Assembly (NCBI GenBank): GCA_041687335.1
Contig: JAWLCE010000005.1
Location: forward strand, 13,201 to 77,200
Direction: 5' to 3'
DNA from: Sumerlaeia bacterium
GTDB taxonomy: Bacteria > Sumerlaeota > Sumerlaeia > MVZB01
Length of the DNA stretch: 64,000 nt
A program made the position numbers and the translations under genes. Positions 1 to 64,000 of the stretch are shown here, piece after piece (within the stretch, counting starts at the first letter, position 1; every line of letters begins with the position of its first letter). The notes beneath the pieces were generated by a model. The model did no database searches. It worked only from the letters and a program-made list of their open reading frames with translations, and was not told where the DNA came from.

Positions 1-161
1 CCACAGTTTTGGCAATATCCTAACTCACGAAAGAGAGGAGTTCAAGGTATTCTTATCCGTTGAGGTCATGAATTCGTAAGTCCAGGCGCGCCAGCGGTTG
101 ATGGGGGCAATCGGCGGGCGCGGGAGGCCGAGGGGAGCGTTTTTTTGTAGAAATCGGCACT

Positions 162-1224
162 TCAGCGGGCACCGCCGCCGCCTTGCAGGCGCGGGTCGAT
201 GACGTCGCGCAGGGCGTCGCCGACCAGGTTGAAGGCCAGCACGGCGAGGAAGATCGCGATGCAGGGCGGGAAGATCAGGTGGGGGGCGGTGATCAGGTTG
301 TCGTAGCCCGAGCGCAACATGTTGCCCCAGCTGGGGTAGGGAGGCTGGACGCCGAAGCCGAGCCAGGAGAGGCCGGCCTCGACCAAAATCGCGGTGGCGA
401 TGCCGAAGGTGACGCTGATGAGGACGGGGGCCAGCGAGTTGGGCAGCAGGTGGCGGAAGATGATGCGGCCGTGGCCGGCGCCCAGGGCGCGGGCGGCCTG
501 GGTGTAGTCGAGCCCGCGCAGGCGGATGATCTCGCCGCGCGAGTAGCGGGCGATGCCGACCCAGCTGGTCAGGCCGATGACGATCATGACGTTTTCGATG
601 CGCGGGGGGAACCAGGCGAGGATCGCCAGGATGAGGAAAAAGGTCGGGAAGCAGGCGACGATCTCGATGAAGCGCGAGATGGCGATGTCGGTCCAGCCGC
701 CGGCGTAACCGGCGATGGCGCCGAAGAAGAGGCCGATGACGACGGCAATGCCCATCGAGATGAAGCCGACGCGCATCGAGACGCCGGTGCCATGGATCAT
801 GCGCGCCATCACGTCGCGGCCGACCTCGTCGGTGCCGAGCCAGTGACTGGCGGAGGGGGGCTGGAGGGGGGCGTCGCCAATCTCGAGCGGGCCGTGGGGG
901 ATCGGCGGCCAGATCGCCCAGTCGCCGCGGGCGGGGTCGAGCGCGCCCTTGACGCTGAAGCCAGGCCAGCTGAAGGGGGGGCTCTTGGGCACCAGGCGGT
1001 CGATGCCGGGGAACTGGTGGAAGGTATCGAGCAGGGCGGGGAAGTAGAAATTGCCCTCGTAGCGCACGACGATCGGGTCGCCGCTGGCGAGCAGGGGCGA
1101 CATGAAGGCGAGGACGAACATGATGGCGACGATGGTGAGGCCGGCCATGCCCAACCGATAGCCGCGATAGCGGCGCCAGGTCAGGCGCCAGAAGCCGGGG
1201 GATTTGATTTGCATGACGGGCGCG

Positions 1225-1232
<8 letters not shown>
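162..1232 (-). CDS. ABC transporter permease, DppC/OppC family (peptide/nickel importer, inner membrane component)
   Basis: 356-aa ORF with multiple TM segments and a C-terminal half typical of binding-protein-dependent permeases. Overlaps the upstream permease stop and sits in an SBP-permease-permease operon on the minus strand. ATG at 1232..1230. Confidence 0.85.
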
Positions 1233-2442
<1,210 letters not shown>

Positions 2443-2456
2443 CACGCCCCCAACGT

Positions 2457-4196
2457 TTAATGTAGCGACATCTCTGCCGGTACCCACCACTTGGAGTAAC
2501 CGGGGTAATGGCCGTGGATGCCGCGCGGAGAGAAATTGACTCCGCGGATCTTGTTGTTGAGGACGAACGTCGCCGCCTGGTTCCAGATGAACAGCGACGG
2601 CTGGTCCTCGTAGATCAGCTTCTGGATCTCACCGAAATACTCCGCCCGCTTCTGCTCGTCAAACTCGCGCACGACCAGCTCAAACAGCTCGTCCACGCGC
2701 GGGTTCGAGTAGCCACCGTAGTTGCGCCCCTCCTTGTGCATCTCGCTCTTCCAGATATTGTCGCTCGTGTCAGGATACACCCCCGTTCCCCAGCCGGCCA
2801 GATATGCTTGAAAGTCGCGCGCCTCCGTGCGGGAGAACAGCGCAGCCACCTCCATCGTCCGTAGCGACATCTCGATCCCCAGCCGGCGCAGGTCCTGCTG
2901 GAAAACCGCAGCCGCGTTCGCCCGCTCAGGCTGTCCCTGCGCGAACAGCAGCTCGAACGCAAAACGCACACGTTGCCCATCAATTACTTTGTAGCGCCAG
3001 CCGTCGGTCTCGTCGCGCAGCCAGCCGGCCTCATCGAGCAGCTGCGCAGCCCGTGCCGGGTCGTACTCGATCGGCTCGATCTCCTCATTGAACATCCAGG
3101 AGTCGGGGTGAAAGATCCCCAAGCACTGCGTGTTGAGCCCGTAGCCCACCGTGCGCAGCACGTGCGGCATGTTGAACGCATGCGCCAGCGCGTGGCGCAC
3201 CTTGAGATCCTGGAAGAACGGCACCGAGGGGTTCTTCTGATTCCAAGTTATATGGATGTAGGTCCACGAGGAGCTGAGAGCCTTGTTCCCGATTTGGGCA
3301 AATCTTGAGTCATTGGTCTCGAAGGCAAACTGCTGCGACGTAACCTCCAACTCGTCGAGCTGGCCCTGATTGAACAGTTGCAGCGACGTGTTGCGGTCGG
3401 GTTGGATCTTCAGCACGATCCGCTTCCAGTAAGGCTTTTCGCCAGGGTAGTCTTCCCAGCGCTCGTAGACCAGCCGGTCCTCTGGGATCCACTCCACCAG
3501 CTTGTAGGGGCCGTTGCCGATAACCTGCTGGCGTGCGTAGCGGGTATAGTACTCGCTCTGTCGCATGGTCGGGTCCTTGGCGCGCTCTTCGGGGTTGCCG
3601 AAAATATGCTTGGGCACCAATGGGGTGCCGGAGACTTCCCACTTGTTGATCGGCAGCGATTCCTTCATCACAATTCGTAGCGTGCGCGCGTCAATCGCCT
3701 CCATCGACTCGATTTGACGGGCGCGGTCACGGAAGGTCAACGCTGGTACCTGTTCATCGAGCACCGCCTGCCATGAAAAGACGAAGTCCTCGGCAGTCAG
3801 CGGGTGCCCGTCGTGCCACTTCAGACCCTCCTGTAGCACGAACGTCCACTCACGCTGGTCCTCGGACGCTTCATAAGACTCAACCATGTCGGGGTTGACC
3901 ATCCACTCAAAGTCCGCGTCGAAGCTTGTCAGCCCCTCAAAGAGCGGCCCCTGTCCATAGCTGTCATACGTCGTCGAGTAAAAAAGCGGGTTGAGCGTGT
4001 TGGGGCTGCCGGGGGAGTGGCGATAGAGGGTCTGGCCGGTGGCGACGGCGGCGGGGTCGTCGGGGAAGGGCTCAAGCATCTGGGGCGGGTTGACCAGCGG
4101 GTCCTCGGCGGGGTCGTAGGTGCGGTCGACCGGTTGGCAGGCAGCCAAGGCCAGGGCGGCCAGGCCGAGGGCGATCCAGGAGGTCAGTTTGTGCAC
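2457..4196 (-). CDS. ABC transporter substrate-binding protein, family 5 (peptide/nickel), lipoprotein
   Basis: 579 aa with an N-terminal lipoprotein signal (LAALALAAC) and SBP_bac_5-like length and composition. GTG start at 4196. Heads the three-gene importer operon; no ATPase genes within the window. Confidence 0.85.
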   Translation of the reverse strand: MHKLTSWIALGLAALALAACQPVDRTYDPAEDPLVNPPQMLEPFPDDPAAVATGQTLYRHSPGSPNTLNPLFYSTTYDSYGQGPLFEGLTSFDADFEWMVNPDMVESYEASEDQREWTFVLQEGLKWHDGHPLTAEDFVFSWQAVLDEQVPALTFRDRARQIESMEAIDARTLRIVMKESLPINKWEVSGTPLVPKHIFGNPEERAKDPTMRQSEYYTRYARQQVIGNGPYKLVEWIPEDRLVYERWEDYPGEKPYWKRIVLKIQPDRNTSLQLFNQGQLDELEVTSQQFAFETNDSRFAQIGNKALSSSWTYIHITWNQKNPSVPFFQDLKVRHALAHAFNMPHVLRTVGYGLNTQCLGIFHPDSWMFNEEIEPIEYDPARAAQLLDEAGWLRDETDGWRYKVIDGQRVRFAFELLFAQGQPERANAAAVFQQDLRRLGIEMSLRTMEVAALFSRTEARDFQAYLAGWGTGVYPDTSDNIWKSEMHKEGRNYGGYSNPRVDELFELVVREFDEQKRAEYFGEIQKLIYEDQPSLFIWNQAATFVLNNKIRGVNFSPRGIHGHYPGYSKWWVPAEMSLH

Positions 4197-4422
4197 GTGT
4201 GGCGTGTCCTTGATGTGATGCGAGCCGTGGGATGCGAGCGGGCCGGCCGTGGGGGCGGGGGGATGTGACCCCGCTCCGGCCGCCGCCGCATGCTGGATAG
4301 CATCTTAGCTTCAATCTATTGGAGATGCAAGTTCATGCGCATGAAAAGGAACGCGCGGGGGGCATCTTGAAATGCTGCCGGGAAGGGTAGGTCGGGTGGG
4401 ACAGCGGTGGGGATATCAGCAC

Positions 4423-4572
4423 ATGCCGCTCCTAACGGAGCTCTGACCCGGGGGGTGTTGGTTGCTACAAACATGCCGCTCCTCCGGAGCTATGTGCCCC
4501 GTCCGGGGCTGTTTCACGCGAGCCATCATTGGCCTTCGCTCGATGCGGCACGGCACGCTAAACACATACTCG
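4423..4572 (+). repeat. hairpin-rich intergenic repeat, family A, copy 1 (internal unit gccgctcc-NNN-ggagct)
   Basis: About 80% identical to 6790..6926 in direct orientation. A partial extra unit lies at 4606..4680. Contains multiple GC hairpins (gctccNNNggagc, gccccgtccggggc). Confidence 0.65.
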
Positions 4573-4889
4573 AAGGTGAAATGTGTTTAGCGGGAGGTGG
4601 TGTCACAGGCCGCTCCACCGGAGCTAACTGGCCTCCGGGGCTGTTTCGCGCCAGCCCGCGGCCCTCGCTCGATGCGGCTGCTTTCGATCGGAGTGTCGCC
4701 CCTGCCGGGGCTTGTGGGTTTCATTTGACCCCCACCCATGGCTCACGCCATGGGCTACCGAAGTATCGCCCCTGCCGGGGCTTATGTGGCCGGCAGGGAC
4801 GGCAAGGTATCGAGTGGTTCCTTGGCCTGGACAGGGACTTCCAAAGGATCAACGGTTCGGCAAAGGTCGCTAAACATATATGGCGCTAT

Positions 4890-4936
4890 GAACCGAAACT
4901 GGAGGCGATGTCGGGTCGAAGACCCGACCTACCACG
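4890..4936 (+). repeat. hairpin element, family C (gtcgggtcgaagacccgac core), copy 1
   Basis: gaaccgaaactggaggcgatgtcgggtcgaagacccgacctaccac. An inverted copy lies at 62070..62108 and a truncated copy at 6547..6579. Confidence 0.65.
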
Positions 4937-4958
4937 TTTAAGTCGTCCGAAAGCGGGG

Positions 4959-6422
4959 TCACCGCAGCCGCAGGAAGATATCGCCGGGGCTGGTGGTGCC
5001 GTTGGTGGGGTCGTAGGCGATGGCGGCGCGCTGGTCGGCGCGGTCGGGGCCGAGGCTGTAGATAACCGTGCCAGCGGGTTCGTCAAGCTCGCGCAGCGGG
5101 CCGTCGGCGAAGGGGTCCCGCGGCGGGGTGGGCGCGGCGCCCTCGACGGCGATGGTGCGATCGAGCGCGGCCAGACAGACCCGCAGCCGCGCCAGATTGG
5201 TGGCGGTGCGCACCATACATTCCATATGATTCGGAATACGATCAGAGTATTGTATAAGGGCATGATATTCAAACTCATGGATGATATTTTGATCCAACTG
5301 CTCGAATACCGTCTTATGATGCTCATCGAAGGCGTGCAGGATTTCGGGTGCCTGGACCTTCAGAAGAGCCGTGCGCGCCGCACTTTGATAGACCGCTCCG
5401 GCCATTGGTCCGGGTTCAAAAAGAGCCAGGTCAAGAGCTTCGAAAAGATCCATGCTTCGGTTACGCCGCATTGGCGGACCAATGCCTGATTTGAACAATT
5501 CCCAAGTCGGCGTTCTCAGGTAGCTGATCTGGAAGGAGCGTGCCTGTAGGTATTCGACCGTGGAGACGGCGCGGACATCCTGCAGCGTGATCTCGTAGGG
5601 CTCCAGTCCGGCGCGAAGGCGCCGCGCCAGCTCGGGCGGCGGCGGGGCCTCGGCCAGCCAGCTATTCAGTTCGGCATAACCCTGAGTCTGCATCGAAAGG
5701 GCCACCAGTACGCTGATCAGGTACGGCTCGCGGATCGAATCGGCCAAGGGCTGGATCGCGAGCAGGGCCTCGGCGGCGCCGGCCGGATCGCCCGCCTCGC
5801 GGCGGCGGCGGCTTTCGGCAGCCAGCACCTTACTGACATTATTCCAAAACAGGTAATTGGGTAACGGCCATGCCGACATTTCGGAGGCGCTGGAGCGACG
5901 CTGCTGCCAGAGGGCCATCAACTCGCCGGCCTGGATCTGTTTCACCCCACCCAGCTCCGCCAGCCGCTCCAGGTCGGAAACCAGTTCCTGGTTGGACACC
6001 AGCCAGTCGGCCATGCCGGGCAGGAGCGGATCGCCCCCCTTCCAGCCCTCAAGGACATCGTTTTCATTGCGTGGATAAAAGATGGAATCGTGCAGCTCAA
6101 GCCGCTCATGCCATTTGTTAAAAATGGCCAACGCCTCGGGCGCCGAGCGTATGGCCAACATCTCGTTCAGGCCCGGCTCTGGGGGGAGGTGGGCATAATC
6201 AGTCCGGGGCTGCGCCGGGGTCGAGGGGCTGTGCGGCGCCGAGGGGTGTGGGGATTCCATCAGCGCCAGCAGCTCGGCCGGCGGCTGGCGCTGGGAGTCC
6301 GGGATGGCATTGAGCCGGAAGATGACGCTCAGCACGAGCATGGCCGCCAGCGGCGGGAGGAAGACGATCCCCGCCAGGATCCACGGCCAGAGCCGTCGTT
6401 TTGGTTTGCTGGTTTCGGTCAT
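4959..6422 (-). CDS. hypothetical membrane-anchored protein
   Basis: In-frame ATG at 6422 (MTETSKPKRRLWPWILAGIVFLPPLAAM...) gives a single N-terminal TM helix and a 460-aa, mostly helical, soluble domain. Strong GC3 bias. Upstream ORF extension rejected because it runs into a repeat region. Confidence 0.6.
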   Translation of the reverse strand: MTETSKPKRRLWPWILAGIVFLPPLAAMLVLSVIFRLNAIPDSQRQPPAELLALMESPHPSAPHSPSTPAQPRTDYAHLPPEPGLNEMLAIRSAPEALAIFNKWHERLELHDSIFYPRNENDVLEGWKGGDPLLPGMADWLVSNQELVSDLERLAELGGVKQIQAGELMALWQQRRSSASEMSAWPLPNYLFWNNVSKVLAAESRRRREAGDPAGAAEALLAIQPLADSIREPYLISVLVALSMQTQGYAELNSWLAEAPPPPELARRLRAGLEPYEITLQDVRAVSTVEYLQARSFQISYLRTPTWELFKSGIGPPMRRNRSMDLFEALDLALFEPGPMAGAVYQSAARTALLKVQAPEILHAFDEHHKTVFEQLDQNIIHEFEYHALIQYSDRIPNHMECMVRTATNLARLRVCLAALDRTIAVEGAAPTPPRDPFADGPLRELDEPAGTVIYSLGPDRADQRAAIAYDPTNGTTSPGDIFLRLR

Positions 6423-6546
6423 GCTGAACGCCTTGCAAAAAATATTACCCACTTTAAACAAGACGCGCGGCGGGGGCGTTGGTTGCAAGGTAATTTGTGG
6501 GCATGAAAATGAAACAGGGGGACATGGGCGCCGTATAAGAGATTTT

Positions 6547-6579
6547 CGAACCGACACCGGAGGCGATGTTGGGTCTTCG
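6547..6579 (+). repeat. hairpin element, family C, truncated copy
   Basis: cgaaccgacaccggaggcgatgttgggtcttcg matches the 5' half of the 4890..4936 element. Confidence 0.5.
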
Positions 6580-6635
6580 TATGTGATTAGGGGGGCAAGT
6601 GGCGCTGGCAACCTTGCTGAACACGGTCCCCCCTA

Positions 6636-6750
6636 TGGTTGCCACTGTGTCGCCCTTTCAGGGCTCGGGGAATTGGGCCGGCAGACCCAGGGTTACGCTT
6701 CGCTAACCCTGGGCTTTTTGAACTGTGCCCACCCTTTCAGGGTGGAATGC
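6636..6750 (+). repeat. structured intergenic repeat, family B, copy 1
   Basis: tggttgccactgtgtcgccctttcagggctc...cagggttacgcttcgctaaccctg...caccctttcagggtggaatgc. About 88% identical to 19091..19206. Confidence 0.7.
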
Positions 6751-6789
6751 CGGTGCATGCCGAGTGGGCGGTGCTTCTGTCGTCACAGC

Positions 6790-6926
6790 CTCTCCTACGG
6801 AGCTCTGACCAAGGGGTGTTGCTTGCTACAAACAGGCCGCTCCTCCAAAGCTTTTTGGCCCGCTGGGGCTAAGTCGCGCCTGCCAACGGCCCAAGCTCGA
6901 TGCGTCACGCTGAACAGATACCGTCG
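6790..6926 (+). repeat. hairpin-rich intergenic repeat, family A, copy 2
   Basis: ctcctacggagctctgacc..ggggtgttgcttgctacaaacaggccgctcctccaaagct...ctcgatgcgtcacgctgaacagatac, co-linear with copy 1. Confidence 0.65.
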
Positions 6927-7082
6927 GTCACCACCGGCTAAGCTTTTGCCCGTTCGGGGGCAATGTTTTTGGTCCATTTTGGCGATCTTGGCCGCTTGGC
7001 GCTTTGGCGTGAACCATGGCAGCCATTCGCCGAAGACTCGACCGGCCACTTCGGGGGCGGCTGGGCTGGGGCATGAAAGCTT

Positions 7083-7111
7083 TTGAATAATCCCCCGCAA
7101 TCTGTTAAAAA
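7083..7111 (+). promoter_or_regulatory. putative sigma70-like promoter upstream of aspS (TTGAAT-17 nt-TAAAAA)
   Basis: ttgaat at 7083-7088, 17-nt spacer, taaaaa at 7106-7111, about 80 nt upstream of the aspS ATG. Sequence-pattern call only. Confidence 0.3.
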
Positions 7112-7192
7112 ATGGACTTCTTCCATCCGCCGGGGCTGCGGCCTGCGGACCGCCCCCACCCGGCGGAGGGCCGGATCGAAAGGGATTCCACC

Positions 7193-9043
7193 ATGACATC
7201 GGGCATCTCGACGCTCGCCACCACCGCGCGCAGCTGCCGCTGCGGCGAGGTCACCACCGGACAGGTCGGCCAGGAGGTTGTGCTCAAGGGTTGGGCGCAC
7301 CATCGGCGCGATCACGGCGGGGTGCTGTTTGTTGACCTGCAGGACCGATCGGGGCTGGTGCAGGTGGTGTTCGATCCGGACCAGTTCAGCGGGGAGCTTT
7401 TCGATCAGGCGAGCCGGATCAAGCTGGAGTCGGTGCTGGCGGTGCGGGGGCTGGTGCGGCCGCGGCCGGAGGGGACGATCAACCCGGCGCTGGCGACGGG
7501 GCAGATCGAGGTGATGGTGACGGAGTATGAGATTTTGTCGCCGGCGGCGACGCTGCCGTTCCCGATCGACGAGCAGTTCAACGCCAGCGAGGACCTGCGG
7601 CTGAAGTATCGCTACCTGGACCTGCGGCGGCCCGAGATGCAGCACAACCTGGCGCAGCGGGCGCTGGTGGCGCGCACGATGCGGCGGGTGCTCGACGAGA
7701 ACGGGTTTTTGGAAATCGAGACGCCGTGCCTGACGCGGTCGACGCCAGAGGGGGCGCGCGACTTCCTGGTGCCGAGCCGGCTGATGCAGGGGACATTTTA
7801 TGCGCTGCCGCAATCGCCCCAGCTCTTCAAGCAGCTCCTGATGGTGGCGGGGATGGACCGCTATTACCAGATCGTGCGCTGCTTCCGCGACGAGGACCTG
7901 CGCGCCAACCGCCAGCCGGAGTTCACCCAGCTCGACATCGAGATGAGCTTTCCGACGATGGACGAGCTGTTTGGCGTGATGGAGGCGATGATCGCGGAGA
8001 TCTGGCGCCAGGCGCTGGGGGTGGAGCTGAAGACGCCGTTTGACCGGCTGACGTTCGCCGATGCGATGGCCCGATACGGCAGCGACAAGCCCGACCGCCG
8101 CTTCGGGATGGAGATCGTGGACGTGACGGGCGCGGTGGCGGCCGGGGAGTGCGAGTTCAAGGTCTTCAACGACCTGCTGGCCGAGGGGGCGGCGGTCATC
8201 CGGGCGATTCGCGTGCCGGGGGGCGGGGAGCGCTACAGCAACACCCAGCTCAAGCCGGGGGGCGAGCTGCCGGCCTATGCGGCGCGCCACGGGGCGAAGG
8301 GTCTGGCGTGGTTCCGGGTCGTGGCGGGCGAGGGCGGGGCGGTGCTGGAGTCCTCGATCTCGAAGTTCTTCCTGCCGGGGTGCCAGCGGCGGATCATCGA
8401 GGCGACGGCGGGCGAGCCGGGCGACCTGATCCTGATCGTGGCGGACAAGGCGGCGGTGGCGGCCAACGCGCTCGGGCAGTTGCGGCTGAAGCTGGGGGCC
8501 GAACTGGGGCTGATCCCGGAGGGGGTCTACAATTTCTGCTGGGTGACGGACTTTCCGCTGCTGGAGTGGAGCGCCGAGGACAAGCGCTGGTTCAGCATGC
8601 ACCACCCCTTCACGATGCCGGCGCCGGAGGACTGGGAGAAGCTGGAGAGCGACCCGGGCGCGGTGCGGGCGCTGGCCTACGACCTGGCGCTCAACGGCGA
8701 GGAGATCGGCGGCGGCTCGATCCGTATCCACCGGCGCGACCTGCAGGAGCGGGTCTTCAGCGTGCTGGGAATCGGCGAGGAGGAGGCGCGCAACAAGTTC
8801 GGCTTCCTGATGGAGGCGTTCCAGTATGGCGCCCCGCCCCACGGCGGCATCGCCTTCGGGCTGGACCGGATGATGATGAGCATCCTGGGAACGCAATCGA
8901 TCCGCGACGTGATCCCGTTCCCCAAGACGCAGACGGGCTCGGACCTGATGGTGGCGGCCCCCAACGAGGTCGACGAGGCGCAGCTCAAGGAGCTGGGGAT
9001 CCGGTCGACGGTGGTTCGGCGCGAGGAGCCGACGCGGGGCTGA
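7193..9043 (+). CDS. aspS: aspartate--tRNA ligase (AspRS)
   Basis: N-terminal anticodon-binding OB fold (GQEVVLKGWAHHRRDHGGVLFVDLQDRSG) and class II aaRS motifs (FRDEDLRANRQPEFTQLD, GGGSIRIH, GLDR). ATG at 7193 within the longer ORF beginning at 7112. Confidence 0.95.
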   Translation: MTSGISTLATTARSCRCGEVTTGQVGQEVVLKGWAHHRRDHGGVLFVDLQDRSGLVQVVFDPDQFSGELFDQASRIKLESVLAVRGLVRPRPEGTINPALATGQIEVMVTEYEILSPAATLPFPIDEQFNASEDLRLKYRYLDLRRPEMQHNLAQRALVARTMRRVLDENGFLEIETPCLTRSTPEGARDFLVPSRLMQGTFYALPQSPQLFKQLLMVAGMDRYYQIVRCFRDEDLRANRQPEFTQLDIEMSFPTMDELFGVMEAMIAEIWRQALGVELKTPFDRLTFADAMARYGSDKPDRRFGMEIVDVTGAVAAGECEFKVFNDLLAEGAAVIRAIRVPGGGERYSNTQLKPGGELPAYAARHGAKGLAWFRVVAGEGGAVLESSISKFFLPGCQRRIIEATAGEPGDLILIVADKAAVAANALGQLRLKLGAELGLIPEGVYNFCWVTDFPLLEWSAEDKRWFSMHHPFTMPAPEDWEKLESDPGAVRALAYDLALNGEEIGGGSIRIHRRDLQERVFSVLGIGEEEARNKFGFLMEAFQYGAPPHGGIAFGLDRMMMSILGTQSIRDVIPFPKTQTGSDLMVAAPNEVDEAQLKELGIRSTVVRREEPTRG

Positions 9044-9066
9044 GGGGGCGGGGAGAGTCAGAGTAA

Positions 9067-9103
9067 AGCCGCCAGAACCGGAAGGTCCTGGCGGCTTTTG
9101 GTT
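9067..9103. terminator. bidirectional intrinsic terminator between convergent aspS and the M16 peptidase gene
   Basis: Hairpin agccgccag / ctggcggct followed by ttttggttt. An A-rich tract on the other side could serve the minus-strand gene ending at 9121. Confidence 0.6.
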
Positions 9104-9120
9104 TGGCGCGGGTGCAGGGA

Positions 9121-10689
9121 TTATGGTTGCAGCGAGGCCTGTTCGGCCGCCGGGGGGGCGATGCGGGCGATGGTCAGGTTGCGCTCGACCAGGTATTGGG
9201 CGGCGAACTGCTGGAGCTCGGCGGGGGTGACGCGCTCGAGCTGGCGCAGGCGTTCCTCGAGATAGAAGGGGTCGCCGCCGATCTGGGCGGCGGAGGCCAG
9301 TTGCAGGGCCATGCCCATGTTGGTCTCGAGGCCGCGGATGGCGTCGGCGCGCAGCATCTTGCGGGCGCGTTCGATTTCGGCCTCGGTGACCGGCTCGGCG
9401 GCGAGCTGGGCGACCTCGGCGAGGATGGCGGCCTCGAGCTGGTCGAGGGTGGTGTCGCCGGCCGGGGTGGCGTAGATCATGAACAGGTTATCCAAGGCCT
9501 CGCCGGGGCCGGAGAAGGCTGAGACGTCGGCGGCGAGGCGTTGCTGCTTGACCAGTTTTTCGAACCAGCGCGCGCTGCGTCCGCCGCTGACCACCTGCAT
9601 GAGCAGCTCGGCGCGCAGGTCGTCGGGGTGGGGGGCCGAGGGCTTGTGCCAGCCCATCAGCAGGGTCGGCTGGGCATCGAGGGCGAGCTGGGCGCGGCGC
9701 AGGCCGTTCTGAGGGGGCTCGCTCGGGATGCGCGGCAGGATGAGGTCGTCGGGGCGGGGCGGGATGCGACCGAAGGTGTCGCGCAGGAGCTGGGCGGTTT
9801 GATCGACGTCGATGTCACCGACGATGACGCCGACGGCGCGGTCGGGGGTGTAGTGGGTGCGGTAGAACTCGCGGGCCTCGGTGGCGGTCAGGCGGGCGAT
9901 GTCGTCTTCCCAGCCGATGACGGGGTAGGCGTAGGGGCTGGCCTGGAAGGCGACGGCGAGGGTCAGGTCCCAGAGCTGGCTGACGGGGCTGTTGTCGCGG
10001 CGCATGCGGCGCTCTTCCTGGACGACCGAGCGCTCGGAGTAGAACTCGCGCATGACGGGGTCGAGCAGGCGTTCGCTTTCCATGCGGGCCCAGAGCTCGA
10101 GGCGGTTGGCGGGCAGGCTGATGAAATAGGTGGTGGCATCGGCGGAGGTCATGGCGTTCATGCCGGTGCCGCCCTCGCGGTTGTAGATTTCGTCGAATTC
10201 ATTGCTGACGACATACTGGCCGGCCTCGGCCTGCAACTCGGCGAGGCGCTGGAGGGTGGCGGCCAGCTCGGCCTCGAGTTGCTCGCGGTCGTGGTCGGGG
10301 CGGTCGAGCCGGCGGCGCAGCTCGTTGAGGCGCAGGGCCTCGGCCTCGAGGCGATCCAGGACCTCACGCTCGGCGGCGTAATCGCGCGTGCCGATGCGGC
10401 TGGAGCCCTTGAAGGCCATGTGCTCGAACATATGGGCGATGCCGGTCTGGCCGGGTTTTTCGTCCTTGCCGCCGACGTCGTAGCGGATGACGCCGGAGAC
10501 GATCGGGGCCCGCCGGGTGGGATAGAGCAGGAAGGTCATGCCGTTATCCAGGCGCACGACCTCCAGCTCGGCGAGCAGCTCGTAGGGCTGGGCCTCGGCC
10601 GGGGGCTCGGGGGCGGGGGCGGCGGCGGCCGGGATCGCCAGCACCAGCGCCAGCAGCAGGGTCAGGATTGCGCGAGAGTTGGTTTTCAT
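9121..10689 (-). CDS. M16 family zinc peptidase (pitrilysin/insulinase-like), secreted
   Basis: HxxEH inverted zinc-binding motif (HMFEHMAFKG). Signal peptide after the ATG at 10689 (MKTNSRAILTLLLALVLAIPAAA). Both M16 N- and C-domains are present in 522 aa. Confidence 0.85.
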   Translation of the reverse strand: MKTNSRAILTLLLALVLAIPAAAAPAPEPPAEAQPYELLAELEVVRLDNGMTFLLYPTRRAPIVSGVIRYDVGGKDEKPGQTGIAHMFEHMAFKGSSRIGTRDYAAEREVLDRLEAEALRLNELRRRLDRPDHDREQLEAELAATLQRLAELQAEAGQYVVSNEFDEIYNREGGTGMNAMTSADATTYFISLPANRLELWARMESERLLDPVMREFYSERSVVQEERRMRRDNSPVSQLWDLTLAVAFQASPYAYPVIGWEDDIARLTATEAREFYRTHYTPDRAVGVIVGDIDVDQTAQLLRDTFGRIPPRPDDLILPRIPSEPPQNGLRRAQLALDAQPTLLMGWHKPSAPHPDDLRAELLMQVVSGGRSARWFEKLVKQQRLAADVSAFSGPGEALDNLFMIYATPAGDTTLDQLEAAILAEVAQLAAEPVTEAEIERARKMLRADAIRGLETNMGMALQLASAAQIGGDPFYLEERLRQLERVTPAELQQFAAQYLVERNLTIARIAPPAAEQASLQP

Positions 10690-10926
10690 GAATGCGGTCA
10701 GTCCTTTGGGGATCGGGACGCGGGGGGCAGGGGGAGGCCGCCCGCGCACAACCTCATGCCCATCATTTTAGCCCAATCGGAAGCAACCCACAAAGCGCCA
10801 ACGACATGGGGGGCGTCGGTTGGGCGGGTTTGCGGCTTTGCGGGGGGAAAAACGATCCGCTATGATGGCGCTTTGAGCGGGGAACGTAGATTCGATGATG
10901 GAGCGAGCACGGTGGACAAAACCGAG

Positions 10927-11613
10927 ATGAATGCAATTGCGGAGGGGTTGGCGCGGGTGCGGCGGCGCATGGCGGAGGCCGCCGGCCGGGCCGGCCGCGA
11001 TCCGGGGGAGATCGAGCTGGTGGCGATCAGCAAGACGCACCCGGCGGAATGCGTGCGGGCGGCGCTGGCGGCGGGGCAGGGGCTGTTCGGTGAGAACCGC
11101 ATCCAGGAGGCGCTGGTCAAGCTCGACGAGCTGGCCGGCGAGCCGGTGCGCTGGCACCTGGTGGGGCACCTGCAGCGCAACAAGGCCCGCCAGGCGGTCG
11201 GGCGCTTCGAGCTGATCCATTCGGTCGATTCGGTGGAACTGATCGAGGAACTGGAGAAGCGGGCGGGGGCGGCGGGGGTGGTGCAGGCGATTTTGCTGCA
11301 GATCAATGTCTCGGGCGAGGGGAGCAAGGCGGGGGCCAGGCCGGAGGAACTGGCGGGGCTGCTGGAGGCGCTGGGGCGGGCGCCGCACCTGAGCGGGCGC
11401 GGGCTGATGACGATCCCGCCCTGGGACCCCGACCCCGAGACGGCGCGGCCGCACTTCCGGCGCCTGCGCGAGCTGCTGGAGGGGATCGAAGAGAACTCGC
11501 CGCTGGCGGGGCGCGAGCTGTCGATGGGCATGAGCGAGGATATGGAAGTGGCGATCGAGGAAGGGGCGACGCTGGTGCGGGTGGGCAGCGCGATCTTCGG
11601 CGAGCGTGGGTGA
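10927..11613 (+). CDS. YggS family pyridoxal-phosphate homeostasis protein (PLPBP)
   Basis: 228 aa, alanine-racemase-N-like fold, conserved lysine context (ELVAISKTHP). Only the ATG at 10927 fits; the upstream part of the 690-aa ORF is antisense to the peptidase gene. Confidence 0.85.
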   Translation: MNAIAEGLARVRRRMAEAAGRAGRDPGEIELVAISKTHPAECVRAALAAGQGLFGENRIQEALVKLDELAGEPVRWHLVGHLQRNKARQAVGRFELIHSVDSVELIEELEKRAGAAGVVQAILLQINVSGEGSKAGARPEELAGLLEALGRAPHLSGRGLMTIPPWDPDPETARPHFRRLRELLEGIEENSPLAGRELSMGMSEDMEVAIEEGATLVRVGSAIFGERG

Positions 11614-11747
11614 GGACGGGGGATGGGACGGGGGGAATGGGACGCGGATTTACGGATTGGGCGGATTCGCACGGATGAACAGCCGGAATGGGACGCGGAT
11701 GAACGCGGATGGGGCGGATTCGCGCGGATTTTATTGCTCTGCGCTCG

Positions 11748-14495
11748 TCACCTCAGGCGATAGAGGTATAGCGGGTCGTAGTCTTCGCGCAGGACTTGGA
11801 ACTGGGCGATGGGTTCGGGGTGGTGGCCGAGTATTGCGAGCGCTTTGTCGTAGCGCGGGTCGGGGAGCTCGAAGGGCTGGCCGTCGTAGTGCAGGTCGAA
11901 ATCGATCGGGCCCAGCGTGAGCAGGTAGTCGGGCTGGTGATGGGCGAGGCGGTCGGCGAAGGAATCGGGGCCGTAACGCAGGTTGACCGGCCGCAGCGAG
12001 GGTTCATAGAGCGTGACCAGCGAGGCGCCGTGCGCCATCAGGACCGGCCGGGCGCCGTCCGCGGCGATGATCGCTGCGACTTGGCCCGCCATGTCGCGGA
12101 AAGTGTAGTTTGGGTCGGCCAGGCGCCGGCCGATTTGGTGCAATTGCTGGGCGCCGGTCGCCGCCAGCAGGCCGGCGGCCCCGATCAGCAGGACGAGGGC
12201 GATGCGGCGCGGCCAGCCGCCGGTGGCGAGGCGGAGGCTGGTCTCGTGCCAGAGGTGGCGCACCAGCAGCGCCCCGCCGATCGAGTAGGGGACCAGCAGC
12301 GGCATCCAGTAACGGTTCTTGAAATTGGGGTAGGTGGCGAACATGCCGACGTAGAGCACGAACCAGAGGGCGGCGAACCAGAAGAGCGGGTGGCGGCGCA
12401 GGCGTCCGCAAGCGAGCGCCAGCAGCGGCAGCCCGAAAAGGATCAGCCGATAGGCGGGTTTGTTGATGATGCGCGCCTGATGGGCCACCTTCTCGAAATT
12501 GTCCAGCACCTCGAGCGGGTGGAAGGTCATGTGCATGCCGACGTTGGTGCGGTGGAAATAGCTGTAGTCAACATGGTGCGGAATGGCGAGCGCGAGCAGG
12601 TGCGCCAGCACGATGATTGTGAAGAGGCCGAGCGCGACGGCAGGCGCCAGCCAGGGGCGCGGCCGGCGGCGGCCGGTCCAAAAGAGAATCGCAAGCCACA
12701 GCGGCAGGCTGAAGATGGCGGTGGACTTGGTGTAGAAAGCCAGCGCTTGGGCGAGCGTGGAGAGCAGCGTCAGCGGGCGGCGGCGCGGCCCTTCGGCGAG
12801 GCTGGCCAAGGCGCAGGCGGAGAGCGCGAAGAAGGCCATCGGCAGCTCGGCCAAGGCCAGTCGGCTGAAGGCGAAGGCGTAGTCGCTGGTCATGAGCAGG
12901 GCCACGCCCAGCAGCGCCGTCCAGTGGCCCTCCCAGCGCCAGAGGAGGCCATAGATGAGGCCGCAGAGGGCGAAAAAGAAGGCGCAGATGGTCAGGCGCG
13001 CGGCGACGATGCCGAGGCCGAAAATGTTGAAGCCGAGATAGTGGAACAGCTGGAGCACGGGCAGGTTGTAGATGAAATTGAGGTCGGTCTGGGCGTGCCA
13101 GCGGCCGGTCTGCATCGCGGTGATGGCGTTGTTGGCGTACCAGCCCTCGTCGGTGAAGAGCAGACCGCCCTTGATCATTTCGGGGGCGAGGAAGTCGGCC
13201 TCCAGGTGCAGGAGGCGCGCCAGGGCCGCCAGCATGACCAGCGCCAGCAGGGGGAAGAACCAGCGGCGGGCGCGCAGGGGGGGGCGCGGGGTGGCCGGAT
13301 CGGGTCCCTCGGGCGGGGGCGCGGGGGCGGCCAGGGCGCGGTCCAGGCGCTCGGCGACGTGACGCCACTGAAGCTGACCGGCAACGCGGCGGCGGTTGGC
13401 CTCGCCGAGGGCGTCGAGCCGGGCGGGATCGGCCAGTAGCGCGGCGACGGCGTCGGCGATGGCGGACTCGGATTCGGGCTCGACCAGCAGTCCGGTCTCG
13501 CCGTGGGTGATGGCGTCGGCCGTGCCGCCGGCGGCCCCGCCGACCGCGGCGAGTCCGTAGTGGCCGGCCTCGGCGTAGACGATGCCGAAGCCCTCGACCT
13601 TGGCGGCGGCAGCGTTATGCCGGCTGGGCATGACAAACAGGTCTGCGGCGCCGTAGAGCGCCGGGCGCAGCTGGTCGGGGAAGAAGCCGGTGAAGTGGAC
13701 ACGGTCGGCGACGCCGTGCTCGCGGGCGAGCGACTGGAGGCGGTCGAGGTCCTCGCCGCCGCCGGCGACACAGTAATGCAGGTCGGGGGCGCCGGCCAGA
13801 ATGCGCGGCAGGGCGCGGATCATGACGTCGATCCCCTTGTGCGGGGTCAGGCGGGCGACGGTGAGCAGCAGGGGGCCGTTGGCGGGCAGGCCGAGCCGGC
13901 GGCGGGCCTCGTCGCGGGGGAGGGGCGGGGCGAGGGCCTCGCCGTCGATGCCGCAGCCGAGGATGATCGGGCGCAGGCGGTCACCCAGCGTGCGGCGCAC
14001 CAGTTCGCCGGTGAAGCGGCTGTTGACGAAGACCTTCATGCCGGCGACGAGGGCGGCATAGTGGCGGCGCTCGTGCCAGCGGCGGCGTGAAATCTTCGAG
14101 ATGTCGTTGCCGTGGAAGAGGATGCCGGACGGGATGCGCAGCAGGCGCAGCGCGTGCAGCCAGGGCTCGGGCACGAGGGTGGTGGCCAGCGCGAAGCGGA
14201 TGTCGTGGCGGCGGGCCAGCTCGCGGGCCTGGCGCCAGAACTGAAGGTGGCGGGCGCGGCCCTTGAGGGCGCGCCAGTCGCGGCGGTGGATGGCGAAAGG
14301 CTGGGCGGGGTCAAAGTCTTCGTCGCCGGGCTGGGACTGGGCCAGGACGATGACCTGCCAGCCCAGGCGCGTCAGATGCAGGCAGAGCTGATGGGTCATC
14401 TCGGCCACGCCGCCGACCTTGGGCTTGTAATTGGGGGCGAGGACGAGGATCGCGCCGCGGGTGGAGGGGGTGGCGTGGGTGTCGGAAACAGGCAT
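11748..14495 (-). CDS. bifunctional glycosyltransferase: N-terminal GT4 (GT-B, retaining) domain fused to a C-terminal GT-C polytopic domain (ArnT/PMT-like)
   Basis: ATG at 14495 (MPVSDTHATPSTRGAILVLAPNYKPKVGG...). The N-terminal 430 aa carry the GT4 E-x7-E region (GFGIVYAEAGHYGLAAVGG...ITHGETGLLVEP). The C-terminal 480 aa have more than 10 TM helices with a DEGWYA motif in the first loop, typical of GT-C enzymes. The 1619-aa track ORF is rejected as composite. Confidence 0.75.
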   Translation of the reverse strand: MPVSDTHATPSTRGAILVLAPNYKPKVGGVAEMTHQLCLHLTRLGWQVIVLAQSQPGDEDFDPAQPFAIHRRDWRALKGRARHLQFWRQARELARRHDIRFALATTLVPEPWLHALRLLRIPSGILFHGNDISKISRRRWHERRHYAALVAGMKVFVNSRFTGELVRRTLGDRLRPIILGCGIDGEALAPPLPRDEARRRLGLPANGPLLLTVARLTPHKGIDVMIRALPRILAGAPDLHYCVAGGGEDLDRLQSLAREHGVADRVHFTGFFPDQLRPALYGAADLFVMPSRHNAAAAKVEGFGIVYAEAGHYGLAAVGGAAGGTADAITHGETGLLVEPESESAIADAVAALLADPARLDALGEANRRRVAGQLQWRHVAERLDRALAAPAPPPEGPDPATPRPPLRARRWFFPLLALVMLAALARLLHLEADFLAPEMIKGGLLFTDEGWYANNAITAMQTGRWHAQTDLNFIYNLPVLQLFHYLGFNIFGLGIVAARLTICAFFFALCGLIYGLLWRWEGHWTALLGVALLMTSDYAFAFSRLALAELPMAFFALSACALASLAEGPRRRPLTLLSTLAQALAFYTKSTAIFSLPLWLAILFWTGRRRPRPWLAPAVALGLFTIIVLAHLLALAIPHHVDYSYFHRTNVGMHMTFHPLEVLDNFEKVAHQARIINKPAYRLILFGLPLLALACGRLRRHPLFWFAALWFVLYVGMFATYPNFKNRYWMPLLVPYSIGGALLVRHLWHETSLRLATGGWPRRIALVLLIGAAGLLAATGAQQLHQIGRRLADPNYTFRDMAGQVAAIIAADGARPVLMAHGASLVTLYEPSLRPVNLRYGPDSFADRLAHHQPDYLLTLGPIDFDLHYDGQPFELPDPRYDKALAILGHHPEPIAQFQVLREDYDPLYLYRLR

Positions 14496-14891
14496 GTTCA
14501 ACCATGGCGCCCTATAGGGGAGACTTTTCCGCCTGCCATTGTGATGGCGCGGGGCGGGCGAGTCAAGAAACGGCCATTGGGAAGGACTTCGAGCCTTCAT
14601 TTTCTGTCGCCAAGACGCAGAGGAATGGCCGAATGATGCAAAGGGAGGATCATCTCCTTTCATGCAGCCCCCAGCGCACATGTCACCTGCGCACGGAAAA
14701 GCGGTCGTTTTCGATTTGGGTCTTTGTTTAGATCGAAAAATCAGAAGCATGGGGGATGGTGCGACTGCGGGAGGGATGGGCGGAGAAGGGAAAAATGCTA
14801 TCCAGATCGGCCGGGGTGCTGCCGATAAGGTAAACGAAAAGGGATCGGCGCGCGCCGGGGACCTGATCAATCCAGAACAGCGAAAGCCATC

Positions 14892-17800
14892 ATGGAAAAC
14901 AGTCCGCACGTCATAGGGATCGATCTCGGGACAACCAACTCGGTGGTCGCGGTGGTCGATTCGGGCGAACCCAACGTGATCAACAACCAGGAGGGGCGCA
15001 GCAAGACCCCCTCGGTGGTGGCCTTTGACGAACAAGGCGGGGTCACGGTCGGAGAGATCGCGCTGCGACAGGGGGCGACCCAGCCGCGGCGGACGATCTG
15101 TTCGGTCAAGCGCTTCATCGGCCGGATGCACGACGAGATTTTGGATGAGGGGGACCTGGTCTCGTTTGAGCTGACCGCCGACGAGGCCGGACGCTCGGCG
15201 ATCCGGGTGGACGAGAGGGTTTACCTGCCCGAGCAGATTTCGGCGCAGGTGCTGGCCAAGCTCAAGCAGGCGGCGGAGGATTACCTGGGCCAGCGCGTGG
15301 GGCGGGTGGTGCTGACCGTGCCGGCTTATTTCGACGACAACCAGCGGCAGGCGACGATGGAGGCGGCCAAGCTGGCCGGGCTGGAAGTGCTGCGCCTGCT
15401 CAACGAGCCGACGGCGGCGGCGATGGCCTATGGGTTGGGGCGGGGCGGACGCGAGACGGTGGCGGTCTATGACTTCGGCGGCGGCACGTTCGACTTCAGC
15501 GTGCTGGACATCGAGGACAAGACCTTTGAGGTCTTGTGTTCCAACGGCAACAGCCGGCTGGGCGGGGATGATCTCGACACGGCATTGACCGACTGGCTGG
15601 CGGACCGTTTCCAACAGGTCCACGGGATCGACCTGCGCGAGGATCCGATGACGTTGCGGCGGCTGCGGGATGCGGCCGAGCGGGCCAAGTGCGAGTTGTC
15701 GAGCGCGTTTGAGACGCTGGTCAGCCTGCCGTTCATCGCCTACGTGGACGGGGTGCCGATTCACCTTGAGGAGCGGATCGAGCGGGAGGTGTTCGAGGAG
15801 CTGGCCGAGCCGTATGTGCGTGAGACGATCGAATGCTGCGTGCGGGGGCTGCGCCAGGCGCGGGTGCGCAAGGAGGACATCACGCGCGTGATCCTGGTGG
15901 GCGGCTCGACGCGGATTCCGCTGGTGCAGGACAGCGTGGAGGACTTTTTCGGGCTGGCGCCGTTCAAGGGCATCAACCCCGACGAGATCGTGGCGCTGGG
16001 GGCGGCGATCCAGGGCGCGGTGATGAACGGTGAGCTGGAGGAGGTCGTGCTGCTGGACGTGACGCCCCACACGCTGGGGATCGAGCTGCGCGGCAACCGG
16101 CGCTCGATGCTGGTGGAGAAGAATGCGACGATCCCGATCAAGGTCCACAAGACGTTCAGCACAACCGAAGACCACCAGACCTTTGTCAACATCCACGTTT
16201 TGCAGGGCGACAGCGACAAGGCCAATGAGTGCCGGAGTCTGGGGCGGTTCACGCTTTCGGGGATCGAGGATGCGCCGGCGGGGGTGCCGCGCATCCGGGT
16301 AACCTTTTTCATCAATGCCGACGGCATCGTGGAGATTTCGGCGGCGGACTTGGCGAGCGGGGCCGAGCGCTCGCTGGTGATCAGCCATGCCTACCTGAAT
16401 TCGGACCAGCGCCAGAAGACTCAGGGTGAGGGGCGGCGCAAGCGGCGGCGGCGGCGGGCGATCATGGAATCGTCCGACGGCAGCGGTGAGCTGGCGCCGG
16501 TGCGCGCGCGGCGGGAGTCGACCGAGGCGCGCCGGCGTGATCCGGCCGCCACGGGATCGGCCGGCGGCGGGGCGACCGGCACGCATGTGAATTTCGCAAT
16601 GATCCACGGGGACACGGAACCGCAGCCGGTGCCGCGCCAGCCGGCGCGCAGCCGGGAGGCTGACGAACGGCAGGTGGTTGAAGCGGCGGTGGCCGGCCCG
16701 AGCGCGCCCGCAACCGAGGCCGCTGATTCAACCATCGGGCACGGGCCGCGGCGGGCGATGATACCGGCCGCGGCGGCGTTGACGCAGACGGTGACGGCGC
16801 CGCCGGCGGCCCGGGGGACGGTGCCCGCGGGTTCCCCGCCGGCAATGCCCACGCCACCGGCCACGCCCGTGACCATGCCGGTGGCTGCGTCCGCGGCGAC
16901 GCCGGTGGCCGCCGATGTGGCCCCGCGTGAGGAATTGCTTGCCGAGCTGCCGGCGGAGTTGCCGGCTGAGCTGGCGCCGATGGTGGAGATCCTGCTGGAG
17001 GGGCGGCGCGACGAGAACGCCTGCCGGCTGTATCGGGACGCACGGGCGCAGTTCGCCGAGTTCTGCCAGCAGCGCTTCGACCAGATATCACTCCAGCTTC
17101 TACTGGCGCGCCTGCACCTGTTTGCCGGCGAGGCCGAGAGCTCGCTGGAGGTGCTCGAGCAGTTGCGGATGCGGCCGGAGGCCCCGACCGAGCGGATGCT
17201 GGCGGCGTATGATGAATTCTGTGCCCAAGCCCCCGATAGCCTGGCCGGCCGCGGCGAGCGAGCCGAACTGGCCGAGCAGGCGGGGCAGATCGAGCGGGCG
17301 ATCGCGGACCTTGAGCTGCTGGTGGAGCCCGAGGACGCGGACCCGGCCCTGCTGGCGCGGCTGGCGGGACTCTACCGGCGCGCGCTGGGGGATCACTCCG
17401 ACGCGGCGATCCAGTTCAAGCTGGTGGGGCTGCATCTGCGCCTGCGCGACATCGACGCGGCGATCACGCAGCTCCAGCAACTGGTGACGCTGCCCGACCA
17501 CCGGCATCGGGCCAACAAGCTGCTGGGCCTGTGCTTCTGGCAGAAAGGGATGCGCCACCTGGCCTGGCAGAAGCTGCGCACGCTGCCCATCAATGACGAG
17601 ATGAAGGACATCCTCTACCGGTTGGCCGACGACATGGACCTGCACGACGAGCTGCTGCACGCCAAGTATGCGCTGGAGCGGATCTATGAGGTCGACATCC
17701 AGTATCGGGACGTGGGGGAGCGGCTGAAGAAGCTTTCGTACCGGCTCGAGCTGCAGCGCGATGGGCGCTACGGCAGCACCCCGGCGCCGCGAACGGGGCT

Positions 17801-18599
17801 GGGCACGACGCTGGAGTCGGGGGGCGAGCTGGGTGGGCGCTTCGAGATCATCGAGGAGATCAACCGCGGCTCGATGGGGATCGTCTACAAGGCGCGCGAC
17901 AAGATATTGGATGAGATCGTGGCGATCAAGGTGCTCAATGACTTCCTCTGCGCCGACCAGGAGGCGATCGAGCGGTTCAAGCAGGAGGCGCGCTCATCGC
18001 GGCGGCTGACCCACCAGAACATCGTGCGGATCCACGACCTGTTCGACCTGGACGGCAAAAAGTTCATCTCGATGGAGTTCATCGAGGGGGACAACTTGAA
18101 GACGCTGCTGGCGCGCAACGTGACCTTCAGCGACGACATCGCGCTGACCTACCTGTTCCAGATTTGCGAGGGGCTGGCCTATGCCCACCGGCTGCATGTG
18201 GTCCACCGCGACATCAAGCCGGCCAACATCATGATCACGGCGCGCAATCAGGTGAAGATCACCGACTTTGGCATTGCCAAGCTGCTGACCGAGCACCAGA
18301 CCAAGACCGGGACGCTGATCATGGGCACGCCGCTCTACATGGCGCCTGAGCAGATCGAGGGCGGGCGGATCGACCATCGCTGCGACATCTATGCCCTGGG
18401 GATCATGCTTTGGGAGATGGTGATGGGGCACCCGCCGTTCAATGAGGGCAACATCGAGTATCAGCACGTGCACAGCCCGGTGCCCGAAATCACCCGCACG
18501 GTCAGCGAAAAGCTGCGCAAGATCATTCTGCACTGCGTGAAGAAGAGGCCGGAGGAACGATTCCAGACGGCGGAAGAGATTTTGACACGGATTGTCTGA
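14892..18599 (+). CDS. Hsp70-like ATPase / TPR-like region / Hanks-type Ser/Thr protein kinase fusion protein
   Basis: Residues 1-505 carry the Hsp70 NBD signatures (IGIDLGTTNS, DFGGGTFD, LVGGSTRIP) and an SBD-beta segment, with no helical lid. A Pro/Ala-rich linker and a helical repeat region follow. The C-terminal 256 aa (about 17829-18599) carry kinase motifs VAIK, HRDIKPAN, DFG and APE. Confidence 0.85.
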   Translation: MENSPHVIGIDLGTTNSVVAVVDSGEPNVINNQEGRSKTPSVVAFDEQGGVTVGEIALRQGATQPRRTICSVKRFIGRMHDEILDEGDLVSFELTADEAGRSAIRVDERVYLPEQISAQVLAKLKQAAEDYLGQRVGRVVLTVPAYFDDNQRQATMEAAKLAGLEVLRLLNEPTAAAMAYGLGRGGRETVAVYDFGGGTFDFSVLDIEDKTFEVLCSNGNSRLGGDDLDTALTDWLADRFQQVHGIDLREDPMTLRRLRDAAERAKCELSSAFETLVSLPFIAYVDGVPIHLEERIEREVFEELAEPYVRETIECCVRGLRQARVRKEDITRVILVGGSTRIPLVQDSVEDFFGLAPFKGINPDEIVALGAAIQGAVMNGELEEVVLLDVTPHTLGIELRGNRRSMLVEKNATIPIKVHKTFSTTEDHQTFVNIHVLQGDSDKANECRSLGRFTLSGIEDAPAGVPRIRVTFFINADGIVEISAADLASGAERSLVISHAYLNSDQRQKTQGEGRRKRRRRRAIMESSDGSGELAPVRARRESTEARRRDPAATGSAGGGATGTHVNFAMIHGDTEPQPVPRQPARSREADERQVVEAAVAGPSAPATEAADSTIGHGPRRAMIPAAAALTQTVTAPPAARGTVPAGSPPAMPTPPATPVTMPVAASAATPVAADVAPREELLAELPAELPAELAPMVEILLEGRRDENACRLYRDARAQFAEFCQQRFDQISLQLLLARLHLFAGEAESSLEVLEQLRMRPEAPTERMLAAYDEFCAQAPDSLAGRGERAELAEQAGQIERAIADLELLVEPEDADPALLARLAGLYRRALGDHSDAAIQFKLVGLHLRLRDIDAAITQLQQLVTLPDHRHRANKLLGLCFWQKGMRHLAWQKLRTLPINDEMKDILYRLADDMDLHDELLHAKYALERIYEVDIQYRDVGERLKKLSYRLELQRDGRYGSTPAPRTGLGTTLESGGELGGRFEIIEEINRGSMGIVYKARDKILDEIVAIKVLNDFLCADQEAIERFKQEARSSRRLTHQNIVRIHDLFDLDGKKFISMEFIEGDNLKTLLARNVTFSDDIALTYLFQICEGLAYAHRLHVVHRDIKPANIMITARNQVKITDFGIAKLLTEHQTKTGTLIMGTPLYMAPEQIEGGRIDHRCDIYALGIMLWEMVMGHPPFNEGNIEYQHVHSPVPEITRTVSEKLRKIILHCVKKRPEERFQTAEEILTRIV

Positions 18600-18601
18600 C
18601 C

Positions 18602-18967
18602 ATGAGCCATAGCGATACCAAATACCAACTGCTGGCCGATTTCAACCCGCACCCGGACATCTGCGTGCGGCTGCTCGAGCGGCATGGGCCGTCGTTGACG
18701 GCGACCCTGGCGGGCCAGTTGCGGCTGGAAGGGTCGGCCCGCCTGCTCGAGTTCCTCGTGGAGCAGTTCGATCGCCACCATCCGCAGTGTCTGATTTTGG
18801 ACTGCGCCGAGTTGAGCTTCGTGGACAGCCAGGGATTATCGATGCTGTTGCAACTGCACAAGGCGTGCCGCAACGTGGGGATCGAGCTGAGCCTGCGCGA
18901 CCCCAACCCCTTCCTGCGCGACCTCTTGCGACTGACGCGGATTGACACCTACTTCCACATTTACTGA
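18602..18967 (+). CDS. STAS domain protein (anti-sigma factor antagonist-like, SpoIIAA/RsbV family)
   Basis: 121 aa with the conserved phospho-acceptor serine context ELSFVDSQGLSML. The ATG lies 3 nt after the kinase stop, so the two genes are likely co-transcribed. Confidence 0.8.
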   Translation: MSHSDTKYQLLADFNPHPDICVRLLERHGPSLTATLAGQLRLEGSARLLEFLVEQFDRHHPQCLILDCAELSFVDSQGLSMLLQLHKACRNVGIELSLRDPNPFLRDLLRLTRIDTYFHIY

Positions 18968-19090
18968 TCATCAATTCTTGCGCCGGCAGGGAACGCCAGC
19001 CCCAGTTCCTAGTTCCGCCTTCAGGCGGTAGGGGCATGCCAACTTCTTCAGTATGTGTTTAAGCGTAAAAAGGGCGACATGGTCTACCCC

Positions 19091-19206
19091 TGTGGCTGCC
19101 ACTGTGTCGCCCCCTCAGGGCTCTGATAATTTGGCCGGAATACCCTGGGTTACGCTTCGCTCACCCAGGGCTTTTGAACTGTGCCCACCCTTTCAGGGTG
19201 GAATGC
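19091..19206 (+). repeat. structured intergenic repeat, family B (three-hairpin element), copy 2
   Basis: About 88% identical to 6636..6750. Contains hairpins gcccYYtcagggc, cagggtta-N8-taaccctg and caccctttcagggtg. Confidence 0.7.
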
Positions 19207-19361
19207 GGTGACATACCCGCCACGCTAAAGACATACCACGCTTGGCCACCATATGTTGCCGCTGCCGCGGCTTTGGTTTCGAGTGGTGTTGCCCGAATAT
19301 TGATGCAAAGTGGCGGGGGGTCTGGCTATGCTGGGGTTGGATTTTCTGCAAGGAGAAATGG

Positions 19362-19979
19362 ATGAACCGGCCCATCGATACCCAGCGGTTGCGCCAGCTT
19401 GAAGAGCAGGCGCAGGAGTGCGAGCGCGAGGATGATTACGCCAGCGCGCTGGAAATCTATGAGGCGATCGACCGCGAGGGCTGGGCCCAGGTCAAGCACC
19501 TGCTGGCGATGGGGGAATGCTGCATGCGGATCCGCCAGCGCCAGAGTGCACGGCGGTATTGGACGCGGGCCTGGGAGCTTGACCCGGGCCAGAGTCGCGC
19601 CAGTGAGCTGCTGGACCGATTCTTTCCTGGCTGGGAGAAGGTCGCGGCCAGCACTCAGAGCCCGATTCCGCCAACGCCGGCCGTGAAGGCGGGCGGGCTG
19701 AGCGTGGAGATGATCCAGCCGACCAAACCCGCTCCCGCGCCGGCGCGGGCGGCCGCCCCGCCGGCGCCCGAGCAAGATTGGCTGGCAAATCAGCTGAGCG
19801 GCCAGAGTAAAATGATCCCCAACAATGGCGGGCCGGCCGGGCAGGACGTTGGTGAACCGCAGCCGGTGGAGGCGCGGGTGGAAAACCGCGTCAACTGGAG
19901 CTACATCATGGCGGATGCCAGCGAGGAAGCGGCCTCCTCGCGGCGCAAGACGCCTCCCCCCGCCCGGGCTGCCCAATGA
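19362..19979 (+). CDS. hypothetical protein with a TPR-like N-terminus and a disordered Pro/Ala-rich C-terminus
   Basis: ATG at 19362 preceded by aggagaa. The upstream part of the track ORF (Cys/Trp-rich) lies in the repeat region and is rejected. Confidence 0.5.
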   Translation: MNRPIDTQRLRQLEEQAQECEREDDYASALEIYEAIDREGWAQVKHLLAMGECCMRIRQRQSARRYWTRAWELDPGQSRASELLDRFFPGWEKVAASTQSPIPPTPAVKAGGLSVEMIQPTKPAPAPARAAAPPAPEQDWLANQLSGQSKMIPNNGGPAGQDVGEPQPVEARVENRVNWSYIMADASEEAASSRRKTPPPARAAQ

Positions 19980-20010
19980 TCCTGAAGATGAGCTTCAAAA
20001 GGAACGCATC

Positions 20011-22146
20011 ATGATGAATGGGTGGCGGCCCTTTGGGTTGTGTTTTGTATTGTGGCTGGGCGTGGCGGCTTGTGCCTTTGCCGAGGATGGTTATGATCTT
20101 TGGCTGCGCTACCGGCCGATCGAGGACCCCGAGCGGCTCGAGGCCGTCGGCGAGCTTTTTCAGGGTTTGCTGATCGAGGGGCGGTCGGCGACGCTGGCGG
20201 CGGCGGGCGAGGAACTGCGGTTGGGGCTGGGGGGGCTGCTTGGGCGTGAGCTGCCGCCGGCGGAGCGCGCGGCGGGCGAGGGGCTGCTGATTGCCGGCAC
20301 GCCGGCGGACTCGCCGCTGATTGCGCGGCTGGGGCTGGATCAGCGGTTGGCCGAGGTCGGGACCGAAGGGTTTTTGATCTTCTCGCTGACGGTCGAGGGG
20401 CGGCCGGCGACGGTCATCGCGGCCAACGAGCAGATCGGCGTCCTCTATGGTGCGTTTCACCTGCTGCGGCTGGTCCAGACCGGCGAGGAGCTGGCCGGGC
20501 TGAGGATCGCCACGGCGCCGCGCATCGGCATCCGGATGCTCAACCACTGGGACAACGTCACGCCGCGGCCGAGCGCGGGAACCGACCCGAGCGGGACGGT
20601 GACGCGGGGCTACGCGGGCGCCTCGATCTGGAACTGGGACGAGTTGCCGGGCCGGATCGACCCACGGATGATCGACTACGCGCGCGCCAATGCCTCATTG
20701 GGGATCAACGGGACGACTCTCAACAATGTCAATGCGGAGGCGCTCAGCCTGAGCGCGGAGTATCTGGCGAAGGCGGCGGCGCTGGCCAATGCCTTCCGGC
20801 CTTACGGCATCCGGGTTTATTTGAGCGCGCGTTTCACCGCGCCGATGGAGCTGGGAGGACTCAAGACGGCGGACCCGCTGGATGCGGGGGTTCAGGCCTG
20901 GTGGCGGGCCAAGGCCGACGAGATTTATAGTCTGATCCCGGACTTTGGCGGCTTTGTGATCAAGGCGAACTCGGAGGGGCAGCCGGGGCCGGAAGATTAT
21001 GGGCGCAGCCATGTGGATGGGGCGCAGTTATTGGCCGATGCGCTGGCGCCCCACGGCGGGGTGGCGATCTGGCGGGCGTTCGTCTATGACGGCGTGGCCC
21101 AGGGGGAGGGTCGCCCCGACCGGATCACGCAGTCGTATGATGCCTTCAAGCCGCACGACGGGCAGTTCCGCCCCAACGTGTTCGTGCAGGTCAAGAGCGG
21201 GCCGTTGGATTTCCAGCCGCGCGAGCCGGTTCATCCGCTGTTTGGGGCGATGCCGCGCACCCCGCTGATGATGGAGTTCCAGATTACGCAGGAGTACCTT
21301 GGCCAGTCCAACTTCCTGGCCTATCTGGGGACGATGTGGCAGGAGATTTTGAGTTTCGACACGCACGCGCGCGGGGCGGGCTCGACGGTGGGTTGCGTGA
21401 TCGACGGCAGCCTCGACGGCCAGAGCCGGACGGGCATTGCCGGGGTGGCCAATATCGGGCGCGACCGCAACTGGTGCGGGCATTTGTTTGGGCAGTCCAA
21501 CTGGTATGGCTTCGGGCGGCTGGCGTGGGACCACGAGCTGGACAGCCGGGTGATCGCCGAGGAGTGGACGCGCATGACCTTCGGCAATGACCCGGAGGTG
21601 GTGGCGACGGTGGTCGGGATGATGATGGATTCATGGGAGATCGTCGTGGACACCAAGACGCCGCTGGGGTTGCCGATCATGTGCGAGCGCGGGAACCATT
21701 ACGTGCCGGCGCCGCAGATCCGGCAGGATTATCACCGGGCAACCGCCGACGCGATCGGGTATGACCGCACCCGCGGCGGGAGCAAGGCGGTGGACCAGTA
21801 TCATCAGCCGCATGCCGACCGCTTCAACCATCTGGCGACATGCCCGGAGAAATATCTGCTCTGGTTTCACCACGTCTCCTGGGACCACCGGATGGCTTCG
21901 GGGCGGACGCTGTGGGAGGAATTGTGCGCGCGTTACGAGGCGGGCGCGGAGGGGGCGGTCGAACTGGCGCGGCGCTGGGAAGGCCTGCGCGGCCGGATCG
22001 ACGATGGGCGCCACACCGAGGTCGCGGCGAAGCTGGAGGTGCAGCAGCGCGACGCCGCGCTGTGGCGCGACACCTGCCTGGGGTATTTTCAAAAGGTCAG
22101 CGGCCGACCGCTGCCGGCGAGCCGGAACCGTTCAATTCCGCAGTAA
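20011..22146 (+). CDS. alpha-glucuronidase, GH67 family, secreted
   Basis: Signal peptide (MMNGWRPFGLCFVLWLGVAACAFA). GH67-like blocks IRMLNHWDN and GINGTTLNNVNA. About 711 aa, as expected for this family. Confidence 0.8.
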   Translation: MMNGWRPFGLCFVLWLGVAACAFAEDGYDLWLRYRPIEDPERLEAVGELFQGLLIEGRSATLAAAGEELRLGLGGLLGRELPPAERAAGEGLLIAGTPADSPLIARLGLDQRLAEVGTEGFLIFSLTVEGRPATVIAANEQIGVLYGAFHLLRLVQTGEELAGLRIATAPRIGIRMLNHWDNVTPRPSAGTDPSGTVTRGYAGASIWNWDELPGRIDPRMIDYARANASLGINGTTLNNVNAEALSLSAEYLAKAAALANAFRPYGIRVYLSARFTAPMELGGLKTADPLDAGVQAWWRAKADEIYSLIPDFGGFVIKANSEGQPGPEDYGRSHVDGAQLLADALAPHGGVAIWRAFVYDGVAQGEGRPDRITQSYDAFKPHDGQFRPNVFVQVKSGPLDFQPREPVHPLFGAMPRTPLMMEFQITQEYLGQSNFLAYLGTMWQEILSFDTHARGAGSTVGCVIDGSLDGQSRTGIAGVANIGRDRNWCGHLFGQSNWYGFGRLAWDHELDSRVIAEEWTRMTFGNDPEVVATVVGMMMDSWEIVVDTKTPLGLPIMCERGNHYVPAPQIRQDYHRATADAIGYDRTRGGSKAVDQYHQPHADRFNHLATCPEKYLLWFHHVSWDHRMASGRTLWEELCARYEAGAEGAVELARRWEGLRGRIDDGRHTEVAAKLEVQQRDAALWRDTCLGYFQKVSGRPLPASRNRSIPQ

Positions 22147-22157
22147 AGGAACCGTCG

Positions 22158-23219
22158 ATGAAACTGGGCCTTGGCCTATACCGCCACATGCTGACGGCGG
22201 AGAATTATCGATTCGCGCGCCAGTGTGGCTGCACTCAGATCGTCGCGCACCTGGTCAATTACTTTGACCGCGAGCCACGGCTGCCGGGCGTGGCGCCCAA
22301 CGGCTGGGGGCGGGCGGGCGATCCGGATCGGCTGTGGAGCGAACAGGAGCTGGTCGAACTGCGAGAGGGGATCGAAGCGGAGGGGCTCGAGCTGGCGGCG
22401 ATCGAGAATTTCGACCCGGCCCACTGGCACGACGTGCTGCTGGACGGACCGCGCAAGGCCGAGCAGATGGAGAACATCAAGGAGCTGATCCGGCGGGCGG
22501 GGGCGGCGGGCATCCCGGTGCTCGGGTATAATTTTTCGATCGCGGGGGTCTGGGGGCACGTGCAGGGGCCGTGGGCTCGCGGCGGGGCGGAATCGGTCGC
22601 GTTCCTGGGCGCGGAGGGTCCGGCCGAGGAGGCGATCCCGCAGGGCATGGTCTGGAACATGGTGCATGACGAGGCGGCGCTGGAGACGGGGGCGCCCCAG
22701 CCGCTGGTGAGCCACGAGCAGCTCTGGGAGCGGCTGGAGGGATTCCTGCGGGAGGCGGTGCCGGTGGCCGAACAGGCGGGGGTGCGGCTGGCGGCCCACC
22801 CGGACGACCCGCCGATGCCGACGCTGCGCGGGCAGGCACGGCTGGTTTATCAACCGGGGCTCTACCAGCGGCTGCTTGACATCCGCCCGAGCCGATCCAA
22901 CGCGCTGGAGTTCTGCCTGGGTTCGCTGGCCGAGATGACCGAGGGCGACATCTACGAGACGGTCGAGCAGTATGCGCGCCAGGATGCGATCGCCTACATC
23001 CATTTCCGCAACGTGCGGGGCAAGGTGCCGCACTACCACGAGGTGTTCGTGGACGAGGGGGACGTGGACATGCTGCGCGTGGTGCGGATCCTGCGCGAGT
23101 GCGGTTATGATGGGGTGCTGATCCCGGATCACACCCCGCAGATGACCTGCGGGGCGCCGTGGCACGCGGGGATGGCCTATGCGCTGGGATTCATGCAGGC
23201 GGCGCTGCGGGGGGCGTAA
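22158..23219 (+). CDS. uxuA: mannonate dehydratase
   Basis: VRLAAHPDDPPMP matches the E. coli UxuA block VRMAVHPDDPPRP. Its C-terminus matches the family block DVDMxxVVxxxxExxYxGxxxPDH. RBS aagga precedes the ATG at 22158. Confidence 0.9.
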   Translation: MKLGLGLYRHMLTAENYRFARQCGCTQIVAHLVNYFDREPRLPGVAPNGWGRAGDPDRLWSEQELVELREGIEAEGLELAAIENFDPAHWHDVLLDGPRKAEQMENIKELIRRAGAAGIPVLGYNFSIAGVWGHVQGPWARGGAESVAFLGAEGPAEEAIPQGMVWNMVHDEAALETGAPQPLVSHEQLWERLEGFLREAVPVAEQAGVRLAAHPDDPPMPTLRGQARLVYQPGLYQRLLDIRPSRSNALEFCLGSLAEMTEGDIYETVEQYARQDAIAYIHFRNVRGKVPHYHEVFVDEGDVDMLRVVRILRECGYDGVLIPDHTPQMTCGAPWHAGMAYALGFMQAALRGA

Positions 23220-23259
23220 GGGCAGGTCATAGGATCAAGAGCGAAGGGGATGCAAGAGG

Positions 23260-24054
23260 GTGGATCAGGCAACGTATCAGCAGGTGGGGGAGAAGAGTCA
23301 GTCGCCGTTCCGGCTTGATGGGCAACTGGCTTTGGTGACCGGCGGGGGGACGGGGATCGGGCTGGCGATCGCGCGCGAGATGCTGGCGGCGGGGGCGCGG
23401 GTGGTGCTGACGGGGCGGCGCGAGCAGGTGCTTTGCGAAGCCTGCGACGGGCTGGGCGAGGGGGCGGTGTGGCGGACGCATGACGTGACCGATTACGCGG
23501 GGGCGGGGCCGCTGGTGGCGGAGCTGGAGCGCTCGCTGGGCCCGATCGACATCCTGGTCAACAACGCCGGCATGCACATGAAGAAGGACCCGCTGGCGAC
23601 GGGCGAGGAGGAGTTCGCGCGCGTGGTGGAGACGAACATCATGGGTTCGTTCGCGATGACGCGCCACTGCGCGCGCTCGATGGTGGAGCGCGGCCGCGGC
23701 TCGGTGATCTTCATCACCTCGATGGCGGCGATGTTCGGGCTGCCGCTGGTGCCGGCCTACAGCGCGGCCAAAAGCGGGATGACGGGGCTGATGCAGTCGC
23801 TGGTGATGGACCTGTCGCCGCGCGGGGTGCGGCTCAATGCGATCGCGCCGGGGTTCATCGTGACCGAGATGATGCGTTCGGCGGTCGAGAGTGACCCGGG
23901 GCGCAAGGCGCGCATCCTGGCGCGCACGCCGCAGGGGCGATTTGGCGATCCGGTGGAGGTGGCGCATGCGGCGGTCTTCCTGTCCTCGCCGGCGGCCAGC
24001 TTCATCACGGGTGTGGTGCTGCCGGTTGATGGTGGCATGAACATGGCGTTCTAA
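23260..24054 (+). CDS. SDR family oxidoreductase (KduD/gluconate-5-dehydrogenase-like)
   Basis: Rossmann motif TGGGTGIGLA, NNAG, and the catalytic YxxxK (YSAAK). GTG start at 23260. Confidence 0.8.
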   Translation: MDQATYQQVGEKSQSPFRLDGQLALVTGGGTGIGLAIAREMLAAGARVVLTGRREQVLCEACDGLGEGAVWRTHDVTDYAGAGPLVAELERSLGPIDILVNNAGMHMKKDPLATGEEEFARVVETNIMGSFAMTRHCARSMVERGRGSVIFITSMAAMFGLPLVPAYSAAKSGMTGLMQSLVMDLSPRGVRLNAIAPGFIVTEMMRSAVESDPGRKARILARTPQGRFGDPVEVAHAAVFLSSPAASFITGVVLPVDGGMNMAF

Positions 24055-24074
24055 AGGAGTCACGAGAGAGCAGG

Positions 24075-25073
24075 ATGATGAGCATGACCCGCGGAAGGTT
24101 CCTGGTGGGGCTGCTGGTGGCCGTGGCGGGCGTGGGCTGCGGCGGGCCGGGCTTGTCGCGTCCGGTGACGATCCGTTATGCCACCTCGATCGAGGAGGTT
24201 CACCCGACGGTGACGGCGATGAAGCGCTTCGCGGAGCGGCTGGAGGAGTTGTCGGGTGGTGAGCTGCGGGTGGAAGTGCGGACGCGATTTGGGGCCAATG
24301 GCCACGAGCTGCTCGAGGCGTGCCGGCAGGGACAGATCGACATGGGGGTGGTCACGGCGAGCACGCTGGCGCAGCAGGTGCCGCTGGCCAACATCTTCAC
24401 GATGCCGTTCCTGTTTCGCGACGAGGCGCACCTGGCGGCGGCGATGGCGGACGAGCCGGGGCGGCGGCTGCGCGAGGAGGCGCGGCGCGTGGCGGGGCTG
24501 AGAATTACCGGCTTTTACACCGCAGGCATGCGAAGCATTACCACGCAGGGCGGCCCGATCCGGCGGCCCGAGGACCTGCGTGGGCTCAAGATCCGCGTCA
24601 TGGAGTCGGAGATGATGGTGGAGACGCTGACGGCGATGGGCGCCAGCGGTATCCCGATGAATTATGGCGAAATTTATGGGGCGCTCCAGCGGGGGGAACT
24701 GGACGGCTGGGAGAACAACGCCAACACGATCCTTAACGCGCGGACCATTGAGACCGGCTGCAACCACCTGGCTTGGACGCGCCACCTTGCGATGCCGGAC
24801 CTGGCTTTTGCCTCGCTGGGGTTTTATGAGCGGCTGACGCGGACGCAGCGGGCCTGGCTGGAGCAGGCGATGGCCGAGACGACCGCCGAACAGGGGGAGC
24901 AGTGGCGGCGCAACGAGGCGGAGGCGGTGGCGCAGTTGGAGGCGGCGGGGATGCGCTGCAACGAGGTCGAGCGCGAGGCGTTCGCCGGCCGGATGCAGGC
25001 GCTTTATGAGCGCGCATTCTTGCGTCAGGGTCGCGAGTTTGAGGAATTGTTTCTCCTGATCCGGGAGATGTAA
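24075..25073 (+). CDS. TRAP transporter substrate-binding protein (DctP family), lipoprotein
   Basis: Lipobox (LVAVAGVGCGG) and a DctP-like fold, 332 aa. No DctQ/DctM genes nearby. Confidence 0.8.
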   Translation: MMSMTRGRFLVGLLVAVAGVGCGGPGLSRPVTIRYATSIEEVHPTVTAMKRFAERLEELSGGELRVEVRTRFGANGHELLEACRQGQIDMGVVTASTLAQQVPLANIFTMPFLFRDEAHLAAAMADEPGRRLREEARRVAGLRITGFYTAGMRSITTQGGPIRRPEDLRGLKIRVMESEMMVETLTAMGASGIPMNYGEIYGALQRGELDGWENNANTILNARTIETGCNHLAWTRHLAMPDLAFASLGFYERLTRTQRAWLEQAMAETTAEQGEQWRRNEAEAVAQLEAAGMRCNEVEREAFAGRMQALYERAFLRQGREFEELFLLIREM

Positions 25074-25100
25074 GCCCCGCGCCCCCGAAAGAGGAAGCTG

Positions 25101-25796
25101 ATGGAGCGACCGTGGAAGGATGACACCGAGCTGTTCGGGCTGATCAAGCGCGAGCTGTTTACGGCGGTCGTCGGCGACGTGATGGACCGGCTGGGGCTGA
25201 CCCACCAGTTCCTGCCGCCGGGGATCGGCCCGCTGCGCGAGGACATGGTGGTGGCGGGGCGGGCGATGCCGGTGCTCGAGGCGGATGTCTTCAGCGAGCG
25301 GATCGAGGGCGGGGCGGGGCCGCTGGCCCACAAGCCGTTCGGGCTGATGCTGGAGGCGCTCGACGACCTGAAGCCGGGCGAGGTTTATGTGGCGGCGGGG
25401 GCCTCGCCGCGCTATGCGCTCTGGGGCGAGCTGATGAGCACGCGCGCGCTCAAGCTGGGGTGCGCGGGGGCGGTGGTGGACGGCTACTCGCGCGATACCC
25501 CCGGGGTGCTGCGGCTGAATTTTCCGACCTTCTCGATCGGCCGCTATGCGCAGGACCAGGGGCCGCGCGGCAAGGTGATCGACTTCCGCACGGCGGTGGA
25601 GATCGGCGGCATCCGCATCGAGCCGGGGAACATCATCTTTGGCGATCTGGACGGGGTGCTGGTCATCCCGCGGGCGGCCGAGGAGGAAGTGATCCGGCTG
25701 GCGCTGGAGAAGGCGCGGGGCGAGAAGCTGGTCGCGCGGGCGATCGCCGACGGCATGGGAGCGGTCGAGGCGTTCGAGAAGTTCGGGATTATGTAA
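25101..25796 (+). CDS. RraA-like protein (RraA / 4-hydroxy-4-methyl-2-oxoglutarate aldolase family)
   Basis: 231 aa, RraA-like fold signature (GDVMDRLGL...GELMSTRALKLGCAGAVVDGYSRD). RBS gaggaag precedes the ATG. Confidence 0.8.
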   Translation: MERPWKDDTELFGLIKRELFTAVVGDVMDRLGLTHQFLPPGIGPLREDMVVAGRAMPVLEADVFSERIEGGAGPLAHKPFGLMLEALDDLKPGEVYVAAGASPRYALWGELMSTRALKLGCAGAVVDGYSRDTPGVLRLNFPTFSIGRYAQDQGPRGKVIDFRTAVEIGGIRIEPGNIIFGDLDGVLVIPRAAEEEVIRLALEKARGEKLVARAIADGMGAVEAFEKFGIM

Positions 25797-25842
25797 GTCG
25801 GGTGCGCAGCGGAAGCCGCGGAAACGGATGAAAATGCAAAAA

Positions 25843-25867
25843 GTCGGGCCCGGAGGCCCGACTTTTT
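25843..25867. terminator. bidirectional intrinsic terminator (serves the RraA-like gene and tRNA-Pro)
   Basis: Perfect hairpin gtcgggcc cgga ggcccgac flanked by aaaaa on one side and ttttt on the other. Confidence 0.7.
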
Positions 25868-25886
25868 GGTTAAGGCGTAAGTGAAA

Positions 25887-25963
25887 TGGTCGGGGCGACT
25901 GGACTTGAACCAGCGACCTCTCGCACCCCAAGCGAGCGCGCTACCAGGCTGCGCCACGCCCCG
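25887..25963 (-). tRNA. tRNA-Pro (anticodon GGG)
   Basis: Reverse complement folds as a 77-nt cloverleaf: acceptor CGGGGCG/CGCCCCG, D-arm GCGC-AGCCTGGTA-GCGC, anticodon arm CTCGC-TTGGGGT-GCGAG (GGG, G37), T-arm GCTGG-TTCAAGT-CCAGT, discriminator A, encoded CCA. Confidence 0.9.
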
Positions 25964-26106
25964 ACAGGGGACCGAACTTAAGAATTTACCAGATGGGGCG
26001 CCCAATGCAAGCGCTTTTACATTTTCAGGAAAAATTCCGTGTTTTGGCGGGGCGGGCGGTGAAATCGGATTGACCGACCCGCCGCCGGGGCTGACAATGG
26101 CGCGTC

Positions 26107-27030
26107 ATGATGCTCTCGGTCCTCATCAACACTTACGAACGCCCGCGCCAGCTCTCGCGTTGCCTGGAGGCGCTCGCGCGTCAGAAGCAGGCCGATCCGT
26201 TCGAGGTGGTGGTGGTCGATGACGGCGGGCGGATCGACCTGTCGGCGCTGCGGCGCGTCTGGGGCGAGCAGCTGGATTTGCAGTGGCACCGGATCGGGCA
26301 TGGCGGGCGCTCGGCGGCGCGCAATCATGGGATCGCGGCGGCGCGCGGCGAGCGGCTGCTGCTGCTGGGGGACGACGTGATCGTGCGGCCGGGCTGCCTG
26401 GCGCGCCACCGTGCGATCGAGGACCCGCTGGTGGCGCTGGTGGGGCCCTATCCATGGGAGTCGCTGGCGGGATCGGCGCCCTTCCGGCGCTGGGCCGAGC
26501 CCAATCCGCAGGACGACATCGCCGACCCGGCCCATGCGGGCTGGCTGCATTTCGCGACTGGGAACCTGTCGGCGAGCCGGGCGACGCTGGAGCGGCTGGG
26601 CGGGTTTGACGAGCGGTTTACCTGCTACGGCTGGGAGGATCTCGACCTGGGGCTGCGGTTGGAACGGATTGGTGGGCGCGTGGTCTTTGACCCGGCCGCG
26701 CGCGCCGTGCATGAGCACCCGCCGATGACGCGGGCCCAGCTCTGGCGGCGCGAGCGCGAGATGGGCCGCAGCGCCTGGCTGTTTGCCGACAAATGGGCGG
26801 CCGAGGCTCCGGCGGCGGTCGCGGCGATGAAGTTCTGGAACGACCCGGCGGCGTTGGCGCCCCCGCCGGCCTGGCGCACGGCTCTGGGCGAGCGACTGAT
26901 CGGGCTGGCGGAACGGTTCGCGCCGGGGAGCGAGATCAACCGGCGGCTCTATGAGCGGATGATCTGGTCGCAGCGGCTGGCGGGGGTGGCCGAGCAGTGG
27001 CGCGAGAGCCAGGGCGGCGGGGCGGGATGA
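26107..27030 (+). CDS. glycosyltransferase family 2
   Basis: N-terminal GT-A fold with [11 protein letters not shown], a DxD-like VVVVDDGG, and a later ED motif. 307 aa. Confidence 0.8.
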
Positions 27031-28016
27031 GCGAGTCGCGCTGCAGCGTCGGCCTGCTGAGCTGGAACGCGGGCGAGGATGGCCGGGCCTGCGTGCGTTC
27101 GCTGCTGGCCCAGGACGAGCCGATCGAGATTCTTTGGACCGACAATGGCTCGACCGACGGCACGGTGGGGCGGCTGCGGGCGGAGTTCCCGGAGCTTCCG
27201 GCGCCGGTTGTCAACGAGCGGAATCTGGGATTCTGCGCCGGCCACAACGCGATGCTGGCGCGCTGCCCGACGCGCTATTACCTGGCGCTCAACCAGGATG
27301 TCGTGCTGGCGCCCGATTACGTGCGGCGGGTGTGCGACTGTCTCGATGAGGAGCCCGGGCTGGCGCTGGCATCGGGGTTGATCCTGCGCGGCCGGGGCGA
27401 GCCCGGCGAGTCGATCATCTATTCGGCGGGGCTGGTGTGGCCGCGGGCGCGGTTCCCGTTCGAGCTGGGGATGGGCCGCGAGGCGACCCCGGCCGAGCGC
27501 GGCCGGCGGCGCGTGCCGGGGGTCACCGGGGCGGCGATGATCCTGCGGGTGGAGGCCTGCCGGGCCGTCGCGCTGGCGCCGGGTGAGATCCTGCCGGAAG
27601 ATTTTTTTGCCTATCATGAGGAGCTGGACCTGGCGCTGCGGCTGGCGCGGGCGGAGCAGGGGTGCGGGGTCGAGGGCGCGGCGGTGGCGTGGCACGTCGG
27701 GCAGGGCTCGGGCGGGATTCGGCAGCGGCCGATCCGGGCGAGGTACTTCGCCAACCACTGGCTGCTGGCGCTGCGCCACGAGGGCTGGGGCAAGCTGGCG
27801 CGCGAGCTGCCCTGGCTGATAAGGGGGGAGCTGCGCCACTGGCTGCCGCGCTACCTGCACAGTCCGCTGGCGGCGGTGGCGGGCGCGGCTGACGCGCTTC
27901 GGCGGGCGCCCGCGGCGCGACGGGCCTATCGGGAGCTGGAGCGGCGCCACGGCCCGAGCCGGGACCGGATCGCCCGTTTTCAGCGCTGGTCGGCGGAGCT
28001 GCTGCGGGGCAGGTGA
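27027..28016 (+). CDS. glycosyltransferase family 2 (second, translationally coupled)
   Basis: ATGA overlap with the upstream GT2 stop. N-terminus VGLLSWNAGED...LWTDNGSTDGT is GT2-like. 329 aa. Confidence 0.75.
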   Translation: MSESRCSVGLLSWNAGEDGRACVRSLLAQDEPIEILWTDNGSTDGTVGRLRAEFPELPAPVVNERNLGFCAGHNAMLARCPTRYYLALNQDVVLAPDYVRRVCDCLDEEPGLALASGLILRGRGEPGESIIYSAGLVWPRARFPFELGMGREATPAERGRRRVPGVTGAAMILRVEACRAVALAPGEILPEDFFAYHEELDLALRLARAEQGCGVEGAAVAWHVGQGSGGIRQRPIRARYFANHWLLALRHEGWGKLARELPWLIRGELRHWLPRYLHSPLAAVAGAADALRRAPAARRAYRELERRHGPSRDRIARFQRWSAELLRGR

Positions 28017-28029
28017 GGCCGCGCAAAAA

Positions 28030-28058
28030 CTGAGCATGCCCCGGTGGGACATGCTCAG
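28030..28058. terminator. hairpin terminator between convergent GT2 and DUF1080 genes
   Basis: Inverted repeat ctgagcatgcccc ggtg gggacatgctcag located exactly between the two convergent stops. Confidence 0.5.
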
Positions 28059-28091
28059 CTCACGCTTGGGATGGTTCTCAACCGCGGGCGG

Positions 28092-28718
28092 TCAGTCGCC
28101 CAGCGGGGTGATGGCGATGTTACGGAACTGGATCGGGGCGCCCTCGCTTTGCAGGCCGATGTGGCCGCTGCGGACGGATGCGCCGCTGACGCGGTTCTGC
28201 TCGACACCGTTGACGAAGATGATGATGGTGTCGCCGGCGCAGATGATCTCGGCGCGGTTCCACTCGCCGACGGGGGACTCGCTGCTCTCCTGGACCTTGG
28301 GCAGGCGGCGGGTGGCGGGATCGGGCTGCTCGCGGACGGTCGCGCCATCCATCAGGATCACGTCACCGGCGTTGCCGGCGCGCAGCTGCGATTCGATGCA
28401 GCGGGGCCAGATTTTGTCATCAGGCAGCATGTGGAGCAGGATGCCGGAGTTGCCGGGCTCGCCGAGCCAGCGCCACTCAACCACCAGCCGATAGTTCTCG
28501 AAGGCGTTGGCGGTGCGGATGTAGCCGTTGGGCCGGCCGGAGGCCTGGATGAAGCCGTCCTGCACGGTGAAGGTCTGCTCGGCAACCGGCGCATCGGACT
28601 CGGCCAGATGGATTTTCCAGCCATCGAAGTTGCGGCCATTGAAGGCCTGCGCCTGCTGTTGACGGGCGCAACCGGCCAGCAGCAGCGCCAGAAACGAAAA
28701 AAGAAGAATCCCACGCAT
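28092..28718 (-). CDS. DUF1080 (3-keto-disaccharide hydrolase-like) family lipoprotein
   Basis: ATG giving MRGILLFSFLALLLAGCA (lipobox). Typical DUF1080 blocks FDGWK, VEWRW, GNSGI, GHIGLQSEGAPIQFRNI. The track ORF begins with TTG further upstream. Confidence 0.7.
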   Translation of the reverse strand: MRGILLFSFLALLLAGCARQQQAQAFNGRNFDGWKIHLAESDAPVAEQTFTVQDGFIQASGRPNGYIRTANAFENYRLVVEWRWLGEPGNSGILLHMLPDDKIWPRCIESQLRAGNAGDVILMDGATVREQPDPATRRLPKVQESSESPVGEWNRAEIICAGDTIIIFVNGVEQNRVSGASVRSGHIGLQSEGAPIQFRNIAITPLGD

Positions 28719-28853
28719 CAGGGCACCTCCCACCAAATTTGAGCGACGTCCCATTTGAACCGCGATCGCGGCGGGATACAAATTATTTTTTCGCGAAACG
28801 CGGGCGGCTTCGACCCTTCATGTTTTTGGTTGCCACGACTGGGCGGGGCGCCG

Positions 28854-30449
28854 TCAGATGCTTGGGGCGACGATCTTCTTTTCCTTCTTGGCGGGCTTGC
28901 GGCCGCGCTCGCTGGCCAGGGCGACGATGTTCATGGCGTGGCTGGTGGCCTCGATGGCGGCGACGAGCTGATCGCTGTTGACGCCGCGGGTCTTGATGCC
29001 GCCCTCCCAGAGGATGGTCGTCTCCACCAGCGCGTCGGTCTTGCCGCCGGGGGGGATGCGGACGGTGTAGTCGATCAGGCGTGGCAGGGCGAAGCCGAGG
29101 GTGCCCTCGAGGGTGCGCAGGGCCTTGACGAAGGCATCGTAGCCGCCGTCGCCGGTGGCGGTGGCCTGGAATTCCTTGTCGCGGTAGCGGGCGAGGATCG
29201 AGGCGGCCGGGCGCAGGCCCTTGTTGCTGACGACCATGAAGTCCTTGATCTCGAAGACCCGCTCCTCGGGGGCCTCGAGCACGTCGGAGATGATGAAGGG
29301 CAGGTCCTCGGCGGTGATCGTCTTCTTCATGTCGGCCAAGCCGACGATCTTGTCGAGCAGCAGCTTCTTCTGGTCGGCCGTCAATTCGATGCCGAGCTTG
29401 GCGAGGTTGAAGTCGAGGCTGGCCTTGCCCATCAGCTTGCCCATGGCATAGGTGCGCTTGCGGCCGAAGCGGTCGGGGGTGAGGCGGCTGACGTAGAGGC
29501 TGCCCTTCTTGTCGCCGTCGGCGTGGATGCCGGCGGTCTGGGTGAAGACGTCCTCGCCGGTGATCGGCTTGTTCCAGGCGATGCGCTTGCCGGTGAAGAC
29601 CTCGGTGAGGCGGCCGACCTCGGCCAGGCGCTTCTCGACGATGGAGCTGCGCATGCCGTAGAAGTCGCGGGCGGCGACGACGACCTCATCGAGGGGGGAG
29701 TTGCCGGCGCGCTCGCCCAGGCCGTTGATCGTGACGTGCAGCGCGCGCACGCCGGCGCGCAGGGCGGCCATGCAGTTGGCGGTGGCGAGGCCGTAGTCGT
29801 TGTGGCCGTGGAAGTCGAACCACTGGCCGGGATAGCGCGCGACGAGGGAGGCGATGAAATCGTAGACCTGCAGGGGCTGGAGCAGGCCGAGGGTATCGGG
29901 CAGCATGATGCGGCGGAAGGGGAGCTGGCGCAGGCCGTCGATCATGGCGTGGACGTGGTCGGGGGAGTCGAGCATGCCGCCGGACCAGTCCTCGAGGTAG
30001 ACGTTGAACTCGACGCCGCGCGAGGCGCCGTAGCGGACGGTGCGCTCGATGTCGGCGAGATGCTCGGCGCATTTCTTGCCGAGCTGCTTTTCGCAGTGCT
30101 TGCGCGAGCCCTTGGTGAGCAGGTTGATGACGCGGCCGCCGGCGGCCTCGACCCAGTCCACCGAGGCCTTGTGGTCGACGAAGCCCAGGACCTCGATGCG
30201 CTCGAGCATTCCGGCGCGGCGGGCCCAGTCGCAGATCGAGCGCAGGGTGGCGTGCTCGCCGTCGCTGACGCGGGCGGAGGCGACCTCGATGCGGTCGACC
30301 TTGAGGGTCTCGAGCAGGGCACGGGCGATGGCGAGCTTCTCCTCGGCCAGAATCGAGACGCCCTCGGTCTGTTCGCCGTCGCGCAGGGTGGTGTCCATCA
30401 CCTCGAACTGACGATGGGGGGTCATCTCGCTGGCGGGTCGCTGTTTCAT
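28854..30449 (-). CDS. 2-isopropylmalate synthase / (R)-citramalate synthase family (LeuA/CimA)
   Basis: DRE-TIM metallolyase N-terminus (VMDTTLRDGEQ, HGHNDYGLATAN) plus the C-terminal LeuA allosteric dimerisation domain. ATG at 30449 (MKQRPASEMTPHRQFEV...). Confidence 0.85.
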   Translation of the reverse strand: MKQRPASEMTPHRQFEVMDTTLRDGEQTEGVSILAEEKLAIARALLETLKVDRIEVASARVSDGEHATLRSICDWARRAGMLERIEVLGFVDHKASVDWVEAAGGRVINLLTKGSRKHCEKQLGKKCAEHLADIERTVRYGASRGVEFNVYLEDWSGGMLDSPDHVHAMIDGLRQLPFRRIMLPDTLGLLQPLQVYDFIASLVARYPGQWFDFHGHNDYGLATANCMAALRAGVRALHVTINGLGERAGNSPLDEVVVAARDFYGMRSSIVEKRLAEVGRLTEVFTGKRIAWNKPITGEDVFTQTAGIHADGDKKGSLYVSRLTPDRFGRKRTYAMGKLMGKASLDFNLAKLGIELTADQKKLLLDKIVGLADMKKTITAEDLPFIISDVLEAPEERVFEIKDFMVVSNKGLRPAASILARYRDKEFQATATGDGGYDAFVKALRTLEGTLGFALPRLIDYTVRIPPGGKTDALVETTILWEGGIKTRGVNSDQLVAAIEATSHAMNIVALASERGRKPAKKEKKIVAPSI

Positions 30450-30653
30450 GGGTGCCGTCGCTTGCCTTGAAAAATGGCCGTTTTTCCGCCCCGGCGGGGT
30501 TGTTCGCAGGCGCCGCCGCGGTGGGAACGGGTTCGCCACATTCTAAACCCCTGGGGGAGGGGCCTCAATGCAATTCTGGCGCAAGCGCCGCCCGCGTTTT
30601 TGTCGCAAAGACGCGAAGCATGATCCAGAGGACGCAAAGGGGGAGGAGAGTAT

Positions 30654-31832
30654 TCAGACCTTCAAGTTGGGCTTTTCGAATTTCACATCGGCGGCGGCGA
30701 GCTGTTGCTCGACGGCGACCAGCACGCGCTCGGTGGCGACCTGGTCCTGGCAGTGGGGGGACTTATCGCAGGCGCGGCGGTAGCAGGGGGCGCAGTCGAT
30801 CGTGGTGACGACCTTGGCGCCGCGGCCATACATCTCAATCTCGGGGGCGCTGGTGGGGCCGAAGATGGCGACGGCGCGCCGGCCGGTGGCGAGCGCCAGG
30901 TGCATGGCGAGGGTATCGCCCGAGACGACCACCGCGCAGCGCTCGATGAGCGCGGCGAAGGCGCCCAGGTCGAGGTCGCCGCCGGCGGTCAGCACCGTGG
31001 CGCCGGCCTTGCGGGCGGCGGCGGCGATCCGCTCCATGAGGGCGGTCTCGTCGGGGCCGCCAAGGAGGACCGGCCGCAGGTGGGGATGCTGGTGAGCCAG
31101 CTGGAGGATCAGGTCGACGTAGCCCTGCTCGCGCCAGGCCTTGTTGGCGAAGACCGCCCCCGCGCCGGCGTTGAGCCCGAGCAGGACTTGGCCGGGGCGG
31201 GCACCGATTTGCTCGAGCCGCTGGGCGGCGCTGGCGCGATCGGCGGGGGTAGGCTCGATGCGGTAAGGCTGGCCGCGCCACTCCAGCCCGAGCGCCTCGT
31301 GGATCAGCTGGGGATAGCTCTTGCGGTTGCGGTGGAACTTCTCATCGTCGTCGAGGCCGAGCCGGAAGTAGTCGTGGGCCTGCTCGTTGAGCGGGTAGAC
31401 GGTGCCGTAGCGCGAGACGCCGATGCCGAGCCGCTGCCCGGCGCGCGGCAGGAGGGCGGCGGCGGCGGGGCCGGGCTCCTTGTCCAGGCTCAGCACGAGG
31501 TCGAAATGCTCGACGGCGAGATGGGCAAGGGCCTCGGCGCCAAAAGTCAGGACGCGGTCGACGCCGGGCATGCGCTCGACCAGCGGGCGGGCGGCGGGCG
31601 AGGTCAGCCAGGTGACGTGGGGCGGGTCGTCGGACTGCGTCAGGGTGGGGAGCAGACAGGCGGTGCGGACGACGTCGCCGAGGGCGGCGAGCTTGACGAT
31701 CAGCACGCGCCGGCCCATCGGGGCGTAGTGGGGGCAGCCTTCGCAGAGGCGCGCGAAACTGCAGGGACGGTCGCCGCGGAAGTGGCGGCAATCGAGATGA
31801 AGAAACAGTCCCTGTGCCGGTGGAAGGTTCAT
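30654..31832 (-). CDS. glycosyltransferase family 9 (heptosyltransferase-like), with a possible Cys-rich N-terminal extension
   Basis: GT9 core begins RRVLIVKLAALGDVV. The ATG at 31832 adds 38 aa containing C15, C24, C30 and C33. An alternative ATG at 31718 would remove the extension. Confidence 0.75.
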   Translation of the reverse strand: MNLPPAQGLFLHLDCRHFRGDRPCSFARLCEGCPHYAPMGRRVLIVKLAALGDVVRTACLLPTLTQSDDPPHVTWLTSPAARPLVERMPGVDRVLTFGAEALAHLAVEHFDLVLSLDKEPGPAAAALLPRAGQRLGIGVSRYGTVYPLNEQAHDYFRLGLDDDEKFHRNRKSYPQLIHEALGLEWRGQPYRIEPTPADRASAAQRLEQIGARPGQVLLGLNAGAGAVFANKAWREQGYVDLILQLAHQHPHLRPVLLGGPDETALMERIAAAARKAGATVLTAGGDLDLGAFAALIERCAVVVSGDTLAMHLALATGRRAVAIFGPTSAPEIEMYGRGAKVVTTIDCAPCYRRACDKSPHCQDQVATERVLVAVEQQLAAADVKFEKPNLKV

Positions 31833-31930
31833 TTGCTAGAATCTAAAGTGATGGATGGTGCCGCCCAAGTAAAGCTGAATCAGCGGCTTGGGTCTCAATG
31901 AGATTCTTGATCGCTTTGGGATGAGTTGCA

Positions 31931-32656
31931 ATGGGAAAGATCAAGCGCCGCAGTTACCGCCTGGCGCGCCGCGGTCGCATTCTGTTCGTGAGCGGGCTGT
32001 TGGCGATGCTGCCGATGGTGGTGACGTTCTATCTGGTTTGGTGGATCGGGGCGGGGGTGGACATGGCGCTGCGGCGGGTCTTGCCCGAGACCGTGGAGCA
32101 TATCCCGGGGCTGGGTATCCTGACGGCGCTGGTGCTGATTCTGCTGGCGGGACTGTGGGTCAACCTGTGGCTGGGCCAGCGCCTGCTCGACCTGGCCGAT
32201 TATCTGCTCAACCGGATTCCAGTGGTGCGGGCGGTCTATGGCTCGACGCGGGACCTGCTGGACCTGGTGACGCATTCGCGCCAGCAGGAGTTCAACCAGG
32301 TGGTGACGCTCGACATCGGTGGCATGCGGATGTTCGGGTTCGTCACGCGCGAGGACCTGGAGGGGCTGCCCGAGGGGGTGGCCGAGCCGGGGATGGTGGC
32401 CATCTACCTGCCGATGGCCTATCAGATCGGGGGCTATACGATTCTGGTGCAGCGCGACCGGCTGCATGCGGTGGATATGTCGCTGCAGTCGGCCCTGCGT
32501 TTCATCCTGACGGCGGGGGTATCCAAGGAGACGATGGAAAACGGCACGGCCAGCGACCGGATGGCCGAGCAGACGCGCGTGCTGACCGAGCGTCAGAAGG
32601 ACAAGCTGCGCCAGGACGGGGGAACGAAGCCACCCGAGATCGGGGATGGCATATGA
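31931..32656 (+). CDS. DUF502 family membrane protein
   Basis: Two N-terminal TM helices and a conserved soluble domain (YGSTRDLLDLV...MVAIYLPMAYQIGGYT). Confidence 0.7.
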   Translation: MGKIKRRSYRLARRGRILFVSGLLAMLPMVVTFYLVWWIGAGVDMALRRVLPETVEHIPGLGILTALVLILLAGLWVNLWLGQRLLDLADYLLNRIPVVRAVYGSTRDLLDLVTHSRQQEFNQVVTLDIGGMRMFGFVTREDLEGLPEGVAEPGMVAIYLPMAYQIGGYTILVQRDRLHAVDMSLQSALRFILTAGVSKETMENGTASDRMAEQTRVLTERQKDKLRQDGGTKPPEIGDGI

Positions 32657-32691
32657 GTGAAAGGGTGCAAGGACGGAAGAGCTGACATAAA

Positions 32692-33132
32692 ATGAGGCGA
32701 GCTCAAACAGCACCCGAAGTGATGGAGCGAGTGATGGCCAGTGACATGATTCATGAGTTTCTCAAGGCGCGGCCGGTGGCGGTGGTGGGGGCCTCCAACA
32801 ACCGCTCAAAGTATGGCAACATCATCCTGCGCGATCTGCGTGGGCGCGGTTGGCGCGATGTCTACGCGGTCCATCCGGCGCAGGCGGTCATCGAGGGTGA
32901 GCCGGGGTATCCGTCGCTGGCGGAGTGCCCGCGCCGGCCGGAACTGGCGGTTCTGGTGGTGCCGTCGGCGGTGGGGGTGCGGGTGGTGGAGCAGGCGGCG
33001 GAACTGGGCGTGGGACGCATCTGGCTGCAGCCGGGGGCGGACTCACCGGAGGTGATCGAACGGGCGCGCCAACTGGGGCTGCGGACGGTGCAGGCCTGCA
33101 TCATGGTGCAGGCCGAGCGGATGGGGGCCTGA
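32692..33132 (+). CDS. CoA-binding domain protein (YccU/YneT family)
   Basis: PVAVVGASNNRSKYGN glycine-rich CoA-binding motif. The start could instead be the ATG at 32737 (MASDMIHEF). Confidence 0.7.
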   Translation: MRRAQTAPEVMERVMASDMIHEFLKARPVAVVGASNNRSKYGNIILRDLRGRGWRDVYAVHPAQAVIEGEPGYPSLAECPRRPELAVLVVPSAVGVRVVEQAAELGVGRIWLQPGADSPEVIERARQLGLRTVQACIMVQAERMGA

Positions 33133-33189
33133 CCGGGGCAAGGCGCCCTTGCCGGTGCTTGTGATCGGGACGCGAATCGACTATAAGGT

Positions 33190-33702
33190 ATGGAACGACC
33201 GCCCGCCGACGCGGCGGTTTACAAGTTGTTCCTGGATAAAAAAATGTTTGAGTTTCTGCGCCGCAAGCCTGCCGCTCCCGCCGAACCGGCTCCCCGTCCG
33301 CCCGATGCGCGCCCGCTGATCGCGTTGATCGAGGACGAGGAAGATATCCTCCAACTGCTGACCATGGCCATGGAGCAGGCCGGCTGGGAGGTGGCCGTGG
33401 CCAGGGACGGCATACTGGGGTTGGAACTGGTGCGCCGGCGCCGGCCCGACCTGGTGGTGCTCGACATCAAGATGCCGCGGATGAATGGATATCAGGTGCT
33501 GACGCGGCTGCATCTGGACTCGACGCTGGTCCGAATCCCGGTGATCGTGATGACGAGCCAGGCGGCCGGGGAAAAGCTCAGCGACGAGGAATGGGCGCGC
33601 CGGCTGCGGGTCAATCGCTTTATTTCGAAGCCGTTTTCGCCCGAACAAATGGTTGAGCTGGTCCGCGAGGAGCTGGGGCGGCCCACCTCACCTCAACCGT
33701 AA
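33190..33702 (+). CDS. single-domain response regulator (CheY-like receiver)
   Basis: Receiver motifs LIALIEDEEDI, the phospho-acceptor VVLDIKMP and the conserved lysine ISKPF. Possible later start at 33244. No cognate kinase adjacent. Confidence 0.8.
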   Translation: MERPPADAAVYKLFLDKKMFEFLRRKPAAPAEPAPRPPDARPLIALIEDEEDILQLLTMAMEQAGWEVAVARDGILGLELVRRRRPDLVVLDIKMPRMNGYQVLTRLHLDSTLVRIPVIVMTSQAAGEKLSDEEWARRLRVNRFISKPFSPEQMVELVREELGRPTSPQP

Positions 33703-33755
33703 TCGGCCGGCACTCGGGTGTGGCAACGGGTTGCGCCCAAACCGCCCCGCAAGGG

Positions 33756-34457
33756 TCAATCCCTCAAAAACCGATACTTCAGGATCACCCACAGCGAGGC
33801 GAAACCGTCGGCCCAGTAGATCTTCTTGCCCTCGGCCTTGCCGCGCGGCTCATAGTAGATCGGAATTTCGACGATCCGGTTGCCGCGCTTGATCAGCTTG
33901 ACCGCGAGCTCGACGGTAAAGGCGAAATGGTTGTTCTCCAGCGGCATGTCGCGCACCGCCGCCAGCCGAAAGACCTGATAGCAGGTCTCGACGTCGGTCA
34001 GCTTGGTTCTGAAAAAAAAGTTCACCGCAATGTTGATGACGCGGTTGCCCCAGTATTGCAGGAACGTCATCTTCGGCCGCCCCGAGAGGAACCGCGAGCC
34101 GAAGACGACCTCGCAGCGTTCCGCCTCCAGCGGCTCGATCAGCGCCGGATAGTCGGCCGGGTCCAGCTCCAGATCGGCGTCCTGAAAGATGACGATCTCG
34201 CCGCGCGCCACCGCCAAGCCTTCCTTGATGGCGCGGCCGCGCCCGCGCGGGGCCGGCTCATAGATGACGCGCGTGCGCTCGCGGCGCGCCTCCTCGGCCA
34301 GCAGCTCGCGTGTGCCGTCGGTGCTGCCGCCGTCGACGACGATGATTTCCATGTCGATCGGCACCGCGCGCACACGCTCCAGAATCTCGCGAATGGTGCG
34401 CGCCTCATTGTAGACCGGCACGATGACCGAGAGCTTGACCGGCGCCCCTTGGGTCAT
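33756..34457 (-). CDS. glycosyltransferase family 2 (polyprenol-phosphate mannosyl/glucosyltransferase-like, DPM1-type)
   Basis: LSVIVPVYNEA...VVDGGSTDGT...FQDADLE: DPM1/GtrB-like soluble GT2. Start overlaps the RidA stop by 1 nt. Confidence 0.8.
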   Translation of the reverse strand: MTQGAPVKLSVIVPVYNEARTIREILERVRAVPIDMEIIVVDGGSTDGTRELLAEEARRERTRVIYEPAPRGRGRAIKEGLAVARGEIVIFQDADLELDPADYPALIEPLEAERCEVVFGSRFLSGRPKMTFLQYWGNRVINIAVNFFFRTKLTDVETCYQVFRLAAVRDMPLENNHFAFTVELAVKLIKRGNRIVEIPIYYEPRGKAEGKKIYWADGFASLWVILKYRFLRD

Positions 34458-34879
34458 CAGAACCGGCTGGCTCCAAACTGATTGTCCTCGCTCTTGCAGG
34501 TCGCGACCACGTCGATGCCGACACGTGCGCCCAGCGGCAGGCCGGCCACCTGAACCGCCGTGCGCGCCGGCGGCTCGAAGTTGAAATGCTCGGCGTAGAC
34601 TTTGTTCACCGCCGCCATGTCGCCCGGATCGACATAGTAGACCCCGACCCGCACGACGCGCGCAATCGCCGAGCCCACCGCCTCAAGGATCGCCTCGACG
34701 TTCTTGAGCGTGCGCTCGGCCTGGGCCGCCGTGTCGCCGCCGACCAGTTGGCCGGTCTGGGGGTCGAGCGCAATCTGCATCGAAAGGAAAACCTGGTTGC
34801 CGCTCTTGATCGCCTGACTGTAGGGCCCGACCGGCCGGGGCGCGGTCGAGGTCTCGACGATGGTCCTGTGCTCGTTCAT
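34457..34879 (-). CDS. RidA family protein (YjgF/enamine-imine deaminase-like)
   Basis: ATG at 34879 (MNEHRTIVETSTAPRPVGPYSQAI...). RidA signature PARTAVQVAGLPLGARVGIDVVA. Overlaps the neighbouring genes at both ends. Confidence 0.85.
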   Translation of the reverse strand: MNEHRTIVETSTAPRPVGPYSQAIKSGNQVFLSMQIALDPQTGQLVGGDTAAQAERTLKNVEAILEAVGSAIARVVRVGVYYVDPGDMAAVNKVYAEHFNFEPPARTAVQVAGLPLGARVGIDVVATCKSEDNQFGASRF

Positions 34880-35643
34880 CGGCTGGCCTCCGTGAGCGTT
34901 TTCGATTGGATATCTTCTTGATCTTCCGAGCGCGTTCCCCGCAGGGGTGCCAGCGCCGCCACGAGGCATCCGGCCCCCGCCGCCACAAGCGGCACCGATG
35001 CGTCCAGCGGCAAGCCAACCAGCCACGCCGGAACCAGCGCCAAGGGCGCCGCCACGGCCGCCGCCATCGCCGTCAGGAGCGACTCGGGTAAACCGGGTGT
35101 GGGCAGGCGACGGAGCGCCAGGCTGCCGGCCAGACCCACCAGCAGCAGGAAGATGCCCAGCCCGCCCGTGAAGGCCTGATAAAGCCGCTTGTGCTCCGCC
35201 AGCGGGCGAGCGTCATGGAACGCCAGCCAGCCGCCCTGGTCTTCGACTTGATAAATCAATGGCTGGAGCGGCGTCAGGGGATTGCGTGGGCGCAACTCGA
35301 GCATCCACGGCATCCAGCCCGACTCCGGCGGCAGCACCTGCTCGAGCAGTCGCCCCGGCATGCGCTGACTGATCAAATCGGCCTGTTCCGCGGGCGCCAG
35401 CCATGTGGCGATCATGCTCTCGCCGGACAGCGTAGCCGCCGCCTCGCGCCGCTCCGGCTCGCTCAGGTTGCGCTCGGGCACCAGCAGCACGACATTGTGG
35501 CGCCCCAGGTGGGCATGCCAACTGCTCATCGCCAGCCAACCGGCGCCCGCCGCGAGCCCCATCACCAGCGCCACCAGCAGCGTGACCCAGGGGCGCGGCC
35601 GCCCAAGCGATGAAACCCATGATGATGACGGCCCATGATCCAT
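34876..35643 (-). CDS. hypothetical polytopic membrane protein
   Basis: N-terminal TM, a periplasmic middle and several C-terminal TM helices. Stop overlaps the RidA start (ATGA). No recognisable family. Confidence 0.5.
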   Translation of the reverse strand: MDHGPSSSWVSSLGRPRPWVTLLVALVMGLAAGAGWLAMSSWHAHLGRHNVVLLVPERNLSEPERREAAATLSGESMIATWLAPAEQADLISQRMPGRLLEQVLPPESGWMPWMLELRPRNPLTPLQPLIYQVEDQGGWLAFHDARPLAEHKRLYQAFTGGLGIFLLLVGLAGSLALRRLPTPGLPESLLTAMAAAVAAPLALVPAWLVGLPLDASVPLVAAGAGCLVAALAPLRGTRSEDQEDIQSKTLTEASR

Positions 35644-35921
35644 GCGCGCCCAAGGCCCCTCCCGGCCATGTTATAGAGTGCATCGCCGCGCCCGGCGACG
35701 CCACATCGAAATCAGTTGGAAGAATATTTTGGGTTGCGTCGCGGTTGATCGGATTCAAAACCCGCCCCAGCACGTCACTCAAAAGGGCGGGATTGGATCC
35801 TCTCTGAACACCTATCTTTCGTTTTCTTGTTATCCTGCGAAGTTTCTGCCGCCCCTTCATGGCTCTGATGAACTGGGCGCTGGACCGGGGGTTCCCTGCG
35901 GTCACCCCCGGCTACTCGCGG

Positions 35922-35946
35922 TCGCCCCTTCGGGGCTGGGTTTTTG
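35922..35946 (+). terminator. orphan plus-strand intrinsic-terminator-like hairpin in the glgC downstream region
   Basis: gcccc ttc ggggc followed by tgggttttt. No annotated plus-strand gene lies upstream of it. Confidence 0.35.
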
Positions 35947-36084
35947 ACGGAATGGGTAGGGAAACAACCCGAGGCTTTCAGTCCCCAACTCCGATCCTCA
36001 TCCAAGTTGATTACTTTGCGCTTTCTCTGCGTCCTCTGCGCCTTGGCGGTTCAATCTTCTGATCTGCTCGCCGCTGCGGGCGAA

Positions 36085-37395
36085 TCACCCCCCCAGAGGC
36101 TGCCCCGCATGCAAGGCCATCTCGCCAAAGCAGGTCGTGCCGGCTTCAATCTTGCGTCCGTAGCGACTGACGTCGACGTAGGGGTAGACCAGACTGTTGC
36201 GGCCGACGCGGATGCCATCATCGATCTCGGCGCCCTTGCCGATGACAACCGTGCCGCGGCTCATCAGGTCGGGGCGGATGTCGTTGGGCTTCTCGCCCAG
36301 CTCGGGGTCGCCGATGACCGCCCCGCGGCCGATCCGGCAGTGCTTGTCGATGATCACGTCCTCGAGCACCGCTCCGCTCTCGACGGTCACGTCGTGCAGC
36401 AGGATCGAGCGGTGGACGCGCGCCCCGCGTCCGATCCTCACGCCGGGGGAGAGAATCGACTCCGTCACCTCCCCCTCGACAACCACCCCGCGGCTCAGCA
36501 GCGAGCGCCGGGCCGAGCCCTCGGCGATGCGCGCCGGGTGCTGCTTGGCCAGCGGGATCTGGTCCATGTTGGTGCGCAGCCCCCAGCCCGCGATGTCGAG
36601 CGGCGAGGCCGGGTCCAGCGCTTCCATTGATGTATCCATGTAGGCCGGGATCGTGCCGACGTCGCGCCAGTAGCCATCGAAGTCATAGTTATAGACCGGC
36701 TCGCCCCGGTCGATCAGCCGGGGGATGATGTCGCCGCCGAAGTCATGGCGCGAGTCAGGGTCGGCTTGGTCCTCCTGCAGGGCCTCGATCAGTCCCGGCA
36801 GGTCGAAGATATAGATGCCCAGCGAGGCCTTGTTGCTCAGCGGGTTCTTCTTGGGCTTCTCCTGAAAGCGCACGATGCGACCCGAGCCGTCGCAGACCAT
36901 CAACCCAAAGCGGCTGGTGTCCTCCCAGGGCACTTCCTGGGTGGCCAGCGTCAGGCGCGCCTTTTGCGCCCGGTGCATCTCGAGCATCGGGCGATAGTCC
37001 ATTTTGTAAATGTGGTCGCCCGAGAGGATCAGGACCTCGGTGCATTCGGGGAAGCGCTTGATGAACTCGATGTTGCGGTAGACCGCATCGGCGGTGTTGC
37101 TGTAGAACGCCGAGTCCTTCTCGCCGGTGTGCGGCGAGAGGACCTTGAGCTTGCGCCCCATCCGCGACAGCCCCCACCACTCGCCCATCCCCAGGTGATC
37201 GGCCAGCGAATAGGGCCGGTATTGGGTCACCACCCCGACCCAGCGCGCCCCCGAGTGCATGGCGTTTGAAAGGGTGAAATCGATGATGCGGTAGATGCCG
37301 CCGAAGGGCACGGCCGGCTTGGCGCGCCGGTTGGCCAGCACCGACAGGCGCGTCCCTTCGCCGCCGGCCATGATGATGGTCAGAACCTTGTTCAC
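36085..37395 (-). CDS. glgC: glucose-1-phosphate adenylyltransferase
   Basis: N-terminus LTIIMAGGEGTRLSVLANRRAKPAVPFGG, a nucleotidyltransferase domain and a C-terminal left-handed beta-helix. GTG start at 37395. Confidence 0.9.
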   Translation of the reverse strand: MNKVLTIIMAGGEGTRLSVLANRRAKPAVPFGGIYRIIDFTLSNAMHSGARWVGVVTQYRPYSLADHLGMGEWWGLSRMGRKLKVLSPHTGEKDSAFYSNTADAVYRNIEFIKRFPECTEVLILSGDHIYKMDYRPMLEMHRAQKARLTLATQEVPWEDTSRFGLMVCDGSGRIVRFQEKPKKNPLSNKASLGIYIFDLPGLIEALQEDQADPDSRHDFGGDIIPRLIDRGEPVYNYDFDGYWRDVGTIPAYMDTSMEALDPASPLDIAGWGLRTNMDQIPLAKQHPARIAEGSARRSLLSRGVVVEGEVTESILSPGVRIGRGARVHRSILLHDVTVESGAVLEDVIIDKHCRIGRGAVIGDPELGEKPNDIRPDLMSRGTVVIGKGAEIDDGIRVGRNSLVYPYVDVSRYGRKIEAGTTCFGEMALHAGQPLGG

Positions 37396-37776
37396 AAAAA
37401 AAAATCCTTCTCGTTGGTCCTGCCGGCCCGCCCCCGCGCGCGGGTCATTCAGCTTATGCAGCGACTATAACATCCTTAAATTGTCAAATGCCATGATAAG
37501 GCATGGATCAAATTCCAGATCCCCAATCTTCAGGAATCCGACACAGCCCGTGAAGAGCGCAGCCAAACGGCGCAACCAAGGCGAGTGAATACGACCGGAG
37601 CGCGCGAGGAGGCGTGAAGGGGCCGCGGCGCCGCAGCCGGTTCCAATTGATCAGGTTATTCTCGACTTTGGCCTCGGCCGCGCGCTAAATGTTTGCTTGT
37701 CAGCTTCCGATGATAGATGCGGGGTGAAGCAGGTGGCGACGTTCCGCTCCTTCACGCCGGAAGCCGGGGGACCCCA

Positions 37777-38841
37777 ATGTCTGAGCTGCGACAGAACATG
37801 GCGACCAAGGAATGGGTCATCATTGCGCCCGAGCGGGCGATGCGTCCCGACCAGTTCCGCCCGCCCGACACCAAGACTCAGACCCACCAGTTGCCGGCCC
37901 TGGTCAGCGATTGTCCCTTCTGCCCGGGCAACGAGCACGAGACGCTGGAGGAAGTCCTGCGCATGCCGGAGGAGGGCCCGTGGAAGCTGCGCGTCATCCC
38001 CAACAAGCATTCGGCACTTTCGCGCACCGGCGAGCGCCGCTATCACCTCGATGGCGTCCAGCGCTCGCTGACGGGGGTTGGCCACCACGAGGTGTTGATC
38101 GAGACCCCGCGCCACAACAGCACCCCCGGCCTGCAATCGCCCACGACGATCCGGCGCACGCTGGATGCCTTTCAACAGCGCGGGCGCGAGCTCTCGCAGG
38201 ACTCCCGCGTCGAACAGATCTTCTACTTCAAGAACCACGGCGTCAGCGCCGGCAGCTCGATCGTCCATTCCCACAGCCAGTTGCTGGCGTTGCCGATGGT
38301 GCCTCGCTCGACGCGGGTGCGCGTGGAGGAGATGCGCCACAGCTACGACGACCTTGGGCTCTGTCCGATCTGCCTCATGCTCGAGAACGAGCTGGCCGAC
38401 GGCCGGCGCATCATCGGGCAGAATGCAAACTTCGTCGCCTTTGTTCCCTACGCGGCCCTCTCGCCGTTTCACATGTGGCTGGTGCCGCGCCGCCACGGGC
38501 CTACTTTCCTCGACCAGATGCACCATGAACTGGACGCGCTCGCGCACCTGATGCGCGAGATCTTGGGGCGCCTCTATCATGGCCTTGGCGACCCCGCCTT
38601 CAACTACATCATCCGCAGCGCACCCCAGCGCGATTCCAGCAGCGCCTATCTGCACTGGTATGTGTCGGTCGTGCCGCGGGTCACGCGCACCGCGGGCTTT
38701 GAGCTGGGCAGCGGGATGTCGATCAATCCGACGCTACCCGAGGATAATGCCGCCTTCCTGCGCAATCAGGATCCCGGCGACGTGATCGATGACGAGACCG
38801 AGGCGACCCGCCCCGCGCCGGTCGTCCAGAATTTCCCTTGA
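37777..38841 (+). CDS. GalT-like HIT-superfamily nucleotidyltransferase (galactose-1-phosphate uridylyltransferase / ADP-glucose phosphorylase-like)
   Basis: Cys/His zinc site (CPFCPGNE) and the HIT-like catalytic histidines IVHSHSQ. ATG at 37777 (MSELRQNMATKEWVIIAPERA). Divergent from glgC. Confidence 0.8.
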   Translation: MSELRQNMATKEWVIIAPERAMRPDQFRPPDTKTQTHQLPALVSDCPFCPGNEHETLEEVLRMPEEGPWKLRVIPNKHSALSRTGERRYHLDGVQRSLTGVGHHEVLIETPRHNSTPGLQSPTTIRRTLDAFQQRGRELSQDSRVEQIFYFKNHGVSAGSSIVHSHSQLLALPMVPRSTRVRVEEMRHSYDDLGLCPICLMLENELADGRRIIGQNANFVAFVPYAALSPFHMWLVPRRHGPTFLDQMHHELDALAHLMREILGRLYHGLGDPAFNYIIRSAPQRDSSSAYLHWYVSVVPRVTRTAGFELGSGMSINPTLPEDNAAFLRNQDPGDVIDDETEATRPAPVVQNFP

Positions 38842-38858
38842 GGCGCGGGCGGAGGAAC

Positions 38859-40313
38859 ATGATGAAACTCACAGGCCCGTTCTCAGCACCGAAACGACCG
38901 GGGGCCGGCAGGTCCGGCCTTGGACTCATTGCCGCCTGGCTGGTGCTCCTGTTCGTTCAGGGCGCCACCGGAGCCCAACCCCAATGGCCCAACCTCGCTC
39001 CCGCCACCGAAAGGGCACTGGCCGGGGGGGAGGCGGCCGACGTCATCATTCGGCTGGCCCCCGACGCCGCCCTGCCGGCCGGAGCCGCGCTGGCCGAAGC
39101 CCAGGACCATCTGCTGGCCTCCCTTGCCGAGGCCCCCGGCTGGACGTTGCGTCACCGCTATGCCTCGATCCCCTACGTTACTGGCCAAATCACCCCCCAG
39201 GCACTGGCTGCGCTGGCGGGCCACCCCGCCGTTGAATGGGTCGGCCCCGACCTGCGCGTTAAGGGCGCGCTGGTCGAAAGCACCGCCGCCATTCGCGCCG
39301 ACAGCGCCCGGACGCGTTTTCAGCTTTCGGGCACCGGCGTTGCCGTCGGCCTGATCGACACCGGCATCGACCTCAATCATCCCGACCTGGCGGGGGCGCT
39401 GCTGGCCGGACGCCGCTTCATCAAGGACGATCCCACCGCCGCCACCGTCATTCAGGATGACCATGGCCACGGCACGCACCTGGCCGGCATCCTGACCTCC
39501 GACGCCCTTGGGCCCGCACCCCTCGGGATCGCCCCCGGCTGCCGGCTGGTGGTGGTCAAGGCCCTCGATGCCAATAACCAAGGCTGGGCAAGCGACATCA
39601 TCGCCGCCATTGATTGGATCGTCAGCAACCGCGCCCTCTTCCCGACGCTCAAGTTCATCAACCTGAGCATCGTCTTCGACACCAACCGCACCACGCTCTG
39701 CCCCTGCGACTCGCTGGCCCTGCTCGACGCCAACCCCGACCGGCGCAGCTCCTACGGGGCCTTCATCGAGGCGGTGGGGCGGGCGCGTGATGCCGGCATC
39801 CTGATTGTCGCCCCGAGCGGCAACGGCGGCGGTCAGGGCCTCAATCCACCCTCCTGCTTCGAGAACGTCGTTGCGGTGGGGGCTGCCTTCGACGGCGCCT
39901 ACACGCGCGCCCCAACCACCGGCACCTACTATACCCAGAGCCAAAGCGCCTACTTTGCCGATGTCCACGATGAGTTTACCCAGATCCGACGGCTGACGGG
40001 CTTCAGCAACTATGGCGACTGCCTGGCCCTGCTGGCGCCCGGCTACAGCATCCGCTCGACGATGCTGGGCGGCACCACCCGCAACAGCTTCGGCACCTCG
40101 ATGGCGGCCGCGCACGTGACGGCGGCGCTGGCGCTGCTGCAGGAACGGGCCCCGGCTTTGACCGCCGGCCAGTTGGTCGGGGTGCTGCGCCAGAGCGGCC
40201 GCCCCGTGCCCTCGCCGGCCAATCCGGCCATCAGCTATATGCTGATCGATGTCGATGCCGCCGTCATCCTGGCGCGCCGCACCAGCGCCCAAAGCTGGAC
40301 GATGTTCAAATAA
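38859..40313 (+). CDS. S8 family subtilisin-like serine peptidase, secreted
   Basis: Catalytic triad contexts DTGID (Asp), HGTHLAG (His) and GTSMAAAHV (Ser). Signal peptide present. ATG at 38859, 4-nt overlap with the upstream gene. Confidence 0.85.
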   Translation: MMKLTGPFSAPKRPGAGRSGLGLIAAWLVLLFVQGATGAQPQWPNLAPATERALAGGEAADVIIRLAPDAALPAGAALAEAQDHLLASLAEAPGWTLRHRYASIPYVTGQITPQALAALAGHPAVEWVGPDLRVKGALVESTAAIRADSARTRFQLSGTGVAVGLIDTGIDLNHPDLAGALLAGRRFIKDDPTAATVIQDDHGHGTHLAGILTSDALGPAPLGIAPGCRLVVVKALDANNQGWASDIIAAIDWIVSNRALFPTLKFINLSIVFDTNRTTLCPCDSLALLDANPDRRSSYGAFIEAVGRARDAGILIVAPSGNGGGQGLNPPSCFENVVAVGAAFDGAYTRAPTTGTYYTQSQSAYFADVHDEFTQIRRLTGFSNYGDCLALLAPGYSIRSTMLGGTTRNSFGTSMAAAHVTAALALLQERAPALTAGQLVGVLRQSGRPVPSPANPAISYMLIDVDAAVILARRTSAQSWTMFK

Positions 40314-40477
40314 CATTGCCGTCATTGCACTTGGCGATCCCGCTCCGTCATCTTCTCGGCTGTGCCTCTGCCTGCTGGCATTGTTTAGGTCCTGCCCGCC
40401 GGGTCGGTCTATACTGAACGCTGGCCAAACAAATGGCCTCTCGCGGCTGTCCAATACCAAGGGAAGAGGCCTTTCCA

Positions 40478-40978
40478 ATGAAGCTCTATCTGTTGCGCCA
40501 CGCCGAGGCGGTCGACATCGATGAGGCTGGCGGCGACGATGCGGCTCGCAAGCTGACCGACGCCGGCGAGCAGTCGGCCCGGCGCGCCGCCCGCGGCATG
40601 AAGCGACTGTCGATCCTGCCGGACAAGATTCTGACCAGTCCACTCGTTCGGGCGGCCCGCACCGCCGAATTGACGGCGCGCGAGCTGGGAATCACCAAGC
40701 GCGTGCGCGAGAACGAGCGCCTGGCCTCGGGCGTCCCGGTCGAGGCCATGGCCGAGCTGATCGGCTCACGCAGCGAGGAATCACTCATGCTGGTTGGCCA
40801 CAACCCGGATTTTGAGCTGCTGCTGGCGTGGTTGATATCCCCGGCGGGCGGCGCTCGCGTCAATCTCAAGAAGGGGGCGCTGGCGCTGGTTCAGGTCGAG
40901 CTGCCCCTGCAGCCCGGGGCCGGCATGCTGCGCTGGCTGATGACGCCCGGCCAACTGGCCCAGCTGGACCGAATTTGA
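40478..40978 (+). CDS. sixA: phosphohistidine phosphatase SixA-like (histidine phosphatase superfamily branch 1)
   Basis: RHAEA catalytic Arg-His motif right after the ATG (MKLYLLRHAEAV), plus a later histidine (LVGHNPD). RBS gggaagagg. Confidence 0.75.
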   Translation: MKLYLLRHAEAVDIDEAGGDDAARKLTDAGEQSARRAARGMKRLSILPDKILTSPLVRAARTAELTARELGITKRVRENERLASGVPVEAMAELIGSRSEESLMLVGHNPDFELLLAWLISPAGGARVNLKKGALALVQVELPLQPGAGMLRWLMTPGQLAQLDRI

Positions 40979-41064
40979 ATTGCAAAAAATGGCCGCCAAA
41001 GTTTGAATAGCGGGCGACAATTTGTCTGGGGGCAAGCGTCTTGGAATTCAGCGATTTCGTGACC

Positions 41065-41679
41065 ATGCTGATCGTGCTGGTGATTTTCTTCGCACCGGCG
41101 ATCAAGCAGATACTTGATAAGCTCAACGAAAGCAAGGGCTCGGCCCCCGAGGTCAGCGAGGCTGACCGTCGGATCCAGGAGGACCTGCGCCGGCGCCTGG
41201 GCGGCGATCAGCCCGAGGCGCCGACTCGCCCGCCCGTGCGCCCCGTGGTGATCCAGCGCCAGGGCGAGCGGCCGGTCGTGGTGACGCCACAGCCGGTTGC
41301 GCCCCCCGAGCCGCCGCGCCGGCCCGTCCCGCGTCAGGCGGCTGCCCCGCCGCCCCCGCAGCGGCGTCAGGCCCCGCTGCCTCCCCAGCCGCGTGAGGCG
41401 CGCCCGGAACCTGATCGCAGCTGGCAAACGCCCCCGCAACCGGCCGCGGCCCAGCTCGCCCACCCGCCATCCGTGCCCACCGTGCCGCGCGAACAATTGC
41501 CCGAGGTGGCCCGCGACGTGATGGTCACCCAGCGGGTGGAACCGGTCCGGACCCGGCGCAAGCGCAACCGCCGGCTGGAGCTGAACCCCACCACACTGGC
41601 GCGGGTGGCGCTGGTCAATGAAATCTGGCAGCCGCCGCTGGCGCTGCGCAAGGATCTGCCCTGGGAACAGAAACTTTGA
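41065..41679 (+). CDS. hypothetical proline-rich membrane-anchored protein
   Basis: N-terminal TM (MLIVLVIFFAPAI), then a 100-aa Pro/Arg/Gln-rich tract and a short basic C-terminal segment. Could instead start at the TTG at 41041. Confidence 0.5.
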   Translation: MLIVLVIFFAPAIKQILDKLNESKGSAPEVSEADRRIQEDLRRRLGGDQPEAPTRPPVRPVVIQRQGERPVVVTPQPVAPPEPPRRPVPRQAAAPPPPQRRQAPLPPQPREARPEPDRSWQTPPQPAAAQLAHPPSVPTVPREQLPEVARDVMVTQRVEPVRTRRKRNRRLELNPTTLARVALVNEIWQPPLALRKDLPWEQKL

Positions 41680-41692
41680 ATCGACATCAAAG

Positions 41693-43462
41693 ATGATGAT
41701 CAATCAGGCTGACCCGCCCTCAAGCCCGCTGGCCGAACAACCGGCCCGGTTGGTCGTGCTGTTGCGCCCGCTCGAGCCGGCGGAGGGGCTGGAGCCGGTC
41801 TATCGGATCGATCGCTTTCCCGCCACGATCGGCCGCCACGAGCTCAACAGCATTGAAATCGCCAATGAGGCGATTTCGCGCTACCACGCCCGGCTGGAGC
41901 GCGTCGGCAGCCAATTCCGCCTGCTCGACCTGCGTTCCTCCAATGGGACCTGGCTCAACGACCGCCGCATCCAGGTGGCGATGATCGACGACAGCGACAT
42001 CGTCTCCTTCGGCAGCGTCAAGTTCATCGTCGCGTTCGAGACCAGCGATGGCCTGCCCATCAGCGGCGGCTCGCCGGGAGGGGTTGAGCGCGACGGCACA
42101 TCCGAGATTCACCTCATCCAGCAGGCCGACCATGCCGAGACAATTCACTCCCAGCCCGCCGACCAGCGCCCGCGCCTGCTGGAACTGGAGGAGGCTCTCC
42201 CCGACGAGCCGGCGCTGGCCGAATCGCGCCGCCGCCTGATCGGGCTGAGCCGTCTGCAGGGGATCCTGCACGCGGCCGCCGGCGATGAGGCGCGCATGAT
42301 GAAGGCCGTGCTCGAGCTGCTTTTTGATGTGCTGCCCGTCAGCCGCGGGGCGATCCTGACGCGCGATATCCTGGACGCTCAGTTGTTTCGGCCGGTCGCG
42401 GTCCGCTCCCGCGCGCGCGGGGGGGGCGACAGCCGGATTGGTATCAGCCGCGGCGTCCTGCAGCGCTGCCTGCGGGAGAAGGTCGCCCTGCTCACACGCG
42501 ACGCCGGTGGCGACCTGCACCTGCGCCCCGACGCCGAGGTCCCCAGCCCATTGCGTTCGGTCATCTGCGCCCCGCTCATCAGCGGCGCCCATGTGCTGGG
42601 CTTCTGCCACCTCGAGACGCTCCAGCCCGAGCGCGCCTTCACGAATGATGACTTGACCTATCTGGTCGGCATCTGCGGCCAGACCTCGGTCCACCTCCAC
42701 AATCTGCGGATGACCCGCGAGAAGATCCAGTCCGAGCGGATGGCGGCCATCGGCCAGACGATCACCGGCATGGCCCACAACATCAAGAACATCCTGCTGC
42801 TGAGCCAGGGCGGCATCGAGATGATGGAAAAATCGATCAACCGCCGCAACTACGAGACCCTCGAGGAAACCTGGGGGCTGGTCCGGCGCGGGCTGGACCG
42901 GATCAACAGCCTGGTCCAGGACATGCTTGAGTATTCGCGCCCGCGCCACGTCGAGCGCGAGCAGATGAACGTCAACAACCTGTTGGCCGAACTGGCGCTG
43001 ACCTTTGCCGATGAGCTGCGCCGCCGCGGCGTCCACATCGAGCTCGACCCCGATCCCGAAGTTCCGGAATTGCCCCTCGACCGGCGCGGTTTGGAGAAGG
43101 CGCTCGTCAACCTGATCGTGAACGCGATCGAGGCCGCCGAGTCACAGGATGGCTGGATCGCCCTCTCCACCCGTATGCTCGAGGACGGCAACCTGGTCAT
43201 TCATGTGCGCGACGGTGGACCGGGCATCCCACGCGAGCTGCTCTCGCGGGTTTTCATCCCCTTCTTCACCACCAAGGGCTCCAAGGGTTCGGGGTTGGGC
43301 CTGCCGATTACTCGAAAAATCATCGAGGACATGGGCGGACGCATCGAGGTCCACTCCGAGGAAGGCCGCGAGACCTGTTTCACGATCACGCTCAATGTCG
43401 GCCCCGATGTCGCCCGCCTCGGTTCCTCCACCGCCGGGCAGCTCGACGAGGAACAGCCATGA
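41693..43462 (+). CDS. FHA domain / GAF domain / histidine kinase (HisKA + HATPase_c) sensor
   Basis: FHA block (RIDRFPATIGRHELNSIEI...SSNGTWLN), a central GAF-like region, an H-box (ITGMAHNIKN), and the N, G1 and G2 boxes (VNLIVNAIEA, DGGPGIP, GSGLGL). ATG at 41693. Confidence 0.85.
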   Translation: MMINQADPPSSPLAEQPARLVVLLRPLEPAEGLEPVYRIDRFPATIGRHELNSIEIANEAISRYHARLERVGSQFRLLDLRSSNGTWLNDRRIQVAMIDDSDIVSFGSVKFIVAFETSDGLPISGGSPGGVERDGTSEIHLIQQADHAETIHSQPADQRPRLLELEEALPDEPALAESRRRLIGLSRLQGILHAAAGDEARMMKAVLELLFDVLPVSRGAILTRDILDAQLFRPVAVRSRARGGGDSRIGISRGVLQRCLREKVALLTRDAGGDLHLRPDAEVPSPLRSVICAPLISGAHVLGFCHLETLQPERAFTNDDLTYLVGICGQTSVHLHNLRMTREKIQSERMAAIGQTITGMAHNIKNILLLSQGGIEMMEKSINRRNYETLEETWGLVRRGLDRINSLVQDMLEYSRPRHVEREQMNVNNLLAELALTFADELRRRGVHIELDPDPEVPELPLDRRGLEKALVNLIVNAIEAAESQDGWIALSTRMLEDGNLVIHVRDGGPGIPRELLSRVFIPFFTTKGSKGSGLGLPITRKIIEDMGGRIEVHSEEGRETCFTITLNVGPDVARLGSSTAGQLDEEQP

Positions 43463-45036
43463 TCCGACCCCTCCTGGTCCTGACCCTGCTGGCGATCATG
43501 ATCGCGCCCGTGCGGGGCGCCGAGTCCCCGCCTTCCCTGGACGCGGCTGCGCCGACCACCCCCACCCTGGCCGCCGAGGGCCCGGGGATTCACCTCTTTC
43601 CGCTGCTCTACCGCGGGGTGGACTGGGAGCCCGGTGTCGTCGAATGGTCGATCTTCGGGCCGCTGCTGGGCGCGCGCCGCGACCTGGCCACGACCGACAC
43701 ATTCTACGCCGCGCGCCCGCTGATGTCGGCCGGCACCAACGCCGATGGGCGGTTCCTCGACCTGCTGTTTCCGCTGGGCGGTCGCCGTCTGCGCCAGGAG
43801 CGCGCCGACGAGCTCGAGCGGCGCTGGGCGATGCCGATTTATTTCCACAGCCGCACCGAAAATCCTGTCTCCATGCGCGAGCGCAGCGTGTTCTTCCCGT
43901 TGGTCTATCGCGGCAGCCGGCGCACCGGCGATCAGACCGCCGGCTATTTCATCTTTCTGCCGTTCTATTGGAATGTGGAGGAGGGTGCGAGCTACTATTT
44001 CCCGCTGTTCCACCCCAACCCCGGGCGCTCACTGGTTTTCTGGCCGCTCTATGGCCATTTCCGCCGCGCCTTCGGCGCCGATGAAATCCGCTTCTGGGCC
44101 TGGCCCGGCTACGTTGAGACCATCGATGCCCCCAATCGCACCCGGACGATCCTCTGGCCGTTCTTCAGCCGCACCAGCGGCCAGACCCTGAACGGCTGGC
44201 GTGTGTGGCCGCTGGCGGCCCGTTACGAGCGAGCCGGCGGCGGTCGGCGCGACTGGTACCTGTGGCCGTTGGGCTGGCACGTGCGGCGCCCCGCCCAGGG
44301 CAACCGCTCCGAGCTGGCGCTCGACGCCTTCCTGCCGTTCTACCTCAAGATGAGCCAGGGTGAAATGAATGCGCGCTACTACGCCGTCTGGGGGGAATCC
44401 ATCCGCCCCACCCAGCGCACCAGCGCCTGGCTCTGGCCGCTCTACACACACACCGTCAGCCTGAGCCCTGAGTTCACCCGCCACCGGGTGCTGCTGTTTT
44501 TGGTCGATGTGCTGCGCGGTGAGGGGCCGCGCCGCACAATCGTCTTTCCCTTCTACGGCCGGCGCGAGGACGAGCGCCAACTGCGCCGCTTCGTGCTCTT
44601 CCCGTTCTATTCGGACCGCCGCCAGCAACTCGCCGACGGTGGCGTCTACACCAGCCGCTACCTGTTGCCATTCGTCGTCTCACAGCGCTGGGTGGATGCC
44701 GACGACCGTCCGCTGCGCAGCCGCTTCACGCTGGCGCCCTTCTACCGCGACATTCGCAATGCCGACGGCTCCAGCTACCTGAGCTGGCCGCACCTGCTGC
44801 CCTACACCGAGCAGGCGGGCATGGATCGCAACTGGGCGCCGCTGTGGACGATCTACTCGCGCCGCAACGACGGCGCCGGCACGGTCGAGCGTCGCGTGCT
44901 GGGCAAGCTCTGGCGCTCGCGCACCGTCGAGGGCGTCGGCACCGAACGCGAGTTCAACTTTTTGCTCGGCCGCTGGCGCCGCCACCTGGACGGCGGCGCC
45001 AGCTTCTCGCTTTTGGGATTCGAGCTTGCCGGTTGA
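43459..45036 (+). CDS. secreted repeat protein with about 24 tandem 20-aa aromatic-Pro repeats (WPLY/FPFY/LPFY cores)
   Basis: ATGA overlap with the kinase stop. Signal peptide (MIRPLLVLTLLAIMIAPVRGA). Recurring motif hydrophobic-W/F-P-L/F-Y-basic roughly every 20 residues, with strong GC3 bias throughout. Confidence 0.65.
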   Translation: MIRPLLVLTLLAIMIAPVRGAESPPSLDAAAPTTPTLAAEGPGIHLFPLLYRGVDWEPGVVEWSIFGPLLGARRDLATTDTFYAARPLMSAGTNADGRFLDLLFPLGGRRLRQERADELERRWAMPIYFHSRTENPVSMRERSVFFPLVYRGSRRTGDQTAGYFIFLPFYWNVEEGASYYFPLFHPNPGRSLVFWPLYGHFRRAFGADEIRFWAWPGYVETIDAPNRTRTILWPFFSRTSGQTLNGWRVWPLAARYERAGGGRRDWYLWPLGWHVRRPAQGNRSELALDAFLPFYLKMSQGEMNARYYAVWGESIRPTQRTSAWLWPLYTHTVSLSPEFTRHRVLLFLVDVLRGEGPRRTIVFPFYGRREDERQLRRFVLFPFYSDRRQQLADGGVYTSRYLLPFVVSQRWVDADDRPLRSRFTLAPFYRDIRNADGSSYLSWPHLLPYTEQAGMDRNWAPLWTIYSRRNDGAGTVERRVLGKLWRSRTVEGVGTEREFNFLLGRWRRHLDGGASFSLLGFELAG

Positions 45037-45048
45037 ACCGCCCCAGCC

Positions 45049-46983
45049 TCACGGCTCCAGCGGGGGGATCGGCCAGCTCCAGATGTTGGTGAGGGTGGAG
45101 AAGTAGAGCCGGCCATTGAGCTCCGCCAGCCCGGTGGTGGCGCGAGTCGGCAGGCTGACCAGCTTTTTGAACTCCCGGCTGCCCGGCGTGATGCGCCCGA
45201 TCGCATCGCGGAACAGGCAATAAATCATCCCGTCGGAGCCGACCAGCATCGCGCGCGGGGCCTGGTTGCCCGCCACCTCGCCGACGCCCTCCAGTTCCCG
45301 CTGATGGACCACTTCGCGGCGCGCCGGGTCGAAGACGAAATAGAGCGCCTTGCCCGAGCGGTTGGTCAGGCCATGGACCAGCCCGTCCGAGGCCACGACC
45401 AGGTCGCGCACGGCCGGCACGGAGGGACTGAACGGCGCATGCCAGACCACCTCGCGCCGGTCAGGGTCGAATAGATAAAGCTCAGCTTCCTTGGCCACGG
45501 CCTGGCCGCCGGTGCCGGCCACGATCGTCGTCCCGCCCACCACCAGCCCGTCGGGCAGTTGCGCCAGCGCCACCGTGCTGTGGTGGCGGATCAACTGCTC
45601 GTGGGTCAGCAGGTGGTGCTCCTCGCTCTCGAGGTCATAGATCAGCATGCCGCCGCCGGTCAGCCCGTAATCGGGTGTTCCGACCATGATGACCCGGCGC
45701 CCATCGGCCAGCGCCAGCAGGGCATGGGGCCGATTGATCGCCGAGCTGCGCTTGTTCAGCCGGCGCGGGTTCTGTTGATCGCCCGTGCCGCCGATCGGCT
45801 TGGCCGTATCATAGTCGTAGAGGTATCCGCCGGAATATTGCGCGGCGATGATGTGGCCGCGCTGGAGCGCCAGCGCGTTGAGGTGCCCGCCCATGTGCTG
45901 GCCCGGCTGATGGCTCAACGTGCCGGTGACGGTGTCGAGTGAAATCACCCGCAGCGGCAGGCCGGTGGAACCATAAATGGTCCGGCCGTCGGGTCCGGCA
46001 ATGATCGACTTCACATAGGCCCCATCGCTGTGGTAATCGAATTCCACGCGACGGGGTTTTCCGGTGTCGGGTTCCTCGAGCATCAGGAACTTTTCGGTGA
46101 TGTTAAACTGGGTGATCCGCGGGCCTTTGGCCAGCGCCACCCGCTGGATTCCCTGCGCGCCTTCAAGCATCGGGACTCGAGCCACCGGCGGCTTCTCGAT
46201 TTCGCGCCGCTCGCCCCGATACAGCTCGAGCCATGGGCTGTCCGAGGTCGGCCGCGCGTAGACGCGTCCGTTGCTGCCGCGGAAAACCTCGGGCCATGCC
46301 TGACGGCGCTCCGACTCGTCAAGCAACAGTGTGAACTGGCCCGTGTCCGGGTTGCGCGCCACCAGCTGGCTGGCCGTCGCCCCGATCCCAGCATAGACCC
46401 AGCCGGCGTCATCGCAGGCAAGCCCCCGTGGATATTGCGGCCAGCTCTCCTTGTTCATCGCGCCGTGATCGATCAGCTCGCGCGTATCAGGGTTGAATGA
46501 ATACAGGTGCGCTTTTGGATAGACCCCCGCCCAGATGATGCCGTTGTCATCCTCGGTCATGCGCATCGCGAGGTTGTCGCTGACGTGCTGCCAGAAGGTG
46601 AAGCGCCGCTCGGCGGGATCAAACTCCAAAAATGTGCGGCCGAAGAGCGTGTAGAGCCGGTTGCGACTCGAGAAGATGGCCGCGAACGGGGCATCCCCAC
46701 GCGGCGGACCCGGCAGGTCCATCTGCTCGAGCGCCCCCGTCAGCGGATCGATCAGCAGCAGATACTTGGTGGAAAAGGTCTCGGCCGGATAAGTCATCAG
46801 CAGCGGCCGGCCGTCCTTGTCATAGGAGGCAAAGGTGAAGCGATTGTTGAAGATCGGCGCCGCCGGCCCGTGATCGATCAACCCTTGGGTGTCGGCCTCC
46901 CTGGCATTGGACGCCGGCGCGGCGCCGACCCCCCCCGCCAGCATGACCCAGAACATGGCCGCCCACAGGATGCGTCCGCTCAT
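45049..46983 (-). CDS. secreted hypothetical protein, probable beta-propeller
   Basis: ATG at 46983 with a signal peptide (MSGRILWAAMFWVMLAGGVGAAPA). Beta-propeller-like composition with repeated DG.xY / GG.LY segments. 644 aa. Confidence 0.6.
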   Translation of the reverse strand: MSGRILWAAMFWVMLAGGVGAAPASNAREADTQGLIDHGPAAPIFNNRFTFASYDKDGRPLLMTYPAETFSTKYLLLIDPLTGALEQMDLPGPPRGDAPFAAIFSSRNRLYTLFGRTFLEFDPAERRFTFWQHVSDNLAMRMTEDDNGIIWAGVYPKAHLYSFNPDTRELIDHGAMNKESWPQYPRGLACDDAGWVYAGIGATASQLVARNPDTGQFTLLLDESERRQAWPEVFRGSNGRVYARPTSDSPWLELYRGERREIEKPPVARVPMLEGAQGIQRVALAKGPRITQFNITEKFLMLEEPDTGKPRRVEFDYHSDGAYVKSIIAGPDGRTIYGSTGLPLRVISLDTVTGTLSHQPGQHMGGHLNALALQRGHIIAAQYSGGYLYDYDTAKPIGGTGDQQNPRRLNKRSSAINRPHALLALADGRRVIMVGTPDYGLTGGGMLIYDLESEEHHLLTHEQLIRHHSTVALAQLPDGLVVGGTTIVAGTGGQAVAKEAELYLFDPDRREVVWHAPFSPSVPAVRDLVVASDGLVHGLTNRSGKALYFVFDPARREVVHQRELEGVGEVAGNQAPRAMLVGSDGMIYCLFRDAIGRITPGSREFKKLVSLPTRATTGLAELNGRLYFSTLTNIWSWPIPPLEP

Positions 46984-47051
46984 GATGAAAATCCTCCGCT
47001 GGAATTGATCTTGATCCAATAGAAAATCGATGAAAATTTCTCGCCGTCCGA

Positions 47052-47804
47052 TCAGCTTCCCGGCTTGCAGACCGAACAGGGCTCCAGGCCGCGCGCATGG
47101 GCCACCTCGAGCGCCAAGGGATTGCGGCTGCGGCTCAGCGAGCGGCAGTCGGCCCGGTGATAGCGCGTTCCCGAATCAGTCACGTAAACCGTCGGCCCGC
47201 CCTTGCCCGCCGCCACCGGAACCATAGCCCGCTGCGCGTCCGGCTGCTCCGCCCCGGCCCCCGCCGCCCGCTCGGCCGTGCCTGTTTCCGCCGTCGCCTG
47301 GCTGGCGAGATTGGGGTTCCACAAGCCCTTGCGCGCCTCGCTGGCGCGTTGCTCATAAATCTTGAACAGCTCCATCAGCGCGAATTTCTCGCGCGTGTAG
47401 ACGCGGGCATAGCCCTGGCGCACCAGCTCCAGGTTGACCGGCAGCCCGTCGGGCACCCGATACAGCATCGCCAGCAGCCGGTCGTAACGGTCGCGCGGTC
47501 GCTCGGGGTCAACCTCGACCCAGACCTCCTCGCCGGCCAGCAGGTTATAGGTGAACCACGCCGCCTCGCGGCCATAGAACGTCCGCGCCGGGTCGCCGCT
47601 CAGTTCCGGGGTATCCACCCCGCGCAGCCGGCAGCGCACCTCCTGCCCGTCCATTCGTAGCGCCACGGTGTCGCCGTCGACCGTGCGGATGATTTCAGCG
47701 CGCGGCAATGCCGTAAAATCAGGCCGCGGCGGCTCGGGCAGGCGCTGGGCCGTTGCCGCCACCGGCAGCAGCAGGCAGACCATCAACATCAGGCGCTGAA
47801 GCAT
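47052..47804 (-). CDS. thermonuclease (SNase-like) family protein with a C-terminal Cys/His cluster
   Basis: Signal peptide. SNase blocks VDGDTV and RLRGVDTPE. C-terminal YHRADCRSL...CSVCKP cluster. Confidence 0.7.
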   Translation of the reverse strand: MLQRLMLMVCLLLPVAATAQRLPEPPRPDFTALPRAEIIRTVDGDTVALRMDGQEVRCRLRGVDTPELSGDPARTFYGREAAWFTYNLLAGEEVWVEVDPERPRDRYDRLLAMLYRVPDGLPVNLELVRQGYARVYTREKFALMELFKIYEQRASEARKGLWNPNLASQATAETGTAERAAGAGAEQPDAQRAMVPVAAGKGGPTVYVTDSGTRYHRADCRSLSRSRNPLALEVAHARGLEPCSVCKPGS

Positions 47805-47903
47805 GCTGGACTCCTGTCAAGATCGCTCCCCGCCATGTTCACGAAAAACGCATCCATCGGCCATGAAAAAGGGAAGGCCGCATGCATCATAAAAGTCCGG
47901 CTA

Positions 47904-48707
47904 TTATCTTTGCGCTTCCTCTGCGTCCTCCGCTTCGTCGCGCAGGACCTCCCAATCCACCCGGCTCAGGTTGCCGCGCAGGACCGTCATCAGCTGCTCC
48001 CAGACCCACCACAACACCCGGTTGTCGATCTGGGGGTTGAAGTCCAGGTTAAGTAGTTCGTTGCGCAGCGGCACGCGGATGATGAGTCGTTCGCGCGTCA
48101 GCTCGCCCTCGACGTTGACCTCATTGAACGGGATCATGAGCTCATTGGGCCAGCGCTGGTCGAGCACGCTATCGACGTAATCGCCCGCCAGAGCGCCGGC
48201 ATGCTGGTTGGCCAGCAGGTCCTTGATCAGGCCTCGGCTGAGGAAGACCGTGCCCGGCGCGCCGTGCGCCGCAATTGCGATGCGGCTCCACTCGCCCTCG
48301 CCGAATTCCAGCCGCACCCGCCCCGAAACCTGCGCCCGCACCTCGCGCGCCCGCGGCAACTGAAAAAACGCCATCGCCTCGCTCAGCTCGACCCGCCCCA
48401 GCGTGATGCTGGTGGCCAGCGACGCGGAGCGCCCGGCGAGCACGCGCCCCTCCCCCGCCACGCGCACGCGCCCATCCCACAGGTTCAGGTCCAGCCAGTC
48501 CAGTTGCCACCGGCTCTCCTCGACCAGGATCGTGGCCGCCGACCGATCAAATAAAATCTGGTGGCGGATGCTCAGCGCCAGCGGTCGGCTGGTGGCGGGG
48601 TCAAGCCAGGGCAGCAGCGGCTGTTCCTCGGCGGCCGCGGCCACGCGCGGCCAGCCCAGTGCCATCAGAAGAATCAACAGGAGTAAGATGGATGACCGTG
48701 GGCCGGG
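47904..48707 (-). CDS. hypothetical secreted protein (start uncertain)
   Basis: The track ORF extends to 48953, but that part overlaps a better small ORF in another frame. A TTG at 48707 gives a signal-peptide-like N-terminus (SSILLLLILLMALGWPRVAAAAEE). Ends with an acidic tail. Confidence 0.4.
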   Translation of the reverse strand, partial: PGPRSSILLLLILLMALGWPRVAAAAEEQPLLPWLDPATSRPLALSIRHQILFDRSAATILVEESRWQLDWLDLNLWDGRVRVAGEGRVLAGRSASLATSITLGRVELSEAMAFFQLPRAREVRAQVSGRVRLEFGEGEWSRIAIAAHGAPGTVFLSRGLIKDLLANQHAGALAGDYVDSVLDQRWPNELMIPFNEVNVEGELTRERLIIRVPLRNELLNLDFNPQIDNRVLWWVWEQLMTVLRGNLSRVDWEVLRDEAEDAEEAQR

Positions 48708-48778
48708 CGGAACCAATCGTCCTGATGATTCCGCCCAGCCCCCGGCCGTGAGCCTGCGAGGCGGGGATAATGAAGACC

Positions 48779-48997
48779 TCAGCGCCGGGTGAAGCCGGGC
48801 CCCTGCCGGACCAGCTGCTGGGCATTGCGGGCCTTGCTTTGCCAGTCGAGCCGATAAAGCGCACACGGGAAAGATTTCATGTAATGCGGTTTGTCGGCGT
48901 GTTTGCAGTAGACCTTCTCCGGACGCGAGGCCAACGTGTGGTAGAACATGCAATCAGTGCGGGTGCACTGGACTTCAATCACTCTGCCTTCTTGCAC
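48779..48997 (-). CDS. small Cys4 protein (putative zinc-ribbon), hypothetical
   Basis: 72 aa. GTG start preceded by aaggatgtgcc (SD aagga). Strong GC3 bias. Cys at positions 11, 16, 33 and 47 (VQCTRTDC...YCKHADKPHYMKSFPCALY). Confidence 0.45.
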   Translation of the reverse strand: MQEGRVIEVQCTRTDCMFYHTLASRPEKVYCKHADKPHYMKSFPCALYRLDWQSKARNAQQLVRQGPGFTRR

Positions 48998-49129
48998 GGC
49001 ACATCCTTTCGGCCGATATCGGGAGGTACATCTGATCGGCGCGCCAATGGTCTCCGGCCTCCCCGCCGGAACCCATTACTCACAATTTATGCCACCCCCA
49101 AAGCCCTTGTCACCTATTTCCTGCGCCTT

Positions 49130-52100
49130 TTACCGCCGCCCATTCACGCCGCGGTTGCCGTTATGGGCTTGATTTCCATTTTTGCCATTTCGGCCGTTGA
49201 TCTGGTGGTTGATGCGGCCGGGCAGCTCCAGCGCCGTGTCGAGCGGTGTGATCGGGACGAGGGTGGGGTCGGAGAGCGTCCCGCCGACGCGCACGCTGAT
49301 CACCTGACCCACCAGCCGATTGAAGATGTCCAGCGCACCGCCGATCAGCGGCACGTCGCGCGCGAACTGAAGGAACAGCGCCCGCAGTTGGAGGTCCAGG
49401 TTGCCGTCGAGCGTCACAGCCCCCGACACCCGCATATCGACCACCGGGTTCTGCATGTGGATTCCTTCGCTGGTGATGCTGCGCTCGACAAGCTGGAACG
49501 GCCCCTGGATGCGCGAGAAGACAATGTCCTCAAAGATCGGCAGTCGCAGCAGCCCCCCCAGTGCGTTGAAAATCCGGTTGGCGACGAAGCGGCTCTCATC
49601 GATCCTCGCGGTGCCCTCACCCCACATCAGCAGCGGATGCTCATCGCCGCCCAGCGCTATGGTCACGTCCACCCGCCCGCTCAGATTGCCCGAGAACATG
49701 CCGCCCGGCCGCGCCTGCCCCGTCATCGATTCGATGACCGGCCGTATCTCGACATTGAGCACCTCGCTGTTGATGTGCAGGCGCCGGTTGAAGAAGGTGC
49801 CGTTCAGGTCCACCGTCCCCCCATCGACCCGCACCTGCGAAAGATACCAGCGCAGCATCCCCGGCTGGCGGCGTTTGTAAGCATCGAACTGCAGCATCGC
49901 GTCCACGTTACTGAAGACGACGTTGCGGTATTCCCCCGTGTCGGTGCGGAACATCCCGCGCACGCTGAGGCTCGGCGTCAGCGCGGGGTTGAATTTCAGG
50001 TCGTCGGGCCACTCAGCCGGCGGCGGGTCTCCCGGCCCGCGCCAGCGGTCGATCCACTCATCAATCGAGAAGTGATCGCCGCTGACGTCGAAGGCGATCG
50101 TCGGGGGCTGGCCGTCGGGCCGGTCCCAGAGGATGTCAAAGGTCGAGCGGACGTTGACGGAGCCGGTCCCGGGCGCCACACCGATCGGCTGGGGCGTCCA
50201 AAGCCGCCCCTTCTCGTAGAGTGCCAGCCCCGTCAGCCCGCGCAGCGGCGTCGGCATGCGCAGCAGGGTCAGCTCGGCATTGTCCAGCCGCAGCCGGCCG
50301 CTGTAATCATCGACCCACTCCGCCTTCAGTTGCTCGCCGGGGGCTTCCTGTTCCAGCACCGCCGTCAGGTAGTCGATCATGCCCGGCCAGGTCTGGGGCG
50401 GGATAAACCCCTCGCGCGGGCGCAGCTGATGGCGGTGGTCGATTGACGCCAGGCCGCCGACGCGGAAGCGCTCCAAGCCATGGGGCACCCGGCGCTGCAT
50501 TTCGCGCAACGCCCCTGCCAGCTGGATGGCGACCTCGCCCCCGCCCGGGCGTAGCGTGCCGCTGGTCATGAAGTCAAGTTCCCCGAAGCGGCCGCTGGTC
50601 GGCGCCAGCCTCAGGCTTTCCTGATCGAAAAGCAGTTCGACGCGGGGCGAGGTGAGCGGCCCGCCCACGCGCTGGACGCTGAAGCTGGTCTCCAGGTCGT
50701 TGATCACGACGCGGATCTCCTGGTCACCCGCGCGCCACTGCTCGGGCCGGCCGCGCAGGCGCGTCTCGATCAGCGCCTGGCCACGAGCATATTCAACCTG
50801 CTCGGGCAGCTCAAACAGCTCCCGCTCGCGCGCCTGCTCCAGCGCATTGGCCAGTGAGGTCTCCAGTTGCAGGTTCAGGTCCAGCAGCGGTTCTTGCCAG
50901 GGCAGGCGCCGGCCTTCGATCCCGCCATCGACCAGGAACTCGCCCTCCAGCGTCCGGCCGCGAACCTGGTCGAGCATGAGCGTGCGCCCGGACCAGATGG
51001 CCGTGCCCGACAGCTCACTCACCGGCGCGGGCAGCCGCTGATGGTCCACATTCCCATTCTCGACACGCAGCGTCAGCTCCAAGTCATCGGGTGGTGAGCC
51101 TTCGTCGGTCGCCCGCTCCATGGATTCGATGCTGATGCGGCCCTCGAGCCGGAGCCGTTCGGCACCCAGCTGGATCGGCCCCTGGACCTGCTCGGCCTGC
51201 TCCAGCTCGAGGCGGGTGGCAAAATCGCGCACGTCCAGCTTGAGCTGCAACGGCTCCTGGCGCCAACGGTCCAGCCGCATCTGTTCGGTGCCGAGCGTCA
51301 GCACCGCATCGCCCTCGATCGGTGGCAGGTCCAGCTCGAGCTCGCCCTCGGGATCGAGCCGCTGCGCGATGCGCCGGGCGTGCTCGACCAGCACCGGCAC
51401 CGGCCCCGCCGCCCGCGCCGTCGCCGTCAGCGTCTGGCTGGTCCACAGCTCCGGCCCACCGAGCACATGCGCCTCCAGGGTGAGGCTCGTTCCACCCAGC
51501 CGCGCGCTTGGCACGTGGAGCCGCGCCTCACGGCTGGTGAACTCCAGCTCTCCCCTCAGGTCCGTCAACGGTTCGGGCAGGGCCGGGTGCTCGACCTCCG
51601 CCCGCCGGAGCCGCAGCCGCCCCTCCGCCCGGACGCGCTCCATCGCCTGCTCCATGACGAGCGGGTCGCTCAGCCGCAGTGTGCCGCTGCCGACAATGTC
51701 GCCGGTCAACTGAAGTCCCTCCAGGGCCTGCTCGGTAGTCTGCCCACTGGGGGTCTCGAGTTCGCCCAAATCGCCCGCCGTGTGCCAGTCCAGCTCGACC
51801 TGGCCGACATGCCCCGCCAGCAGATCACCGGTGGCAGTCCCCTCCAAGCGGACGGGCAATCCGGCGATGACCCCATTCAGGTCCTCCAGGGTCAGCGTGT
51901 CGGTCGTCAGGCTCACGCGGGCCGAGATATCACGAATCGGCCCGGCCAGCTCGGGAATCTTCCAGGCCACGCCTTCCATCGTATAGGTCGCCTGCAACGA
52001 CGTGGGATGGGTGGTCAACTGGTCGCCGGCGACACTGCCGGTCAGGGTGGCGACGCCCTCGCCGGGACGGGCGGCGACGCCGTGGGGCAGCAGCCAGTCG

Positions 52101-53212
52101 CCCATTGCCGCCAGCCCTTCATCGCGCAGCTCGAAACGCTCGAGCGATGCCGAATATGGAAACGGCGCCTCGATTTCCATCTGCCCATGCATGAGCATGT
52201 CGGCATTGGGGCTGCTCATCGTCAGTCGTTCGATCTTGGCCAGGCGGGCCTCCTGGTCGAGCGTGGCCACCCATCGCAGGTCAATCCGGTCGACCTCATG
52301 AAGGGTCGCGTCCTGATCGTCGTAGATGCGAGTGTTGTCCAGCAGCAGCCGGCCCTCGGTGTGCCAGTTCAGCCCGTCGCGCCGGAGGCGTCCCTCCAGC
52401 CGCGCCGGCCGGGCCTGAATCTCCGCCGGCAGCAACCCCGGCATCAGCCGGCCCGTGTCGAGGGCGCCGATGCGCATCGTCCACTGGCCGCGCTGCTGCC
52501 CCTGCTCGAGGTCCAGCTCCGCCTGGAGCTGAAAATCGCGCCGGCCGTCGCCCCGCCAGTCGCCGGTGGCCTCGACCCGCCGCGGGCGGGGCTGACCCTC
52601 AAAATCCACCTCGATAGCCATATCATGGATACTGGCGACCGTGTGCGTGGTGCCGGTGTCGTCGGGCTCCAGCCAGCGCAGCCGCACCGGCGAGATGCGC
52701 AGCATCTCGAGCGCCACGCTGCGCTCCCCCCGCTCCTCGTCCTGGTTTGCCTGAATGATTTCGATGATCCGCGGCCAAGGCTCCATCAGCTCGGGCCGCC
52801 CCTCGCGCAGCGTCACGTCAATATGGAACGGGCCGACCAGCTCGATCGCCTGCATGACGTAGGGCCGGCCGCCGAAGATCAGCCGCGGCAACGAGCTGTC
52901 CACCCGCACCGCCTCGGCCTCGAGCAGCCGCTCCCCCGTCTCCGGGTCGGTGAGCACCGGGCGCTCCACATCGAGCCGCGCCCGCCCCAGCCGCAGCGTC
53001 GCCTGGTCGAATTCCAGCCCCAGCCCAGTTGCCTCTCCAAAACGCTCGCTCAGCAGCGCATCCAGCCGCTCGTGGCGGATCGGAATGAACAGGAGCACGA
53101 CCAGCGCCACGACCAACAAACCCAGCAGGCCAGCCGCAATCAGCAGCCAGCGCCGGCGGCGCGGGGGGGTCTCCTCCCGTTCCTGTTCGTCCTTTTCCGC
53201 CTCGATGCCCAT
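49130..53212 (-). CDS. AsmA/TamB-like giant envelope protein (N-terminal membrane anchor, DUF3971-like)
   Basis: 1360 aa. N-terminal TM (WLLIAAGLLGLLVVALVVLLFIPI), followed by a long beta-rich repetitive body typical of AsmA-like lipid-transfer proteins. Confidence 0.7.
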   Translation of the reverse strand: MGIEAEKDEQEREETPPRRRRWLLIAAGLLGLLVVALVVLLFIPIRHERLDALLSERFGEATGLGLEFDQATLRLGRARLDVERPVLTDPETGERLLEAEAVRVDSSLPRLIFGGRPYVMQAIELVGPFHIDVTLREGRPELMEPWPRIIEIIQANQDEERGERSVALEMLRISPVRLRWLEPDDTGTTHTVASIHDMAIEVDFEGQPRPRRVEATGDWRGDGRRDFQLQAELDLEQGQQRGQWTMRIGALDTGRLMPGLLPAEIQARPARLEGRLRRDGLNWHTEGRLLLDNTRIYDDQDATLHEVDRIDLRWVATLDQEARLAKIERLTMSSPNADMLMHGQMEIEAPFPYSASLERFELRDEGLAAMGDWLLPHGVAARPGEGVATLTGSVAGDQLTTHPTSLQATYTMEGVAWKIPELAGPIRDISARVSLTTDTLTLEDLNGVIAGLPVRLEGTATGDLLAGHVGQVELDWHTAGDLGELETPSGQTTEQALEGLQLTGDIVGSGTLRLSDPLVMEQAMERVRAEGRLRLRRAEVEHPALPEPLTDLRGELEFTSREARLHVPSARLGGTSLTLEAHVLGGPELWTSQTLTATARAAGPVPVLVEHARRIAQRLDPEGELELDLPPIEGDAVLTLGTEQMRLDRWRQEPLQLKLDVRDFATRLELEQAEQVQGPIQLGAERLRLEGRISIESMERATDEGSPPDDLELTLRVENGNVDHQRLPAPVSELSGTAIWSGRTLMLDQVRGRTLEGEFLVDGGIEGRRLPWQEPLLDLNLQLETSLANALEQARERELFELPEQVEYARGQALIETRLRGRPEQWRAGDQEIRVVINDLETSFSVQRVGGPLTSPRVELLFDQESLRLAPTSGRFGELDFMTSGTLRPGGGEVAIQLAGALREMQRRVPHGLERFRVGGLASIDHRHQLRPREGFIPPQTWPGMIDYLTAVLEQEAPGEQLKAEWVDDYSGRLRLDNAELTLLRMPTPLRGLTGLALYEKGRLWTPQPIGVAPGTGSVNVRSTFDILWDRPDGQPPTIAFDVSGDHFSIDEWIDRWRGPGDPPPAEWPDDLKFNPALTPSLSVRGMFRTDTGEYRNVVFSNVDAMLQFDAYKRRQPGMLRWYLSQVRVDGGTVDLNGTFFNRRLHINSEVLNVEIRPVIESMTGQARPGGMFSGNLSGRVDVTIALGGDEHPLLMWGEGTARIDESRFVANRIFNALGGLLRLPIFEDIVFSRIQGPFQLVERSITSEGIHMQNPVVDMRVSGAVTLDGNLDLQLRALFLQFARDVPLIGGALDIFNRLVGQVISVRVGGTLSDPTLVPITPLDTALELPGRINHQINGRNGKNGNQAHNGNRGVNGRR

Positions 53213-53224
53213 CGTGTCTCCCCG

Positions 53225-53956
53225 TTATTTCTCGTCAGGCTCGCCCAAATGTTCTCGCGCGCGGGCAAAGACATCATCCAGCATCGCCTCGGTCAGCTTG
53301 CCGGTGAACGTGTTCTGCTGGCTGGGGTGGTAGGAGCCCAGCAGCCAGCGACGCTCGTCCAGGCGCGCCTCGGCGCCATGGCCGAAGGCCGGACGCGGCC
53401 GGCGCGGCAGGCCAAAAACCTCGGCCGCGGCCGAAAAGGCCGCCTCATGACCGATCCGGCCCAGCCCGACGATCACCCGCGCGCGCTCCAGCAGCCGCAT
53501 CTCCGCCAGCAGCCAGGGGCGGCAGGTCGAGAATTCCTCGCGGCTCGGCTTGTTGGCGGGCGGCGCGCAGCGCACCGAGGCCGAGATGAAACAATCAACC
53601 AGCCGCAGTCCGTCGTCGCGATGGGTCGATTGGGGCTGGTTGGCGAAGCCCGCCTTGTGCAACGCCCGAAAAAGCCAGTCTCCGCTGCGGTCGCCGGTGA
53701 AGATCCGGCCGGTGCGATTGCCGCCGTGCGCCGCCGGCGCCAGCCCGACGATCAGCAGTCGGGCCGCGGGGTCGCCGAAGCCGGGCAGCGGGCGAGCCCA
53801 ATAGTCCTGGCCGGCGTATCGGCGCGGCCGCTCGCGAGCCGCCTGCTCGCGCCATCTCACCAGCCGCGGACAAAGCCGGCAGTCGGCGATCTGCTCATGC
53901 AGCTCCGCCAGCAGCACCGCCGGGTCGGGACGGCCGGGTGTGTCGGGTGTTGGCAT
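53225..53956 (-). CDS. uracil-DNA glycosylase, family 4/5 (UdgB-like, Fe-S type)
   Basis: Cys-rich N-terminus (CRLCPRL), [19 protein letters not shown] motif, C-terminal [11 protein letters not shown]. 243 aa. Confidence 0.85.
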
Positions 53957-54077
53957 CGAGCTCGCTCCACAACGTGCGCCTCACGCCCCTTGAGGGATGG
54001 TAACATAAACAAACGCAACCAACCGATTCAAAACAGGTCGAAGACTCCACCACCACAATCCTTCAAGAATATCCGCT

Positions 54078-54240
54078 GTTCACGAAACACACGAAATGAG
54101 GAGCACGAATAGACACGAAAATGGAACGGCAGTCTGGAGTGGAGCATGCCAGTCGAAGCGGTACGATTGTCACCCTCAAGGCATCGAGTGCTGCCGGGGG
54201 CTGGGTACATTTTCGTGTTCTCTTTCGTGCCTTTCGTGAA
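54078..54240. promoter_or_regulatory. inverted arrays of CACGAAA heptamers in a lower-GC divergent promoter region (UDG to GH57)
   Basis: Left arm ttcacgaaacacacgaaatgaggagcacgaatagacacgaaaatg (four CACGAAA). Right arm cattttcgtgttctctttcgtgcctttcgtgaa (three TTTCGTG). The arms are roughly 80 bp apart and in inverted orientation. Confidence 0.5.
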
Positions 54241-54461
54241 CATCTTATTCGATCTGAAGATTCAAGGGCCATCAACCAGCCATTCGGGCCATTCGGGCCC
54301 CGCGGCTGGATTGACTTTTGTGCCGGGCGGGTGGAAAATGAGCGTCGGGTGTAGGTGGGGCGCGGCAATCCGGCCGCGCGGGCTCGATCGACGGGCTTGC
54401 GCGCTCGGCCTCTGATACCCCCGCTCGGCCCCCGAGTCCAGTGCCCCAGCGCGAGGCCCCC

Positions 54462-56684
54462 ATGAGCCGTCAGCCCCTCAACGTGATGATCCTGTGGCAC
54501 ATGCACCAGCCATACTACAAGGACATCCAGCGCGACGAGTATATGATGCCCTGGGTGCGGCTGCATGCAACCAAGGACTACCTCGACATGGCCCTGCTGG
54601 CTTCGCGCCACGAGGGCCTGCGCCTGACCTTCAACATGGTCCCCTCCCTGCTCGAGCAGATCGAGGAGTACGCCGCCGGCTCCGCCCGCGATGCCTATTT
54701 GCGGCTGGCCGAAAAACCCGCCGACCAGTTGTCGCTCGACGAGCGCGTCGAGTTGCTTCACACCTTTTTCAATGCCCAGGAAGAGCGGATGATCCGCGTC
54801 AGCCGCCGCTATGGGGAACTGCTCAACCGCCGGGGAGCCGGCCGGGAGCCCGAGGAGCTGCGCCGGATGGCGCGCCTGTTCAGCGTTGCCGAGTTGAGAG
54901 ACCTGCAGACCTGGTTCTTCCTCGCCTGGATCGATCCCCTGCTGCGCGACGAGGATCCCTTCCTGGCCGCGCTGGTCGCCAAGGATCGCGGCTTCAGCGA
55001 GGAGGACAAGCTGGCCGTTCTCGAGGCCGGCCGCAAGCTGACCGCCCGCATCATCCCCACCCTGGCCGACCTCTGGGGCAAGGGCAAGATCGAGCTGGCC
55101 ACCACCCCGTATTACCACCCGATCCTGCCGCTGCTGATCGACACGAACATCGCCCGCCGCGCGCGGCCCGAGGTGATCCTGCCCTCGCGCCGCTTCGTCG
55201 CCCCCGAGGATGCACGGCTCCAGATCGAGCTGGGGCTGGACTACTGCGAGCAGAAGTTCGGTCGCCGCCCGCGCGGCATGTGGCCCTCCGAGGGCTCGGT
55301 CTGCCCCGAACTGGTGCCGATGATGGCCGGGGCCGGCGTCAATTGGATCGCCACCGACGAGGATGTGCTCGCGAGCTCGCTCGGGATTGAGCGATTCGCC
55401 CGCGACCGCGACGGCAAGATTTTTGACCCCGATGCCCTCTACCGGCCCTATGTCGTCGAACAGGACGGCGGCCAGGCCGCCATCTTTTTCCGCGACCACC
55501 AGATCAGCGACCTGATCGGCTTCCGTTACGCCAACGTTCCCTCCGAGACCGCCGCTTCGGACCTGCTGCGCCGGCTCGAGCGCATCCACGAGTCACTCGG
55601 CGACTCCAGCGAGCCGCACGTAGTCAGCATCATCCTGGACGGCGAGAACTGCTGGGAACATTTTGAACGTGACGGCCTGCCCTTCCTCAACTCCTTCTAT
55701 GAGGGCCTGGTCACGCGCCCCACCCTGCGCACGGTCACACCCTCCCAGTACCTTGAGGAATTCCCCGCCCAGCGCCGGCTGGACCGGCTGCACAGCGGCT
55801 CCTGGATCAACCGCGACTTTCACGTCTGGATCGGCCACCCCGAGGACAACGCCGCCTGGGACCTGCTGGCGCAGGCGCGCGCCGACCTGGAACCCGCCAT
55901 CCTCGCCGCCCGCCAGGACCCCGCCGCCAGCGAGGCCGCCGAGCGTGCCCACAAGAGCCTGCTCATCGCCGAGGGCAGCGACTGGAACTGGTGGTATGGC
56001 GACGACCACAGCTCTGCCTTCGACGCCCAGTTCGACGCGCTTTATCGCCAACACCTGATCAACGCCTACACCGCCCTCGGCCAGCACCCCCCCGGCCGGC
56101 TGCACATCCCGATCAGCCGCGGCGGCGACACCGGCCTGCAAACCCGACCGCGCGGCTATATCGAGCCGCGGCTGGATGGCCGCATATCCGATTATTTCGA
56201 ATGGTATGCCGCCGGCCGCTACAGCCCCGCCGGCGACAGCATGCATCAGGTCGCCTACGAGATCGAGGCGCTCCACTTCGGCTTCAGCCGCGAGGCGTGC
56301 TACCTGCGCGTCGACCTGGGCGAACCCACTCGGCGCACCCTCGCCGTCCATCTGGTTCATCTGGTTTTCTATCTCTTCAGCGGCCACAACTACCGGATTG
56401 TCTGTCCGCTCAACGGCAGCGACGATCGCCCCTCGGCCCGTGTCTTCAAGGAGGTCGAGCAGGAGGGCTGGGTCCAGGACGGGTCGCTCTCCGAACTGGG
56501 CGTGGGCAGGATCATCGAAGGTCGTTTCCCCTTCAGCCGTTTCGGGATTGAGCCCAACCAGATGCTGCGCATCCAGGTTGCGCTCGAGCAGGAAGGCCTG
56601 GAGCGCGAGCGCTGCCCCAGCCGCTCGCCATTGTCGATCGCCGTTCCCGGCGAGGACTTCGAGGAGATGATGTGGACCGTCTGA
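54462..56684 (+). CDS. glycoside hydrolase family 57 (alpha-amylase / 4-alpha-glucanotransferase / branching-enzyme-like)
   Basis: GH57 signature at the N-terminus (ILWHMHQPYY) and the catalytic-region blocks EGSVCPE and ILDGENCWEH. ATG at 54462. Confidence 0.85.
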   Translation: MSRQPLNVMILWHMHQPYYKDIQRDEYMMPWVRLHATKDYLDMALLASRHEGLRLTFNMVPSLLEQIEEYAAGSARDAYLRLAEKPADQLSLDERVELLHTFFNAQEERMIRVSRRYGELLNRRGAGREPEELRRMARLFSVAELRDLQTWFFLAWIDPLLRDEDPFLAALVAKDRGFSEEDKLAVLEAGRKLTARIIPTLADLWGKGKIELATTPYYHPILPLLIDTNIARRARPEVILPSRRFVAPEDARLQIELGLDYCEQKFGRRPRGMWPSEGSVCPELVPMMAGAGVNWIATDEDVLASSLGIERFARDRDGKIFDPDALYRPYVVEQDGGQAAIFFRDHQISDLIGFRYANVPSETAASDLLRRLERIHESLGDSSEPHVVSIILDGENCWEHFERDGLPFLNSFYEGLVTRPTLRTVTPSQYLEEFPAQRRLDRLHSGSWINRDFHVWIGHPEDNAAWDLLAQARADLEPAILAARQDPAASEAAERAHKSLLIAEGSDWNWWYGDDHSSAFDAQFDALYRQHLINAYTALGQHPPGRLHIPISRGGDTGLQTRPRGYIEPRLDGRISDYFEWYAAGRYSPAGDSMHQVAYEIEALHFGFSREACYLRVDLGEPTRRTLAVHLVHLVFYLFSGHNYRIVCPLNGSDDRPSARVFKEVEQEGWVQDGSLSELGVGRIIEGRFPFSRFGIEPNQMLRIQVALEQEGLERERCPSRSPLSIAVPGEDFEEMMWTV

Positions 56685-58873
56685 CTTTGCCCGAAGCCTC
56701 CGGCGCCCCCACGGTTGACGAAATCCTGGCTCGGATGGACCCGCCGCCGGCGACCGACGCGCGTGCCCTCATCCGCCGAGCCTACGATAGCGCCCTGGCC
56801 TCGCATGATAATCAGGCGCGCAAATCGGGGGAGCCCTATTTCGTCCACCCCGCCCGCGTCGCCTGGCTGCTGGCCGGCCAGGTCAACGACCCAGCCACCG
56901 TCGCCGCCGGCTTGCTCCACGACACCATCGAGGACTGCGGTGAGACCTATGAGTCGCTGCGGACGCGCTTCGGCGAGGAGGTCGCCCAGCTCGTCGACGG
57001 CGTCACCAAGATCAGCTCGCTCAACTTCGCCACCGACCAGGAACACCAGGTCATCAACCTGCGCAAGATGATCCTGGCGATGGCACGCGACGTCCGCGTC
57101 GTGCTGATCAAGCTCTGTGACCGGCTCCACAACATGCAGACCCTGGAGCACCTGCCGCTGCCCCGGCGCCGCGCCATCGCCCAGACCACCCTCGACATCT
57201 ACGCCCCGCTGGCCAACCGCCTGGGCATGACGCTGATGCGCGCCCAGCTTGAAGACCTGGCGATGCGCCACCTGCATCCCTCGGCCTTCAGCAGCCTGAA
57301 GAAAAAAATGGAGGTCCGCAGCGAGCGCGACCAGCGCATTGTCGACCAGACCCGCGCCCTGCTCAGCGCCCAGCTCAAGGCCCACAACATCCCCGCCGAC
57401 ATCCAGGGCCGCCGCAAGCACCTCTACAGCCTCTATCGCAAGATGCAGCGCCAAGGCCTGACATTCGATGAAGTCCACGACATCATCGCCATCCGGGTCA
57501 TCACCGATACCATCGCCGAATGCTATGAGATCCTCGGCATGATCCACTCGCTTTGGAAGCCGATCTCGGGCCGCTTCAAGGATTACATCGCCACGCCCAA
57601 GGAAAACGGCTACCAATCGATTCACACCTCGATCATTGCCGCCGAGAATGAAGTCGTCGAAGTGCAGATTCGCACCCGCGAAATGCATCGCGGCGCCGAG
57701 GAGGGCATTGCCGCCCACTGGAAATACAAGGAGCTCGAGTCCAGCGCCGCCCGCGCCGGCCAGGACGAGGAACGCCTGCTCTGGCTGCGCCAGCTCGTCG
57801 ACTGGCTCCAGGAGGTCCGCGACCCCTCCGAGTTCATGAGCGATCTCAAGCGCGACGTGTTCGAGGCCTCCGTCTTCGTTTACACCCCGCGCGGCGACAT
57901 CCTCGAGATGCCGCGCGGCGCCACCGCGCTCGACCTGGCCTACCGCATCCACTCCGAGCTCGGCCACCACTGCGCCGGCGCCCGCATCAACAACCGCATG
58001 GCCTCCATCCGCAGCGTTTTGGAGACCGGTGACATCGTCGAAATCGTCTCCAGCAAGTCATCCCACCCCACCCCCGACTGGCTCCAGTTCGCGCAGACCG
58101 GACGCGCCCGCAACAAAATCCGCCACTGGCTCAAGGAATCCCAGCGCGAGCTGTTCCTTGAGCGCGGCCGCCAGATGCTGATGGACAACGTGCGCAACCG
58201 CTTCGGCACCCAGGTGGCCGAGGATCAGGTCAGTGACATCCTCAAGCCCGCCCTGCGCGGCTTCAATGTCCCCTCCTACGAGGACATGCTGGTTGAGCTC
58301 GGCTGCGGTACGATCAAGGCCGGCAGCCTGGTCAGCAAGCTCGAGCAGGTCCTGCGCCCCCCCGAGCCCAAGCGCATCCCGCGGGCTGACCGCCGCCGCA
58401 AGGTCGGCGCCGTCGTGCTGGTCGACGGCCTGGAAGGCGCCGTCACCCGGATGGCGCGCTGCTGTTCACCCCTGCCGGGCGACGACATCCTGGGCTTCAT
58501 CACGCTCGGGCGCGGCATCTCGGTCCACCGCGCCGACTGCGCCGCCCTCGGGCGCATCCGCGAGCGCGCCGCCGACTTCCAGCAGCGCCTGGTCCCGGTC
58601 GAGTGGAGCGACTCCAGCCATCAGATGCAGAAGGTGGCCCTGCGCATCGTCTGTCAGGACCGCAAGGGCCTCCTCAGCGATGTCTCCACCGCGCTGGCCC
58701 AGCTCGCGGTCCACATCCTCAGCGTCCACACCAGCACCAACATCCGCGAGGGGCGCGCGATCCTCAAGTTCGTCCTGCTGCTCAAGGATAGCGATGAGCT
58801 CAACGCGGTCCTCAACCGCCTGCAGACCATCCCGGCCGTCCTCTCGCTCAGCCGCACCGTCCACGAACGCTGA
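56672..58873 (+). CDS. rel: bifunctional (p)ppGpp synthetase/hydrolase, RelA/SpoT family
   Basis: HD hydrolase domain (HDTIEDC), a synthetase domain, and TGS (VFVYTPRGDILEMPRGATALDLAY) and ACT domains. GTG at 56672 overlaps the GH57 stop by 13 nt. An alternative start is the ATG at 56735. Confidence 0.9.
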   Translation: MDRLTLPEASGAPTVDEILARMDPPPATDARALIRRAYDSALASHDNQARKSGEPYFVHPARVAWLLAGQVNDPATVAAGLLHDTIEDCGETYESLRTRFGEEVAQLVDGVTKISSLNFATDQEHQVINLRKMILAMARDVRVVLIKLCDRLHNMQTLEHLPLPRRRAIAQTTLDIYAPLANRLGMTLMRAQLEDLAMRHLHPSAFSSLKKKMEVRSERDQRIVDQTRALLSAQLKAHNIPADIQGRRKHLYSLYRKMQRQGLTFDEVHDIIAIRVITDTIAECYEILGMIHSLWKPISGRFKDYIATPKENGYQSIHTSIIAAENEVVEVQIRTREMHRGAEEGIAAHWKYKELESSAARAGQDEERLLWLRQLVDWLQEVRDPSEFMSDLKRDVFEASVFVYTPRGDILEMPRGATALDLAYRIHSELGHHCAGARINNRMASIRSVLETGDIVEIVSSKSSHPTPDWLQFAQTGRARNKIRHWLKESQRELFLERGRQMLMDNVRNRFGTQVAEDQVSDILKPALRGFNVPSYEDMLVELGCGTIKAGSLVSKLEQVLRPPEPKRIPRADRRRKVGAVVLVDGLEGAVTRMARCCSPLPGDDILGFITLGRGISVHRADCAALGRIRERAADFQQRLVPVEWSDSSHQMQKVALRIVCQDRKGLLSDVSTALAQLAVHILSVHTSTNIREGRAILKFVLLLKDSDELNAVLNRLQTIPAVLSLSRTVHER

Positions 58874-59039
58874 AGCCTTAAGAGCTGTTGCCGAAAGAAA
58901 GTGCCGAATGGCGGTCGAGCGAGAGCAAGGATCAGGGTTTCCGCAAGCGCAGGCATAGCAGCGCTATTCCGAGCATTGCGGGAGCCTTCAGCCGCCGCTC
59001 GCAGCCGGCAGCAAACGGCAATGACTATTGGCAACTGCT

Positions 59040-59651
59040 CTAAATCAGCAGCACGAGCAACTGGACCAGCCCGATCAGCCCCCCCAGCGCCGCCCCGGCC
59101 CATTCGATCGCTCGCAGCTCGCGCCGCGCGATCCCATGCACGATGCCCTCGAGCAGCTCCAGATCGAAGGCCCGCACCTTGGCTTCCACGATCGCCTGAA
59201 AGTCGAGCTCCGCCCGCATGCGCTCGAGCGTCTGCGCCGACAGGCGCGCGATCAGCCGGCTGGCCTCGCGCACGGCCAGCCGCTCGATGCGCTGGCGCAG
59301 TCGCCCCCGCAGCAGCGTCCCCAGCAGCGGGTGGATGCGGCCGGCGCGCCGGTCGAGCAGGTGCGCGATCCGCTCCGAAAGCGCCCGCTCGATCCCCCGC
59401 CGCAGCTCCGGGCGCGCCAGCACCCGCTCCAGGTCCTCGTGGTTGATCAGGTGCTCCTGCACGGTCATGCCGATCTGGCGGGCCAGCTCCCCCTGCCGCC
59501 GCGGCACCAGCCCCTGCCAGCTCCAGCGCCCCACGACCAGCGGCCGGCGCGGCCGGAATATCATCCGGATCGCCAAGGCATTGGTCGCCCAGCCGATCCC
59601 CGCCCCCACCAGCGGGATCATCGCAAGTCGCAGCCAGCCAATCTCTTCCAT
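59040..59651 (-). CDS. DUF445 family membrane protein
   Basis: ATG at 59651 (MEEIGWLRLAMIPLVGAGIGWATNALAIRMIFRP), matching the DUF445 N-terminus. C-terminal TM helix. Confidence 0.65.
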   Translation of the reverse strand: MEEIGWLRLAMIPLVGAGIGWATNALAIRMIFRPRRPLVVGRWSWQGLVPRRQGELARQIGMTVQEHLINHEDLERVLARPELRRGIERALSERIAHLLDRRAGRIHPLLGTLLRGRLRQRIERLAVREASRLIARLSAQTLERMRAELDFQAIVEAKVRAFDLELLEGIVHGIARRELRAIEWAGAALGGLIGLVQLLVLLI

Positions 59652-59817
59652 CGTTCTCCTCGTTCCCGGCGGCGCCCATTCAGCCATCGTGGGCTGCGGG
59701 CTTCTTGTCATTGTTTCAGACCCTCCCCCGGCGAGCCAGCAAAACAGCCGGCCAATCGAACCGTCCCTGCTTAACAAATTTACTAGTGATCGTTTCACCA
59801 CTTATTTGCTAAGATCC

Positions 59818-60702
59818 GTGGGCCTTCGTTGGAATTTCGACTTTCACAAACCCGAGGTTTACAATCCATTGCACTCGGCAATCGCCACAGCATGCCCGAT
59901 CTGCGATACGACGGCTGGCCTCACTCCCATTGAAGGCATTGCCCCCCAACCCTGGGTTCTCAAGCAATGTTCCTCCTGCGACCTGTTGTTTTTGGCCAAT
60001 CCGCCCAGCTTTGAGCAACTGGCGACCGATTTCCTTTGGGATCAGAACCACCGGCGCGAGAAAGTCCGTCGGCAGGCCGATCGAACCCACGCCGGCAGCG
60101 CCTTCAGGTTTGTCCTGCATTCGCTCGCTCTTACGAGCAACTGGCTCCTGGGCTGGGACAGGTTCGACAGCCTGCGTCGGCGTTACATCAATGCCGGCCC
60201 GGTTCTGGACCTTGGTTGTGGCCGAGGCAAAAGGCTTTTAAAATCAATGCCGCCCGGGATACCCCTGATTGGCATCGAGATGATCCCATCAAAAGCCGAG
60301 CACGCCCATATCCGTTTTGCCGAGCGCGGCGGTCGGGTCATCCTCGGCTCGGTCCTCGAGGGGTTGACGCAGTTGGAGGATTCAAGCTGCATGGGGGCCG
60401 TCGCCAAGAGTTACTTGGAGCACGAGCCCCAGCCCCGGGTGATGCTGGCCGAGCTCTGGCGCGTGCTCGCGGATGGCGCCCATGTCATCATCAAGGTGCC
60501 TAACCACGCCAGCTTGCTCCGGCGGATGCGCGGCGCCCAGTGGTCCGGCTACCGTTTTCCGGACCACGTTCTGTATTTCACCCCGCTCTCATTGCGTCGC
60601 CTGCTGGAGTCCAGTGGCTTCACGATCCAAAGGTTTGGCTGGGTCGACCGGCTTCCGCTGACAAACGGGATGTGGGTTGTGGCGCGGAAGTCCAAACGTT
60701 AA
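59818..60702 (+). CDS. class I SAM-dependent methyltransferase with an N-terminal C4 zinc ribbon
   Basis: CPICDT...CSSCDL followed by methyltransferase motif I (VLDLGCGRGK) and a post-I acidic residue. The start is uncertain: GTG at 59818 or TTG at 59869, with no in-frame ATG before the zinc ribbon. Confidence 0.65.
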   Translation: MGLRWNFDFHKPEVYNPLHSAIATACPICDTTAGLTPIEGIAPQPWVLKQCSSCDLLFLANPPSFEQLATDFLWDQNHRREKVRRQADRTHAGSAFRFVLHSLALTSNWLLGWDRFDSLRRRYINAGPVLDLGCGRGKRLLKSMPPGIPLIGIEMIPSKAEHAHIRFAERGGRVILGSVLEGLTQLEDSSCMGAVAKSYLEHEPQPRVMLAELWRVLADGAHVIIKVPNHASLLRRMRGAQWSGYRFPDHVLYFTPLSLRRLLESSGFTIQRFGWVDRLPLTNGMWVVARKSKR

Positions 60703-60856
60703 CGATTCATGTTGTGCTCCCCCCTGAACCACGCGAGCTATCTGGGCCAGCGCCATGGCTTTATACCTATTTGAGGGTTGTCCGGGCGTCGGTTTTCCGT
60801 TAGGCTGGCCCAAGCATCTGTGCGCGAGGCTCCCAGCCCCGCGGAACGGCATCAGG

Positions 60857-62056
60857 ATGACGAGCGACTACACGCTGATTGAAGAAGATCACCAATTAGG
60901 CCCGCTGCTCGAAGCCGTGGCCGAGCAATCCTCGGTTGCGATTGACACCGAGGCCGATAGCCTGCACCACTACCGCGAAAAGCTTTGCCTGTTGCAGCTC
61001 TCCGCCGGCGACCGCCAGTGGATCGTCGACCCGCTCTCGCCGCGCCTGGATGCCCGGCCGCTGCTTGAGCTGCTGGCGGCGCGCGAATTGCTGCTCCACG
61101 GCGCCGACTATGACCTGCGGCTGATGTATCGCGCCTATGAGTTCCGCCCCGCGCGGGTCTTCGATACCATGTTTGCCGCCCAATTGCTCGGTTGGCCTCA
61201 GATTGGACTGGCCGCCTCCGTGGAGCGCGTGATTGGCATCGAGATGTCGAAGCATGGCCAGCGGGCCGACTGGTCGGTGCGGCCGTTGAGCGACAAGCTG
61301 CTGTGCTATGCCGCCGATGACACCCGCTACCTTTCCCAGCTTGCCGAGCGCCAGCGCCATGACCTGGATGAGCTGGGCCGCCTGGGCTGGCACCAGGAGG
61401 CTTGCGAACGAGTCATTGGCCAGGCCGCCTGCGAGGCCACCGTCGAGCGCCGCACCGACTGGCGCATCAAGGGCGGCCGGCAGCTGCGGGGTCGTTCGGC
61501 GGCGATGTTGCGCGAGCTCTGGCAGTGGCGCGAGGATACGGCGAGCCGCCTGGACCGCCCCCCGTTCAAGGTCATGAACAGTGAGTACCTGCTTGAGTGG
61601 GCCAATTGGGTGGCGCTCAATCCAGGCCGGCCCGCCGCCGAGGGTCCACCCCTGCCCAAGGGGCTGCGCGGCTCAAGGCTGGAGAGCTTCGAGCGCGCGA
61701 TCGAGCGCGCGCTGGCCATGCCTGCTGCCCAGTGGCCAGGTCAGCCTGTGGCCATCCATGACCGCTCGGGCAGCAGGCGCGTCCCCGAGGAGCTGCTGCG
61801 GCGGGCGCTGACCGTGCGCGATGAGCTGGCGCGCGAGTTGGGGCTGGACCCCGGCGTCGTCGCCCCGCGCGATGCCGTCCGTGATTTGCTCTGCCAGCAC
61901 CTCGAGGGCCGCACGGGGTCCCGGATCCCATCTTCTCTCATGCGCTGGCAGCACGCCCTGCTGGTGCCCGTGCTGGCGCCGGTGCTCGAGGGCGCGACCA
62001 GCGCGGCCGCTTCCGAGGCCGCTCCCCCCTGTGCCCCGCCATTGGGTTCTGAATAA
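60857..62056 (+). CDS. rnd: ribonuclease D
   Basis: DEDDy 3'-5' exonuclease motifs (VAIDTEADSL, HGADYDLRLM, YAADDTRYL) and an HRDC domain. ATG at 60857. Confidence 0.85.
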   Translation: MTSDYTLIEEDHQLGPLLEAVAEQSSVAIDTEADSLHHYREKLCLLQLSAGDRQWIVDPLSPRLDARPLLELLAARELLLHGADYDLRLMYRAYEFRPARVFDTMFAAQLLGWPQIGLAASVERVIGIEMSKHGQRADWSVRPLSDKLLCYAADDTRYLSQLAERQRHDLDELGRLGWHQEACERVIGQAACEATVERRTDWRIKGGRQLRGRSAAMLRELWQWREDTASRLDRPPFKVMNSEYLLEWANWVALNPGRPAAEGPPLPKGLRGSRLESFERAIERALAMPAAQWPGQPVAIHDRSGSRRVPEELLRRALTVRDELARELGLDPGVVAPRDAVRDLLCQHLEGRTGSRIPSSLMRWQHALLVPVLAPVLEGATSAAASEAAPPCAPPLGSE

Positions 62057-62069
62057 AGGTCGCATCCTG

Positions 62070-62108
62070 ATGGTAGGTCGGGTCTCCGACCCGACATGGC
62101 TTCCAGTG
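62070..62108 (-). repeat. hairpin element, family C, inverted copy
   Basis: Reverse complement reads ctggaagccatgtcgggtcggagacccgacctaccatc, which aligns with 4899..4936. Confidence 0.6.
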
Positions 62109-62206
62109 TCGGCTTGAAGAGCCGATCTGCCCTCCCCTGGCTTACAAAAAACATCTTGGCAGGCGCGGCCCCGGCGGAGGCACAATGGGCCTGGAGCCTT
62201 GCGAAG

Positions 62207-63088
62207 ATGAGCGCCACCCCACTGGCCGACACGCGAACGGCGGCCCAAGCCGGCCGATTTTATGACGCCGATCCCGCCGATCTGCGCCGGGCGGTCGAGC
62301 TTGCCCTCGCCGGCGAGGCCGCCGATCCCGCAGAGCCACCCCCGCTGGCGCTGCTTGCGCCCCATGCCGGCTATGTTTACTCGGGCGCGGTCGCGGGCGC
62401 GGCTTATCGCGCCGTCGCCGGCCGGCGCATCGAACGGGTGCTGCTGCTTGGGCCCAGCCATCGTGTCGAGCTGCGCGGGGCGGCCCTTTCGCCCCACCGC
62501 GCCTGGCAGACTCCGCTGGGTGAGATCCCCCTCGACGAGGCCGCGGCAGCCGAACTGCTCGATGCCGGTGCCGCCGCCATCGACCCGGCAGCCCACGCAG
62601 CCGAACATTCGCTCGAAGTGCAGTTGCCCTTCCTGCAAGTGGCGCTGGCGGGACCGTTTCAGATCCTGCCCCTGCTGGTGGGCGCCCCCCCCGGCGACAG
62701 CTTCGAGCTCCTCGCCCGGGCACTGGCCCCGCCGCTGGAGCGCTGGCGGCGCGAGGATCGCCCGGCGCTGATCGTGGCCAGCTCCGACGCCTACCACGGC
62801 GAGGACGGCAACGGCTGCGACGAGAACAATGCCCGGTTGGCTGCGCTGATTGATTCCTTTGATCCCCCCGCCCTGGAGGCTGCCTTTCGCGGGCGCGAGC
62901 TGATGGCCTGTGGCTGGCAGGCGCTCCTGACGGCCCTGGCGCTGGCGCGGATCATGGGCGCCGGTCGCGCCCGCACCCTCGCCGCCGCCGACTCGCGCGC
63001 CGCCAGTGGCCGGCGCGAGGGTTATGTGGTCGGATATCTGGCCGCGCGGCTGGATTTGGCCGCCGCGCACCCCGGCAAATGTTTATGA
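62207..63088 (+). CDS. MEMO1 family protein (AmmeMemoRadiSam system protein B-like)
   Basis: ATG at 62207 (MSATPLADTRTAAQAGRFYDADPADL). Conserved blocks APHAGYVYSG, LLGPSH, HSLEVQLPFLQ, and a C-terminal D..YHGE with a downstream cysteine. Confidence 0.8.
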   Translation: MSATPLADTRTAAQAGRFYDADPADLRRAVELALAGEAADPAEPPPLALLAPHAGYVYSGAVAGAAYRAVAGRRIERVLLLGPSHRVELRGAALSPHRAWQTPLGEIPLDEAAAAELLDAGAAAIDPAAHAAEHSLEVQLPFLQVALAGPFQILPLLVGAPPGDSFELLARALAPPLERWRREDRPALIVASSDAYHGEDGNGCDENNARLAALIDSFDPPALEAAFRGRELMACGWQALLTALALARIMGAGRARTLAAADSRAASGRREGYVVGYLAARLDLAAAHPGKCL

Positions 63089-63321
63089 ATCAATTGGCGG
63101 CTGCTTCATTGTTTGAAAAAACTTGCATTTTTGCCGCCCGACGCTGAGGATATAAATAAGCATTGGGAGGTTGGTTCCATCAGACAGATCGGTGGGACCG
63201 TGTTCAATCTCCGGTCGGGGGAATGGACGTATCCGCGGCAGGTCAACGGCCGAGGCATGGTCCGCAGGCACTCATGACAGTTGAAAAATTACCAAGTTAA
63301 TCTCCAAAGGAGGCCGATCTG

Positions 63322-64000
63322 ATGAAGAGGTTTAAACTGATTGCGACCGTTGCATTGTTATGCGTGTCGATGACTGGTTGCACGGTCGTGCAACAGTGGG
63401 CGACGGGCGGCGCGGTGCTGGGTGCGGCCGTTGGCGGCTGCCTGGCCAACCGCCACGGTTCGCTGAGCACTGCGCAGGGCGCGCTGGTTGGCGCCGCCAC
63501 CGGCGCGGCCGTCGGCGCCCTCGTGGGCGACATGATGAATCAGCGCGACATCAATGCGCTGCAGACGGAACTGGATGAACTGAAGGCTGAGAATGACCAA
63601 CTGCGTCAGCAGCTGGCTCAGGCCCAGGCCGAGATCGATCGCCTGCGTGGCGAGGGCGAAGCCCTGCGCCGTCGCATCGGCGAGCTCGAACGTGGCGTGC
63701 CGGCCGGACAGACGGGTCGCGTCGTCGAGATGGAAATGTCGCTGCTGGCGGACGTGCTGTTCGCGCCGGGCAGCGCGCGCCTGACCCCCGAGGGCCAGCG
63801 CATCCTCAACGAGACGGCCCAGCGCATCCAGCAGGCGCACCCGCAGAGCTACGTCACCGTCCAGGGCCACACCGACAGCCAGCCGATCCGCGCGAGCGGG
63901 TGGAAGGACAACTGGGAGCTCGGTGCCGAGCGCGCCACGACGGTCCTGCGTCATCTGATCGAGCGCGGGGTGGCCCCCGAACGCGCCAGCGCCGAAACCT
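63322..64000 (+). CDS. OmpA-family lipoprotein with glycine-zipper and coiled-coil regions (partial; continues beyond the window)
   Basis: RBS aaaggagg. Lipobox (LLCVSMTGCT), glycine-zipper, a coiled coil (ELDELKAENDQLRQQLAQAQAEIDRL) and the start of an OmpA C-like domain (FAPGSARLTPEGQ...VQGHTDS). Confidence 0.8.
   Translation, partial: MKRFKLIATVALLCVSMTGCTVVQQWATGGAVLGAAVGGCLANRHGSLSTAQGALVGAATGAAVGALVGDMMNQRDINALQTELDELKAENDQLRQQLAQAQAEIDRLRGEGEALRRRIGELERGVPAGQTGRVVEMEMSLLADVLFAPGSARLTPEGQRILNETAQRIQQAHPQSYVTVQGHTDSQPIRASGWKDNWELGAERATTVLRHLIERGVAPERASAET

Follow-up and report, generated by a model that had tools for sequence, protein, structure and literature searches.

A predicted exported β-hairpin repeat protein from a Sumerlaeia bacterium belongs to a large unnamed family encoded mainly beside lipid transporters

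The stretch of Sumerlaeia bacterium DNA analysed here (64,000 nucleotides, called the window below) contains a gene for a 525-aa repeat protein (43459..45036, stop codon at 45034-45036; + strand, as for all features given below). The question that this locus raises is what kind of protein this is and what it may do directly behind a histidine kinase gene. In the initial annotation it was described as a secreted protein made of about 24 tandem 20-residue repeats with W/F-P-L/F-Y cores. It was considered to be real and structured, a solenoid or β-rich protein, in part because of its GC3 bias, to fit no named repeat family, and perhaps to have a novel cell-surface or outer-membrane repeat fold.

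Coding signal and repeat unit

The ORF has a strong coding signature (GC1/2/3 of 0.65/0.52/0.87), and the high GC3 together with the numerous homologues agrees with a real protein. Residues 1-20 (43459..43518) read as a typical Sec/SPase-I signal peptide, MIRPLLVLTLLAIMIAPVRG followed by AE after the cleavage point, as had been proposed, and the gene is predicted on this reading to encode an exported protein. In the AlphaFold (AF2) model this region forms a helix (residues 4-15) and then a low-confidence linker (17-33). The mature protein is basic (pI about 10) and aromatic-rich. Its last residues are ...GFELAG, without an aromatic at the C-terminus.

The protein contains 16 occurrences of the pattern [hydrophobic]2-P-[LFY]-x, against a mean of 0.8 and a maximum of 5 in 2,000 residue shuffles. 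When the units were anchored on the turns predicted in the structure model, 22 clear units were counted, with a mean spacing of 19.7 ± 4.0 aa and a range of 14-34, thus not strictly 20. The core of the unit is ΦΦ-P-ΦΦ (W/F-P-L/F-Y). Pro stands at the anchor in 20 of the 22 units, positions -2, -1, +1 and +2 are hydrophobic in 91-100%, and basic residues are found in 50% of units at +4, 36% at +6 and 32% at +7, against a background of 15%. According to the unit consensus, hydrophobic residues gather around one turn edge, there on either face, and show no alternation along a strand.

At the C-terminus there are 3-4 more hairpins that lack the Pro motif and, because these add to the 22 motif units, the first count of about 24 is a fair one; the repeat length of 20 residues holds as a mean, not as a fixed period. 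In family alignments of 46 and 148 sequences, the core prolines vary little or not at all. The periodicity is thus a conserved property and no chance effect, and the W/F-P-L/F-Y cores stand as first described.

Predicted fold and family membership

The AF2 model of the window protein is confident and all-β, with about 50 short strands (pLDDT 91.1, pTM 0.79), and the model of P0018, a family member encoded beside mla genes (Mla-linked), has the same architecture (pLDDT 93.7, pTM 0.82). Strands are 5-8 residues long in both. The main β-hairpin array covers residues 44-443 (43588..44787) with about 43 short strands, as supported by DSSP of the model, turn mapping, the unit consensus and DCA. The ΦΦ-P-ΦΦ motif makes up every second turn of the model, which would place all aromatic-proline turns on one edge of the sheet, with the Gly/Asp/Asn turns and Arg-rich strand ends on the other. 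In the model, about 25 hairpins follow one another in a single unbroken antiparallel β-meander.

The array is followed by a short helical insert with GMDRNWAPLW (44788..44853; helices 453-458 and 460-463 in the model), which is also present in the P0018 model (391-401). The motif G-x-[DE]-R-N-W-A-P-L-W in this insert, seen in the family consensus, is the best-conserved non-repeat motif of the family and served as seed for the genome scan. The four C-terminal hairpins without the Pro motif (residues 466-523, 44854..45027; DSSP) align with the family C-terminus. Two insertions are specific to the clade of the window protein. The first, at about residues 163-192 (FIFLPFYWNVEEGASYYFPLFHPNPGRSLV, 43945..44034), amounts to roughly 1.5 additional hairpins and corresponds to a gap in the Mla-linked profile (hhalign) and to inserted residues when compared with the family HMM. 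The second, at about residues 286-302 (ALDAFLPFYLKMSQGEM, 44314..44364), was located by the same hhalign comparison and by hmmalign.

The top DCA couplings among 308 sequences are hairpin partners (367-378, 228-237, 254-266, 209-222 and 353-360), which gives the hairpin pairing of the model independent support. Moreover, the pooled coupling peaks between adjacent strands (0.77 against a baseline of 0.34). The pair 67-483 is strong and hints at N-C closure; the block test was not significant, and neither was the long-range DCA signal. The structured, β-rich nature proposed at first is thus borne out by this pairing and by the AF2 model, a prediction that had been suggested as a check.

Searches of Pfam, NCBIfam and PDB sequences returned no match to the window protein, PDB sequences gave none for central family members either, and Pfam at E ≤ 1 returned none to it or to 10 such members, the MORN repeat (PF02493) included, so that the absence of a named repeat family was confirmed. 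MlaA (PF04333), MlaC (PF05494) and PqiC-type identities likewise had no Pfam/NCBIfam match at E ≤ 1. The only curated model with any signal in the family is NF047486 (LA_1737 family C-terminal domain, Leptospira), which stands for a family that is likewise uncharacterised. It hit 4 of 10 Mla-linked members with E = 7e-5 to 0.04 and 14-23 bits (best 22.7, cutoff 60 bits) and did not match the window protein. This signal may come from a common hairpin-repeat motif.

Foldseek matched the model as a whole to none of the solved folds (TM ≤ 0.2-0.33), and gave only local likeness to the hairpin arrays of MORN, OspA, G-box and YD proteins. The best MORN superposition (TM 0.32-0.33, rmsd 7.8-10.6 Å, about 230-250 columns) reflects local hairpin geometry only. 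YD/RHS membership was rejected on the lack of a Pfam match, a TMq of 0.13-0.16 and an array that fills the whole protein, leaving no spare C-terminal domain. For β-propellers (PQQ/BamB, WD40, YWTD, Kelch) the TM was ≤ 0.14 to BamB, LRP6, AztD and WD40 proteins; no Pfam propeller repeat was found in the window protein and no blade-period signal in the pooled DCA. The protein belongs to no named family, and its fold has no global match among solved structures.

Homologues are, nevertheless, numerous, as a check foreseen in the initial annotation made clear. Using phmmer, 46 homologues of the window protein were found, with E of 1e-19 to 1e-4 to Mla-linked members, and the family comprises 3,350 representatives of clusters defined at 50% identity at E ≤ 1e-3 (1,371 at E ≤ 1e-30). 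The kinase-clade and Mla-linked profiles align over 446 columns in hhalign (probability 100%, E = 4.9e-73). Most members have a hydrophobic N-terminus equivalent to the signal peptide, and a clear subset carries lipoboxes. The median pI is 9.3, the aromatic content 17%, and no TM helix was found in the mature proteins. The window protein shares the hallmarks of the family, namely collinear full-length homology, turn prolines and GMDRNWAPLW, and is a divergent member of this large unnamed family.

An all-β protein with a signal peptide and many aromatics might also be an integral outer-membrane β-barrel, either porin-like or a lipid channel resembling LptD or TGD4. TGD4, a β-barrel that works with the MlaEFD-like TGD1/2/3 system of chloroplasts, would be a precedent, and in some family members the C-terminus is an aromatic run (…SFFFF, …YLKIF) similar to an OMP β-signal. 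However, strands of 5-8 residues are below membrane-spanning length (at least ~9-10), no PDB barrel was matched (TMq 0.11 to LptD and 0.10 to VDAC), and the edge-centred hydrophobicity on both faces is not that of alternating strands. The lipoprotein subset and the median pI also argue against a barrel, as does the C-terminus of the window protein. We regard this reading as very improbable; judged on strand length, matches and hydrophobic pattern, the window protein is unlikely to be an integral β-barrel.

Gene context and proposed role

Outside the kinase clade, mlaE is found directly downstream of the family gene in 64 of 69 genome loci, typically after a gap of 4 bp, and mlaE, mlaF and mlaD are all present in 57 of 65 loci. 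The usual order is family gene-mlaE-mlaF-mlaD, and in Verrucomicrobiota MMPL-family gene-mlaEFD. The MMPL RND transporter lies directly upstream of the family gene in 50 verrucomicrobial loci and is retained beside it in 4 loci without mla. The genes of P0018, P0020 and P0046 adjoin those of MlaE/F/D. Of two long-class members, P0218 has a gene that overlaps an MFS-acyltransferase-AMP-binding (LplT-Aas-type) gene, and P0204 lacks an obvious lipid context. In Verrucomicrobiota, Desulfuromonadales, Dadabacteria, Victivallales and Kiritimatiellae, the family gene is a constant additional member of operons for inner-membrane lipid transporters. Such transporters are the prevailing neighbours in the family: mlaEFD, MMPL and, in one long member, LplT-Aas. 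This context lies beyond what the window sequence alone could show.

Foldseek gave its highest probabilities for teneurin YD shells, MORN proteins, the CPAP G-box and OspA, which serve mostly as scaffolds or shells. These matches would suit a protein-protein scaffold, a cell-surface adhesin or a MORN- or YD/Rhs-like shell, whose transporter neighbourhood would then reflect common envelope regulation. We consider this unlikely, since all TM-scores are ≤ 0.2-0.33 and express local hairpin geometry only, Pfam MORN, RHS and YD matches are absent even at E ≤ 1, and the neighbours include no toxin, VgrG/T6SS or adhesin type. Moreover, a place between MMPL and mlaEFD with 4-bp spacing, conserved across several phyla, would hardly be expected if the genes had no functional connection.

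The gene context suggests, with a confidence that we would put at about even, that the protein assists envelope lipid transport as an accessory located in the periplasm or close to the outer membrane, its gene lying here beside a kinase gene. MlaEFD is ancestral and near-universal in diderms and MlaABC is mostly proteobacterial, and the PVC group has neither MlaA/MlaC nor an outer-membrane β-barrel on MlaD (PMC10665443). The family protein, which may be free or, in lipoprotein members, lipid-anchored, may dock through an aromatic/basic edge or face, either on the outer membrane at its inner leaflet or on the far end of the long MlaD that lacks a barrel. It would thereby supply the outer-membrane-side function given elsewhere by MlaA/MlaC, PqiC or the MlaD β-barrel.

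The window gene itself adjoins no lipid transporter, no Mla or MMPL gene being found in the 64-kb window, and so it departs from the mlaEFD/MMPL operon position that holds for most family loci (64/69). Its upstream partner encodes an FHA-GAF-HisKA-HATPase histidine kinase (41618..43462, start perhaps at MM at 41693), with Pfam matches to FHA (1.2e-14), GAF_2 (1e-07), HisKA (3.6e-06) and HATPase_c (6.5e-26). No TM segment was found in the kinase, which is thus cytoplasmic. The kinase stop and the repeat-protein start overlap in ATGA (43459..43462, sequence ...CAGCCATGATCCGACC...), an arrangement that reads as translational coupling of the two genes.

The same FHA-GAF kinase lies directly upstream in all close relatives examined with intact upstream sequence (P0004, P0005, P0006, P0007, P0009, L008 and L010), and the remaining neighbours vary. 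The kinase-linked proteins are monophyletic (bootstrap 46/50) and long-branched, with the two hairpin insertions and a longer C-terminus. The initial annotation had asked whether homologues always co-occur with FHA-type kinases; the pairing is real in this small clade and limited to it, not a property of the family. The long branch and the insertions speak against a lipid role in the clade, where function may have changed.

A change of function would make the kinase-linked protein an envelope structural or signalling component tied to the FHA-GAF kinase pathway and not to a lipid transporter, such as a scaffold in the periplasm or the output of a network of Ser/Thr kinases, FHA proteins and His kinases. 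The kinase pairing, strict while all else nearby varies, would fit this, as would the monophyly, long branch, insertions and longer C-terminus of the clade and the lack of a transporter near the gene in the window or the Sumerlaeota loci. In the latter, moreover, the gene before the kinase encodes a PEGA-type lipoprotein, and in one of them a gene for a large Ser/Thr kinase follows shortly downstream. However, the turn prolines, the RNWAPLW helix and the collinear full-length alignment are all kept, the kinase without TM segment has no apparent direct sensing link to an exported protein, and the module has no conserved response regulator or other output gene. We therefore find a change of function rather doubtful.

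Under the lipid-transport accessory reading, the gene of the window clade would have moved out of the transporter operon, acquired its two hairpin insertions and come to be translationally coupled to the FHA-GAF kinase gene. The role of the kinase is probably one of co-expression or regulation, without direct contact to the exported protein. The tight coupling of a cytoplasmic kinase with an exported repeat protein counts against this reading. Only tentatively do we go further and suggest that the family is the missing periplasmic or outer-membrane-side part of a 'minimal' MlaEFD plus clustered MMPL system, and that the window clade is a hitherto unseen, kinase-coupled version of it, linking lipid handling to a Ser/Thr-phospho-dependent His-kinase pathway. 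Such a component, if true, would serve PVC bacteria, Desulfuromonadales, Dadabacteria and relatives with a β-hairpin-array fold that has no solved representative.

For lipid movement between the diderm membranes outside Proteobacteria, and for the outer-membrane end of the MlaEFD pathway in the PVC group, the family is a concrete, testable candidate for the missing component, with its 4-bp spacings between MMPL and mlaEFD in dozens of species and its place directly upstream of mlaEFD in other phyla. For structural work it may represent a new fold class. The kinase-coupled clade adds a regulatory angle. Even if the lipid-transport link fails, the family is widespread and of unusual architecture.

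Comparison with known systems

In common with the known MCE partners (MlaA and MlaC of Proteobacteria, PqiC, the C-terminal β-barrel of long MlaD in Veillonella and chloroplast TGD4), the family is predicted to be exported and shares an operon with MlaE/F/D. The family occurs in lineages without MlaABC and the MlaD barrel (PMC10665443), and is thus placed for the outer-membrane-end job. Nevertheless it has no sequence or fold likeness to these partners: MlaA is α-helical, MlaC α/β and PqiC a small lipoprotein, whereas TGD4 and the C-terminal part of MlaD form barrels. Unlike them, the window's copy is not beside mla genes.

YD/Rhs shells (teneurin, Tc toxins) share with the window protein hairpin repeats of ~20 residues and a very long β-meander, and the Foldseek alignments to teneurin YD shells are full-length with probability 0.9-0.96, but TMq is only 0.13-0.16. 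The strands of the window protein are much shorter, its gene context is different and it has no Rhs core or toxin domain. The single-layer β-sheets of OspA, with its engineered extensions, and of CPAP G-box/TCP10 resemble the family in their short-strand meander and tight turns, and gave the top local matches of the Mla-linked model (3cka, probability 1.0; 4bxr, TMt 0.33-0.34). These proteins are, however, small (180-315 aa), non-homologous and functionally unrelated, and they lack the Pro-turn edge.

MORN arrays (TbMORN1, PDB 6t68; Pandoravirus MORN) consist of tandem β-hairpins of ~20-23 residues in a continuous antiparallel sheet, as in the window protein, and gave the best local Foldseek probabilities to it (0.98-1.0). 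The MORN motif is YxGxWxxGxxxGxG, whereas the window protein has the ΦΦ-P-ΦΦ turn, and MORN proteins are mostly cytosolic, whereas the window protein is bacterial and predicted to be exported. Lipid binding by MORN is disputed (PMC7725318). Among the systems compared here, MORN arrays are the nearest structural analogue of the window protein.

A family of exported β-hairpin repeat proteins

The ORF at 43459-45036 (+) of the window encodes a 525-aa exported protein built on a conserved β-hairpin array. It belongs to a large unnamed family which is linked to MlaEFD/MMPL operons and, in the clade of the window protein, to a histidine kinase. The observation holds, and the protein is of greater interest than a generic repeat protein would be. 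The ORF has a strong third-position GC bias (GC1/2/3 = 0.65/0.52/0.87), the protein contains 16 copies of the motif [hydrophobic]2-P-[LFY]-x (mean of 0.8 and maximum of 5 in residue shuffles), and the turn prolines are invariant or almost so in the family alignments, all of which supports the view of the initial annotation that this is a real repeat protein. The protein starts with a typical signal peptide of the Sec/SPase-I kind, MIRPLLVLTLLAIMIAPVRG, followed by AE, and the mature protein is rich in aromatic residues (16%), has a pI of about 10 and contains neither cysteines nor transmembrane helices.

A word-indexed search with the window protein retrieved 46 homologues of 440-560 aa, all described as 'hypothetical' and none with Pfam domains. 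An exhaustive profile search extended the family to 3,350 cluster representatives (50% identity) at E ≤ 1e-3, and 1,371 of them reached E ≤ 1e-30. Nearly all 3,350 representatives are 450-550 aa long. Most members carry SPase-I-type signals and a clear subset has lipoboxes (e.g. ...LAGGC, ...LVGC, ...LLGC); the family has a basic median pI of 9.3 and an aromatic content of 17%. There is also a longer class of 800-980 aa without any other recognisable domain. Since ten long or odd members (600-1,767 aa) yielded no Pfam domains, no fusion supplies a functional clue.

The AlphaFold2 model of the window protein, based on the 46-sequence alignment, is confident (pLDDT 91.1, pTM 0.79). The signal peptide is followed by a disordered linker (residues 17-33) and then by about 50 β-strands of 5-8 residues, connected by turns of 2-5 residues, with a single short helical insert (residues 453-463) ahead of the last four hairpins. 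When the motif was mapped on the model the turns were found to alternate strictly, Φ-P-Φ (Φ, hydrophobic) occupying every second turn and Gly/Asp/Asn-rich turns lying between. The initial annotation had counted about 24 tandem 20-residue repeats; anchoring on the turns gives 22 units, 20 of them with the proline, and the mean length agrees, but the spacing is variable (19.7 ± 4.0 aa). The unit consensus is ..R-R-R-x-Φ-[LF]-[FW]-P-[LF]-Y-G-R-x-R-R.. Hydrophobic residues cluster around the proline turn (±3 positions) on both faces, and the distal strand ends are polar and Arg-rich, which gives the meander one edge with an aromatic-proline stripe and another that is charged.

Mean-field direct-coupling analysis (DCA) of 308 family sequences (Meff 278) supports the hairpin pairing independently of AlphaFold, the top couplings being hairpin partners (367-378, 228-237, 254-266, 209-222 and 353-360). 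The all-strand model and these pairs together uphold the earlier proposal of a structured, β-rich repeat. Moreover, the model of P0018, a member whose gene lies beside mla genes, has the same architecture (pLDDT 93.7, pTM 0.82).

Lipid-transporter operons around most of the family

Three distant members examined singly were each found in an operon with MlaE, MlaF or MlaD, and the MlaD proteins beside them (about 340-360 aa) carry the helical-needle region. A genome scan with one genome per species gave 196 relatives; the best 80 were retained, and the ORFs of their loci were probed with MlaE, MlaF, MlaD and kinase sequences. Among these best 80 of 196, outside the window clade, mlaE lies directly downstream on the same strand in 64 of the 69 loci with at least 1 kb of downstream sequence, typically after a gap of 4 bp or with an overlap, and mlaE, mlaF and mlaD are all present in 57 of the 65 loci with at least 3.5 kb. 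In four of the five exceptions that lack an adjacent mlaE, the gene directly upstream encodes an RND transporter of the MMPL family (915-947 aa). Re-probing of the same 80 loci showed that such an MMPL gene directly precedes the family gene in 50 verrucomicrobial loci, the order in this group thus being MMPL, family gene, mlaE, mlaF, mlaD; in Desulfuromonadales, Dadabacteria and other lineages the family gene precedes mlaEFD without MMPL.

The five-gene cluster, present in about 50 verrucomicrobial loci within L017-L086 (e.g. L030, 5077-7872, and L044, 1405-4182), unites two different inner-membrane lipid transporters in an apparent operon. The MMPL protein of L044 also matches the sterol-sensing domain profile. 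At another locus, L091, an 890-aa member of the long class (7001-9673) overlaps by 4 bp the end of a gene for a 1,145-aa MFS-acyltransferase-AMP-binding fusion (3567-7004), which is an LplT-Aas-type architecture for lysophospholipid transport and re-acylation or recycling. No lipid context was found around P0204, also of the long class. With mlaEFD, MMPL and LplT-Aas-type neighbours, the family is repeatedly embedded among unrelated types of envelope-lipid transport genes.

According to the record titles of the best 80 of the 196 relatives, about 51 loci belong to Verrucomicrobiota, 10 to Desulfuromonadales and 'delta proteobacterium', four each to Sumerlaeota and Victivallales, three to Dadabacteria and two to Kiritimatiellae. 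Some MAGs carry odd labels, namely Bifidobacteriaceae (L020, L075, L080 and L085), Methylomirabilota (L059) and Pedobacter (L069), and these labels are probably binning errors. L075 and L085 share 56-70% identity with verrucomicrobial members and are among the nearest neighbours of these; L059 shows about 70% identity to verrucomicrobial members. The upstream MMPL gene is found in all of these loci except L069, and mlaE, mlaF and mlaD follow in L020, L075 and L085, the short contig of L080 keeping mlaE.

Histidine kinase linkage in the window clade

In the 64-kb window no Mla or MMPL gene was found. The gene upstream of the window-protein gene encodes a histidine kinase with FHA-GAF-HisKA-HATPase architecture (Pfam) and no transmembrane segment, its stop codon overlapping the start codon of the window protein in an ATGA. 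In every close relative examined that has intact upstream sequence (P0004, P0005, P0006, P0007, P0009, L008 and L010), a kinase of this architecture directly precedes the family gene, and all other neighbours of the pair differ among them. The kinase-linked proteins group in a monophyletic clade (18 sequences, bootstrap 46/50) with no Mla-linked member inside. The co-occurrence with FHA-type kinases raised by the initial annotation therefore holds for every relative of this clade that was checked, but does not extend to most of the family, which sits beside mlaEFD/MMPL instead.

Kinase-linked proteins are longer (524-560 aa; the rest of the family has a median of about 497 aa) and a profile-profile comparison with a purely non-kinase-clade alignment (probability 100%, E = 4.9e-73, 446 collinear columns) located two clade-specific hairpin insertions, at residues ~163-192 and ~286-302. 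The nearest genome relatives of the window protein, among the best 80 of 196, are Candidatus Sumerlaeota MAGs with about 33% identity. The window protein and its clade could still serve a transporter encoded elsewhere and be merely co-expressed with the kinase, or could have acquired a new role within the pathway of the kinase. Because every family hallmark is retained in the clade, continued service to a transporter encoded elsewhere has a modest edge, and the new role is less favoured.

Abutting the kinase start in the window is a 212-aa ORF (41041-41679, +) with one N-terminal transmembrane segment and a long proline-rich region. It was rejected as a conserved part of the module since it is unrelated to the PEGA-type lipoprotein (126-134 aa) found at the corresponding place in kinase-linked loci of Sumerlaeota. 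A SixA-like histidine phosphatase (40433-40978, +; His_Phos_1, E = 2e-10) is encoded on the strand of the kinase, two genes before it and after an S8 subtilase (38838-40313), and may be a phosphohistidine phosphatase of the same pathway as the kinase. In L005, one of the kinase-linked loci of Sumerlaeota, the gene directly downstream of the repeat-protein gene encodes a TPR-containing Ser/Thr protein kinase of 1,622 aa (9853-14721), which could plausibly provide the phospho-Thr ligand of the FHA domain in the histidine kinase.

Other genes of the window were also inspected. A 656-aa secreted protein without a Pfam family (45049-47019, -; only Reg_prop at E = 0.39) is encoded by a gene converging on that of the window protein, with 12 nt between the stop codons; no terminator-like site lies between them, the nearest being inside the 656-aa protein gene (45146-45159). 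On the opposite strand to the window-protein gene and 4 kb away, a 1,360-aa ORF (49130-53212, -) appears AsmA/YhdP-like from weak, sub-threshold matches to YhdP (E = 1.9e-8), DUF748 and T2SSN. AsmA/YhdP-like proteins are another class of intermembrane lipid-bridge protein. This pairing with the repeat-protein gene is not kept in other kinase-linked loci, and just downstream of the 1,360-aa ORF, on the same strand, is a 349-aa ORF with no Pfam matches (47904-48953, -). Farther away, a 1,619-aa ORF (11748-16607, -) with a PF10712 'NAD-GH' match, a GT4 glycosyltransferase and PMT_2 domains overlaps a 1,235-aa ORF (14892-18599, +); a high-GC antisense artefact may account for either ORF, or for the N-terminal part of the 1,619-aa one.

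Comparison with known folds and lipid-transport systems

Searches of the window protein against Pfam, NCBIfam and PDB sequences returned no match, even at E ≤ 1-10, nor did ten central family members give any above threshold in the same databases, or a 148-sequence family profile in PDB. Only NCBIfam NF047486, which covers the C-terminal domain in the uncharacterised LA_1737 family of Leptospira, gave any signal, a sub-threshold one (14-23 bits, the cutoff being 60) in four of the ten central members. Literature searches on Verrucomicrobia MlaD/MlaE, uncharacterised MCE operon partners, FHA-GAF kinases and LA_1737 yielded no account of the present family.

Foldseek with the two independent models (window protein and P0018) gave TMq ≤ 0.20 against PDB and a best TM of 0.33 against BFVD. 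The matches of highest probability are generic hairpin arrays (teneurin YD shells, MORN, engineered OspA single-layer sheets and the CPAP G-box), and propellers and barrels superpose poorly. As the resemblance is local only, with TM ≤ 0.33, membership of the propellers, barrels, YD shells or MORN proteins was rejected; the fold is without a solved counterpart, in agreement with the initial placement of the repeat outside any named family. The DCA signal pooled by strand offset falls from 0.77 for adjacent strands to a baseline of 0.34 once the offset is about 5, and shows neither a secondary peak nor periodic stacking across the 308 sequences, as expected of a continuous meander and not of propeller blades or a solenoid. 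Long-range pairs in this alignment (Meff 278) are at noise level. The strong pair 67-483 hints at an N-to-C closure, with an N-C block test that is not significant (p ≈ 0.26), and its covariation may be a clade signature.

With its basic, aromatic-edged sheet, lipoprotein variants and short strands, the family fits better with a peripheral membrane- or lipid-interacting protein than with an integral barrel. The analogy with MORN repeats was set aside in respect of lipid binding because that property of MORN is disputed (PMC7725318). We infer only from the gene context of the relatives, a context which the window copy does not share, that these proteins would be accessory to lipid trafficking and would work either periplasmically or on the inner face of the outer membrane. 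The family would thus represent an accessory of envelope lipid transporters on an unsolved fold, here coupled to a kinase. MlaEFD is reported to be ancestral and widespread, MlaABC to occur mostly in Proteobacteria, and the MlaD of the PVC group to lack the C-terminal β-barrel that presumably extends to the outer membrane (PMC10665443). With neither MlaABC nor an MlaD barrel there (PMC10665443), the outer-membrane end of the pathway is unassigned in the lineages where the family is fixed in the operon, and it is this coincidence that makes a role in lipid trafficking attractive.
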